A stretch of 61,079 nt of DNA, counting the filler, from Catajapyx aquilonaris (Eukaryota): NCBI GenBank assembly GCA_000934665.2. It is 3 parts of 3 records of this genome, joined end to end, with 100 filler letters (N's around TTAATTAATTAA, not from the genome) between each part and the next. Parts side by side here need not be neighbours in the genome. Positions count along the whole stretch, not along the records: positions 40,509 to 61,079 come from JYFJ02006328.1; 2 more parts are not named here. One strand, 5' to 3'. This document shows, one piece after another, positions 1-61,079 of the stretch. Position numbers and translations under genes: made by a program. A model generated the notes under the pieces. That model saw only the letters and a program-made list of their open reading frames with translations, had not been told where the DNA came from and did no database searches. The first letter of the stretch is position 1; every line of letters begins with the position of its first letter.

Positions 1-110
1 GGCGATTGAAAAAAACGTAACAACAAGAAGAACCAGGAAAAATTCATTGTTGAAACGCTATGCTACGGTCTTACTAAGGGGCTATCGCCCCTTAAATTAG
101 AGGCAAGGAT

Positions 111-868
111 TTAAGCGTTTAAAACAGACAATACTCTGTCTGCCGCTAGGCAGAAGGTATTAAATTCAACAAAGAGACTTCTGACTAAGGCCGTCCTTGG
201 GCACGGCCAACTTAGTCCTCTTGACACGGCCGCATAGAGTAGGGGACCCCTGGCAGCCAACACCTCCTGGATCGTACAGTACCATAACACATGAGCAGCG
301 TCCTGGCGTCCTCCGTCCTTTCTTTCAACCAAAAATGAGACAGGTAAGCTTGGAAAGGGCCATGATCGGATATGATCTGAGCCACATGTCCGTGCAGGTA
401 ACGGTTTTCGTCCACCTCAGGAAGTAAGGCATGGCACCAGTTCCCTCTGTCTGCCGCCCACCTCATCTGCCAGTCCATCAGGGAACGGCGCCAATATGTC
501 CTCCTCACTGCTGCTCCGGTCTCCGGCAGGAAGGCCCACCCCACCACCAGATCTGCCGCTCGCTCGTTGCCTAGGATTCCAGCGTGCCCCTTGGCCCAAC
601 ATAGGATCACCTCTGCTGAAATGGAGCGCCGTACCTCCCTCGTCCTGGCTGCCACCATTGATGAAAGTCTGGGGTCAGCTAACGTCTGCAGGGCGGACAG
701 AGTCACACACTATCCACACCATGCTGTCCCTCGGAAGCTGTATCTCCGCCAGCGTCTCAATGGCCCTCTCCACCATGTCCAACTCCACCTCGTAGATTCC
801 CGCCGTCATCATGAATGGGACGCATCTAACAAACAGCTCTTCCCCCTTCCCATTGATCCATGTTAATC
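111..868 (-). mobile_element. 5'-truncated, degenerate non-LTR retrotransposon fragment (RNase H domain plus C-terminal region of ORF2)
   Basis: ORF 212..706 has the RNase H motif 'WAKGHAGILGNERAAD', followed by 'QIISDHGPFQAYLSHF', which resembles the LTGHG.F..YL motif of R1/I-group elements. The frame shifts into ORF 111..332 ('HVLWYC'). Confidence 0.8.
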
Positions 869-869
869 T

Positions 870-1414
870 CCATGGGACCGAAAAATAAGTTCGACTTATA
901 GAAGATTCGAGTTAGAAAAGTTTGGAATTTTTAACCACATAACTACGAGGAAGCCTACCTTTATATCCAGCGTCGAAAGGTGTTCAGAACTTAAAAATAA
1001 CTGTGACTATCACACTACAATGTTCCTCATTGTTTTGTTGTAAAAAAAACTAGTGTTATGGAGATTTGCCTACTCTTAGATTGGATCTCACTCTTAATAA
1101 AGGATTCATGGCATGAGTCATTACAAGTAGTCAGAGATCATGAAAGAGCCTTTCTGTACAGGTGGCCTACTCTCAACCCTTCGGCTGGGAAATGAGAAAA
1201 TTTTCCGTACTCGCCAACATGAACTTCGACTTAGGGAGACTGAAAATGCATTGATATCCCATCGAAAGGCCCTGCCTGCACTTCGAGTTATGGAAATTCG
1301 AGTTAGGGAAGTTTATTTCCTATTATTTTACATTGTGACCAACCAAGCTCATCATTTTCTTCGACTTATAAAGAACTTCGACTTAAGGAAGTTCGACTTA
1401 TAGATGTTTTACTG
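870..1414. mobile_element. Right part of a pogo/Tigger-like non-autonomous element (MITE)
   Basis: Repeated 'ttcgacttata/ttcgagtta' subterminal motifs and a terminus '...tagatgttttactg' followed by TA. No left end is visible; it abuts the non-LTR fragment. Confidence 0.5.
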
Positions 1415-1509
1415 TATTTGAAATAGAATCAAACAGGAATCATTTGTGTTACTTGACTATGCAACGTGACTGTGCAACGTGTAAGTGACAACTGGGTTGA
1501 TTTGTACAG

Positions 1510-4500
1510 GGACAAATGATGCGCATCATTTTGGAGGTTATGATGCATGGGGTGCCATCAGAATGTGTGGTTGAAGTGTGGAAGAGACGTTCTGGGCAGC
1601 AGGTTCTAATGAAAGGAGAATGTGGCGTTGACATAAAGTTGGACAACGACTTGTTCACTGCACTTGATCTCAATGATACAGAAGCTAAATCAGCAGCCAT
1701 GTTTGCATTCAAGAAGATCCGATCCTATTCGGAAGCTACCGAAGACAACATAATTCTGAAAAAGGCTCAGTCACAGGTACTGCTGAGAGTGCTGTCTGAT
1801 CCGTAATAGTTGGCTGATAATAATTTCCATTTTAGATTGATGCTGGAACAAGATATCACCTTGTCTTTGACGTGTCTTTTAAACTTACTCATACTTCTTG
1901 TGACGTAGAAGTATGGAAGAAGGAATCAGGAGAATATGAACTGACTGCTGGTGAATGTATGTCGGGATCATCGCAAAGGAGAGCGGATGGAAGTTACCAG
2001 CTCTCGGTCACTGGAGGCTACAGTGAGGTCGATTCGGTGGATCAGGGAGTCCAGCAAGCTGCCAAATATGGTGTTGCTGCTATTAACAGGCGATTAAACA
2101 CTTTCATGTCAATAGTGAAAGTCGCCAAGGCTTTGAGACAAGTAAGTTTATAATGACTGCAATTAAATTAGTAAATTACAGCACCAACTCATTTAGATTC
2201 ATGCCGGGATTAAATATCTGCTCACCATGGAATTAAGTGAGCAAGGAAGACACTCCATTTGTGAAGCGGAGGTTCACAGGACCCTGACTGGTGTTAAGGA
2301 GTTGAAGCAGTCCCACTGCATCATTCACATAGAACGAGCCGAAGAGCTTAGTACTGAAGAAATGGGTTTCCAGGATGTTGAGACAGCCGAAGCAGGTGCC
2401 CAAGAAGCACTGCATTTCTCTGTCGAGCAACTGAGGAAGCGAAACACACAAAACATGACTTTTATTAAGATTACTCATGCCAAGAGAAAAGTACGTACTC
2501 ACTTACATTATTTTGTAATCATGGTGGTTTTTTTATCAATAAATAACTTTCCAAAACTACGATCATATGTGGAGAACAATCTTGACAAATGTGGATGCAT
2601 GTGGAACAAAATTAGTTCCATTCTTGTTTGATTTTTTAAAATGTGCAGTGGGAATCAAATGTAGTACCAAAGCTATTTACATGATCAGTAATTAATATTT
2701 GTGTCCACATTTACTGTTATTACCCCCCCAAAGGGGCTCATGGCTCCATAACGGGGAAATGTAAATATAAAAAATCATTAATATTATTTGTGCTGTGTAT
2801 TTATCTCTGAAGTCTTACACATTTCTTGAATTTCAGCTCATTAATGGAGAGAAGTATCGCCTGGACTTTATGGTAGAAGCAGGTGGCCAAGTTCAGAGGT
2901 GCATTTCAGATGTTTCAAGGCGATTCAATGGGAAAATGAATATGATCAGTGGCTCTTGTAATGCTACCTCTCTAACTGTTGACCAAGCAAAAGAACTAGA
3001 TAATTCAGCAGCACACTTCTCTGATATCGGCATAAATGATGACAGTGTTCATGAGGTGGCTGAATTTGGATTCAATTTTGTCAGTGACAAAGCAGATAAT
3101 GCGATGAAATTTGTAAAGATCATCAAGGCACAGAAACAGGTGTGTAGATTACTCATTAGGCGCATAAATGAGAACCGGGTTTTTAATTTCTTTTCACAAT
3201 GCACAGGCAGCAGCCCCTGGACTTAGATACCGTGTCACATTTGAAGTGACAGTGGATGGAAAATCACAGTGGTGTGAAGTGGATGTCCTCAGAAAAATGT
3301 CTGGCAAAATGAGAATGACGGAAGATAAATGCACTGGTCATGAAGCCCAGACCGAAGCTCCGGCGACTTTCCGAGATGACCAATTAAGCATTGAATGGAA
3401 ATCATTAGATGGCTTTAGTGTTACAGATCTTAACACAGCAGATGTTATCAAGGCAGCCCAGTTTGGAGTAAAAGAAATTAATACTGTAGGTACGCCTGTG
3501 AAATTTGTGAAAGTACATCAAGCTGAAAAGCAGGTAAGGCTTGCATTAAACGTTTAAAGCGGTGCCTAAATGCATATAAATTGTTGACTTTTAGCTGCAG
3601 TCCGGATCAACAGTGTATCACTTGAGTTTAGACATAGATGCATCGGGAGTCCCCACCATATGTGACCAGATGGTTTTGAAGCAGGTGTCAGGTGATTACA
3701 AGATGGTTGGCAGCAAGTGTGACAACTACCCACCACTGCCAAAGACATCCCATCCTGGATCACTTGAAAGTAAGAGGGCACTGAGCAACAGTGGACCATT
3801 GGCAGACTCTGAGAAGACGGGAAGCTTTGAAGATGTGGATGTGAATGATAAGGAAGTTGTCAACATGGTCCACTTTGCCCTGAATGAGATAGCTGATGAA
3901 ACTGGGGAAGAGATGATCCTATCCCGTATAGTCAAGGCGCAAGTAAGTGACTTTATTGTGTGATGAGGAAGCTACCTTGCCATTATGGTGAATGCTGAAT
4001 TCAAAAGATTTGACGACACAGATCGAGACAGCTAAACCAACAAATTATAATGACGGAGCAGATCGGAAATATTTTTGATAGCAATGTAACTAATGAAGCT
4101 ACGTACTTTCAGGCTCTTTCTAGTTCGTACTATTACATAGCTGTGGAAGTGGACATTGAAGCAAAGCTGTCCAACTGCATACTAGAGGTGTACAAAAAGC
4201 AAAATGGGTCCTTCAAGCTAAGCGAGAAGTTTTGTGATGAGATAACCTTTTCTAAGCCTCCAACACCACTCCAAATACCAAGCCCTCCTTTAGCTAAGGA
4301 CACACGAGTTGGAATGCCAGGGCGAAGTGGGCCGATGAAAAGTCCCACAGGGGCCAGAAATTCTACGTCTACCAGCCTCTTCCACTTTGGGAGGTACATA
4401 GAGATGGAAACAACAGACGATCTTGTGGAGATGGCAGCTGATGCTGCCTTTTCAGAAATGAGCTCAGAGTTCACTCCTCCAGTGCACTTACTGCAAGTGA

Positions 4501-7500
4501 AAAGGGCCAGAAAAGAAGTGAGTCCAATGCAATTGGTGAAAGATTTATCATAGACGCCTTACACATATGAATGCTTCATATTCACATTTTCCAGAAAAAT
4601 GCTGGCGTTACATATTTCATCCTGAACTTGGAAGTTCTCGTGGATGACAGTCCACTCCTGTGCGAGGTGGAGGTTCGGATGACAGCTCTCAACCGTTTCC
4701 AGCTGATGGAGGGCCAGTGCGAAGATAAGACTTCCTTTTTCCTGTCACACTCTTTCCCATACAGTTCCAAGATCAGCTTTCCTAGAAGGTCCGGAGACAG
4801 GTTTCCCCCATATCCTTCCCCCTTCCAACCCCAACCTTACTCTTCTTCCCGACCATATCCCTATCCTCGTCCAGACCTCCCTCCTCCCCGCTATTCACAC
4901 CGATCCCGTCCACGCCAATTTCATCCTGACGAGCTATTTTTCCCAATGCCACCTCGATCCCGTTCCATGTCCCGACCTCATCCTATGCCTCCCATGCGAC
5001 CTCCTCCTCGGTCCTACTACCCTCCTCCTCCTCCTCCCCCTTCCCGTTCCTTCCCCCAACCATATGCTAACCAGCAGCGCCCTAATGATAATAACAATCA
5101 CCGTCCAAGCCCAGAAGAACCCAGGAACCGTGCACCTTTCGACTCCATTGAAAAGTCTGATCTAACTGAAACCACCTTGGATCCTTCAGGACCCGAGGCT
5201 AAGGTGGTTGCAGGTTTTGCCTCGGAGGCACTCAAGAAGGGATCTGGCACCAGGATGAAGGTGTGGCAAAGAAGGGCAGATGGTGAAAAGGAATCTTGAC
5301 TTTTCAAGATGACTCGGGAGAATTTTTTAACAGGGTGACTGGAAAGACCGATTATCTACCTCAAATGTTGGTTCTGTTGGATTTATCTTGATTCCAGCAG
5401 TTCATTAGCTTTACGGAGCATGACAGATTTTTCGAAGCAACGTTGACATCATTTAGCAACATGTCTTGGACATCTTGGACAAATTATCACATTTTGCTTG
5501 CTTTAAAGCCGTGTTTACATGTGAGCGATTTGACGAGCAAAGTCTTCGCCGAGTGATAACATTGCTGAGTAACTAGTATTGTTTCAGGTGCAACTCGATC
5601 GTTACTTTCACCTCAAACAATATTGGTTACTCGGTTTACTCAGCAATGTTATCGCTCGGCGAAGACTTCGCTAGTCAAATTGCTCACATGTAAACGTGGC
5701 TTTGTTTTCAATATGCTTACGTATAAATTTATTTATTAATTTTCTGAATCCAATGAACTGACAATTAACTACTCGAGGAAGCATGTGGACATTCCAGTCA
5801 CCTTTATCACAAAATATTCACAAAGGGTTAATAATTCTGCAGTGAAACCTTTCTGTAGTGGAAAAAGTCCAAAACATGATTTCTTCAAAAATTTTATGCA
5901 AGCGCGACATTGGCAATGCAATTAATTTATATTAAAATTTAGTGACAATTATGTTACTTTCCCCAGTTCTTTTTGCATGTGACATCACCATTGAGAAGAT
6001 TTTCTCACTTTCAGATGGGAGATGTGAATTTTTCCCAATGTGCATTATAATGTGTGCAGGAATCAAGGGCTTAATGATTGATTTTCCACTGCAATCAGGG
6101 TCCATTGCAGAGATTTCACTGTACTTACTATGGAATTAAACACATAATCATAGTCACTTACAATTAGTTACGTGCTCCTCACTTATGGTAAACCATGATG
6201 CTGTCATAGCGAGAAATATGAAGACAATTCATGTCATGTTTTTGGCCAGCATTATTCCCAAGTTCCAATTGTTATGAATCCATCATGCATTACAATTGTT
6301 ACAATGTGAAGATAATTACTGATGTCACTGATCGAGATAGGCTGCAACGTCTGTTCACTTCATTACAGCCATGCTTAAATATTTTGTTGATGTCAACATT
6401 TCTAGATTTCAATTTTCGAGGACATTATAACTTGTTGCAGAAATTTAATTTATTCTGACAGATTGAATCAGACATTTTCCTTTCATATCCACTCGTGCAT
6501 TTTACTAAGTCACCAAGTACAAACCTGTAATGATGAGAATGAGAGCAAAGGCTTCTTGAAAGGTGACGCTGCAAGAAGTGACATACGCAACCAAGAAGCA
6601 TCGGTCTAACAGGCTCATGTACACCGTGGGGATGACTGTCCTTGTGGATGGAAAACCGACCTCCTGCGACGTGGAGATCCGGCAGAAAAGGAGCAAGCTC
6701 AAGATGACACAGGTCAAGTGTGACGGGTTGAACGCTGAGGACTTCGCAGATGGACAGAGCAGCCTCTTCCTCAGCTACGACAAACGTGACGATGAAGTTG
6801 AAAATGCCGTCAACTTTGGAATAGAAGGTATACCAGACTAGGGTATGTGGGTCTGGGTTTTGTCTACATTTTACATGCGAATTAAAAGTGCAATATTTCA
6901 CAAACTGGTTTCCATCCTTCCATGGAAAAACGGCATTCCACATGTCATTCTGACATAATATGTACTCTCCTCTTGTGCTTTTCATGAACTGTCAGCCATG
7001 CTGGGGCTCAAACCGCAGGATCTTCCTGAACGACCACGCCTAGTCAGTGTGGCAAAGCAGTCTCGTCGTGGCAAAGCAGCGTACCGCATCGTCCTACATA
7101 TCCAGACCGACGAAAAAGTCATCCCGTGTCATTTTGAGGTGAAGAGGAAAGCTCTGCAGCCTTTCAAGATGGTGCAAGGATCATGCAACAGAGGGATGAT
7201 CACTCGGAGAGAGCCACCTGGGAGCAGGCGGCATTTGTTTGAGCCGAAAGTGATGACAAAAGTGCCCTTCGTACCAGAGGATGTCATGTCGATCCAAAAT
7301 GATGAGACAAAACCAATTGATCCTGAAGATAAAGAAGTGTCAAAGGCAGCGAGGTTTGCTGCAAGACAGATCGGAAGACAGACAGACCAGGAAGGGAAGT
7401 TGTGGGTGCCAGTCAGTGTACTCAAGTCAGAAGTTAAGGTCAGTGACTTACGCCTTGGACTTACGCCCAGTTTCATTTTAATTTATTATGACTATGCATA

Positions 7501-7888
7501 TCCAGCATTTTATAGGTAACAGGTACAGAACAGAAATCATGTCTCTTTATTAAATCAGCTTTCAATATCAGTTATTCTAAAGATGGAATTACACAGTTCA
7601 GATTACGTGAAGTGTCTATGTTAATGTTTTCACTGGCAGGGTGGAGATGATGTAGCCATATATGTGCTGACAATGAACATGGGACCAACCAACTGCGACT
7701 CTGAAAATGATCTTGGCCCAGCATGTGATGTCAGTTCGGGTCATGTGAGTAACTTACAGTCACAGTTTACACTGTTCACGTTCCTTTCTTATACGTTACT
7801 TCCACAGAAAATGATTTCATGTTCTGTGACTGTCTTGAAGCGCCGTTCAACTTCCGTGCACACACTCCTCCACCACAATTGTGAATAA
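1510..7888 (+). CDS. Multicystatin (about 11 tandem cystatin-fold domains, first one partial), 5'-partial, no cathepsin domain
   Basis: Exons by GT/AG and frame: 1510-1776, 1836-2141, 2197-2490, 2837-3139, 3207-3533, 3595-3942, 4113-4517, 4595-5260, 6563-6827, 6996-7438, 7640-7744, 7808-7888 (TAA). Each unit repeats 'G(G/F)..D....V..AA.F(A/G)...K(A)xxQ|xxxG..Y.L...C.V.V......C'. No start codon or signal peptide is seen in the window. Confidence 0.85.
5505..5703. mobile_element. Palindromic MITE in a multicystatin intron (related copy at about 8178-8355)
   Basis: Arms 'gccgtgtttacatgtgagcgatttgac...' and '...gtcaaattgctcacatgtaaacgtggc' are near-perfect inverted repeats of about 75 nt. The same 'tttacatgtgagcgatttga' terminus recurs at about 8187. 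Confidence 0.7.
5840..6121. mobile_element. Tigger-like MITE
   Basis: Termini 'cagtgaaacctttctgtagtgga' and 'tccattgcagagatttcactg', with TA on the right side. Confidence 0.55.
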
Positions 7889-8615
7889 ATATGTTGTTAG
7901 TAAAATATTGTGATATTGTTTTTCGAAAATGTCAGTGTTAATATTGTTTCGACTTTAATGTGGAAAGAAACCTGTGCAGCCTTTCCAACTTTCACAATGG
8001 CAGATATAGTCATGTTCCATGATGTAAGCTTAGTTACGTAAATAGCATGTATTATTTTAAAATATATCCTTCTAGGCAGCAATTCTACATATTCTAGCAT
8101 GAGCAATAAGTCAACAGTCAAATTGGGTGTGAGGATTGGCTTCTTCCTCTTGCTCACACTCAACTATAACACACATTTAGGCTGCATTTACATGTGAGCG
8201 ATTTGATCAGGAATGTGCAGCAATGAGCATCATTGAGTGATGAAATCAATTGTTTGGGAGCGAAATGCGATTGTATTACTTTTGCCCTAAGCAATTGGTT
8301 TCTTAGCTCAGTGATGCTTATCCCTGGTCAAATCGCTCACATGGAATGAGGCTTTATTCAGAACTTCCTGTTTGTCCTGAATACTGGGGTAACATACCAA
8401 GTTTTGGTTTCTCAAAATATGAAACCATGGATACTCCACTGTACAAATTCAACATTATGGAACCAAACCTTATGTAATCAGCAGTTGAGCACATCAAACC
8501 TAAATTATCAAATCTGGAAGTCTGGTATGTATTACAAGTACATCAAACTTATCAAACAGAATCTGCATTCACCAGGTTGAGTTGGAATAATCTTAGCTCT
8601 ACTATTTTTTCAGAA

Positions 8616-10094
8616 ATGGCCATGAAGAGCAGACCTGCGTCATTATACAAATTGAGTGTAGTCCAGCTTGCTCGTGCTGCGAGATCAATGTGCTTAGATG
8701 CGGCTTCTCCGGATCCAAACCCACCAATCACCATGTCAACATTACGAAGCTTTGTGAAGCAGATTCCCAATTACGCCGCAAATGACTATGTCACTGAGCT
8801 CATTCTAGATTTTAACAGCCTGATGACTACAAGTCACACGATGAATTCGGGCATCCTAGCAGCAGCCTTACATCCGTCATGTACCAGGTTCACCTTTGAT
8901 GACACCAAGATCAGGTCAGAACATTTCAAGACAGTTTTGATGCAGGCTATGGCCGTCCTGTCCAATTTGGTCAGCCTGAACATCAACATCTGGACACCAA
9001 ACAGAACAGGAGAAGTTTTCGTGTCCATCTCAAGGTATTGCCGCAAGCTCGAGTGTCTCTCTATCCAGTGGGGCTTCCTGTCGTCCCAGTGTGCCAGGAT
9101 GCTGGTCAAGTGCAAAATGATCAGGACACTCAAGCTGGACATTGACTTGTCATTTATAGATGATATTGATGCGTTGCATGTACTGGACAATCTGCCTCTC
9201 CTGGAGAATTTTACCTGTGCCGTCATTAATCTTGGCAGGTTCTCTGAAAAACTAGCCAGGGCTGGTAAAAAGTACAAGCTAAAATGTCTGGTGCTGTCCA
9301 CATTTCATTACAAAACTAGTGACACTTGCACCTTGGACAACCTCTTCGCTGTCTTTCCTGATCTAGTTGTAGTGAATCTTCCGGGATATCTTGGACCATT
9401 AAGTCCACTCAACAGGCTGGCCAAATTGCAAGAAATTGGGATCCGCAACAGACGGCACGTTTCCGATGACATATTCGTGCAGATGCTGGCTGTTTCTCAA
9501 CCTTGGCTGCAAAGTTGTGAGCTGTATGGCTGGTTCTCCAACTTTTCCTTGATTTTCACAAGCTCCGGAACCAATTTCAACAAACTGACCAAGTTGGCGC
9601 TTTTCAAATGGAAGGAGGTGGATTTGGAGGCCATCAACATTTTTATGCCCAACCTGTGTGAGCTTAGCGTCAGGGAATGCCAAATGACGTCTGAGCCTTT
9701 TCACAGGTCTACGTTGCCACTGGTATTTACCAGTCTGAAAAGTCTGGAGGTCGAGGGCACATTTGTGACCAAGCAACACCTGAGGTACCTCTTGAGTGAT
9801 GCTCAAGGCATCGAAGAGCTGTGGGTGGCCTCGGACCAGCTGGACGATTCCTTGCTGATTGAGCTGCTTCAGTTGAACCCGATGAACCGGCTGAAGACTA
9901 TGTGCATCCAGAGCATTGCATTGACCAAGAGCTCCTTGCCGATCCTGGTGGAGAAGGTGAAGGAACCCAAAAGTGTGGAGCTGATTGGGAATCAGTGGAC
10001 CAACATGTTCACTCAGGAAGAACAGAAGTACTTTTATCAGCTTACAGATGGGCAATCTGAAACAAATTTTTGGTTCAAAAGTTCAACTGCTTAA
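8616..10094 (+). CDS. Single-coding-exon leucine-rich-repeat (RNI-like) protein of about 492 aa with a BC-box-like N-terminus
   Basis: Uninterrupted ORF. The first ATG at 8616 lies just after an acceptor-like 'ttttttcag'. Repeated LxxLxL units (NLVSLNI, KLECLSI, MIRTLKL, LLENFT, KLQEIGI, KLTKLAL, NLCELSV, SLKSLEV, GIEELWV). N-terminus 'RPASLYKLSVVQL'. Confidence 0.8.
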   Translation: MAMKSRPASLYKLSVVQLARAARSMCLDAASPDPNPPITMSTLRSFVKQIPNYAANDYVTELILDFNSLMTTSHTMNSGILAAALHPSCTRFTFDDTKIRSEHFKTVLMQAMAVLSNLVSLNINIWTPNRTGEVFVSISRYCRKLECLSIQWGFLSSQCARMLVKCKMIRTLKLDIDLSFIDDIDALHVLDNLPLLENFTCAVINLGRFSEKLARAGKKYKLKCLVLSTFHYKTSDTCTLDNLFAVFPDLVVVNLPGYLGPLSPLNRLAKLQEIGIRNRRHVSDDIFVQMLAVSQPWLQSCELYGWFSNFSLIFTSSGTNFNKLTKLALFKWKEVDLEAINIFMPNLCELSVRECQMTSEPFHRSTLPLVFTSLKSLEVEGTFVTKQHLRYLLSDAQGIEELWVASDQLDDSLLIELLQLNPMNRLKTMCIQSIALTKSSLPILVEKVKEPKSVELIGNQWTNMFTQEEQKYFYQLTDGQSETNFWFKSSTA

Positions 10095-10384
10095 ATTTCA
10101 GTAACGTGATCAATCATCTGACTAGACAAGACTATCATTCTATGTGAAAGTATGCAAAATATATACTTGAAAATCATTGTGACACTGTTTATTACATCTG
10201 CGATGCACTGAAGGGGACTGAACAATATGGTAACCAGGAGGAAAATGCTGAAAGCAAACAGCATTATCTGCATTGGAGCATTTGAGTCGCCAAGATGGCA
10301 CACCTCCCACGTCCATGCGGGACCCCTCATAGAAAAGTTGACATTGCACTTGTCCCAATAAGTACGGTGGCCCAGAAGGGTCAC

Positions 10385-10895
10385 GACACACACACTTACA
10401 ACACTACACACACACATGTTATAATGTGCTATCCTTGTGAGGGTCTGGCAAAAATAAAAATTTAAAACTAACCTAACCTAACCTAACCTACAAAAAACAC
10501 ACGATATTTTGGTGACCTATTTTTTCACAGTAAAAAGGAGGTCTTGGTTTGATTTTCCGCCATCCTTGTGAGGACTGTGTACCTTATGAGGGCCTGAAAA
10601 AAGTCCTCGTAAGGTTTTCGGTCCTCACAAGGATAGGAACAAGCGAAAAAAATCCTCACAAGGATAGCAATGTCTGATCACAAGTAAGGAATACACACAA
10701 GTAACTACTACACACACAAGTAACGACTACACACACAAGTAAGGACTACACACACAAGTAAGGACTACACACACAAGTAACGACTACACACACAAGTAAC
10801 GGCTACACCCACAAGTAGCGACTACACACACAAGTAACGGCTACACACACAAGTAACGACTACACTTTTAGTTGGACTACACACACAAGTAAGGA
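10385..10895. repeat. CA-microsatellite-associated non-autonomous element with (CCTAA)n, followed by a ~20-nt minisatellite
   Basis: Inverted subterminal motifs 'ctatccttgtgagg' and 'cctcacaaggatag'; (CCTAA)n at about 10468-10490; about 10 copies of 'acacacaagtaa(c/g)gact' at 10680-10895. Confidence 0.7.
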
Positions 10896-11264
10896 ACTCA
10901 ACCACAAGACAGTAAGAATTTCAAACTTCCCGCGGGTATACCCTCACTGCAAGGGGTACGGCACAATAACGGTACCGGGTGGTATTGTTCGGGGCGGCGG
11001 CTCATTTATTGGACCCGAAAGGGATTTTATAGCCGTATTTTCTTCTCCGCATTCCAGGAACCTTGCAGAGTGCTTTCAAACCCAAAGTTTCGGGCCATAT
11101 TTGTACAGATTTTACCTACGCAAACTTTGAATAAGGGCGTAAGTGAAAATTGCGTGTTTGCGGCGTATGTGTTGGCCTGCGATGGTCGTACAGGTGTCCT
11201 TTCCTAGGTTTTCAGGGACGAGGAACTCAATTATGACATTTACAAAACCCTCAGAGGTCATCAA

Positions 11265-13487
11265 CTTTGGTTGAGCAGGGGTCCGACGTTCGAATATTTT
11301 TGTACGAGATTCAATGACCATTTCTGGCTTGCCGTCGGTACATTCGCGAAGTAATTCGGATTATAAACAGCTACTTTCAGTAAATCATAACATACAGTGG
11401 TGCCTCGTACTTCGAACATAATTCGTTCCACGAGGACATTCACTCTCTGAATTGTTCGAAGTCCGAATCAATTTTCCCCATACGATGTATAATGACTGAA
11501 TTCATCCGTTTCCAAACCCTGTTAGCAGTGGTTCCCAACCGATAAAATTTATTGCGAAAATTATTTTGAAAGGAGAGTCATCATCCACTATAAATTCTTA
11601 TATAAGCTAACTAAAGACATCAAAAATTGTATTTACTTGTACAGCTTTAATACCTGATACAATGAAATAATCTTGGTTCTTGGCTTTTTCATGCGTTATA
11701 ATTACCCGCGGTCTGGGACAAACATCTGCTTGTATTCACATCATTTTCACATCTGGAGCGATATGCGACAAGTAATCATGTTCAAAATTTTAAAAACGGT
11801 ACTGCCGTATAAACATGTCTGTGGGAAAATAAGTGTGGCGAAAACGGACCGGTAGTATAGTAATAATCGAGAACTGCCTGCCCTTGCAATGTTTTCACAC
11901 AGAAAGTGACCCGAAAGAGGTCATCCGCAATCTGTTAGGTCAGCTAGCAGACACCAGGGCATACTCTTGGTAATACTGGCAACGGAATGACGTCCATTGT
12001 CTCGTAAAAGCCGATTAATCAGAGATTATAACCCAGCTCTTGCATTCCTATCCTTCGGATCGAGAGCCGAAACGAAAGTCTTCAATTCCGTCAATTGGCA
12101 CATCAGATATCATTTTGCTTTTTAACCATCAGCATTGCGGGGACGCAACGGTCACAAAATATCTAAGGACCGCCGGTATATTTCATTTCAATTTTTGCAA
12201 CAATGGCTGACCGCACCCAATTTTTAGAGTTTGCGTACTCTTCTCTAATAAATCATTACAGATGTCGCAAAAATCTCCGAAGAAATGATGGCATGTGCAG
12301 CATCGGATTTATCATTAGGCACAATGCGCAATTGCCTAAGGGCGCGGCCGGAAGTTGCAATGAATAATTTATAAATAAAATAACATGAAATAAAGGCGAG
12401 AACACAACAACAAATTTTGAATTACTATCCCTTTATTTAATATAAAGCCCTGTGTTTGACTCTAACAAACATCTCCCAGGCAAATTATCCAAAAAAAAAC
12501 AATGGTATATGTATTGTTAGAAAGCTATTGTTTAAATCCACGGTACATATATGCGAGTTATTTTCCTATCGTCAGTCTCTAATTTTTTGTCGTAAAAAGA
12601 AGGCGGGAAAGTGTCATATTTTGACTAGTTGCCGACGTTACCTACACTGCAAAGTGAATTGTTAATGACACTTTCAGGAGGACAAAAAAATGCGCCTGTG
12701 AACCCTGGATAGTGCACATCTTTGTCTATTTAACGATATATTTGAAACATTGAGATCGCTATTTCTGTAATCATAATTAAGTTAACCCTTAACTGGCATC
12801 TTCATTTAGCCATGCTTAACTGGAAAGGACCCCACGTCGTTTTTTCGATTGCAAACATACATTAACAATAAAAAATCAAAATATAAATGCTTCCTAAATT
12901 CGGCCAGGACTATAAGTGGCAGATATTTAAAAAAATATCCTCCTTTGACCCTTGGTTGACTGATGAGGCGGTGTTTACTGTTTACCCGCATCTCACGTTA
13001 GTGAGCCAGCAGCTGTAATGGTAGTCTCCTTACAATACTATACATGGATATTTTTTTTTTACACCTCTGCGATTTTTTATGCTTGCTACATCATGAATTT
13101 GCCGACATGTCTATTTAGGGTCGGAAAAAACTGGTCGCTAACTGGTAACGTGGACCCCAAGACGACTAGTGAGCGTTTAAATGACGTTAACTCCCTTTAG
13201 AAATTTTTTTCGTCGCTCATAATTTTTTTTCAGGTGCGAAAGAGTATATTTCAGGAATATAGGTGTGGGAATTTTCATTTTGACAAAAACCTGCTTCAAG
13301 GTGGTGACATAAGTATACCCTGGGGTCCAAAAAGGACCCCACGATACCAATTAAGGGTTAATTGCACACCTCTGTTATCTCGGCTGTTTATAATCCGAAT
13401 TACTTCGCGAATGTATCGACGGCAAGCCAGAAATGGTCATTGAATCTCGTACAAAAATATTCGAACGTCGGACCCCTGCTCAGCCAA
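11265..13487. mobile_element. Inverted-repeat (foldback-type) element arms enclosing younger insertions
   Basis: About 11265-11372 is the reverse complement of about 13382-13487 ('gagcaggggtccgacgttcgaatatttttgtacgagattcaatgacc'). A Tigger-like left end 'ta|cagtggtgcctcg' sits at about 11395 inside the arms. Confidence 0.65.
12786..13357. mobile_element. piggyBac-like MITE
   Basis: TTAA on both sides; TIRs 'cccttaactggcatc' and 'gataccaattaaggg' match at 13 of 15 positions. Confidence 0.75.
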
Positions 13488-14258
13488 GAATGGAATGGAA
13501 TGGAAGAATGGAGAATGACTTACCATCACATCCGAAAGTGACCTTACGTGATATAATATTACACGCCGTTTTGTAGACCATTTTGTATGTTAATAAGACA
13601 GTATGCATTTCTGTCCCCACAAACCGGTTTTTCACTATTGGGCATAACGTTAATGTTTGGCCAAAGTGTTAAATGTTCCATTGAGCTATGAAAATGATTT
13701 TTCGCCAAAATTATAATTATAGACCGGGTGTAAAATCATATTCAGTTCCGTAGAATGGGGTGAAATTGGCCCCATCTCCAAAAATGTCACGAATTAAGGT
13801 AACTCACGACACGAGAATGAAAATTCTGTCAATCATGTCATGCTATCATAGCTGAAGAATGGATATGTGTTATCAGCAGAGAAGCAAGTATTATCTTGGC
13901 TAACATAAACCTCTTGCAGTCGACATGTAATCACAGTTTTATCTGTACTAAAATTACCTTAACTAACTGTAACACTATTATGACTTTTTGTGTATTTTAT
14001 GAGCAAATCAGTTTGAGGCCTCTTGGTATGCCTATACACTTTGTCAACTTGGGCTGCGTTAATCTTTAATTACAGTTGCAGCCATGATATCAATGGAATG
14101 CACCAGTCATGCTATTGTGCCCAGTTTAAAAATAACATGAGAATCAGCCAAGCACTTGAGTGCCAGGGAGAAGATTAAGAGACCGTCATAAGCTTGTGTC
14201 GGGTGGACTCAACGAGACTGCTGTGTTATTTCATCTTGCTACATTTTGGTTTGTTACA

Positions 14259-15275
14259 ATGAAGGTCTTGATCACCTTTCTCTTTCCATTTGCTGTGATG
14301 GCCAGTATGCCTGGAGGATACGAAGTTGGAGACAAACGGGACGACAGGCTGTGGAAAGCACTTGACTTCGCATTTGGCCAGTTGGGATTTGGATCAACCT
14401 ACAAAGTCGTTGAGACTCATCAGCAGGTGAGTGGTTGTCAGTATGGACTGAAAATTACTTACTGACACGCTTCTTTTCAGATTGTCGATGGGATTAATTA
14501 CCATGTGGCCATGAGAGACAAGAATGGTGTTAATTGCGAGATGTACATTCATCGAAGCCTGGAAGGATCACACAGCTTGACTAAATCTACCTGCCCAAAA
14601 AACAGGCTGTTTAGAAGAAGCCATCAATGGAAGCTGATCGGTGGCTTTTCTGAAACTGATGTGAATGATGAGCATGTGCAGAAAGTGGTGAAATTCGCAA
14701 CCGATAAGCTACGTGGTGGTGACACTCCGTCTCTGACTGTAACGCGAGTGGTCAAGGCTGAAACGCAGGTAATGTTCCTTATCACCTTAAGCATTAATGG
14801 TTGCCACTTACTTGTTAGTATGTTAGGATGTCAAGCTTGGTTTACATCGGCTTCATTTTCTTTGTGTTGTTATGGTTGAAGTCGTCCAATCTACAGCAGG
14901 CAACATAACTACAACAGACATGGTTTTCATGGAGTGTATCCCAACCACAATGATAAATGCAAAATGACTTATATGGTGTCCCACATTTTACAATGACGTA
15001 GTGTGATTTGGGTTCTACGCTCATCAATGACATGCATTGTTGAATAAGTTGTGGCAGAAACTGTGGGTGACTGGGCCATGCTATTAATTATTTTTAATGC
15101 AGCAGGTTGATTATCTTACTTTGTAATTACATCATTGTTACTGCAGATCGTAGCTGGTGTGAACTATCAAATCACATTTGAAGCAACGAACGAAGGAAAA
15201 ACTATGCTGTGCTCAGTGCGAGTCTGGAGAACATTGAAGGACGAATATGAATTGACTTCCGGAAGCTGCCAGTAA
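14259..15275 (+). CDS. Secreted two-domain cystatin
   Basis: Exons 14259-14426, 14481-14768, 15147-15275. Hydrophobic leader MKVLITFLFPFAVMA; N-terminal 'PGG' and 'IGG'; canonical QxVxG loops across the introns (QQ|IVDG, TQ|IVAG); one C-terminal Cys pair per domain; linker 'RLFRRS'; AATAAA at about 15367. Confidence 0.9.
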
Positions 15276-15789
15276 AATGATCGCAGCAACAAAACTGCCC
15301 AGACAAGTCAAAAACTGAAACCAAAATCCAACATGGAACTGTGACTGTAAAATTCAGATTGATATTAATAAAACCATCCAGTAGTGTATATGAATAATAT
15401 TGATTCCTGTAGGAGTGTAGGCTATAAGGCATGAAGGCATGGCCATGTTATTTTGCGCACTTCTCACACCCTTGAGTGACACATTTTCCATCACTACACT
15501 GTTATATGCTCAGATGTTATTTCCAGTCGATACCAACAAAGATAACAATACAGACAATCATTGTTGACTTATATAAAATATTCCTACAATATTATTATTG
15601 AAGATACACAGACACAATTAACATTTAGTCCATGCATGATGTACCGCATTTTTCAAGTCATTTTTCTCGTTGCTAAAAATATCAGAATAACCATATTTTT
15701 TATTTTTTATTTTACCCCGTGATAGGCCTCCATAGGCCCTTTTGTGGGGTGGCACACCACCATCCATTTTCTGATTTATTAACTTCAAT

Positions 15790-16035
15790 CTCCGGTGCAA
15801 GGAATCAAGGACATAGGTAAGGATAGGGATTTTCGGGGAGGGGACACTTGTGCAAGTGCAATGTCCAACGCTGGGCTATGTGCAGTCCCCCAGGAGGTTA
15901 TAGGTTGCCAGACACCTCCAAGGTGCATGTCAGGGACTCTCCCGACGAAGGTGGAAGGGAACTCCCAGGCGGGGATCGAACCTGGAACCTTCCACTCAGC
16001 AAGTCGAGACGTTACCATCTCTGCCACCACACCTC
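15790..16035 (-). mobile_element. tRNA-derived SINE
   Basis: The minus strand reads 'GTGGCAGAGATGG' (A-box-like), then 'GGTTCGATCCCC' (B box), then a non-tRNA body. Confidence 0.6.
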
Positions 16036-16394
16036 CCCAAAAATATCTGAATAACCATATGACAACAATAGTGGCAGAAACGCTAGTTATTGAAGCACTA
16101 GGAATGGTCCACTCTAGTCCAGTCAGGTTTATATTTGGCAGTTGGCACAAAATATTTTCTTCAAACGTTTTACAGAGAAAATCGGTGTAATTTTTAAGGG
16201 CAAAAAGTGACGTCATCCCAACCAGGAACCCCCCCCCCACAATGATGACGTAAAATGTGTATGGCCCCTTATACCGCAGTCACTTTCTGCAACTGTAATG
16301 GCCAGAAGGACTGTAATAAAAAAACATGTCATTCTCACTGCACTTTTTGATTCATTATAATTATGTAGGCCTACAGTGGTGGCCATAATATTAT

Positions 16395-18080
16395 ATTACA
16401 AGTGGGGGCATGAAATGTCCTCTGTCAGATTTACATGAAACATGCACAGTATAGGTGTTTCACAGGCCTACAATTTCACTGGTAGGCCTATGGGTCACTT
16501 TCCGCTACGACCAGCCGGTTTCGATCCATGAGGGACAATAGATCCACATGGGTGCGTTCAGGAGAGTAAGGTAATAAGCATGATCTTATAATACTCAGGT
16601 CTGGTCACTCCCACCTACCCCCTGCTGGGGCGTTTTGCAGGAGGTGCTCACCTGAGAGCGCCATGAGACATTTCAGAGCACTAGTATGTGGCGACCCTAC
16701 CGGACTACGCTGAACTCTATAGGTACAAAAGGGAAGGGCTACATTGGGGGACCCAACATGGTCGCCGGCGTCCATGTTGGGCCCGCATGTAGCGCTTCCC
16801 TTTCGTACCTATAAAGTTCAGCGTAGTCCGGTAGGGTCGCCACATACCAGTGCTCTGAAATGTCTCATGGCGCTCTCAGGTGAGCACCTCCTGCAAAACG
16901 CCTGGGCAGGCGATAAGATCAGAAGGTAGTAAGAGTGTCCGGGGGCTGGTAGGCCTAATAAGGGAACGGGAAGAGCTAGGAAAGCGGGCTGTTCAGTTTC
17001 CAGGGGCACCCAGCTAGTAAACAACAAGGTAACCAACAGTTCAGTGCTCCAGGGAGGGTTCGAAGCACGTTAGAATAATCTTCAGTTGTTGTTCCCTCGG
17101 CAAGCTGCTTTGCAAGTGATGAGGCCTGGTTTAATATTATTTTGGACTTAATTTCTGTCGATCGTTTATTTGTGTATCACAATGGAGAGCCCCGACCCTT
17201 TCAAAAGGGTCCGTTTCAAAAATACTGCTTCAGTTCTGACTAATCTTCTGATGGAGCAATACAAAATGTATTTCCCGAAAGATTTCCGAGGAAAATAAGC
17301 CAACAAGTGCGACAGAACAATAACTGATCGGAAAAAAGTGTTCGACTTGGTGCTGGTTTCCGAAACCGCTGGTTTTAGCTGGCTTCTCTCGAATTCGGGA
17401 AGGTTTCGAGTGGTTTCTTGGTGACAGTTTTGGATGATGTCTGGGCGAAAGTGTACACCAGTTTCTCGAAGCGGTTACCTCATGGTCATAGAAAGTAAGG
17501 TCTGGACACTCCCACTTATCGCCTGCCGGGGCGTTTTGCATGAGGTGAGCACCTCATGCAAAACGCTCCGGCAGGCGATAAGATAATATTGTAGGGGTGG
17601 TGTCCGGGGTCTGAGCTTCCCCCTCTGTTTTGTTCCTGATTTGCGTCGAAAGTTGTGGGTATTGCGTCACGTCGATAAGAGGCGTGCAACACAGGTCCCG
17701 TAAATGAAGGGAACCGTGCGTTGGCATTGTGGGTAGGCCTACAGGGTAAAGGTAATGGGGACGGAAAAAAGGAAACATAAAAAATTGATCCTGAAGATGA
17801 TTCGAACCCTCCCTGAAGCATTGCGCTGTTGGTTACGATTGTTTTTTACTAGCTGGAAGCCCCTGGAAACTGAACCAGCCAGCCTAGCACTTCCCGTTCC
17901 CTTACCTTACTCTCCTGACCGCACCCATGTGGATCTATTGTCCCTCATAGATAGAAAACGGCTGGTCGTCGCAGTAAATGGCCCATATACCAGTGAAATA
18001 ATTGTAGGCCTGTGATACACCTATACTGTACAAGTTTCATGCAAATCTGAAGGAGCCCACTTCATGTCCCCCCCTTGTCA
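16395..18080. mobile_element. Large foldback element with an internal near-perfect palindrome
   Basis: About 16395-16572 is inverted relative to about 17900-18080, and about 16960-17085 relative to about 17785-17900. An internal palindrome spans about 16630-16903, centred near 16765. Confidence 0.7.
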
Positions 18081-18460
18081 GTATATCGACAGTTAAAAAC
18101 ATACTTCTCCGTATTAGAATGATCACACAAATTCCACTTGCACTTATCTCAGTGCTCATACGATATGTTACGACTGACGTCTGTTTTATGACTGCAATGC
18201 GTCAAAGACGAACAACTTGGTTATTTTCCCTTGCATTGTCTTCCCTACTACAGTGTGTAATAAAATTGCTATTTGACTTTGTTCTCCTATGGGCACGATT
18301 GGCCAGAGAGAACTTGCTTGCTTAGGGTGCGAGTAGCTCCAGAGTACACCATATAGGTAAGGATTAATTATTTTTTTTCTTCGGATTTTGGACACGTAAT
18401 TTTAGTCAACCGTGTTATTGTTGTGTGCGGGTCAAAGGTCGACAACAAACGGTGGAGAAG

Positions 18461-18895
18461 ATGGGACAGCTCACCGTTGTCATCCTATCGCTACTCGTCG
18501 CCTACGTCTTAGGACTGGGACATCTCTCCGGATACTCGCAGGCTAGCACCATGGACCCAAAAACTAAAGAGGCCATCATATACGCCTCCAAACATCAGCC
18601 GAGGAAGAATCTCAGAGTTGACTATGTTGAGGAAATGGTAAGAAAGTTTCACTTGTGAGAAAATCCAAAGAAGTTGTTGGAGTGAACAGTGTGTTCATCA
18701 AGGGTTTTTACGATCTCCAGTCTATAGTATAAAGCTATGTAAATAATGTTATGTCTCATGCAGGAAATCCCTCTTGGAGGAAACAACTATCACATAACAT
18801 TTGTGGATGCCAGCGGAGGAGCAGGTCGTTGCGGGATGATCATCCACAGAGATGCTGAGGGTGGGGTCAACCGGGTGTCATCCAGCTGTGGATAA
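18461..18895 (+). CDS. Secreted single-domain divergent cystatin-like protein (102 aa)
   Basis: Exons 18461-18637 and 18764-18895 (TAA). Signal-like leader MGQLTVVILSLLVAYVLG; 'EIPLGGNNYHITF...C.MIIHR...SSSCG' aligns by eye with the neighbouring cystatin. The phase-0 intron is at about the same loop position; QxVxG is not conserved. Confidence 0.75.
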
Positions 18896-20154
18896 GAGGC
18901 GGATGCTGACCCCCCCGATGGAAATGAAACTCATGATTGTACTGTACTGTAGTATAGTTAAATAATAATAATTGTCGTGAAACGATAAGGACGGAAGAGT
19001 GAGGGATTGATAAATCAGATAGTGTGGATCTCAGTGAGATTGCTTGAAAATATATTTTTTTTTATATATTTGTACAAATTATTGCTTCAGAGTTCAGAGG
19101 GCTTGGAATTATGCGATTGTGCATTATATATCATCAAATTAATTAGTCAGAACTTGACTACTGTTCCCTCATAAAAAAGTGGTTATTCAGCAGTGACCAT
19201 CATAAAACCCAAACCATGGTAAGATATAAATATGCTTAAAAGCATGAGACACCTAAATAAACGACAGTATGAATGATAACTAAAACCAGACAAATCCCAA
19301 ATAAAGTAACTGTAAACTAATGTCAGTTTTCGCATGTAAGTTATTTTAAGCTTTCTAAATTGAATTCAGAATTTTTGAAAAATCGTATAGGCTGCACGTA
19401 TTGTTTCCAAATAATAATGGCAATAATATTGATAAAATGGAGAGTAAGTGAGCCTACATTTTGCAAACCCATGTAAAAAAATCGTCCTTATTTTTAAATG
19501 AATTTTTATGTTTTTTGTTTGAAGAAATACACATTAGTTTTCGAGCTATGATCGATCTAAAATCATAATAATTATACTGTATCGTATTGTCCTCTGACGT
19601 CACTGTTGTTGAACAGATCGGTGCAGAGGCAGGAATGCACCCGGGCTGCTTTGTTCCTTTGTTTGTTGCCTAACAACGGAATCGAACGACCGCTAGGCAA
19701 CGGTCTGGTGACGTCACTGTTGTTAGCTTGGTTAGGCAGGAGTGGGAATGCACCTTTTGGACCACGCCCCCCTTTTCCCCGCCAAATTCAGAGTGAATTT
19801 TAAACCCTCCGATAATTTATCCAGTAATGACATTTGGTGCCGTAAAGTGGTGGAATGCATGCGGTTGAGCTGTACAAATTACCCAAATCCCAGACCAAGG
19901 CTAGGACCACATTGATGAAACTTCCTATTCCGCATTGTGTTACTGTATTTATTTCTTAACATTTTTTTGCAACTAGGGTAATTATTTTAAAAGCCTACAC
20001 AGCACACAATATGTTTTGAGCGATCTATTCTTAAAAGATAGTTGTAGTTTCAATGTATATACAGGGTGTCTATTGTAACTCTGCAAAGACTTTCAGGGAT
20101 AATAGAGGGGACCAAGACAAGTATTTTTGACATAGGAACCCGGGTCCGGAAACG

Positions 20155-20254
20155 NNNNNNNNNNNNNNNNNNNNNNNNNNNNNNNNNNNNNNNNNNNNTT
20201 AATTAATTAANNNNNNNNNNNNNNNNNNNNNNNNNNNNNNNNNNNNNNNNNNNN
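20155..20254. other. Artificial contig junction (100-nt gap with all-frame stop linker)
   Basis: N44-TTAATTAATTAA-N44. Confidence 0.95.
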
Positions 20255-21399
20255 GCAAGACAGATTGTAGTACTGCAAGGTGCTCATGCCGAAGACATGG
20301 TTTGGAGTGTTCATCAGCATGCAGTGAATGTCACAGTGTCCTCTGCACAAATTCCAACATAGATGTATATGACGACGATGAGGAGGAGGAGGAAGAGTGA
20401 TGGTGTTGCAAATCACTAAGAACATACAATATTACTCCTTATAGGGTTTAAAGTATGTTGGTTTTTATACAGGGTTTGCAGTAATTTAAATCCTCGCTCT
20501 TTTATACGAATTTGACACATTATAATCTGAACCTAGCACCTATATAAATTATCATTAATATTCATGGCTAACCTGCCTTTTCATATGTAAAATTTTTGAA
20601 ATGAATGGAACGAACCATAAACAAAATCAAATGAAGTGTTTATGTTTCAAATAAAAACCCACAAACATATGGAATGCCTTTCTCAAGCATTTACTTGGAA
20701 AACAGTTGTTTAAACGGCTGATATTTCCAGCTATCAACATTCCTGATTCAACAACCTTTCATTTGACATATATTTTAAGTAAATCGGAGCCATAGAACGT
20801 AAGTTACGCGCAGTTTACTGATTTCAGCCGTAAATCCAAGATGGCGGCCAAGATGGCGGATTTCCCATGCTTAGATTTTCGGAGACTTTTCATGTGATGC
20901 TTGCGATAGTTTTCTGTGTCGAAGAAACCTTACTGGAAGGAAATCGGAGCCATATAGCGTCAGTTATGTGCATTTTACTGATGTCACAGTCAATCCAACA
21001 TGGCGGCCAAAATGGCGGCTTTCCCATGCTCCGATTTGCGCCGATTTTTGATATGTTGTTCAGAATAGTTTTCTGAGTCTAAAAAGCCTTACTTTGTTTC
21101 TGTTACAATTTGTTCGATGTTTGGCCCTTTTTTCCCCTAAAATGACTGGCCTATATCTGAGTGATTTAAGTTTTGAAATACTAAGGAAGGTCTAAAGTTT
21201 TGGTTAGTTTGTTTCGATATGTGCTTCATTTGTTGCTTAGCAGATAAAAAAAGCGGTATATGGTTTAGAGCCCAACCGGCTTAATGACATTTGCAGTTAC
21301 CGTTGCAATCCTATCCTGTAAGTGCTGGATATCTCTGATATTTACACCACAGACATTGTTCTTGATGATTCAAATAAAAAATTCACCTCATCCATGAAA

Positions 21400-21805
21400 T
21401 AAACCTGCCATAGAAAAAATTCCAAGTTTGTTCAGCCTCCCAGTGCAGTGTGAGAAGTCTTCAATGAGGAGTTTACCAATGCCTAGCCCCTCCAGAAGCC
21501 CAGATTTTACCCCAATGGACTATTTTGTGGAGATGCGTGTATGGTGAACAGATTCGGCATTTCCAGCACCTACGGGAAAAGATTTCAAAGGTAACGATAG
21601 ACATGTCTGAGCGGGTTAGGCATGGCACCGATTATCTTATTTACATTTTTTGAGCGACAAATGGAGCTCATATTGATACAAACTATGGTAAGACCAAAAC
21701 TTTGGACATTTCTTAACATTTCAAACCTTAAATCATTTAGATATGTCTACAAGTTTTCGAGTTGTAGGGTTTGAAAAATGGGACATTCTTTTGCGATGAC
21801 CCTGT
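21400..21805 (+). mobile_element. Degenerate Tc1/mariner-family remnant
   Basis: About 21490-21530 encodes 'SRSPDFTPMDYF', similar to the WPPRSPDLTPxDF transposase motif, and the remnant ends in 'gaccctg|ta'. A similar 'ta|cagggtg' terminus occurs at about 20060 and 40148. Left boundary uncertain. Confidence 0.5.
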
Positions 21806-21807
21806 AT

Positions 21808-22715
21808 CCTCCTGAGACCCGGCGTCCAGTATACTGGACATCTGGAAAAGTTTTTTTTGGCGCCAACTAGTGATGCCAACAGAACTGTAATCTGTTGGTA
21901 TCCCATGATTACAATCTGGCCTCAATAGCTGTAGCCACCTAGTGTCGAATATCTGACTTGGGCCGCGAAAATTAAATCACGGATGCCGCTGCTGAAGCTA
22001 GGCGCTCATGAAGCTAGGCGCTCATCTGATAAGTTTTATTTTTTTACTCATATTTAGAGTGAGATTTTTGCAATGCAGTGAATGTCCTGGGATTCGCAAG
22101 GAATGTGTATTAGGAAATACGAAAAAAAAGTGTCTGTGACAATCTTTGTTGCTGTAGAGAATTGGTAATTTTCTTTTCTTCCTGAGACCAAATGTCCATT
22201 TGAATGGACATCCTAAAAAAGTTTTTTTTAGCTGAATGGGCTGTGACTTTTCTTTAAGTGACGGTACCTATACACCCACAAGGAAGTGCGCTTTTCACTA
22301 CAGTTCAGTTTTAAAATCTAGAACAGCGAGGTACCATGCTATGAGGTCAGAAGGGAAGGAGCAAGGCCCACGCCTGGAGTGGTGGCCTTTCAAATAACTT
22401 CAAATTTATTTTTAATTGTCTTCTGAGAGGAATTGCTACCATGAATTCCACAAATGAATGTAAAAAACATTGTTTGGAGGTTAGAGCACTATGTGAGTGA
22501 TCAATTGAGTGGCATTTAACGTTTCGGTTTCAACATTTATCCGTTCTGCTTTTGTAGCATCAATTGAGTCCCAATGTTCTCATTGGTTGTTTGTCGTTAT
22601 TTATGTAAATATTTTAGAATTATAATTTTTTTCTCGTTTCTTATTGGGAAAATGTTCAGAAAATGCAATAGGAACTGACATTGCATTACTCAATTCTTCT
22701 CGGGTCTCAGGAGGG
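21808..22715. mobile_element. TIR non-autonomous element
   Basis: Inverted termini 'cctcctgagacccg' and 'cgggtctcaggagg'. Confidence 0.55.
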
Positions 22716-22726
22716 TATATTCATAC

Positions 22727-23292
22727 CATATTACCTCACTTAAAGCGGCATGCCGGTGTAGTCGAGGTTGACCAGTTTTTCGAAATGTATGGTCTGGTGG
22801 CTATACTGGCATGCCGGTCTAGGTGAGGTGTGCTGGTATAAGGCGAGGTTTTCACATACATCATCCTTTCTGAATTTGATTTTTTTTTTTGCCTGAAAAT
22901 TGAAATCTACGTAATGGCTACATCGAAAAGGCACATTTTCCGACCAGTGAACAATTGAGCAAAGCGAAGTACTGAAGGAGTTTGTATGAGTTAATCCTTC
23001 GTGATGAAGTAGGGGGTTCCCTTCTCAAAGCAGGTTGGTGATGGGATTGGTCACACTTTATGCACTTGGTGCAACAGAACTGTCATATATTCTCACAGGC
23101 CTGCATACGCCAATTTTTCACCATAACATTATTTTAGTATGGTACCAGACGAAAAAAAAAAAACAAAAACAAGGATCACAATGATGGAAATCTACCTCGG
23201 TTATTGCGGCATGCTGGCCATCCCCAGATTATACCGGCATGCTGGTCGACCTCGTTTTATTCCGGCATGCTACTTTAAGTGAGGTAACACTG
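22727..23292. mobile_element. MITE (TA-flanked)
   Basis: Inverted termini 'ttacctcacttaaagcggcatgccgg' and 'ccggcatgctactttaagtgaggtaa'. Confidence 0.6.
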
Positions 23293-23457
23293 TATATCGT
23301 CGGCATTAAGGAGAAAGGGCGAATAGACCGTTTTCTCAAAAATGCCGAAAGTGAATATTTTAAGTTGACATGGACCCACAGCAGGTTTTGGTGAATGGAC
23401 AAAATAATGTGTACGTGAAGCAGTGCGCATACAGAATGCTGTGATTTGTGAGGACTA

Positions 23458-24385
23458 CGAAGGCCAGTCAAAACAAATTGAGACTGATTTTATTTGTATT
23501 TAAAGATTGTTCATTAATCGCAGTGAATGACATAGTGTCCAGAATGGATTGAAGCATTAGATCACCATTTTTTTTTTCGAATATTCCAAGATCCCAAGCG
23601 ACAGTGACACCGGAAGTAGAATGAGGTTCATATTCACCTATGCTCTGCCGGAAGGTTGGCAGTGAGGACCAATATTCAGAAGTGAGGTTTTGCTTCAGTT
23701 TGAAGACAACAGTAACAGAGGCATATGACATGCTAGGAGAGGGGTATGGTGAAGAACTGTTCCACACCATTCCGATGGTACAAAATTAATCATTCAGCGA
23801 GGGTGGGTAATCTGTTTTCAAAGAGAGAGCGTTTTCAGAATCCCATTCGAGATCTTTAACACCACCTGTGCAGTGATTCTCCAGGAAGATCGCCGCATAA
23901 CCGTCGATGACCTTGCCAGAATGTGTGGTACATCCAGTGGTAGTGCCCACACGATTTTTGCATTGACCATAATTTTATTCTCATGAGAAGCATTTGTGTC
24001 CTGCGATGGGACCCCAGGCTGTTGGCACCAGATGAGAGGCAGGTATGGGTGGAGGTTTGCGAATAGTTGCAACGTCTTGTGGCCGAATATGGGGACCGGT
24101 GTCTGCTACTCATAATCTTAGCATGTCGTACACCTCCCTGGCTGTTTTTTCAAATGGAAACAAAACCTCGACACTGAAAATTGCCTCTTACCGTCAACCT
24201 CCTGACAGAGTGGAGGTGACTGTGAACCTAGGTCTACTTCCGGTGTCAGAATTGCCCGGAATCTTGAAATATTCTAACTAGAATTGGTGCAATCTATTCT
24301 GGACGTGATGCCATTCACAGCGAATCATGAACTAATTCTCTTATCACATAAAAAATCAGTCTCAATTTGTTTTGACTGGCCCTTG
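23458..24385 (+). mobile_element. Internally deleted mariner element nested in another TIR element (about 23300-24458)
   Basis: TA-flanked TIRs 'cgaaggccagtcaaaacaaattgagactgatttt' and its reverse complement. Decayed transposase N-terminus 'EAYDML...QEDRRITVDDLARMCGTSSGSAHTI' followed by a WVPR-like region. Outer TIR 'tcggcattaaggagaaagggcgaatagacc'. Confidence 0.8.
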
Positions 24386-25209
24386 TATGTTCAACTTAAT
24401 TTTGCCTCTCCTGTAAAATTTATAAAATGGTCTATTCGCCCTTTCTCCTTAATGCCGAGGGGGCTTCCCTGGGGGTGCGAGCAAGGTGCACCTCTGGACT
24501 TAACCTAACCAAGAGCTAATAACTGGTCTAACTATGAACTTAATCAATCACCCCTGGTATAGGGGGTGCGACAAGGACCAATATATTGTCTGCAAAGGGG
24601 TGTGGAGGCCCGAAAAGGTTAAGAACCTCTGCTTTAGGTATATGTTCCTGGGCTTGGCTCAATTTTGACATTTTTGTGGGTTGACAAATTATTGCATAAC
24701 ACCTTCCATGCACACCATTCATGAGTTACCTTTTCGGTCATTTATGGCAGAAGTATGCAGATTTTGCCACCTTGATTTTAACTGAATGAAGTACCAGTAC
24801 TATCCTTTGGGTGTATGTTCCTGGGCATAACTCATTTTGGAATTTTGTGATGGTTGACCCATTATTGCATAACCATGTCCAATTATCCCTCCGCTTTCGA
24901 TCACTTCTATGTACGTTGACTGACACCAAGTTCAACATACGAGTGTACCAGACACTCACGGGTTTGCTGCTATAAATTAATAAATAAATAACATGTTTTG
25001 ATAATCTACGTGTGTAAGGCAAAGTGTCTTTGTTTTTTTGTTTGCCCATGGCAACAGCATTTTGTTGGTGATTATCATGGAAACAGGCCGTGCGAAGAAC
25101 GGGCTCCTCTGCTAGTCCAGCAATAAATATTACCGGGAACTAAAATCTTTCTTTCCAACTGGGGCACCTGCAGCTGGGAATGTTTTACGTTATAAGCCAT
25201 TACTTACGG

Positions 25210-27415
25210 CACATAGTGGCCAATATCAGAAAAAACACGCAAGAAAATGATAGCTCCTAAAATAAACCGTTTAAGTACATAAAATACATGTCTCCCCATG
25301 TTTTCAAGGTCGCTGATTTCGATTTTTAGGTTATTTTGAACATGGACCTACAGGGTGTACCGAAAACACGATCGAATTTAAGAATCCTTCTGTAGAATAA
25401 GCGGAAAAATAGGTTAGTGATGTTACCCTACGTTTTGCGGTCACTGCTTCATATTTTGAGGCTCTTATCAAACTAAGGCCTACAGGGTGTACCAAAAACA
25501 AGATAGAATTTAATAATCTGCAGAATAAGCGGTACAAGTAGGTGAAACTAATGCTTCCCTGTTTTTACGGTCGCTGATTTCAACTTTTAGGTTATTTCGA
25601 AGCTATACCTACAGGGTGCACTAAAAACTCACAATGAAATCTACGAACGTGTACAATAAGCATTAAAAGTAGGTGAAAATAATATTTCCCGATGTTTTCG
25701 CGGTCCTAATTTTGATTTTTTAGGTTATTTTGTACCAGGACATACAGGGTGTACCATAAAAATGCCATCGCATTCAAGAACTTGTGGAATCTACATAAAA
25801 GTACCGACATGTGAAAATAGAATTTTACCGTATGTTGGTGGACAATGATTTTGATTTTTAGGCTATACTGAACCCAGACCACTAGCCTGTGTCAAAAACA
25901 CCGTCAAATTTGAGATATCGTGGAATAAATAGTACAGTAAAACACGATAGAATTTAATAATAGGCCTATGTAGAATAAGCAGTACAAGTAGGTGAAAGTA
26001 ATGTTTCTTCAGTTTTTACGGTCGCTGATTTAGATCTTGAGGAAACTTCCAACTCAGGCCAACAAAATGTATCATGAACACCATAACCACTCCTGCCCCC
26101 TTTCCGCATCGTGATGTGGATTTAACATTTGACCCCTTACGTCACATGACCATAGTTTTCAAGTTCAAAGTATACAAAAACATGTGCTTGTGGATTTGGT
26201 TATCGCAGGATCTGTTTAGCTGAAGTCTCTCGCCCTCCGAGCCAGCATTAGCCCTTCGTCACGCTAATTAACATTCTCCTTCCAGGCATTACAGACACAA
26301 TTCTCCTTAACACATCGCGATTTTCTGAGGTAGCATTTTGTGAAGTGGGATAGCACCGTAATACCAATACTGCAGTAATTATTCAGTGCAAAAAGAATAT
26401 GAAGTGGCCCCTGAAAGTGAATATCGTAGAATATTTCCTTCAGTTGCTGGTCGACGCAGCTGAGACTTACTTGGATAGTTTCCCTATTATCCGCAGGTCA
26501 ACTTAAATCCAATTTCATCACTGACTCGTACTGACTCCGTTTGGTATGCCTAATTGAACTTCAAAATTTGTGAAAATTTGCAGAATGTTACCAGTTGAAA
26601 TTTCTCGGATGTCCAAGAAACAAGTACCCATTACTGATATTCTGTTAACAGTCCTAAATCCATGCTATACGAGACCTAGTATCTATTTTCCTAAACATTT
26701 AATTTTTAACATTATGCAATTATGTCAACAGCTGGCGCGTTTCGATGAATCAGAAGAATGCTGAACGTTTGAACAGCGTATTTTGTATATTATTATCTGT
26801 TGCTTTTGGAGTGTTTATGGTGTTTATGATACAATTTGTTGGCCTGGGTTGGAAGTTTCCTCAAAATCTAAATCAGCGACCGTAAAAACTGGGGAAACAT
26901 TACTTTCACCTACATATATGCCTATTATTAAATTCTATCGTGTTATACTGTACTACTTATTCCACAACATCTCAAATTTTACGGTGTTTTTGATACAGGC
27001 TCTTGGTCTGGGTTCAGTGTAGCCTAAAAATCAAAATCACTGTCCACCAACATTACGGTAAAATACTATTTTCACATGTCCGTACTTATAATGTTGATTC
27101 CACAAGTTCCTGAATTCGATGGTCTTTTTATGGTACACCCTGTATGTCCTGGTTCAAAATAACCTTAAGAAATCAAAATTAGGACCGCGAAAACATCGGG
27201 AAATGTTATTTTCACCTACTTGTAATGCTTATTACACACGTTTGTCAATTTCATAGGGTGTTTTTGGTACACCCTGTAGGTATAGCTTCAAAATAACCTA
27301 AAAATCGAAATCAGCGACCTTGAAAACATGGGGAGACATGTATTTTACGTACTTAAACGTTTAGTTTAGGAGCTATCCTTTTCTTGCGTGTTTTTTCTGA
27401 TATTGGCCACTCTGC
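25210..27415. mobile_element. Foldback element whose arms are built of ~120-nt tandem repeats
   Basis: About 25215-26050 is inverted relative to about 26850-27412. The unit 'ttttaggttatttt...tacagggtgtacc...aataagc...gtaggtgaaa...ggtcgctgatttc' repeats about 6 times in the left arm. Confidence 0.75.
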
Positions 27416-28500
27416 GGCATTGAGCTGGAAGGCTACGAAGCTGCGATAACGGAGTCTCAAGTCCCTTATGACTCAACTAATGGTCACAGGAGATCGATTT
27501 TTTTTACACATACAGATGAGAATACAGGCCGAATTTAGCGCGAAAGAATGGCTTTAGTGCTATTAAGTCAAATTTAAAAAAATAATAAAACCGCGTGGGG
27601 TCCTTAAAGACCCCACGTCGTAGACAATGTATGGCAGATTCACGTTGGTGGTTAAGGGTTAAGGACAAGTGCCTTACACTTGAGGTTAAGCCATCCGAAT
27701 GAGTGTCCTTTACCAAACTCTGTGTCTTTGCAGTGGATTTTTGTACAAACTTCACACTTCGCTCATAATAAAGTTGTTAGTGAGACTTATTTGTAAGTCA
27801 TAAATAACTAATTACAAATACCGATAAATCAACAAGTTCTCTTGTCAAACCGATTTTTTTTAAACAATTGGCACATTATTGAGCCACATGTTGGCTTTTG
27901 TCCATTACTTTCTGAATAATTTTCAACAGATTCGAATCATGTCCAACTGGGCGCATTGCGATTCACGCCTCACCGGTTCGTTCCGGTTCGTTCCTTCCAC
28001 CTTTCCAGTGTTTCCAAACGGCGAAGAATCTGTTGGCACCATTGCATGTTCGATGGAAGGGTGGTTTTTGTTCTAATTGCAGGAAACTAATCGCAACTGA
28101 TTGCATCACGTAATTTTGACTGTAATTTCTGGGCTGTTCGCTGCCAGGGGGTTGTTGCCTGCCTCAAGGGCCACTCCACTCCAGGCACGGCGTCAGGCTG
28201 AAGTGAGAAAGTGGGCAAAGACTGCGGAAGAAAAAATTCTCTCGTCGACTGGTCTGGAAACATTTTTGCATAGTTTTGAGTCACTGCTTTTGGGTAAGCT
28301 GAGAAAAGTACAGTACCAAAAATGTTTTGCAAATTAGCATACATTGATATTTTGCATTGCATACGTGTGATTCTATTACATTTCTATTGAACATGTGCGA
28401 TTAACTATGTAGCCTATACTATAACATCATGGTATTGGAAGGTAACTTGTGAAGAATGTCACTGCTCCCGCAATGAAGGCGTTTGAAGATTTTTTGACTT

Positions 28501-28684
28501 GTACTATTAACTGCAAAAGTAATGCCGCGCAGTTATGTGATGGCGGCCGCGACTTGTTGTTTAGCATGGGCGTTGCCGAGTTACGGATGTTAATTTGGCT
28601 ACATTCCGGAATCCACAACCCATGCTAAACAAGTCACGGCATCACATAACAGTGCGACAACATTACTTTTGCTGTTAATAGTAC
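28501..28684. mobile_element. Small palindromic MITE
   Basis: 'gtactattaactgcaaaagtaatg' and 'cattacttttgctgttaatagtac'. Confidence 0.6.
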
Positions 28685-28990
28685 ATACCTAGGATTTGTA
28701 GGCATACAATGTTTTTTCTGTGTGATCCCAGTTATGAAACACAGGGTTACCCATTCAATTGTGTATCAAAATTATATTGTTCTCTGAAAGAAACCAAAAT
28801 TGTAACATTACAAAACTGGGGCATAGTCACATTGGTTCCGGTTGAACTGGAGTTTGATGCTACTTGTCCATTGTATTGGAAGGTACGGTACGGTATAATA
28901 AAATATCTTACAGTGGAATTGCAATATCCTGCTGCGATGCCCAATTTTCATAGTAAATAGGTGTTTGGTGACATGGCACAGAAGTACTAT

Positions 28991-30623
28991 GGGTAGGTAG
29001 ATTCTGAGACGGTGGAGCCGTCTAGCGGCCGGAAAGTGCAGTTTTTACATGAAAGAAGGGCGACTCGTGCTTGGCTCACACAGTGGGGTCGGAAGTCACA
29101 ATAATATTTAACTTCTGGCAGAGAAGATGCCATTACTGTGCTGATACTACATCCCTTCCTGAACGTAAATAGCCCCAGACCACAAGTTATAAGGCTCTAA
29201 TTAGCCCGTAATTAATTCATCAAAATGGTGGTATTCAGGAAATATATATTGCGTAATTCCACTCTTATTTACAGCTATTTATCATGTATGACATGTTATT
29301 TTCACACAAGTTGTAGTGTAAAACTCCATCGAAATATTAAATAATTTTAAAGGGCCATTTTATCATTATAACATCAAATAAGGCCGCCAAAAGTCGGAAA
29401 ATAAACTTTTCAGCTACATGGTCATGTTTGGTATGAAATCATGTGTTTTTGAGGGTGCAGAATTCAGTGGTGGCACCGAAAATAGTACCAGACAATTCCA
29501 GAAGTAATACAGTGAAACCTGTCTATAACGGACCCTACTTATAGCGGAAACCTGTCCATCACGGAAAATTTTTAGGGTCTCGATTCTGCTATACACAGGC
29601 TTCATAGTAATAAACTCTTTGAAAAGATGTACCTATGTTTTCATTTTACACAGACTGTCAGATACTAGAAGTGGAATTAATTATACAGCTAATGTGCATT
29701 TTAGAAAGATAAGATGTGTTTATAGTTTAAAATTTTTTTTAGTCCGAGCATCCCATCCGACCACTGGGTAATGCAATCAGAACCATTCGTATACATCATT
29801 TCTTGAACATCGACCTTCACATGAGCTTAACAGGGTACATTGAAAAATTAAGTTTTTCGCGAATTTACATAAAGAGCACCGTTTCTTGCAGGGTCCACTT
29901 GCGATCAGCTCTTCCGAGGTTTTCGCGACATCTGCAATGGTTGACCCTGGTATACCACAGCCGCAAATAGATTTTTTCCATCCCCAAGTATCTGGTGGTG
30001 GCTGTGTGTGGCTATGTATAGCAGAATCGAGACCCTAAAAATTTTCCGTAAGGGACAAGTTTCCACTATAAGCAGGGTCCGTTATAGACAGGTTTCACTG
30101 TATTACTTCTGGGATTGTCTGGTACTATTTTCGGTACCACCACTGAATTCTGCACCCTCAAAGACGTATGATTTCATACCAAACATGACCATGTAGGCAT
30201 GTAGCTGAAAAGTTTATTATCCGACTTTTGGCAGCCTTATTTAATGTTATAATGATTAAATGGCCCTTTAAAATTATTTAATATTTCGATGGAGTTTTAC
30301 ACTCCAACTTGTGTGAAAATAACCTGACATACATGATAAATAGCTATGAATAAGAGCGGTATTCCGAAATATATTATTCTTGATGACCGCCATTTTGATG
30401 AATTAATTACGGGCTAATTAGAGCCTAAAAACTTGGGGTCTGGGGCTATAAACGTTCAGGAAGGGATGTAGTATCAGCACCGTAAATGGCATCTTCTCTG
30501 CCAGAAGCGAAATATTCTGCCACTATTTCGGACGTTCCGACCCCACTGGCCATATACACAGTTTCCTGCCAGAACTTGCGCTTTAGACCGCCAATGGCGC
30601 CACCATCAAGAATCTACCTACCC
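28991..30623. mobile_element. Nested TIR elements: outer GGGTAGGTAG-ended element containing a long-armed CACAGTGGGG-ended (Transib-like) foldback at 29079-30548
   Basis: Outer termini 'gggtaggtagattct' and 'agaatctacctaccc', flanked by AT. Inner arms of about 520 nt (29079-29600 and 30015-30548) are inverted, which explains the mirrored ORFs 29414..29605 and 30008..30196. Confidence 0.75.
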
Positions 30624-30900
30624 ATTGGAATTAACTACAATTAATATTAGACCGCTGCAATGCTAGTATGTCTCATGTTTTCAGTTATTTTAAAATTAAA
30701 TTTAATTAATTTTACCCTGTAATAGAGAGAACAATGCCCTTATTGGGGGGGGGGGGGNNNNNNNNNNGGGGGTGGCACACCACCAATTTTCAGTCATTAA
30801 TAGCCTATAATTGTGAGGTTGTTTCCAGCAATGCTTGTTGCCTACCTTGAAACATGCCAATTGTAATTACTAACATCATTGGTTTATAGTGGTGTTTTAA

Positions 30901-31382
30901 AGGGACACTCCACTCAAAATACAAGTTGGCCTCCCAAAAATCGGGCAAAAAATCCTGATTCCGAATGTGCAATCGGTTTTTTCCTACGCCCAACGGTAAC
31001 ACGGAAAATAATATATCTACACACGTCTCGTCTGCTAAGAAGGGCGATACAACAGCATCTCGCGGCAAACCGGAGAAGTAGGGAAGGAGACGCGCCCAGG
31101 GTCACCTACATGAGTGCCTCCCCCACCTAGACAGTTAGACAGTTAGGGTGGGGGAGGCAACCATGTACGGGACCCTGGCCACGCCAGGCACTTTCTCTAG
31201 TTCCGCCCGGTTCCACTCTGGTGGCGTTGCCCACCGCCCTGCGCGCGGTTTTCGAACGACACACTTCCAGCTTTCACACTGGCCTTACCGTTCGTCTCTA
31301 AGAAAAACTGCTTATACCCTCAGAATCAGGATTTTTTGCCCGATTTTTAGAACCCAACTTGTATTTTGAGTGGAGTGTCCCT
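30901..31382. mobile_element. Kolobok-like MITE
   Basis: TTAA flanks; perfect TIR 'agggacactccactcaaaatacaagttgg' starting with purines. Confidence 0.75.
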
Positions 31383-31654
31383 TTAATATGGTTACAACTT
31401 GTGAGGGTTTAGAATCTGACTGTACCTCCCTTGTGCCTCATGGGCTCATTACTTTTGTCCCTGACTCTCTGACAGTACTTCGATTCATGAGATGTGAGAA
31501 TAAGGCAGTCCTGAATACTCTGTGATGCGTGTTGTCGAAACACGTGGTCCACTCCAGATCACATCAGAAAAAGTCTCGTTGTTAGTGGAGAGGTAATGTA
31601 GACCACCTATAAGTAACACTATATTCTCCACTTAGCAGACAAGTCGCTGAAAAG

Positions 31655-34600
31655 ATGAATCCTGCCGAAGGAAGCAGTCTGGAGGCAGTGAAGAAGGCGG
31701 TGATGGATGGGTGCAGGAGCATGATGGAACCATGGATGAAGCAGATGGATGAGGGGATGAGCAGAATGGAGAGCTGGATGAAGAGTATGGACGGGACCAT
31801 GAGCAGGACGGAGCAGTGGACCAGGAGGATGACAGAGGCTCAGAGTAAGCAGTTAACCCCTTCACTGCCAGCTAGGCTGAAAGTGCCTAGATTTTCGATT
31901 ACTTGTACTCTGAAGATAAGGACAAGATATTTTACAAATAATAATTTAGTTATACTTAACCCTTCATGGAAAACACCATGCATGTGTTGGGAACAAACCG
32001 TTTTTGAATTTTTAAAAATCATGTCATGACTTATGAATCAACCCTCGTACTTGAGAATTAAATTAATTCCTATATGTGGCTTGCTGGCACTTCGGAAAAC
32101 TCCCAAATTTATTAAGCCCAATGATTTCAGCAAATTCACCTGGCATGATTCTCAAGGTAGACGTTCCCTATGTTTTCATGTCTTTCATAATTAAAGCAGC
32201 CTAACAGTTGGCCGGTATAGTACTTGAGTCTTGAGTTTTACAGGGATATCTTTAAAAATTAATTTATGGACTTCTGCATGAGGAAAATTTATTGTTCCCA
32301 ATACCTTCATAGTGTTTTGCATGAACATGTAAGTGTGTCTGCTATTATTTGTGAAATATTTTGTCCTTCAGAGTACATACACGTAATATAAAATATAGGC
32401 GTTTTTGGCCTAGCTGGTAGCGAAGGGGTTTTAAGGTGTTGTGACTTGCCTGGCAGTGATCCTGGATGTCATGATTCACTGTGATGAAACACAGTAACTC
32501 ACATAAGATCCTGCTTGTTCGTCACTTTGTAAAATTGGATTTAAAATATTTAAAATCTTGAAAGCATGCCAATTTGCTTTATTTCTCCTGTACAGAATGG
32601 CAGGAGGTAGTCCATTAAAGATAATATTACATAGAGAAGTATGTACAGTACTTACATATTGGATGAATGAATGTTACTGATTTGATGGACCATCCACACA
32701 ATCTGATGATAATGATGGCAAACCCATCAAAATGTATTGCCAAGAGCAGGCACAATGTAGATCTGCCATGTATCTCACATTCACTATGGATATCAAGGGT
32801 GAAAGATCAGAAGGGCATATGAACCAATGTTAACAAATGGGTGATAGGCCCTTCTGATCTTTCACCCTCGATATTGTATGTGGATGCCACACTTTACGAC
32901 CTTTTCTGGGTGTCATTTTAGATGTTCTTACTGAATATTCCCCAGAAGTACCACTGCATAGCATGAAAGAAGTTTTAGAGGGTATAGTTTCAAAGCACCC
33001 TGTAGGAATCTTGCAAGCGGATGAGAGCAGTGTGGAGGAAGATCTCCATTCCGGGCAAGATTCATGCGCTCAGGAAGAACGTGAAGGTGAAATTGGTCAG
33101 CTGGAGGCATGTGATGCCTTGCAACAAGTGAAGGTAATGTCCCATTTTATGACAAAATTGATACTCATGTTGGGTGGAAAACAACCTCTTGCATATGGAC
33201 AATGCTATTAATATATTAGGGGTAATCCGATGAAATGTTTTTTTCCCCCTTGTCTGATGAGGTGTCTTTTCTATTTTAGGTGACCTTCCCTGGCAGTGGG
33301 GAAGATGAGGCTCGACAGGTGACTGCTACTAAAAATAATTTCACCTCTGCTCAGCTGAATGGAGAGTTTGGAAGGGTGGAGACAGGCCAGAAATGTGTTC
33401 CTGCTAAGGAGGAGGTGGCTATCCTGATGCCTCGTTCTGCTACTGAACAGAAGTCATTCATTGCCACAGTACAGAACCAAAGTGCCGTGCCTCAGTTCAT
33501 CCCTCCTGCTCAGACCTCTGCTAGGGCCATGCTGGTGGCCCATGCCCGCAAGTATGATCTTGGAGAAGTGACGGTCAAACACATGGAAGACTGTAATCCA
33601 TGGTATGTCGTCGTATTCGGGATGAGATGAAATTATGTGTGTTTGCAAGTGTTGCCTCCTGCTAACAGGCTTTTGCAGGTCTTGCCGTTCTTGAATTTCT
33701 CATCTTGAATTTTTCATGCAGGCACCGGTTCTTGGTGTTGGTGACAATAGGTAGTGAGAAGTACTCTTCATTTGGAGAGGAGTTCAAATCATTTGAGGAG
33801 GCAGAAAAAGTGACCTGCCAGCGGGCAATGGAGGGAACCAAGGAGAGGATTCTTGCTCGACCTGTTCTTCCTAAGACATCCACCACTGAGCTGCTCCTCA
33901 AACAGCTGAAGTCTCTGCTCTCTAAGCATAGCAGAGGAGTGTTCAAGGACTACCTAGAAAGAGAATATGCCATTATGTTTAAGGAAGATCTACCTGATAA
34001 TTGGATAGATGTGATAAGCAAATCTTCCTGCTTCAGTGTCATCGCAGCAGCTGCAAACATTTCCATCATCAACTACATCCCCCAGGACCATGGCGGAAGT
34101 GGTGAGCCATATGCCACTGATCAGTTGCCACCTCAACTGGAAGTTCCACCACCCAGTGAAATGTCGGATTCAAGCTACGATGTGTTAGTTACGGAGATGA
34201 TCAGTGGGTGTGAGGTTGCAATCCGATTCGTTGGGAAGGATCACAATGACAAGTGAGTCAAAATTTGGAGGTCTGCCATATAGTTACATTGTTTTACCAA
34301 TTCAGAATATGTCCTTATTAATGCCAATATTTCAATTAAACTGCTGGGGTCCAAGGTGATATTTTGTGTTCTGTTGCAGGTTAGCCGATCTTATGAAGGA
34401 CATGGAGAGGTTTTACCTGGGTGCGGTGGAAGGAAATGGTGCCACTGGTAGTGATGAGGGAGATTTGGTTCCCATAACTGTGGAAGAATTGGTTGAGCAT
34501 GACCCATATGTGGTTATTGATAGCCCAACCTGCTACAGGGTGGATCTTGTTCGAGTAGGGGAAGGAGATGAAAGGGAGGAAAGCAGGGTAAATTGCCTCT

Positions 34601-36799
34601 GCTACCTGGTGGACCATGGTTCTGTGGAGGAGTTTTCTGTATCGCAACTGCGGAGGATACAGGGGAAATTTCTTCAGCTTCCTTATCAGGTAATACTGAG
34701 GTGACATAGTGTAACCTTTTGATACAATAACAGTGTTAATTAAAAATATGGTGGTTGTGATGGTGAGAGAAATGCAGGGTATAGGCCAGGTTCAACATTA
34801 AATTGCCATGTGAGCATACTGCTAATGTGTTTGGGGTTGTTGTTGCCTTCCACAGGCATCTAGTGATAAATGATAGGAGGAAACGGTACTGCAGGAATAA
34901 ATTTGAAGGAAAGGTGCTGTTTCTTATTCTTTCAGGCTGTCAAGTTCCACCTGTACGGCCTGTCCTGGTTTGCAGATTCAAGCATTGCACAAACTGCATT
35001 GGCTGAATACTGCAAATTGTATCGATCGCTGCTAGCTATGCCTCAGCCAGGCAATGAATATCTCATCAACGAGGGCAGTGAAGAGGATGAGGTGACCTGC
35101 GTGAGCCTCATTGATACAAGTGGTACCGAGGATGTGCACGTTAATGGCAAGATCATTACGAAAATCTTGACTTCACTATTGGCGCATAATCCCCTTCTTA
35201 CGGTAAGCATAGTTGGAGAATATTTTTAAATACAAGAGATGCATTTGATGATTGATGATCTTTAGGCTTTTACACAGATCAATCTAGTTATTTCAATTTT
35301 GGAAAATTATGTAGGTAGCTAGGTTTTATGTTTATGCAGGATGAGTGAGAAACGAATGTACCCATGATGCATGTCTTTTAGAGCGGTACAGTGAGATAAC
35401 ACATGGCGTTTTTCCTTGTTTACTTTTTTTTTCCTGGTATTCTGATGTGGATTTTGCAGACAAAGGATGACACAGAGTGTGTCCTGTTGAACGCCCAGTC
35501 CGATGGCCGTATATACATACGCACCTGTAGGGGACCCAGCGCCCACGTGGACATGCTTGTGGATTATGTAGCCAGCTCAATGGATGACAATGCCAAGCCT
35601 GTGGACGAATTGGTCATGGGGGGGTGTTTACTTGGCATTTTATTTGACTAAAGATGATGAGGAAAAGCCATGCCGAGTGACACCCACCACCATCAACCCA
35701 GATCGATCCGGGAAGGTAAGTTGAAATATGGGCAAAATTTTGATTTTATCTATTGTACTTGACAAGTACCCCACATTAGAGCTGCTGGTCACTTTTGTTT
35801 TATATACTGGCCTTTCATAGTCAGTGCATGAATATTTGGAAATTACAGTTGTTCTTGCAGAATGAGTTACTCAGATATTCAGAAACTCAACACAGTTACA
35901 AACAGACAAACTTCATTAGCCGCAAGAATGTCTGGCAGTTAATATTTCGCTGATAAGCATCATCCACATACTGAAAAATTGCATATTTTTATGTTCACAG
36001 ATCACCATGTTTGCCATGGATTTGGGCGAATGGCTGGATCTCAGCTTGGGTGAGATCTACCCTCTGGTTGACCTTGATTGCCCAATTAACCCTGCTGTGA
36101 ATTGCCCTTTGCCCGTATTGGGTACTAAACTTGCCAGCATTCCAGCTCAGGTAAGATGTTTTCAATGATCTTGTTGCGCAATTAATTGAAGAGCATGTAT
36201 TGAGGAATTATATGTCAGTTAAGTCCAACCTACGCTATTTGCAAAGTGGTTGAGGCTGGTATCGACGTGCGAGTTCCTCGTATGCGAGTCCTCTTATGTG
36301 AGAAAACTTGTACGTCAAGACGGACTCTTTGTCGCCTCAGGGCCCCTCTTGTCCCTCGAAAAGGGGATTAAAGTTGAAAATTTTCAACTTTTCCTCTTTC
36401 CTCGTATCCGGGCATGCGCAGTTGGCTCCTCGTATGCGAGAAACCTCGTACGTGGATACCGGCCTTTAGTTGGCAATGCAAAGTTGCAGAGTTTGATAGC
36501 CTTTATATCTGAAGTAGTGTATGTTGAGGTTAAAGATTTCTTCATTGTGTTATGCCCTGACTGATGCACAAACCTGATGCATTTGTTGCTATACTCCACA
36601 GGCCATTGAATGCCAGATTTCCGGGAACAGGTGCATATCACCTTGCATATCACTGGAACATTTCTGGAACGTGTTTGATAAGGAGGAAAGTGTCCTTATC
36701 AAAGCAGTGTCCCTGGGAAATGCTGCTGCAAATGGAGCCACTACCGCTCCTGTCCCTGAAGTGATTCTCAAGAAGATCGTTTCCCAGAATGATACTTGA
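31655..36799 (+). CDS. TDRD7/tapas-like protein (LOTUS-like, dsRBD-like and two extended Tudor domains); one frameshift, so a possible pseudogene or assembly error
   Basis: Exons 31655-31844, 32922-33133, 33280-33602, 33722-34252, 34380-34689, 34936-35202, 35460-35715, 36001-36150, 36602-36799 (TGA). All are phase-compatible except the 256-nt exon, which has one extra G in a G7 run at about 35618-35624. Motifs: 'LKSLLSKHSRGVF..LEREY...FKEDLPDNW' (LOTUS), 'VTIGSEKYSS...EEAEK' (dsRBD-like), 'CYRV...YLVDHG...FLQLPYQ|AVKFHLYGL' (Tudor-SN). The first exon is the least certain. Confidence 0.75.
31857..32428. mobile_element. piggyBac-like MITE in the first intron (related partial inverted copy at about 56900-57361)
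   Basis: 'ttaa|ccccttcactgccagctagg' and 'cctagctggtagcgaagggg|tt'. Confidence 0.65.
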
Positions 36800-38036
36800 A
36801 TTTTGTAGATCCTCAGTGAGGAAGTGTGTCTGTGGGGTGAAATGTCATTCTGTTTTCATTTGAGCAGATTCTTTATTCCATGCTGCACTACATAATGTGG
36901 TGTGAGAGAGTGTTGGTGCTAATCTTAACACTTCCATTAATAATTTTGGTATTTGGTGAAAATATTTTGTTATTTTCCAGACCACGAATTTGTTCCAAGT
37001 GAGCTTAATACAGTCGAATCCCTCTATAACGAATGCAGATATAACGAAAGAAAATTTGTGACCGTCAGAGGCCCCATATAAACCCATGTTAAAAATATCC
37101 GCTTTTAAGGAAAGGATTTTCGGTTTCCATTCCCATGTAACGAAATTTTTCGCTCCTCCAGTCCCACCTCTCAGCCGAAAAAGGGCGGAAGTTGGCAAAT
37201 TGGGCCATAAATCACCAGCTGTGTGTTAGGGATTCAACCTTTTTTCACACATTCCCTCCAAAAGTTGATAATTTGGGGTCCTAATGGAAGGGAAAGGATT
37301 CTCTGGGAGGGGGGGAGAGGGCTGTCGCAGTGACTCAGAGCTGCTGCCCACTGAATTTATTGCTAGCACGTGGCCCCCCCAGGTAAGGAGGCAGGTGGTT
37401 AAAACCTGGGAATAGTATTCATGGGAGAGCCTGACCTTTCCTTATCATCTTTCCCACCATTTCCTCTTTCCCCCCTTGGGTCTACTACTTGCGGGAGATT
37501 ATGGCGGACATAATCGGGCATAATCGGGCATAATCGGCTCGGCGGGTTAGTTGATCGGCCGGATTTCTGTAGCTTATTGTTGTCGACTTTGCGCAGTGCT
37601 TTGTAAGATAATCAAATAACGAGGAAGAATTTTTCAAATATTTTTTAACTATTTTTAACTGTAAGGGGAATGTAGGTTGTCAGTAAGTAAATTATTTTTA
37701 CACAACATGCATACAAATATTTGTATATTTTTATAATGTTCAACTTGATAAGTAATGAAAATTAGAATTTTGTTGCCAAAATATAACCATGGTTGGAAGT
37801 GTAGGAATAAGGTCCACTGCCCTTACTGGATAACTGAATGTGTTGGTGGTCTTGTGTGCATGGAGAGTGAGGTGCAGAAGCAAAGACAGTAGTTATGTAC
37901 TTCACAGTGAAGTCTTACGTTAGCTCTCTAGTGTAATGTTATCAATTTTCTGGCTGCAAAGGAGGTTTCACTGATGGAAATTCACTCACAGAAGTGAATA
38001 GAAAAGGTTCTCACAGACCAAATATAATGTACTGTA

Positions 38037-38643
38037 CAGTGCTGGTCATATATCGAGGCAACCGCCAGCGACATTTTCCGAAGCGGCAGAAGAATAATCG
38101 AAGATAAGCATACTTACAAGACAAGTGTCTCGGGAGAGCACGGGACCCCCGAGCCCCGACACGACACACGACACCTCGCCTGCGCGCGGGAAGGCCGGAT
38201 AGTTTCAGTGCTGGAATATTAATTTTCACTGCTTGATGTGGGCAGGGGGTAGGGGTACGATGTACTAACCAAACCTAACCTTCACTCGTTGCGGATACAG
38301 CTCTATCGTCAGTGTATACAGCCCTATCTTCACGTAAGAAAAGACGACGAAAAAAAGAGGGGGAAAAAAAAGAAGCCTCACAGGGACGCGAACCTGCAGC
38401 CTTCTGATCTATAGGCCAGCGCGCTTACCAATACACTACAGCAGCCATCGCTGGAATTGCTTCTTCCGATGGGGATTCTTATGCTGCGCAGGCTCCGCAG
38501 GCGAGGTGTCGTGTGTCGTGTCGGGGCTCGGGGGTCCCGTGCTCTCCCGAGACGTTTTTCTTACAAGCCAGGCGAGCAAGATTCCTTCTTCTGCTGCTTC
38601 GGAAAATGTCGCTGGCGGTTGTCTCTATATATGACCAACACTG
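38037..38643. mobile_element. TA-flanked TIR element (about 150-nt arms) carrying a degenerate tRNA-like cassette
   Basis: 'cagtgctggtcatat...cgacattttccgaagc' is inverted relative to 'gcttcggaaaatgtcg...atatgaccaacactg'. The minus strand at 38375-38446 is tRNA-like. Confidence 0.7.
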
Positions 38644-40408
38644 TACAGGTGGGCAAAGACGGTAAGTTGTTTATTGCAGTCTGCAGATCCATTAATTTTG
38701 TTCTGCGATGAGAAGGGAGACTGGCTTGATTGGGGTTCAGCCTTGCAGTGGTATTTGATCCTTTGTGGTGTGCACCTGCCCATTTTGTACGTGTACATTA
38801 TTTTGTGGCTGTGATATACAGTTGTTCGTGAATTTTTGTTGGTGGGAATTCCTCTGTAGGCAGGAAAGGCATTGCTGGAACATCCCAGTTGCTGTGATGG
38901 CCTTATTGCCCCTGCTGCTGCACATCGATTTCCATGGACCATGGAGAACTACTAGAACGCCAAATTATCCAGGATGGGCAGTAGCATTTATAACCACATC
39001 GTGTACATTTTGGCAACCAAATTCTAATTTCCATTTGACACACCTTGTAGCTATGGTTTGAGCTGCACATGTGAAGAGAAAAGTGATCTACCTGTGAATT
39101 GTTGCAGGATAATATACGAGATTATTTTAATAGTTTAAAATAGAATCATTTTATGCATCAACCGAATGTGGACACAAGTCTTGAAAAGAATATCTTGCTG
39201 CCATAGTTTTTCTCTAATTTTGGTATTACTTTTTTTTTTTTGAAATGCACCTGAGATGTGTCATTGTGACATTGAAACTGGCTCTATTCATACAGTGTTG
39301 TACCTGTACACATGTGTTAGGCCTAGAGCTAATAATTATTATATTATGGTATTACACCCAGTGCTGGAAACAAAGCCAAAGATGTGTTCACAAGTGCACG
39401 TAGACTTTCCCGAGTGTGACTCACCAAAATATGCATGTCCCTTGGCGGGGAATGCGCAATACTGGTGGTATGCATTTAATATGAATGCTTTAAAAAACTA
39501 GTTACTGTACAAATTTGCAGAGAATGTGGAACAAAAATTTCAGGACTTAAGGAACCACCAAATACTCAAGATTTGGAATATAATCCGTCAATATTTTGAC
39601 CTCTCCTCATAGGCTTATCTAAACATATATGTATTTTGCTTAATTTAAAATGGCTTACCCGTGTTTTTACACGAGTGTACTTAACATGCCATTACAAGTT
39701 TGTTATGATGTGTCTCTCTGGTTCAATTCTGGTCCCTATGAGCAGGATAAATTTACGTACCTGAAATACATAACTATCAGAGTCATAAGATTTGGTTGAT
39801 TTCAAGATGTGAGGGTTTAAAGACTGGAAAATACAATTACCCCCAAGGAGATGAATTATTTCTCTTTGATTAATTTCTCCAGGAGGTTGTAATTTCTCTA
39901 TTGGAAAAGGGGCCGTCCATAATCCGCGCGGACAGATTTTGTCACTTTTTTACCTCCCCCCCTCCCCTTTGCGGACAGAAGCGGACAATTTCTTACCTCC
40001 CCCCCTAAAAATTGCGCGGACATGGCCTCCTTGACTCCCCCCCCCTGCCCCCGCTTCGCCACACTGAAAGTGTTATTTTCAATATATTGGAATTTTTTTA
40101 TTTTTTGATATCTACACAAATTCCTCTTTTCAGAGGCATTACGGTATACAGGGTGATTACAAATGAATAGTATAATTACAAATGCATATAGCTCCGTACC
40201 TATCAACCGTACATGAACGTGTTATACACCAAATGAAAGAGGAGGTTTTAAAGTTTTTTTCATGCCTTATAAAGGTTCTATATGATTTCCCTTCGTCACT
40301 CGAGAAACGTTGATCCGATAGTGCAATTCCTCCCATACTCGTGCCAGCATGTCCGTTGTCACTGACTCAACCGCAGTAACAATGCACTGGCATTCAGATG
40401 TTCGCCAG

Positions 40409-40508
40409 NNNNNNNNNNNNNNNNNNNNNNNNNNNNNNNNNNNNNNNNNNNNTTAATTAATTAANNNNNNNNNNNNNNNNNNNNNNNNNNNNNNNNNNNN
40501 NNNNNNNN
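40409..40508. other. Artificial contig junction (100-nt gap with all-frame stop linker)
   Basis: N44-TTAATTAATTAA-N44. Confidence 0.95.
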
Positions 40509-41037
40509 TTTATTACACACTGTTGCCTTGGTTACGAGACTACTGGTGTGATTGGGTGATGATCACGTTTTGTTCATAATATTCAAAGAGTTCCATATCT
40601 TGCTACCCTAGGGTATCTCATTCCATGTTTATCCTAGACGCGGTGGCACGGTCCAGCTACTGCCTCGGGGCAGGCCCACTGCCAGGGTTCGAGCTGGTGG
40701 TATACAAATGCGCTGTATGTAAGAATAGCGGTTGTGGTTTATTGTTTTGCTCAGGCAGCCTGTCGGAATTTTCTTGGCGTACTTTTCCTGCCAGTGCCAT
40801 ACCTTTTCCTCTACGTATTGTGTCATGTGCTTTTTGTCGGAATTCTCCTGTTCCGAACTGTGTTACGTTCTGTGTCATGTAGTTTTCAATCGTTTGTTAA
40901 GGTGTATAAGGTGTGGTATAATGTGGTATACGTAGGTACTGTGTCATGTAGTTTTCAAACTTTTCTTTGCATTTGTTTGTTTTTTCACTTTGTAACGTTT
41001 GGACCTCCACATTCTCAACACCCCAACGACTTTAAGA

Positions 41038-42294
41038 TGGGCCTAAAAACATAGCAGCATTGGCAGAAGCGCATTGGATACACGCAGAGTTCGGCTAAGG
41101 ATGAGGGACCAAGAGACTTATGAAGAACACCAAGCATGTCTCCACTCTATGAGAAACGCGGCCACCAGTCGGAGATTAGCTCCATTTTCATCAACCCACT
41201 TCCTACATGCCGCTTTCCACTACTCAGCAGACATTGACAATAATTCTTCTGTCGGTGTTGTTGCAATTGGATCTATGTCAGAGGTATGCCACCATTGTCA
41301 GGCAACTGAAGAAGTGGAAGGGTGCAACAAAAACAATATGTTGCTCCATTGGAAAGGTTAGCCTTCCTCTACTGGCTGAGCCCCCACAGCTACTTAAAAT
41401 GCTCCTCTTATAGGCACATCACCTGATTCAAAACATTTCCTGAAGACCATCAGAAATTACAATTCGGCCTTCCAGATGACATCTTTTGGGGCCAACTTTG
41501 TTAGAGAAGGGGGCTTCATGCCTACATTCAAAGTGCAAGGGCAAATTTACTATCGCATGGGATCACTCCCTCCTTCAGAAAAGGAGAGTCAGCGGTTTCT
41601 GCAGCTTTACTTCGTGGGGAACATGCAACAGCAGGCGGAATACCGTTGCACCTACTTAAACGGCACACGCCTCCACATCACACTGCAACTTCAGGAGATG
41701 ATCCATTCCACTCACACTTACGTCAAAAGCTTCAAGTTTGCACTTGAGAGTCCTCCTCCTCTAGAATTTGACTTGGTCATCGATGCAGACAAACGATCAC
41801 AAGGCGAGCATCGTGGTCGATTCAATCAACCTTGCAATGAGATTGCTGTGATCATGAGTGGTCAGTAGCATGGTAATAAGAGGGATATTGTGTTGAAGCT
41901 TCGAGACAACACGCTTCATCTATGCAATTATGAACGTAATTGGCCATACCAAATGTTGCATGTGCATCCAGTCCAAAAAAACACACAATGGATCTCAGAT
42001 TGTAAGCTCTGCCATGCTGGAGCTTCTATACATTCTACATTTACTTCTACATTTACTGCACAACCTTCAATTTTTCATTACATACTTTTGCTGGATTTTG
42101 GAGGTGTATTGTGTACAATCTGACATCCGCAGTGTGTTGTTTGGACTTCATGCACATACAATATGCTCCATGTTACTGGTATGCCAACATTGTATTTGTA
42201 TAGCCATAATTACTTCAAAGATTACTACCAAATCAATGAGTCACTCCTATGGAAAAGTATTTCATAACCCGAGCAACGCCGGGTATCCTGCTAG
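41038..42294 (+). mobile_element. Decayed, internally deleted Helitron with N-terminal RepHel fragments; the 5' end probably lies further left
   Basis: Frameshifted 'IGSMSEVCHHCQA', 'ICCSIGKVSLP', 'NYNSAFQMTSFGA...FMPTFKVQGQIYYRMGSL...FLQLYF', 'GEHRGRFN.P'. 3' hairpin 'cccgagcaacgccggg' followed by the CTAG|T terminus at 42291-42294. Confidence 0.85.
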
Positions 42295-42759
42295 TCTAAT
42301 ACATATTTCTCGACCTATGTCTCTCTGTCTCTCTGTCCTGTTATTGGCTATGCAAATCCATACGGAGGCCCCGACATATGCCCCAGGGGTATCACTAGGG
42401 GTAGTTCTTTACCGGGAATGTCATAAGCACATTGGAATTGACCTCCGAGGTCATCCTTGGCCACAGGAGGCGAAAAAGACTTTGGAACACTCTTCCAATA
42501 ATGAGCAATTGGCTGTAAACATCACCTGTCTTGGGTTTCCGGGGCAACCACTGAATGCCCAAGGCCATGAATCGCCCCCTCCCCACTGCCCCTACCCCTA
42601 TCCCATGCACCCACTCTCCCACTCCCCCCACAACCATCCCCGTTCCGTAACAATCAACCATATTTCATTACATTACAAACACAACAAAAAAACACGTTCC
42701 CACGTCAACGACGTTCCATCGCGGTCAACAAGCAGTTCCATAATCTACAGCGGCGCATG

Positions 42760-42800
<41 letters not shown>

Positions 42801-43519
42801 NAAAAAAAAAAAAAAAACGGTAACAATGCGAGCCCTTGGCGACGACCGAAACAAACTCGCTTATGCATGGGCAGCATATGGGGATTCGACATGTCCACGC
42901 TCCGGCGGCCTTACGGCCACAAAAATGGAGCAATGGACACAAAGATTACACCAAAAAATAGGACATGATCTGGCGCAGGGCACCTTCGGCGTCATTTTAC
43001 CATTTACAGCCTAGAAGAATCGTTGTTCGAATCTGGAGTGCCTGCTGCTAGCGAGGTGAGATAGAGCGAAGACGATGCCGGGGAAGAAGTCTGCCCCGGG
43101 TTCCGCCCGCGCCCCTCGCCGGCCGAACTGGGATGACCGTGAAAAAGAGGCCATAGTGGCCCGCAATGGAAGACACTCCAGGACTCGTGGAAGGGGCCCT
43201 GGGCCGTGTTTATCCGTGTTCGATCCCCGCCTTACGGACACACAGCTGCTGTCGGGGAAGCGGCCATTTTTGAGAGCGACAGGTGACTTACAGGCATACT
43301 TACAGGTGCTCCCACCCACCCGTATCTTTGCGGGCCTTTCCTTCCCGCAGCCCTTACGGGAGCGCGACACGATAATTCCACTTCGGGAGTTTTTTTTAGT
43401 TGCCGGGGCGATACGGGCGTTTGCGACTTGCGGGCCTCCCGTAAAGTCCACGAGAATCCGCCCCTACACCTACATGGAAAAGTCTTTCATGACCCGAGCA
43501 ACGCCGGGTATCCTGCTAG
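42295..43519 (+). mobile_element. Non-autonomous Helitron, head-to-tail with the previous copy
   Basis: Starts with TC immediately after the preceding CTAG and ends with the same 'cccgagcaacgccgggtatcctgctag' followed by T. Confidence 0.8.
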
Positions 43520-43550
<31 letters not shown>

Positions 43551-44798
43551 ATGAATGAATAAATGAATAAATAAAAATGATACTGGAAAAGGCGTCTAAT
43601 CAAGCGACGGGTCAAAACGCGATTCCTCGATAGCAGTCACAAACGTGATTGCCACTTTCGAAAATATTAAGTGGCCCGCAATTTGAAAACAGCGGTTATT
43701 TTCAAGCGCTACGTGTCTAATCCCTCCTTCTGAAGGAGTCACTTTACCACAAAGACATCTGCTACACATACTGCTAGATGCATAACTGGCAAGAAAAAGT
43801 GAAGCCAGTTTGTGCTAGGGGTTTGTACCAGTCGCCCAGAGCAAAGATGGCGCCTTTAGGCGACTTGGATCGATCTATCTGCCGTGGTGGCCTGTACGTA
43901 GTTGCTGGGCATCTTCAAGGGATGCCCCGCGCCCCTGGAAACGTCCCACTGATGTCCGGACCATCTGCACCGGGGCCGCCCCTAAGGCCGCTTCTGCTGC
44001 CCCGCCCAAAGTAACGATGACCCCATCTTTACTTTGGGCGTGATTGGCATCACTTTGCTTGTGCTGCTTCCTGGATGATTTTATAACAGTGTTTGTTTTT
44101 GCCCACGGACGTGACTGGAAACCTCGGGACAAAATTCCCCTTGCAATAAGTAATAAGATATGCACTAGCCTTTCCCTTCAGTATTCTCTCCTTCCTCCAT
44201 TACTCTAATATAAAAAGTGAATAAATAACATCTTATGCCTTGCATAGAAATTGACCAAACTACGAGTGAAGGTTGAGACACGCCTGGGACGTGACTTTTC
44301 ATCTTCTGTGGCCTAAAGAAAAAACATGGAATAATTTTCGCATTGAATATTTGTTATGCGCCAAGAATACCTCAAATGGCACTCCTATTTCTTTGTATGT
44401 TATCTGGTTTTCAGATGTCACATTAAGGCCAGGAATTAGCTGGGACAAGAATTGCACGTTTTTTCACTTTTTAACCTCCCCAGTGATAAACCTAGTGGAA
44501 GATAAAGTGGACTTAATCCCTTAATTAGGCGGGACAAAAAAAATCGCGATCTGCTTCTGCCATCTCCTTGTTGACAAACATTTCAAGAATAAGAATGATT
44601 TTGACCTCTTCGGAAAGTGTGAAGGAAAGCATTATTGTGTATTACAGTACATTGTACTACGCCAACTAGGAGAAATGGCAGGATTAATAAGCATCATTAC
44701 CGACAGATTCTAACCTCCATATCTTTCTCAAGTTACGATTTCATAAATTCCCCCAACTGCTTCTATTGATCGGGACTGGACTGGTAAGAACCAATTGC

Positions 44799-44800
<2 letters not shown>

Positions 44801-44854
<54 letters not shown>
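44801..44854. repeat. (CT)n microsatellite
   Basis: Pure dinucleotide run; it produces the spurious 'ERERER' tail of ORF 44741..45667. Confidence 0.95.
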
Positions 44855-44857
<3 letters not shown>

Positions 44858-44872
44858 CCCCCCAATAAATAC

Positions 44873-47800
44873 TTTCAAAATGTTGACGACATGATCATGC
44901 CCCTCCTCTTCTGCGAGGCCAAAGGGTGTCTTCACATCCTTGTCCTCGGCCCATATGTCCGCTCCCTTGGATATAAGGAAGCGAACCAGTTGGGGTTGGT
45001 CGAACCATGCCGCATATTGGAGTGGGGTCCATTCCCGCAATCCTCCCTTGTCCTCCAGCCCTGCCCCTTTCTCCAGGAGTAGGGCCACAACCTGGACGTG
45101 GCCTCTCTCTGAAGAGAGGTGGATGGGCTGGTTCCCATTCTTGTCCCTTGCCACCACATCCGCCCCTTTCATGATCAGGGTTTGGCATATGGAGAGGTGT
45201 CCTTCCGATGCTGCCAGGTGGAGGGGTGTCCAGCCCCCATGGTCTCCCTGGTGGACAGGCCATCCTGCACCCAGCAGGTATGCGACCACCTCTTCCCTTC
45301 CTCTCTCGGCAGCACAGTGGAGCGCACTCTTTCCATCCTCAACCCTCTCCTCCACCCACCTCTTCACCCCACGCCCTTCCTCCTCCACCATCCTCTTCAC
45401 CTCTTCCAGCCTCCCTTCCCTGCATGCCTCCACGAACATTGACATCTGCAAGAGAACAGCAAGACCTACATTATAAGGCGCATCATCTCTCATCGCTATA
45501 CACATGTAACAGCCACGGCCCTGAGGTTGCACCATCATCACTATGGTCACCATTATTGTTGCTTGTAGCCCAACAATATGGATGGCAGTGGCAACCCCTG
45601 GAGGTTGGAGCGAAACCTCAGGCGACGGTGCAACCTTCTCCGGCCCTGATCTTATTGCGGCAGCCATTTGAAAACAAAACTACAGGTAACATTGCTTCGT
45701 TGTCTGAGTGTATGGGAGGGAATACCCACTTCGTATAGAGGAACGTACAGGTCCGCTTAGACCCGAAGTATATATGATACGAAATATTTGTACAGCTGAA
45801 ACAGTGCATTCAAGATTATATAAATACTTCAGGCAATCCCCTCGGCGCCAAGTGCTTTGAATCACGCGCAGAAAAGTGAACGCAAATAATATTTTTAACC
45901 CTCAAACCGATGAAGGTGTATTTTTCATCCCATCTAGTGTGTGTGGAAGGGAATCTCCAAATCTTCCCCCAGCCCCAAATGCAGCCTCTCGCGGCCCTGA
46001 CCAAGACCATCCTTGAATGATAAAAAATGCTCTTTGGAGTGGACACCACATTATGGCCGCGTGACCATTCGCACATTCTGAGATCTTTCGTGTATGTTCC
46101 ACCCACATTCTACATGTAGTGCTTGTGAAGAGAGAGCAAAAAATCTCACTCATTAACGCCTTAAAGAAGTGCTGTAAAAATTCGCGAACCTCTGGTACTT
46201 AAAATTGGCCGGGCTCCGGCTGCCAAAGACAGTAATTCAGTTGACGCCTTACCACCTTTATCTTCCTGTCCAGGAACAACTGGACCTTTTTCTCCACGTC
46301 AGAAGATGACACTCTTGAGGACACATCTCGTGTCATCATTTGCTGGATTAGACCTGCTTCGTCTCCATGGGTGCGTGTAAAACCCTGTACGAAATGATCC
46401 CCCTTCCTGAGGGAGAGGAAGGCCCTCCTCCTCCCATCCTGGTCCCCTCCGAATGGGGACAACATCTCGTACAATATCAGGCCCATTGAATAGACGTCAG
46501 TCTTGGGACCGTACTCACTCCCGCTCATCTGCTCGGGGGAGCAGTAGAGTCTGGTCCCAACACCGCCAGTCAACTCTGGTTGGGACTGATCAGGGGGGAC
46601 TCCGGGTTGGGATGGTTGGACTGGACATGGAGGGTGGGAGGGGGAAGGAGGAGGATGGGCCAGGAGGGAGGTGGAGAGACCAAAGTCCCCAATCTTCACA
46701 CTCTTTCCATCCAGGGCAAAAAGAATATTGTAAGGTTTCAGATCGCGGTGGATCAGTCCCTGCGAGTGGATGTAACAAACTGCGGATGCCATCTGTCCGA
46801 AGAGGGTGAGTTTGGCGGACTTGCCCATGTTCAATCTTCCCCCGTCCATCTTGTGTCCCAGGGTTTCCTTCTCGCATAGTTCGAGCTGCATGAAGAGGAA
46901 GTCCGTGGTTGGTCCTGCCACCGTCATGGGAGCGGAGAAGTACTCGGATGCTGCCTCCGAGGCCTCCCTCGCCTCTGGACCAGACCTATTGGAGCATGTG
47001 GCCGTCATGGCGTCCACCTCCTTGTAGATCCAACATGGAGAGCTCTCAGTCCAGGCGTGATGGAACTTCACAACGTGATCGTGGTCCAGTCGAGCCAGTG
47101 CCTTGACCTCCCTCAGGATGAACTCCTTCAGTTGATAGTCTTGAGGCAGAGGAACCCTCTTCATCGCGTAACGTGCCTCTGCCAGCTTCAGTTCAGCCTC
47201 GGTCACGACTCCGAAGGACCCCACACCCAAGATGGACTCCTGCTTGTAGTCCGACATGTACCTGGACACCACTGTCGTTTCCTTTGCAGCTTTTTGCTCG
47301 TTGTCCTCGGCCCTAAGGGATTGAAATCAATGAGTGTTACGAGCATAATATTTGTCAAGTGGCAATGTATTTTTTTATGTATACGGTAAAGGAAAAGGAA
47401 GCCACGATTTCAAAATTCACGCTGAAAGTTATTCCATTCCTGTGTTAATCTAATGAACAACCTGTATGCCAAGGTAGCATCGACAAGAACATTCTTTATC
47501 ACCATAGCAATGATCAACTGATATTTTATTACTCACTGCAAGATCATTAGAGAATTAGCATTATTTCTGTGTGCAGGAAACAAGATAACTTATTTGTCAA
47601 GTACACTTTATTGGCTTACAAGTATGGAATCAATTTATCAAGTTCTGAATAGTTTGAATAATGCAGCGTTCGCCATTCGTCAACTAACATGTAGTACTAT
47701 CCCGCGTATTATTATCGTGATCCCAAGCAAACCATGCATGAATATAGCTTTATGAACTCCCAGTTGGCAGTCTACAGAAATGAGACTTGCAATGAAGCAA

Positions 47801-48893
47801 ATAATGAATCCTCTTACTGTTAGAGCATATTAACTACACGTACAACTGAAAAATAGTCGTACGTGTTAAGTCAACGGATTTCATGCTCTCACCTGGCCTG
47901 CATGGCATGAGTCCACTTCAGGTGATCCATGATGAATCGATGCACCTGTACATGATTTTTGAAAAGGGCCAGAGAGGCGGGTGTGGCCCCTTCCTTGTCC
48001 GTGGCCTGTGGGTCACTCTTTCCCTCCAACAAGAGGAGACTGGCCACATCCAGATGGCCGAACATGCAGGCCAAGTGCAGTGGGGTGTGGCCAGTGTAGG
48101 TGGTTCGGGTGTCCGAGGAAGCCCCTCTGTCCAGGAGGAGTCTGCAAGTCTCCACCAGTCCCCTCCTGGCAGACCAGTGGAGGGCTGTCCTTCCCTCCAC
48201 GTCCTCCGTGTCCACCTGTTCCTGTCCAATCAAGGCCAGAAGGGTCCGACAGATGCTGACCTTCCTGGCCCGACACGCCACCATCAGGGGGGTCTCCCCA
48301 TGTCCGTTCCTCTTGTTCACCTCTTCTTCTCCTCTTTCTCCCAACAACCTCCGGACGTCCTCTTCCCTTCCCATGGCCGCCATGACGTGAACGTCATCTT
48401 GCATGCCCAGCAGGAACCTCACCATCCCCTTCCTGCCCTTCAGGACTGCCACCCTCTGAGGGGTCATCTTCTCTTCATTCTTGTCTCCAGGATCTGCCCC
48501 CCACTCCAGGAGAAGCCTCCCCACTTGGACGTTCCCAGCCTCCGCCGCCGTGTGCAGAGGGGTGTCCCCCACCTTGGTCTTGGCCATTGGGTGTGCCCCT
48601 TCCTCCAGCAGAAGGCGGCAGACCTGCAGGTGGTTGAACTCTGATGCCTCGTGCAGGGCAGTCCTGTCCTGGTGAGTGGAGGCCAGGTTGACCCTTGCCC
48701 CCCTCTTGACCAGTTCCTCGCACACTAGAATCCAACCACGTCTGGAGGCCACCATCAGTGGGGTCACTCCATTCCTGGTGCGGGCGTTCACGTCAGCTCC
48801 TTTGTCCAGCAACATCTTGACCAACGTCACAGACCCATTCTCCGCCGCGATGTGCAAGTCCACAAGGCTGGTGTCTTCTTCTGCCGCCGCCAT
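44873..48893 (-). CDS. Ankyrin-repeat / eIF2-alpha-kinase-like / ankyrin-repeat fusion protein (at least 878 aa, 3' exon not found)
   Basis: Exons 48893-47893 (about 10 ANK, ends AG|gtgaga), 47312-46253 (ccttag|G..., kinase, ends GTG|gtaagg) and 45445-44873 (ttgcag|ATG, about 6 ANK, ends AAA|gtattt). Phases 2 and 0 are both compatible. Kinase motifs: LGVGSFGVV, YAMKRV, REVKALARLDH...AW.E, insert, LFMQLELCE, HRDLKPYN, KIGDFGL, TGGVGTRLYCSPEQ, DVYSMGLILYEM. Confidence 0.8.
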
Positions 48894-51592
48894 GATTATA
48901 TTCTCCACAAAAGTGCAGTGATCAACTAATGTTACAACGTCAAGCAAACGTCAATATGACGGAATGGTCGGGAAAGTGGTTGTTCCCAGCAGCCATTTCC
49001 CAGCAGTCCATCAGACAAAGAGATATTCTGATACCAACCCGAATAAACCCCCAATCTGACAAGTCAGGCGAGAAAGAGTGAAGCGCGCTAAGGTGATAAC
49101 ATATCTCACTTCTCCTAGCAACCCAACAGGCTTCGACACCCAGGCCATCAGGTGATAGTTTCAAGGGTCGCTTTTGACGTCAAGCGTACCTTTCATCAGA
49201 TTACGACCCTTTCTCACAATCAGCCCTTACCATATACTCCATCCATTCCTCGTACACTATTTTTGGACGTATTCATGCAGATATTTGGAGATTTTTGGTT
49301 TACATCAGAAAACTGGCATGTACCGTAGGCCTAAAGTTTTACTTTAATCCTAACCTGCATTATTTTCCGCGAAATTTAAAATCTCCGTCTCCGAGAACAA
49401 TCCCAATTATACCATGGCTGCCACAGTGTCAGGATGTGATCCCGATGTTTTATTGATTCATTTGCGAACACCGGAAGCCATATTTCCTTCTGCCTTTTTT
49501 CTTTTCTTTCCATCCATATAGCGTGTTGCAGTTTCGTTTCATATTCATTATTTTGTAGGTAAGCCCAACTGTGGCGAATCTCACTTAACTCCTAGCAACC
49601 CATCAGATTGAGACACATGCGACTAAAACATCTGCATGGTCATCAGGTGATGGATTCCAAGGTTCGGATTTGAAGTGCCTGATGGATAAGGGCAGATGTA
49701 CATTTCATCAGATTATAATATGATTCTCTTTATTACGTGTCCTTGATCTTTGTAAGGCCAGGTACATCCTGCCTATTTTATTTAACATACCGGTACTTAT
49801 AATTTATTTTAAACGGCTTTTTCATTTTACAGGTTAATAAACAATATCTGATAATAAGTACAGTGCATTGTTAACAGTAACCCGGAAGTATCATCAGTTT
49901 TCTTTGCCACCATCTGAAATAATGTGAAGTGACAATTATTTTGCTGTATAAGTTACGGCTCGAGTCCGCATTGATGTTACAACTCCAGTCGATGTGGCCT
50001 GGAATGATTTATGCAGGATTAATCGCTTGTACTATAGGAATCGTGTAACCTTGGCCTCGTAAGCTGTAACTTCTTTCTCAAATATGTGAAAGCGTACTTG
50101 ACGGTTTCTTCAGCAGGCCTTTTGGGAGTATTTTAAAAGAAATTATTACAGAATAAATTGTTGGCTTTCGGGAGATATTTCAAGTCACTATAGAAAAAGA
50201 AAGCTTCAGATGTAAATTTCCCCTTGAAAACCCAAGCAACAGTATATTGCTAACCCACATTTTGCATACAGAAATGACGAAGTGGTTACATTTTGATTTA
50301 ATTGTGCAAAACACATGCGGAGAATATTACAAAAGTACCTGCATTATTGTGGCAGCAACAAAAGGTGTGTTTTGGTAGAGATTGGCGTTTATTATTTTGT
50401 ATCTCCAGATTTATTAATGTTACATGCACCCAACAGAAAGGAAATGTCTGTGTAATAAAATTACAGCTATGCAAAATAATATGCCATGTTGTCATGGCAT
50501 TATAAGCGAACGGGACAATAAATCCCGCTAAAATGGATCATATTTTAATACACGGAATCCCCCCTTGATAAATTTTGATAAATAACTTACAAACACGCAA
50601 GGGATGAATTTTTATGACTGACAAATGCGAAGGAAGAAATTCCTGGTATTACCACTCAAAAAAGTTACACCGCTAAATTTTTTAAATGGTTCAAGTATTG
50701 CGAATCAAACTACGAGTATTTCATATAATATTATTATAAGTAATGCCAGTAATGCCTCAATTTCGGCCAGATTTGATGGTATATGAAACAGATCTGGCAA
50801 AAATTATGTCCCATTTTACTAAGCAGATGGCATTGATTTTTTAAAAATTGCAGATGACCAACCATCGTTGCATTCTAGGCTTCTTTGGGGTCGCAGGCAT
50901 ATACGTATATCCCAGTGACCTTTAACCACATCCCAATATGAACAAGTGTAAAAATGTAGATAAAGTCTTGGAGTACCGTACTTGGTTTTTTTTTGTGGAA
51001 TAAAAGGTTTACATGGTTGCTTTATCCGAGCTGATATCATTATCCCAGAGCTGATATCATTATGCTCTCTGGAACTCATCCCAGAAGCAACAACTGAGGG
51101 CGGCGAAGAGAATATTTATGCTTCAGTCGAGAGTATCCCTAGGATCATCAAAATTGACATTAAAATATGATGCTTAATATCTGGGACGAATAAAGTGCTG
51201 GGAGCGGAAGAGGTGGAAACTCATTCCGAAAGTTGGGTGTCAGTAACATACTGGTCTCATCTAATATTTTTAAAAAAGATGGATGAATGATAGCATAATA
51301 CTAACGAATAAGTGAGAACAATAATAATATGCTGGACTGTTATTATTTTGTTATTGGTTATAAATGGAAATCCTGCAGAGAGATTATAAAGAAGCTGATG
51401 CCTAGCAGAGAAACCACATCATTATTGCCATTTGCAAACTTCGATATCAGCACCAGAATCAACAACAACAAATAACAACAGGTGTCATTACAATAGCCAC
51501 AGTTGTAATAGTTAAATATTGGTAATTGAGCAGGCTTGTCCTTCACGCATGAAGCTTACCCAAGATGACTTTTACTTCCCCGTTTTACACAG

Positions 51593-51820
51593 ACATCGGC
51601 TTCTTACAATGCAAATATCCCGCCACGTGTGAAGTCAGCCTTGGAAATGGCTAAGTCAGGCGCTGGTGAAAGTCCCGTCTTCATCACCAACCCTTACACC
51701 ATTGTCAGCAAGGGCAGAGAAAGCGCGAAGAATGTTGCAGGAGCTTTGGAAACCCTAGAGTGGCGGGCTGACCTGGACTTCGCACAGCTCCAGGAGGACC
51801 TAGGCACACTTGCAGTGTGA
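51593..51820 (+). CDS. Possible terminal exon of an unidentified gene
   Basis: Polypyrimidine tract and 'ttttacacag|' acceptor, then 75 codons of protein-like sequence (TSASYNANIPPRVKSALEM...LQEDLGTLAV*), GC-richer than the flanks. No upstream exon identified. Confidence 0.3.
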   Translation, partial: TSASYNANIPPRVKSALEMAKSGAGESPVFITNPYTIVSKGRESAKNVAGALETLEWRADLDFAQLQEDLGTLAV

Positions 51821-52309
51821 CACCGATCCTACACCAAACGTAAACTCCAAATTGTTTCAGTGCCTCATTATTTCCTTCATTGCAATGAGTGCGTAATTAT
51901 TATTATTTTTTGGCAGAACCTGCGGCTGGGAGATAATGCATCTCTTCAGCCAACATCTGTCTGACATGTTTTGCTATCATAGGCTCCATTGATGACCTCA
52001 TTTCTTTCTGAATCTTTCATGTTGCCATTTTATACTTAATCTCACAGTGTAAAATATTAATTAAATAACTGAAAACAAAAAGTCCAAACTAACCGAAATA
52101 CAAAATAAGGCCTTTCGCCAATAGACATTGTCCCGAGATTCAATCCTCTGCTGTTACGCTTGCATTCACCCATTTTCTTCATTGAACAAAACAGGTCTTG
52201 CAGCAGAAAAATCACAGAGTTTAAACATTTCACTCTACTTTCCAAAGTATGACCTTTGTTATTTATACCCGTTTTTTCCTATGCAAATTCCAACATTACA
52301 ACTCATGAC

Positions 52310-52540
52310 GGGGAGACGGAGTGGCGCCGCGGTAACGCGTGCGCCCACGGAAGTTAAGGTACCGGGTTCAATCCCCACCCGGGGTTCCCACCATCTTTCG
52401 TGCAGAGTGAGACCGTCTCTGGCTTCGTTTCGGGTGGCGATCCTTCCACATATGCCACCCGGGGGAGTTCACAAAACGGCACATCAACGACATTGCACAC
52501 GCACTTTGCACATCCCCTCCTACCTACCCTTGGAACACAC
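52310..52540 (+). mobile_element. tRNA-derived SINE
   Basis: 'gtggcgccgcggtaacgcg...gggttcaatcccc' A/B-box head; body shared with about 56480-56705 ('ccacccgggggag.tcacaaaa...cgacattgcac'); absent from the duplicated copy at about 57995. Confidence 0.65.
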
Positions 52541-53040
52541 TAAATACTATCTTAGTATACCGGTTCCACCCAAATGGTGGTATTCCACCCCCCTAAAGGA
52601 AATGTAACTCCCAATGGGGTAATGCAAAAAAAAAAAAAACATTACAACTCATGAAGTAGCCTACTAATTATCTTCATTTCTGTACATAATTCTGGTCCAT
52701 AATCTAAATCTGGCATCTAAATATGTCATAAACTGCCAAAAAATTTCTCGCAACAAAACTTATCATTGGTCACTCTAATTGCTCTCACAAGAAATTAGGT
52801 TGTGACCTTATTCCAAGACTGTACCCTTAACTTAAAAACGGTACAGTAATGGCCACGTGGAATGTTTGGACTTTGGAGTATTGTAGCTGGACGGAAAGTA
52901 AGCCTCAGTTCAGCAAGTTCTGCCAAATGAATCACCGATAAGTACATGGAAATAACAGAAAATTATGACGACACGAAAACCATCCACCTTACAATAATCC
53001 CGGTGACCTTTAATTCCGGATTGGGACAGCCCTGCACCAA

Positions 53041-55657
53041 TCATGCCTTGAAAGTTCGCACGACCCTCACGACAACCCGCCTGCAAATTGGGCAAGTGTC
53101 CATTTCCATCCCGCAAGTCAGACACGTCGCAAGGTGTCCGCACTCCAGCAGCACACAGTCCACTGGGGCTGCCATGCAGATCTTGCAGGCCTCTTCGTCC
53201 GGCAGGGGGTCCAAGGCTGCTGTGGCCATCATCTGCTCGGCAGACTAAAGAGTAAGTGAAAATTTATTTCAACAGTTAATCTCTATTAATTATTTCTATT
53301 TCCCAACACACACGCAGCAAGATAATGAAGGCCATTTTTTCTGATTATTTTCGATGACTGCGGCTGTTGTGAACAACCAGATTGAGCATGCGGACCCATG
53401 CACTGGAGGTGAAGAATGCCAATATGCCATGCATTGTACTTGGCGACTGTAGAGTAGAAAGCATGCAGAATAAAAGTGGTGTTTGTTGTGATGCCTATTA
53501 TAGATTCAGTTGAATCCGGATGTAACAGACTTCAAGGAACCACGGAAATCAGTATGTTATAAATAACCAAGGTCTGTCATAGCCGAATACAGAGGCACCG
53601 TAATACCATATGTTGTGATTCGTCTTTCAATTTGCCAGATAATTCCTATTTAGAACAAGAAGCATTTTCTTAATCAAAAGTATAACTTATTAATGTTATT
53701 ATTTTCCCTCACTATGAGTTGAGAATGGGCATGATAAGAAAAGTCATGACTTGTTTAAATTAATGTAAACGTAAATTTGAAATTAATCCTGGTTGAAACA
53801 AAAAAAAGGGGTTTTTCCAACCCTGCTATTACGTAATATTTTGGTCGTGCCATAAATTCTCCCTCTTTTTGTACATTGTACTGGTTTAAGATAACCTCCT
53901 TTTTTCTCTCTCCCATTTTCCTTGCGCCGGGTCTTACATGCGCCTGCCTTGTTTCAGTGCTTTCATTCCGCCACGGAGGTCTTACTACCCTTTTTTTCAC
54001 TGAAGGGAATGTTTTTGATCTAATTTAAAATATGTTTCTTATGCTCGACTTGAAATCCTGTAATAGGAAAAATCTTAATCATGAATTTCAGCTGAACAGT
54101 TACACTATCAAAACATTGATAAGTACATATCTCATATATATATCTCATGCTCTTTAATTTCTGCTTTAGTTACCGCAGTACCACTCCGCCTCCCCTTTTG
54201 GTTTAGTTGTCTTTTCATAATATTAACTGTTCAAAAAAAATGAAGCAAAAATAGCTGCATTTGCCGCCATTTTTCCTAGATGGCGGTCGTAATAGGTAGC
54301 TAAAATCATGGCGACAAGTTGATTTTGCAACTTCTTATTGTCCTTAACAACTTGCCACAAACACATCAAAATTATCATAAAAATTACAGCGGAACAAAAT
54401 TATTGAAGAATTCTTCCCGCACTAATCCAGGCGAAGGTAGTAATGGACATTGTCCGCTCGATTCTGCCTGAACGGTTACAGTTATCATAATATTGATAGA
54501 GTAGGCTACTCTTCGATGCAATATATAATTCTTCCAGTCATGTTTAATGTCTATTTATTTTTCAGAAAATGAACTGTTAAAAAGATAAAACAGAGAAACC
54601 TGTTTTTCCCGCCAGGTGGGAAATGGCGACAAGTCGATTTCGAAACTTCTCATTATGCTTAACAACTTCCCACAAACAGATCAAAACACGCAATATGAGC
54701 GAAAACTGATTTTTTGACCAAATCAGCCCGGACTATAACCCTGGAATGCGTGGTGACCCCCATGTCAATGCATTTTCAGCAATTTCAGTAACAAAAACCC
54801 GGCCTATGTGGCCATGTAGAGTACTTGTACTACGACCGCTCCTGCACCTCGGGTCGATGCCAGTGAGCTTCAGCGGAGAAAATTTTAACTTACTCTTGCC
54901 TTTCTGAGGGGTGTCCCACAGCGGACAGGAGAGACAACACCTTTCTACATCCACCTTGACCACCACCAACATACACGACACAATGTGTGAGCCAACCGAC
55001 TCAATGCGTTTGCTAACATTTGGGTGGTCTCCCGACCCACAGATCCTGCAATTTCCTTTACAAGTTCAATTATATCTCAACCACTCTTATTCATAGATAC
55101 TAAACTGATAAGGTCCAATTAATTATCGAAGTATGCCCAAATAAATACCTCCAGAAGCTGGATGACATCAACATGTTTCATCTCCTTTGCAAGGTGAAAG
55201 GGCGTCTTCCCTTCCTCATCTCTGGCCGTCTTGTCTGCTCCCTTGGAGAGGAGGAACCAAACCAGTTCTAGTCGGTTCCACCTTGCCGCACAGTGGAGTG
55301 GGGTCACATCCCACAATCCCTTGTCCTCCAGCCCTGCCCCTTCCTCCAGGAGTAACTCCACGATCTGGACGTGGCCTCTGTCTGAAGTGAAGTGGATGGG
55401 CTGGTCCCCAAGGTTGCTCTTTGCCTGCACATCCGCCCCTTCCCTGATCAGTGTCTGGCACGTGCACAGGTGTCTTCCATATGCTGCCAGGTGGAGGGGT
55501 GTCCTGCCCCAAAGGTCTCCCTGGTTGACAGGCCATCCTTCACCCAGCAGGTATGCGACCACCTCCTCCCTTCCTCTCCATGCAGCAAGGTGCAATCCAC
55601 TCCACCCCTTTGCATCCTTCACCTCCACATACTCCTCCCCGTCATCCTCATGCACCT
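53041..55657 (-). CDS. Ankyrin-repeat plus C-terminal C3HC4 RING (IAP/RNF34-type) protein, 5' end unresolved
   Basis: ANK exon about 55657-55149 (donor GAG|gtattt, phase 0) is paralogous to 45445-44873. RING exon 53244-53041 (ctttag|TCT, phase 0) encodes 'CKICM....CVLLECGH..TC..C.....CPICR...RTFKA*'. Confidence 0.75.
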
Positions 55658-56479
55658 CTACCAGTACCAGTAAGAAGCTAATTAGTGCAGTTGAACGCAT
55701 GCAACATGTGGCAATAAAATCATTCGTCCCTATTGTGTTGTCGTACAGTACACACCCTAAATTTTTAACAATGCCTGTTGACGACACCTGATTATTTAAA
55801 TTTAATTTATGGCATAATGATCATTTTCATGACAAGGTCTCGTTATTAAGAATTGACCGAATGTTTCAAAAATGCAATCCTTATATTCATCAAATCATGA
55901 TTGCACATTGATTTTTACGCTTCATTTTCCTCCAGACTACCGTTCCTTAATTTGTCAGTTACAATCATTGCAGATTGTGATGAAGCCAAAATTATGGGCA
56001 ATAATAAAATTCCTGCGAAACAGAAGTTTTGCATTCAATCTCTGTCAACCACGATGATTTGCATACTTGATGTGGTATGTTTATACCTGCTAATACATAG
56101 GCCCTATTGGAAGCAATCACCCTGCATCTTCAAGTAATTTCTGCACAAGCTTCGACATAAATAGTAGTCAGCAGGAGACCATCAATTATGGCACAATTTG
56201 TGCCTTTGCCAAACCTTTCTTGAAATCTGCGGTGGAATATTTCAGTGGTAATTGCATGCAAAATTGTTGCACTGTATGATCTTTGTTATTTACACCCATT
56301 CTTATCTATGCAAATCCCAAAATTATAATGGACCTCATGAAATACTACCTTCATTTCTGCACATAATTCTGGTCTGTCTGGATGCAAATGGTGGTCATTC
56401 CCAGCAAATGTTGTGATTCCATTTCCTTTCTTGCGTATGTGGTTAGATCAGTTCAAATATTTCTTTGCGATATAAAGAG

Positions 56480-56705
56480 GGAAGGCGAAGTGGAGCTGCG
56501 GTAACGTATGTGCCCACGGATGGAAGGGTCCCGGATTCGATACCAAGCCCGGGCATTCCCCCCTTTCATCTCATGCGGAGTTCGGGGTCGTCTCCGGCTT
56601 CGTCTAGGGTGGGATTTCCGATAGACGAACCACCCGGGGGAGCTCACAAAATGACCATATCGCCGACATTGCACTGCACATCCCCTCCCAGTCACCCTGC
56701 CCTTT
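56480..56705 (+). mobile_element. tRNA-derived SINE, same family as 52310
   Basis: 'gtggagctgcggtaacg...ggattcgatacc' head and shared body. Confidence 0.6.
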
Positions 56706-58967
56706 GACCTGGGCTCTTCGTTGTCAAACTAAATGTACACGTTGACAAAATAAAGGTCTGTGTCAAAACCTCATCTGAGGCACGGCACTATACCCAATTA
56801 ATTATTATTATTATTCATGTTAAGGTTATGAAAGAAATGCCGGGTCAAGTAGCTAGTGGGACACTCCGTACAATTCATGATGGTGGTGGTTGGTGCAGTA
56901 GAATCACCAACTGAGAAGGGTGCCAGATGAATTTGCTGAAATAGTCATACTTCGTCATAATTAAATTAATTTTGGAGTAATGCAAAGTGGCAGGCGAGTC
57001 ACAGAAAAGTATTAATATATTCCTCGGAAAGTACAACGATTTGAAGAAAGTCTTCTGGCATAGTTCTCAACATTGTTATTTCGTATATTTTAACTTGTTT
57101 CATAATTATAATTACATAATTATTAGTTGTCAAGTAGTACTCGGATTTTCGTCTTTTACAGCGATCTTTTTGGAAATCAATTTACGGACTTATAGCCAAG
57201 GAAAATTGTTTCCAAAACATGCATTGTGCAGAGCATGAATGTAAGAGTATAACTGTTTTCATTTGTAAAATATCTCGTCCTTATTTGCAAGTGGAACGGA
57301 AGAGAAAAGAATCTAGGCGATGGAGGTATAGCTGGTACCCGGGCGACTGGGGCTGAAGGGGTTAACTGCTCTTGGTTTAGCCTCTTTTACACGGCGGTTG
57401 CTGTTGTAAAGGGCTACTCGGCACTGAAATACCATAAATCGCCATAAGTAGGTATAATGCTCTTTGCAATCAACTGACCTCGATTGATTGTCATCAGGTT
57501 TTTTATTTGGCACTTGTTTTGCATCAAAAACTATAAATTTCCACCCGTTGGACTCACGGCTTGTTGCATGAGTGACGGTGAATCCTGAACAAGCGGTTGA
57601 TCCACATGATTTAATTACACTTGTTATGGATTTACCATGCATAAATGAAGCCTGTCATGACAACACAGGAACATCACCCGCACAATTACAACCTTGACCT
57701 CATTTCTTGGTCAATCTTTCATGTTGCCACTTTATACTTAATCTCACAGTGTAAAATAAATTAAATAACTGAAAACAAAAACTCCATATAAACAGAATAG
57801 AAAATAGGTCCTTTCGCCGATACACTTTGTCCCGAGATCCAATCATCTGCTGTTACGCTTGTATCCACCCATTTTCTTCATTGAACAAAACAGGTCTTGC
57901 AGCAGAAAAGGGCAGTTTAAACATTTCATTCCACTTCCCAAAGTATGACCTTTGTTAATTATACCCGTTTTTACCTATGCAAAATCCAACATTACAATGT
58001 ACTATATCACTCAAAAACATAAGAGACGATTTTGCATATTATGACTCATAATGTGCAGCCTGCACTAGAATCAATTGCAAAATGATCTATGTTTTTGAGG
58101 GATATAGTACCTCGTGAACTCCTAATTATCTTAATTTCTTCACATAATTAATTCTGGCCCATATTCTAAATATGGCATCAATCTTTGGAGCTACAATTTA
58201 CAGAAAGGAGCTTTTTCCTTGGCCCTCTCATCACATGTTCAACGCTAGCGGTACACATTTTCCGTGGATGTCACACTGATACCATTTAATACCGAAGGGC
58301 AACTTGAAGGATTTATTTCATCACGATTGGCAGTAGCTACTTGTTTAATGTTGATTATCACCATCATCACCATCACTACATTTCCCTATAAGGGGTATAG
58401 TCAGCGATGACGGGAGTCGCAAACTAACCCAAAATATGAACTAAAATAAAACTTGTAAAAATAAACCTCTTTATTTATTAAATATATTAATTAATTATTT
58501 ATTTATCTAAATATATTAATCAATTATTTATTTAAATATATTAATTATTTATTTATTTAATGTTGATAAGTGCAATTATTCCACTCGCATTGCAATTCCT
58601 GTATTGTACTGGAAATTTATGTGTCATTGAGCCACAACAATACCCAACTTTTACAGCGACGCATGGTGAAATCCTTGAAGACGACCTTTCACGTTGCCTA
58701 TTGCGGAATTAATTCACGCTGGACCAATCCCAGCCTGTTACGTCACGTTTGAATCACATTTTTACCCACTTCAGAAAACAGACGACACAGGAGATGTTGT
58801 TAAATAATTTTTTGCGTGCAGAGCCAGTTCCACATGATTACACACCTTGATGACCATAAGTTTTCCTAAAGCAAGTGTCACTCCACTGGAGAAAACATGA
58901 ACACCATCCACCTTACAAATTTAATCCCGGCGACCTTCAATTCCGGATTGGGACAGCCCTGCACCAA

Positions 58968-59171
58968 TCATGCCTTGAAAGTTCGCACGACCCTCAAGAC
59001 AACCCGCCTGCAAATTGGGCAAATGGCCATTTCCTTCCCGCAAGTCAGACACGTCACAAGGTGTCCTCACTCCAGCAGCACACAGTCCACTGGGGCGGCC
59101 ATGCAGACCTTGCAGGCCTCTTCGTCCGGCAGGGGGTCCAAGGCTTGTGTGGCCATCATCTGCTTGCCAGG
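58968..59171 (-). pseudogene. Duplicated RING terminal exon with an in-frame TGA
   Basis: 204-nt copy of 53244-53041 with an intact acceptor. The Cys codon of 'LECGH' (TGC) is TGA at 59067-59069. Confidence 0.75.
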
Positions 59172-60983
59172 CTAAAGAGGAAGTGCCAATTTATTACACC
59201 ACTTAATCACTATTAATTACTGTCTATTTCCCAGCACACATGCAGTAAGATAATGATTCCATTCAGTTCGATGACTGCGGCTGTTGTGAACGGCCAGATT
59301 GAACACACAGACCCATGCACTGGAGGTGAAGAATGCCATGCATTGTACTTGACGACTATAGATTGGAAAGAAAAATAAAAGTACTTGCAAGCGCCTGAAT
59401 TCACCAATGCCAAGTGTGCAAGAGCTCCGACCAGTCTGTCTTGGCAGTCCGGATGTAACAGACTTCAAGGAACCGTGGAAATCAGTCTGTTATAATATTA
59501 TAACCAAGGTCTGTCGTAGCTGAATACAGAGGCCGCAAAATACCATCTTTTGTGATTCGGCTTTCAATTTGCCAGATAATTCTAATTTTGTGCAAGATGC
59601 ATTCTCTTAATCAAAAGTATAACTCATTATTTTCCCTCACTATGAGTTGAGAATGATAAGAAAAGTCACGACTGTTTAAATTAATTTAAATGTAAATTTG
59701 AAATTAAACCTGGTTTAAACAAAAAAATGGGTCTTTTCCAACCCTGCTAGTTACGTCGTATTTTGGTCGTGGCTTAAATTCTCCCCTGCCCTCTTTTTGT
59801 ACATTTTACTGGTTTAAGATTTCTCCTTTTTTCTCTCTCCCACTTTCCTTGCTGGGTAATTCCAGGGCAAGACGCCCCTAGGACAACACCCTTCTTTTTG
59901 TGAATTAAATTTGATGAAACTTGGCAACATGGTTACCTGAAAATCAATATTTCAATAATACCGGACAGGATAAGCATGATCATAAAATATTTTTTAAATG
60001 CTGAAATTACCCATTAGTGTTTAGTTTCTCATGAAAAACTGCATGGCGTTATCTCTACTCCTTAAAAAATTAAATAAATAAAATCCTTCCCTTATTTTCT
60101 AACGGAATGAAAAATGTACATGTACTCTGATATGTGCTTTACGAATTATTGGATGCTGATAGTTCAATCAGATTTAATATCACTTTCTCCTTGTTACCAC
60201 AACGAGTTATCTGTGATGATACTTTGACATTGTAATGACATGTTAATCCAATGCCAGATTAGCTAGTATCCTGTTTCAGTTTGACTTCACTGAAGGACAC
60301 CCTGTCATTTCTAATAAACTTGTGTTATTATTGAAACAATAAAACCACATTTAATCTGCTGTATTTCAAGTAGGATTGCCTCACTCCTCATCATCCCATT
60401 ATTACGCCATTCTTGGTACGAAAATGTTTGCAATGACATTTCCTCGGACTTTCGTTGCAAAGAAATATTATGTCGATAATAAGCGAAAGCAAGATTACAA
60501 ATAGGGAAAGAGAGTGATTGTTCACTTTTCCAGCACTCAGTGTGAAAATAAGCGGCCATAACTTTGTAATAACCACCCCCAAGATATTGGCTTTTGTAGC
60601 AAAATGCTGCCATGCATTTTTCTGTAACTTTGATAGGGGTGAATATTGCTGTAATATGCACCACAGGTCCACAGCCCAGTTGCAAGCTAAAAATGTAGAA
60701 GGAGGCATCGGAAAACTGGCAGCCATTTCGAATTCGAGGTGGTGGACCTAAGGTAAACTTGTAGGAAGTGGTAACAAGTGAAATGGTAATCTCCATGTCT
60801 GAATTAACAAAGTTAGGCGATGAAACTTTTAAGGCCTGAAAGTGCAGGCCAGCTCAATAGGATCTGCTGGCCTCTACTGCAGTAAGATGTGAGGGTTCTT
60901 CTATTTTCCTTTACAAGTTCTGTTATATCTCAACTACAGTTATTCATAGGAACTGGACTGATAATGCCAAAATTATTGAAGGA

Positions 60984-61079
60984 CTAGCAGGATACCCGGC
61001 GTTGCTCGGGTTATGAAAGACTTTTCCATAGGAGTGACTCATTGATTTGGTAGTAACCTTTGCAATAATTATGGCTATA
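60984..61079 (-). mobile_element. 3' end of a Helitron (same family as the copies ending at 42294 and 43519), continuing beyond the window
   Basis: Reverse complement of about 42200-42294, including the hairpin and the CTAG|T terminus. Confidence 0.85.

Follow-up and report, generated by a model that had tools for sequence, protein, structure and literature searches.

Results

A kinase exon between two exons of ankyrin repeats

A locus of Catajapyx aquilonaris (assembly GCA_000934665.2, record JYFJ02006328.1) carries, on the minus strand, three long open exons encoding 10 ankyrin (ANK) repeats, a kinase domain and 6 ANK repeats, in this order; the repeats were counted by eye on the translation, and 7 and 4 stretches, respectively, match the Ank model of Pfam. 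The corresponding Pfam E-values are 2.8e-59 (Ank, exon 1), 4.2e-41 (Pkinase, exon 2) and 3.4e-35 (Ank, exon 3). The domain content described in an earlier note on this DNA, about 10 ANK repeats, a kinase and about 6 more repeats, is thus borne out by Pfam and by the translation. All coordinates refer to the window, that is, the whole stretch of 61,079 nt that was analysed.

Exon 1 (48893..47893, minus strand) opens at the ATG at 48893, the first in its frame and preceded by a stop at 48951-48953. Ending two bases into codon 334, it encodes the 10 ANK repeats (residues 1-333) and is followed, from 47892, by the donor CAG/GTGAGA. Intron 1 (47313..47892, minus strand; 580 nt, phase 2, G+C 0.355) ends with the acceptor TCCCTTAG/G. 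Exon 2 (47312..46253, minus strand) encodes, besides a short linker, the whole of a kinase domain from the eIF2-alpha kinase family; its donor, GTG/GTAAGG (from 46252), lies about 6 residues past the last kinase helix. Intron 2, if spliced, occupies 45446..46252 on the same strand (807 nt, phase 0) and ends with the acceptor TTCTCTTGCAG/ATG, in which a strong pyrimidine tract adjoins exon 3. Exon 3 (45445..44741, minus strand) contains the 6 ANK repeats and a tail reading ...KVFIGGG(RE)n..., closed by a TGA at 44743-44741. Canonical, phase-compatible splice sites had been claimed for the three exons, and this is what we find: all are GT-AG, in phases 2 and 0, and joining the exons yields one open frame of 921 codons.

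Base composition follows the same boundaries. The exons have a G+C content of 0.56-0.60, compared with 0.36 and 0.46 for the introns, and their GC3 of 0.67-0.74 contrasts with 0.44 in the open frame directly upstream of exon 3. Each exon can nevertheless be read alone, which counts against the spliced model: an unspliced exon 1 is closed at once by a TGA within its donor, an unspliced exon 2 meets an in-frame stop 17 codons beyond its donor (at 46199-46201), and exon 3 opens with an ATG. The presence of two AATAAA sequences in intron 1, at 47612 and 47530, counts in the same direction. ORFs that can each close by themselves would suit three unrelated neighbouring genes or an unexpressed relic. 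We consider either very improbable, since all three frames are open (333, 353 and at least 191 codons), the gaps between them amount to merely 580 and 807 nt, exon-like G+C and GC3 stop exactly at the predicted splice sites, and the kinase ORF offers no Met ahead of a conserved family motif.

This motif, SRYxxDY, stands at the start of the kinase domain, before the first Met of exon 2 (M19). When compared with 311 kinase units from relatives, position S16 is a Ser in 241 and R17 an Arg in 284, while D21 is Asp in 221 and Glu in 73. Since S16 and R17 precede M19, exon 2 requires an upstream coding exon; the family motif lying upstream of the first Met makes the join between exons 1 and 2 well supported by sequence.

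The second join, which places the C-terminal ANK repeats on the same protein, we regard as probable from the sequence signals, including the drop in GC3 ahead of the second acceptor. Since its first codon is ATG, exon 3 might instead open a separate small ANK gene. The locus would then contain two genes: a two-exon ANK-kinase gene ending at the stop at 46199-46201, and an ANK-only gene starting from the ATG at 45445, with a relative at 55136-55628. We consider this arrangement possible but unlikely. The ATG directly past the acceptor and the stop 17 codons beyond donor 2 speak for it, as does the fact that the relative stands without a kinase exon; on the other hand, strong signals mark both donor 2 and acceptor 2, which match in phase (0/0), and neither AATAAA nor ATTAAA occurs anywhere in the intervening 807 nt.

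A partial paralogue of exon 3

The relative in question is a partial paralogue of exon 3 (55136..55628, minus strand; 77.8% nucleotide identity over 496 nt) included in an intact open frame of 233 codons (55122-55820). In the 5.4 kb that the window contains upstream of this copy we found no kinase exon, nor did tblastn at E 1e-3 detect a second kinase exon anywhere in the window. The paralogue covers ANK repeats 2-6 only. Since the first repeat and the ATG of exon 3 have no counterpart in it, it is no model of a free-standing gene. We also considered that the paralogue could be an upstream exon of the same gene; this was rejected, as its possible donor is in phase 0 and the sole AG before the exon 1 ATG would be in phase 1.

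Comparison of the two copies showed that differences fall mostly at the binding surface. At canonical ANK surface positions 18 of 23 residues differ, versus 39 of 133 elsewhere (Fisher 2e-5), and dN at the surface is 0.59 versus a dS of 0.27; these figures come from one pair of sequences, with small counts and with site classes adopted as canonical, not derived from these sequences. For this one pair, the variability attributed to the ANK arrays in the earlier note is therefore found, and mostly at binding-surface positions.

The paralogue also helps to define the end of exon 3. This end had been placed at 44873, where there is no stop: the frame continues through a G9(AG)27 microsatellite (44801..44863, minus strand), which as read from the sequence is part of the open frame's C-terminal tail, and on to the TGA at 44743-44741. 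Past the microsatellite all three frames are closed within about 25 codons. Judging from the sequence, the GT at 44872 is unlikely to serve as a donor, because the ...VFI... frame is preserved in the paralogue as far as that copy's own stop. Searches for a fourth exon downstream and for exons upstream of the paralogue gave Pfam matches in 0 of 12 ORFs and, in a set of 29 ORFs, for the ANK ORF only.

Absence of other sensor domains

Known eIF2-alpha kinase sensors had been said to be missing from this gene, along with any signal peptide or transmembrane (TM) segment, and both statements hold. Hydropathy over 19 residues peaks at 1.52, within an ANK helix, and the N-terminus has an acidic character, so that there is neither a TM segment nor a signal peptide. 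In Pfam searches of the gene there was no match to a luminal, dsRBD or Z-alpha module, to the HRI N-terminal domain, or to the RWD, pseudokinase or HisRS-like domains of GCN2. Likewise, Pfam gave no match to KEN or any other ribonuclease family; what comes after the kinase is ANK repeats.

Sequence and predicted fold place the kinase in the eIF2-alpha kinase family

The kinase motifs are complete and include GxGxxG, the AMK lysine, the alphaC Glu, HRDLKPxN, DFG, GTxxYxSPEQ and an insert between subdomains IV and V. In the Gly loop, VAIK Lys, alphaC Glu, HRD, DFG and activation-loop G-T..Y.(S/A)PE, the residues are identical to columns conserved in 41-47 of 47 named eIF2-alpha kinase units; invariant columns kept are H188, R189, D190, N195, D209, G211, G252, T253 and E260. 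Among the columns that are at least 85% conserved across these 47 units, 48 of 56 are retained, among them the G-T of the activation loop, SPE and, in alphaG, the ...L(S)LRKG segment. The beta4-beta5 insert, of about 45 residues, lies between ...AWTE and DFLFMQLELC and was modelled by AF2 as two helices (pLDDT about 80); the activation loop is Pro-rich. We take the SR(F/Y)xxD(F/Y) motif that opens the domain to be linked to the Arg-Asp pair in PKR's back-to-back dimer.

Sequence matches in the PDB are led by PERK (3e-49), followed by GCN2 (3e-38), HRI (2e-34) and PKR (2.5e-34), with the next family at 1e-19. Bit scores range from 111 to 171 for the eIF2-alpha kinases and do not exceed 74 for other kinases (CDPK, the next in line, has 74). 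When the AF2 model of the kinase (pLDDT 86) was submitted to Foldseek, ranks 1-13 were all PERK, followed by PKR and GCN2, and the first other kinase listed appeared at rank 45. The family signature recognized in the earlier note is thus confirmed, with PERK nearest: by sequence and predicted structure, the kinase is a member of the eIF2-alpha kinase (PEK) family.

An orphan branch without close relatives

Among 1.84 billion representative proteins there was no relative with more than 45% identity to the kinase, and none of its 258 nearest relatives has ANK repeats. Neither an orthologue nor an ANK-bearing relative was present in the databases searched, and nothing relevant on an ANK-bearing eIF2-alpha kinase turned up in the literature searched. 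Starting from the ANK exon, just 1 of the 120 proteins listed (mostly ankyrins) has a kinase domain, and this protein (P0348) scores only 28 bits against the kinase described here. A search of the ESM Atlas gave generic kinase clusters only. The architecture search suggested earlier has therefore produced no ANK-bearing eIF2-alpha kinase in either databases or literature. While the kinase family itself is known, its ANK-flanked layout, found in no database or paper searched, appears to be new.

In the tree, the kinase forms a long orphan branch outside the PKR, HRI and GCN2 clades. Rather than nesting in the animal PERKs, it splits off at a point with the PERK grade on one side and PKR/HRI/GCN2 on the other, with a terminal branch length of 1.0 against a median of 0.4. 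Support for the clades that exclude it is 100/98 for PKR and 100/97 for HRI; the GCN2 clade likewise excludes it. A grouping with the PKR clade was not rejected by the AU test (p 0.224), the placement figures being those of a careful tree search. The phylogeny called for in the earlier note thus places the kinase in none of the four named families, and its affinity may be either to PERK or to PKR.

A glycine in the docking helix alphaG

The alphaG Thr, presumably the counterpart of Thr487 in human PKR (PKR numbering), is a Gly in this kinase. Across 336 units from relatives, the column holds Thr in 277, Ser in 15, a gap in 21 and Gly in 5; in a second alignment of relatives, Thr is present in at least 90% of the sequences. 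In addition, the Glu three residues past the Thr column is replaced by Asp, with one residue inserted alongside. According to one study, Thr487 is among the few constrained sites of PKR and is tied to a change that eIF2-alpha must undergo for its phosphorylation, the substrate interface of PKR otherwise tolerating variation (PMC11556786).

Since Gly replaces the alphaG Thr, phosphorylation of eIF2-alpha is not assured, and going by the sequence the use of this substrate may be weakened or shifted. The previous description of an apparently active eIF2-alpha kinase therefore stands as regards the catalytic residues, which are intact, and is qualified by the loss of the conserved alphaG Thr. Under either gene model, the kinase could have ceased to act on eIF2-alpha and become neo-functionalised, with another substrate, or it could mainly autophosphorylate or serve as a scaffold. 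The Gly and the inserted residue fit such a change, as do the functional constraint reported for PKR Thr487, the very long terminal branch and the position outside the four named families. We still find the idea doubtful, given the 48 of 56 family-conserved columns retained, the 5 of 336 relatives' units that have Gly at the same position and the PKR substrate interface, reported to tolerate variation otherwise.

Discussion

The reading that we favour, and hold with about even confidence, is that of an intact, lineage-specific gene for a cytosolic PEK-family kinase of about 921 residues, in which a 10-repeat ANK exon is joined to the kinase exon and probably followed by a 6-repeat ANK exon, and which would work as a ligand-triggered eIF2-alpha kinase. 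By analogy with PKR, PERK, HRI and GCN2, the grooves of the ANK repeats would bind a protein or small ligand. Binding could lift autoinhibition, or pair kinase domains through the conserved N-lobe SRYxxD(F/Y) interface; autophosphorylation of the conserved activation-loop Thr would follow, and then phosphorylation of the substrate, most likely Ser51 of eIF2-alpha, lowering translation.

Known systems share some of these features. PERK (EIF2AK3) is the nearest by sequence (PDB 4x7h, 3e-49; 3qd2, 5.5e-49) and by predicted fold, and has the beta4-beta5 insert, the long activation loop and the SRYxxDF domain start in common with this kinase. Yet PERK has a signal peptide, a luminal domain and a TM segment, in place of which the present gene has ANK arrays, and the alphaG Thr is a Gly here. 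PKR and fish PKZ may be analogous in design, as cytosolic eIF2-alpha kinases with N-terminal repeats as the sensor and fast-evolving contact surfaces; they differ in carrying dsRBD or Z-alpha domains, both missing from this gene, which in turn has ANK repeats on the C-terminal side as well.

RNase L, whose ANK repeats bind its activating ligand, also has an ANK array ahead of a kinase-like domain. The resemblance, pointed out in the earlier note, proves superficial: the KEN domain is absent here, the kinase is of the eIF2-alpha kinase type with complete catalytic residues, and the best 60 of 358 PDB matches of the ANK exon do not include RNase L, so that this exon is no nearer to it than to ANK proteins of other kinds. 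Further proteins that combine ANK repeats with a protein kinase domain in one chain are ILK, ANKK1/RIPK4, TNNI3K and DAPK1, but their kinases belong to other groups.

To our knowledge, animal eIF2-alpha kinases have four sensors (PERK, PKR, HRI and GCN2), to which fish PKZ is the sole accepted addition, and we know of no PKR in arthropods. An intact member of the family with ANK arrays as its only other domains would demonstrate that a very different recognition module can be fitted to the kinase cassette. The Gly in alphaG would also provide a natural test of how much alteration the docking helix tolerates before the kinase loses eIF2-alpha as a substrate.

At its broadest, the finding could mean that a lineage without PKR has evolved a separate family of cytosolic sensors for translation arrest, in which an eIF2-alpha kinase is flanked on one side or on both by fast-diversifying ANK arrays that would recognize pathogen proteins or ligands and bring about dimerisation and translational shut-off. 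We think this scenario improbable as it stands; if true, it would represent a convergent, ANK-based counterpart of PKR and PKZ and would add a fifth type to the sensors of animal eIF2-alpha kinases. Because arthropods appear to lack PKR, the gene is a concrete candidate for the coupling of pathogen or stress detection to translational arrest in this group.

A gene with ankyrin repeats before, and probably also after, a kinase domain

Between 44741 and 48950 the minus strand is open in three long stretches; from stop to stop, these frames span 353, 375 and 312 codons. When the three are joined as exon 1 (48893..47893), exon 2 (47312..46253) and exon 3 (from 45445 to a TGA at 44743-44741), they form a single frame of 921 codons. 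Translation would begin with the ATG at 48893; no earlier ATG occurs in this frame after the stop at 48951-48953. Splice sites were predicted by reading the DNA, all on the minus strand: donor 1 (CAG/GTGAGA, after base 47893) and acceptor 1 (TCCCTTAG/G, before base 47312) bound an intron of 580 nt in phase 2, while donor 2 (GTG/GTAAGG, after base 46253) and acceptor 2 (TTCTCTTGCAG/ATG, before base 45445) bound one of 807 nt in phase 0. In the two outer exons the only Pfam matches are to ankyrin repeat (ANK) families, with Ank at 2.8e-59 in exon 1 and at 3.4e-35 in exon 3; exon 2 matches Pkinase (4.2e-41). By eye, the translation contains 10 repeats in exon 1 and 6 in exon 3; the Pfam Ank model marks fewer stretches (7 and 4). 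The G+C content of exons 1, 2 and 3 is 0.60, 0.56 and 0.58, against 0.36 and 0.46 in introns 1 and 2; GC3 is 0.74, 0.67 and 0.67, against 0.44 in the open stretch directly upstream of exon 3. No signal peptide or membrane segment is predicted: hydropathy over 19 residues peaks at 1.52, within one of the ANK helices, and the N-terminal end of the protein is acidic. Altogether, DNA reading, Pfam, hydropathy and base composition bear out the earlier note's description of three ANK/kinase/ANK exons with phase-compatible splice sites and no signal peptide or membrane segment, and the locus is a real and unusual gene.

The two exon joins

The exon 2 frame opens only five codons ahead of acceptor 1, and its first Met (M19) falls within the family motif SR(F/Y)xxD(F/Y). 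Because the conserved Ser and Arg of this motif (present in 241/311 and 284/311 of the relatives' units, respectively) precede that Met, an upstream exon must supply coding sequence. The exon 1 donor is near-consensus, in the right phase and 580 nt away, and we consider the predicted join of exons 1 and 2 very probably real. Left unspliced, exon 1 ends at once, with a TGA inside donor 1; intron 1 also holds AATAAA at 47530 and 47612 (minus strand), the only two on this strand between 43500 and 49300. The TGA and the two AATAAA together make an ANK-only product conceivable: the pair might mark a short transcript ending after exon 1, or be a chance occurrence in AT-rich DNA.

The evidence on the second join is more divided. 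In its favor, the GTAAGG donor lies about six residues past the last kinase helix, the strong acceptor immediately precedes the first ANK repeat, with phase 0 on both sides, GC3 falls upstream of acceptor 2, and no AATAAA or ATTAAA occurs within the 807 nt separating exons 2 and 3. Against it, read-through of exon 2 stops 17 codons on, exon 3 opens with an ATG, and the window's only other copy of exon 3 (the paralogue, a partial copy) has no kinase exon in the 5.4 kb upstream. On balance we lean towards the predicted join of exons 2 and 3 being real.

The 3' end

The earlier note placed the end of the gene at 44873. There is no stop at this position, and the frame runs on to the TGA at 44743-44741. 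The C-terminal tail reads ...KVFIGGG(RE)n... across a G9(AG)27 microsatellite (44863-44801, minus strand) which lies in the open frame and is translated as GGG(RE)n. Slippage in this repeat would alter the tail, all frames closing within about 25 codons. The paralogue retains the same frame (...EVFIW...) and reaches its own stop nine codons on, and no further exon is recognizable downstream of exon 3, where 0/12 ORFs have Pfam matches; for these two reasons the GT at 44872 is probably not used as a donor.

Elsewhere in the window, a run of ORFs at 2197-7516 and 14466-14876 (plus strand) with weak cystatin-type matches (PF00031, 1.4e-5 and 8.8e-6; SQAPI, 1.3e-5) points to a cystatin-like gene of several domains, one exon of which (4571-5296) is Pro-rich. 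An ORF at 34360-34701 (plus strand) has a borderline Tudor match (E 1.3e-4, 22.5 bits vs a cut-off of 23) and is surrounded by several plus-strand ORFs without a family match (33280-35226); one 538-codon ORF at 8478-10091 (plus strand) has no Pfam match at E 0.001. The N runs at 20155-20254 and 40409-40508, each a pair of 44 N split by 12 bases, are filler between parts. Unresolved bases are 10 N at 30758-30767 and a single N at 42801 inside a poly-A/Lys run; no N run falls inside the ANK-kinase gene.

Identity of the kinase

Among PDB sequences, the exon 2 kinase (the query) best matches the eIF2-alpha kinases (eIF2AKs) PERK (3e-49), GCN2 (3e-38), HRI (2e-34) and PKR (2.5e-34). The weakest eIF2AK entry among the matches listed scores 111 bits, and the next family, calcium-dependent kinases, 74. 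Modeled with AlphaFold2 from an alignment of 39 sequences, the query reaches a mean pLDDT of 86 and a pTM of 0.83, with disorder confined to the Pro-rich activation loop (residues 214-244). In a Foldseek search of the PDB, ranks 1-13 are PERK, followed by PKR and GCN2; among the matches listed, a kinase of another family first appears at rank 45. Across 47 kinase units of named PKR, PERK, HRI and GCN2 proteins, 56 columns are conserved at ≥85%, and the query keeps the family residue at 48 of them. The catalytic motifs are thus intact, as had been claimed: Gly loop, AxK lysine, alphaC Glu, HRDLKPxN, DFG, activation-loop G-T and SPE motif are all among the 48. The eight differing columns are Y/F, I/M, M/L, V/T, I/V, L/M, E/D and P/V. 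Judged by its residues, the kinase belongs to the eIF2-alpha kinase family and is catalytically complete; the tree described below had no outgroup kinase, and placement inside the family is argued from the drop in score to the next family and from the columns specific to the family that the query shares.

When 1.84 billion representative proteins were searched exhaustively with HMMER, 501 reached E 1e-30 or better, and none of the best 150 of these exceeds 45% identity to the kinase. The top match, a mite protein annotated eIF2AK3, owes its high score to having two kinase domains. For the phylogeny, 71 kinase units from 66 of 258 proteins, hand-chosen as named references and top unnamed matches, were analyzed together with the query. 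A careful IQ-TREE search recovered PKR (100/98) and HRI (100/97) clades that both exclude the query, and GCN2 likewise groups without it. The query attaches between a PERK-like grade and the PKR/HRI/GCN2 side, on a terminal branch of 1.0 (median, 0.4). A tree constrained to unite it with PKR is 5.6 log-likelihood units worse and survives the AU test (p-AU 0.224). An earlier quick tree was discarded because a constrained tree beat its likelihood. The proposal that the kinase is an eIF2AK nearest PERK and PKR thus holds for the family, by scores and columns, and for PERK as best match by sequence and by Foldseek, but the query falls in no PKR, HRI or GCN2 clade of this tree; as placed here, it is an orphan, fast-evolving lineage.

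By our own parsing, 61 of the 258 nearest relatives have more than one kinase unit, with eIF2AK-type domains in tandem. They include the mite "eIF2AK3", several Pristionchus proteins and fish PKRs (examples are labeled P0121, P0128, P0160, P0163 and P0215). Some may be merged gene models; as a group they point to repeated local expansion of the kinase family in invertebrates.

A deviation ahead of helix alphaG

The segment preceding alphaG reads PFGGDQDGR in the query, where the family consensus is PF.T.ME(R/K). The position of the family Thr is thus a Gly, a difference that survives realignment because the segment holds no Thr or Ser anywhere; the Glu three residues further on is an Asp, with one extra residue adjoining. 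We take the Thr column to be PKR residue 487, from human PKR numbering and the T-x-x-E spacing. In alignment A1, 90% or more of the sequences carry Thr here. Counted over 336 kinase units of 318 relatives, the position is T 277 times, S 15 times and G 5 times, with gaps in another 21. Excerpts of a study of human PKR state that the non-canonical alphaG helix of eIF2-alpha kinases confers eIF2-alpha specificity, and that Thr487, one of few highly constrained sites in human PKR, with the interface otherwise tolerant of variation, stabilizes alphaG and induces the eIF2-alpha change that phosphorylation needs (PMC11556786). With the Gly, eIF2-alpha can still be expected as the substrate, though less confidently, and there is room for a weakened or changed one.

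Variation of the ANK surface

The paralogue (55136-55628, minus strand) aligns with 44860-45355 over 496 nt at 77.8% DNA identity, and the flanks are dissimilar. Its ORF (55122-55820, minus strand) is intact, with 233 codons, and covers ANK repeats 2-6 only. Two candidates exist for its 5' end: the ATG at 55700, after which comes a hydrophobic stretch, and a weak acceptor near 55657. Within 5.4 kb upstream, no other exon was recognized. Over 156 aligned codons, dS is 0.27, dN 0.24 and dN/dS 0.88. We assumed five target-facing positions per repeat, as in designed ANK proteins, and fixed the classes ahead of counting. Target-facing positions differ in 18 of 23 cases, against 39 of 133 elsewhere (Fisher, 2e-5), and non-synonymous change at these positions (24/59 sites) exceeds synonymous change overall (25/109 sites; p 0.02). 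The pattern resembles diversifying selection; we regard it as suggestive, since it comes from a single pair with small counts and surface positions are the least constrained in any ANK protein. Within this pair, the variability that the earlier note ascribed to the ANK arrays is concentrated at the target-facing positions.

Novelty and proposed working of the architecture

ANK was absent from 120 longer and 120 similar-length relatives among the matches listed (precomputed Pfam lists) and from 25 top representatives (our own Pfam scan), and none of 258 relatives matched either ANK exon at E 1e-3. The converse search, from the ANK side, was dominated by ankyrins; one of 120 among the matches listed has a kinase, unrelated and at 28 bits. 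Since these searches cover best matches and depend on existing gene models, the absence of the combination among the database relatives listed is not proof; no paper on an ANK-bearing eIF2-alpha kinase was found in the literature, as judged by titles and the starts of abstracts. The order ANK-then-kinase, which had been likened to RNase L, is present, but the ANK exon resembles RNase L no more closely than it does ankyrins or designed repeats, and RNase L is absent from the best 60 of its 358 PDB matches.

The predicted product is an intact protein of the cytosol that combines ANK arrays with an eIF2AK-type kinase whose catalytic residues are all present. By analogy with PKR, PERK, HRI and GCN2, the ANK grooves would bind a partner, and binding would relieve inhibition or pair two kinase domains via an N-lobe interface that is conserved. 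Autophosphorylation of the activation-loop Thr, itself conserved, would follow, and then phosphorylation of the substrate, most likely eIF2-alpha at Ser51, causing translation to fall. The fast evolution and the variability of the ANK surface are compatible with a putative immune role. In carrying ANK arrays, the gene places an eIF2-alpha kinase in a new domain context.
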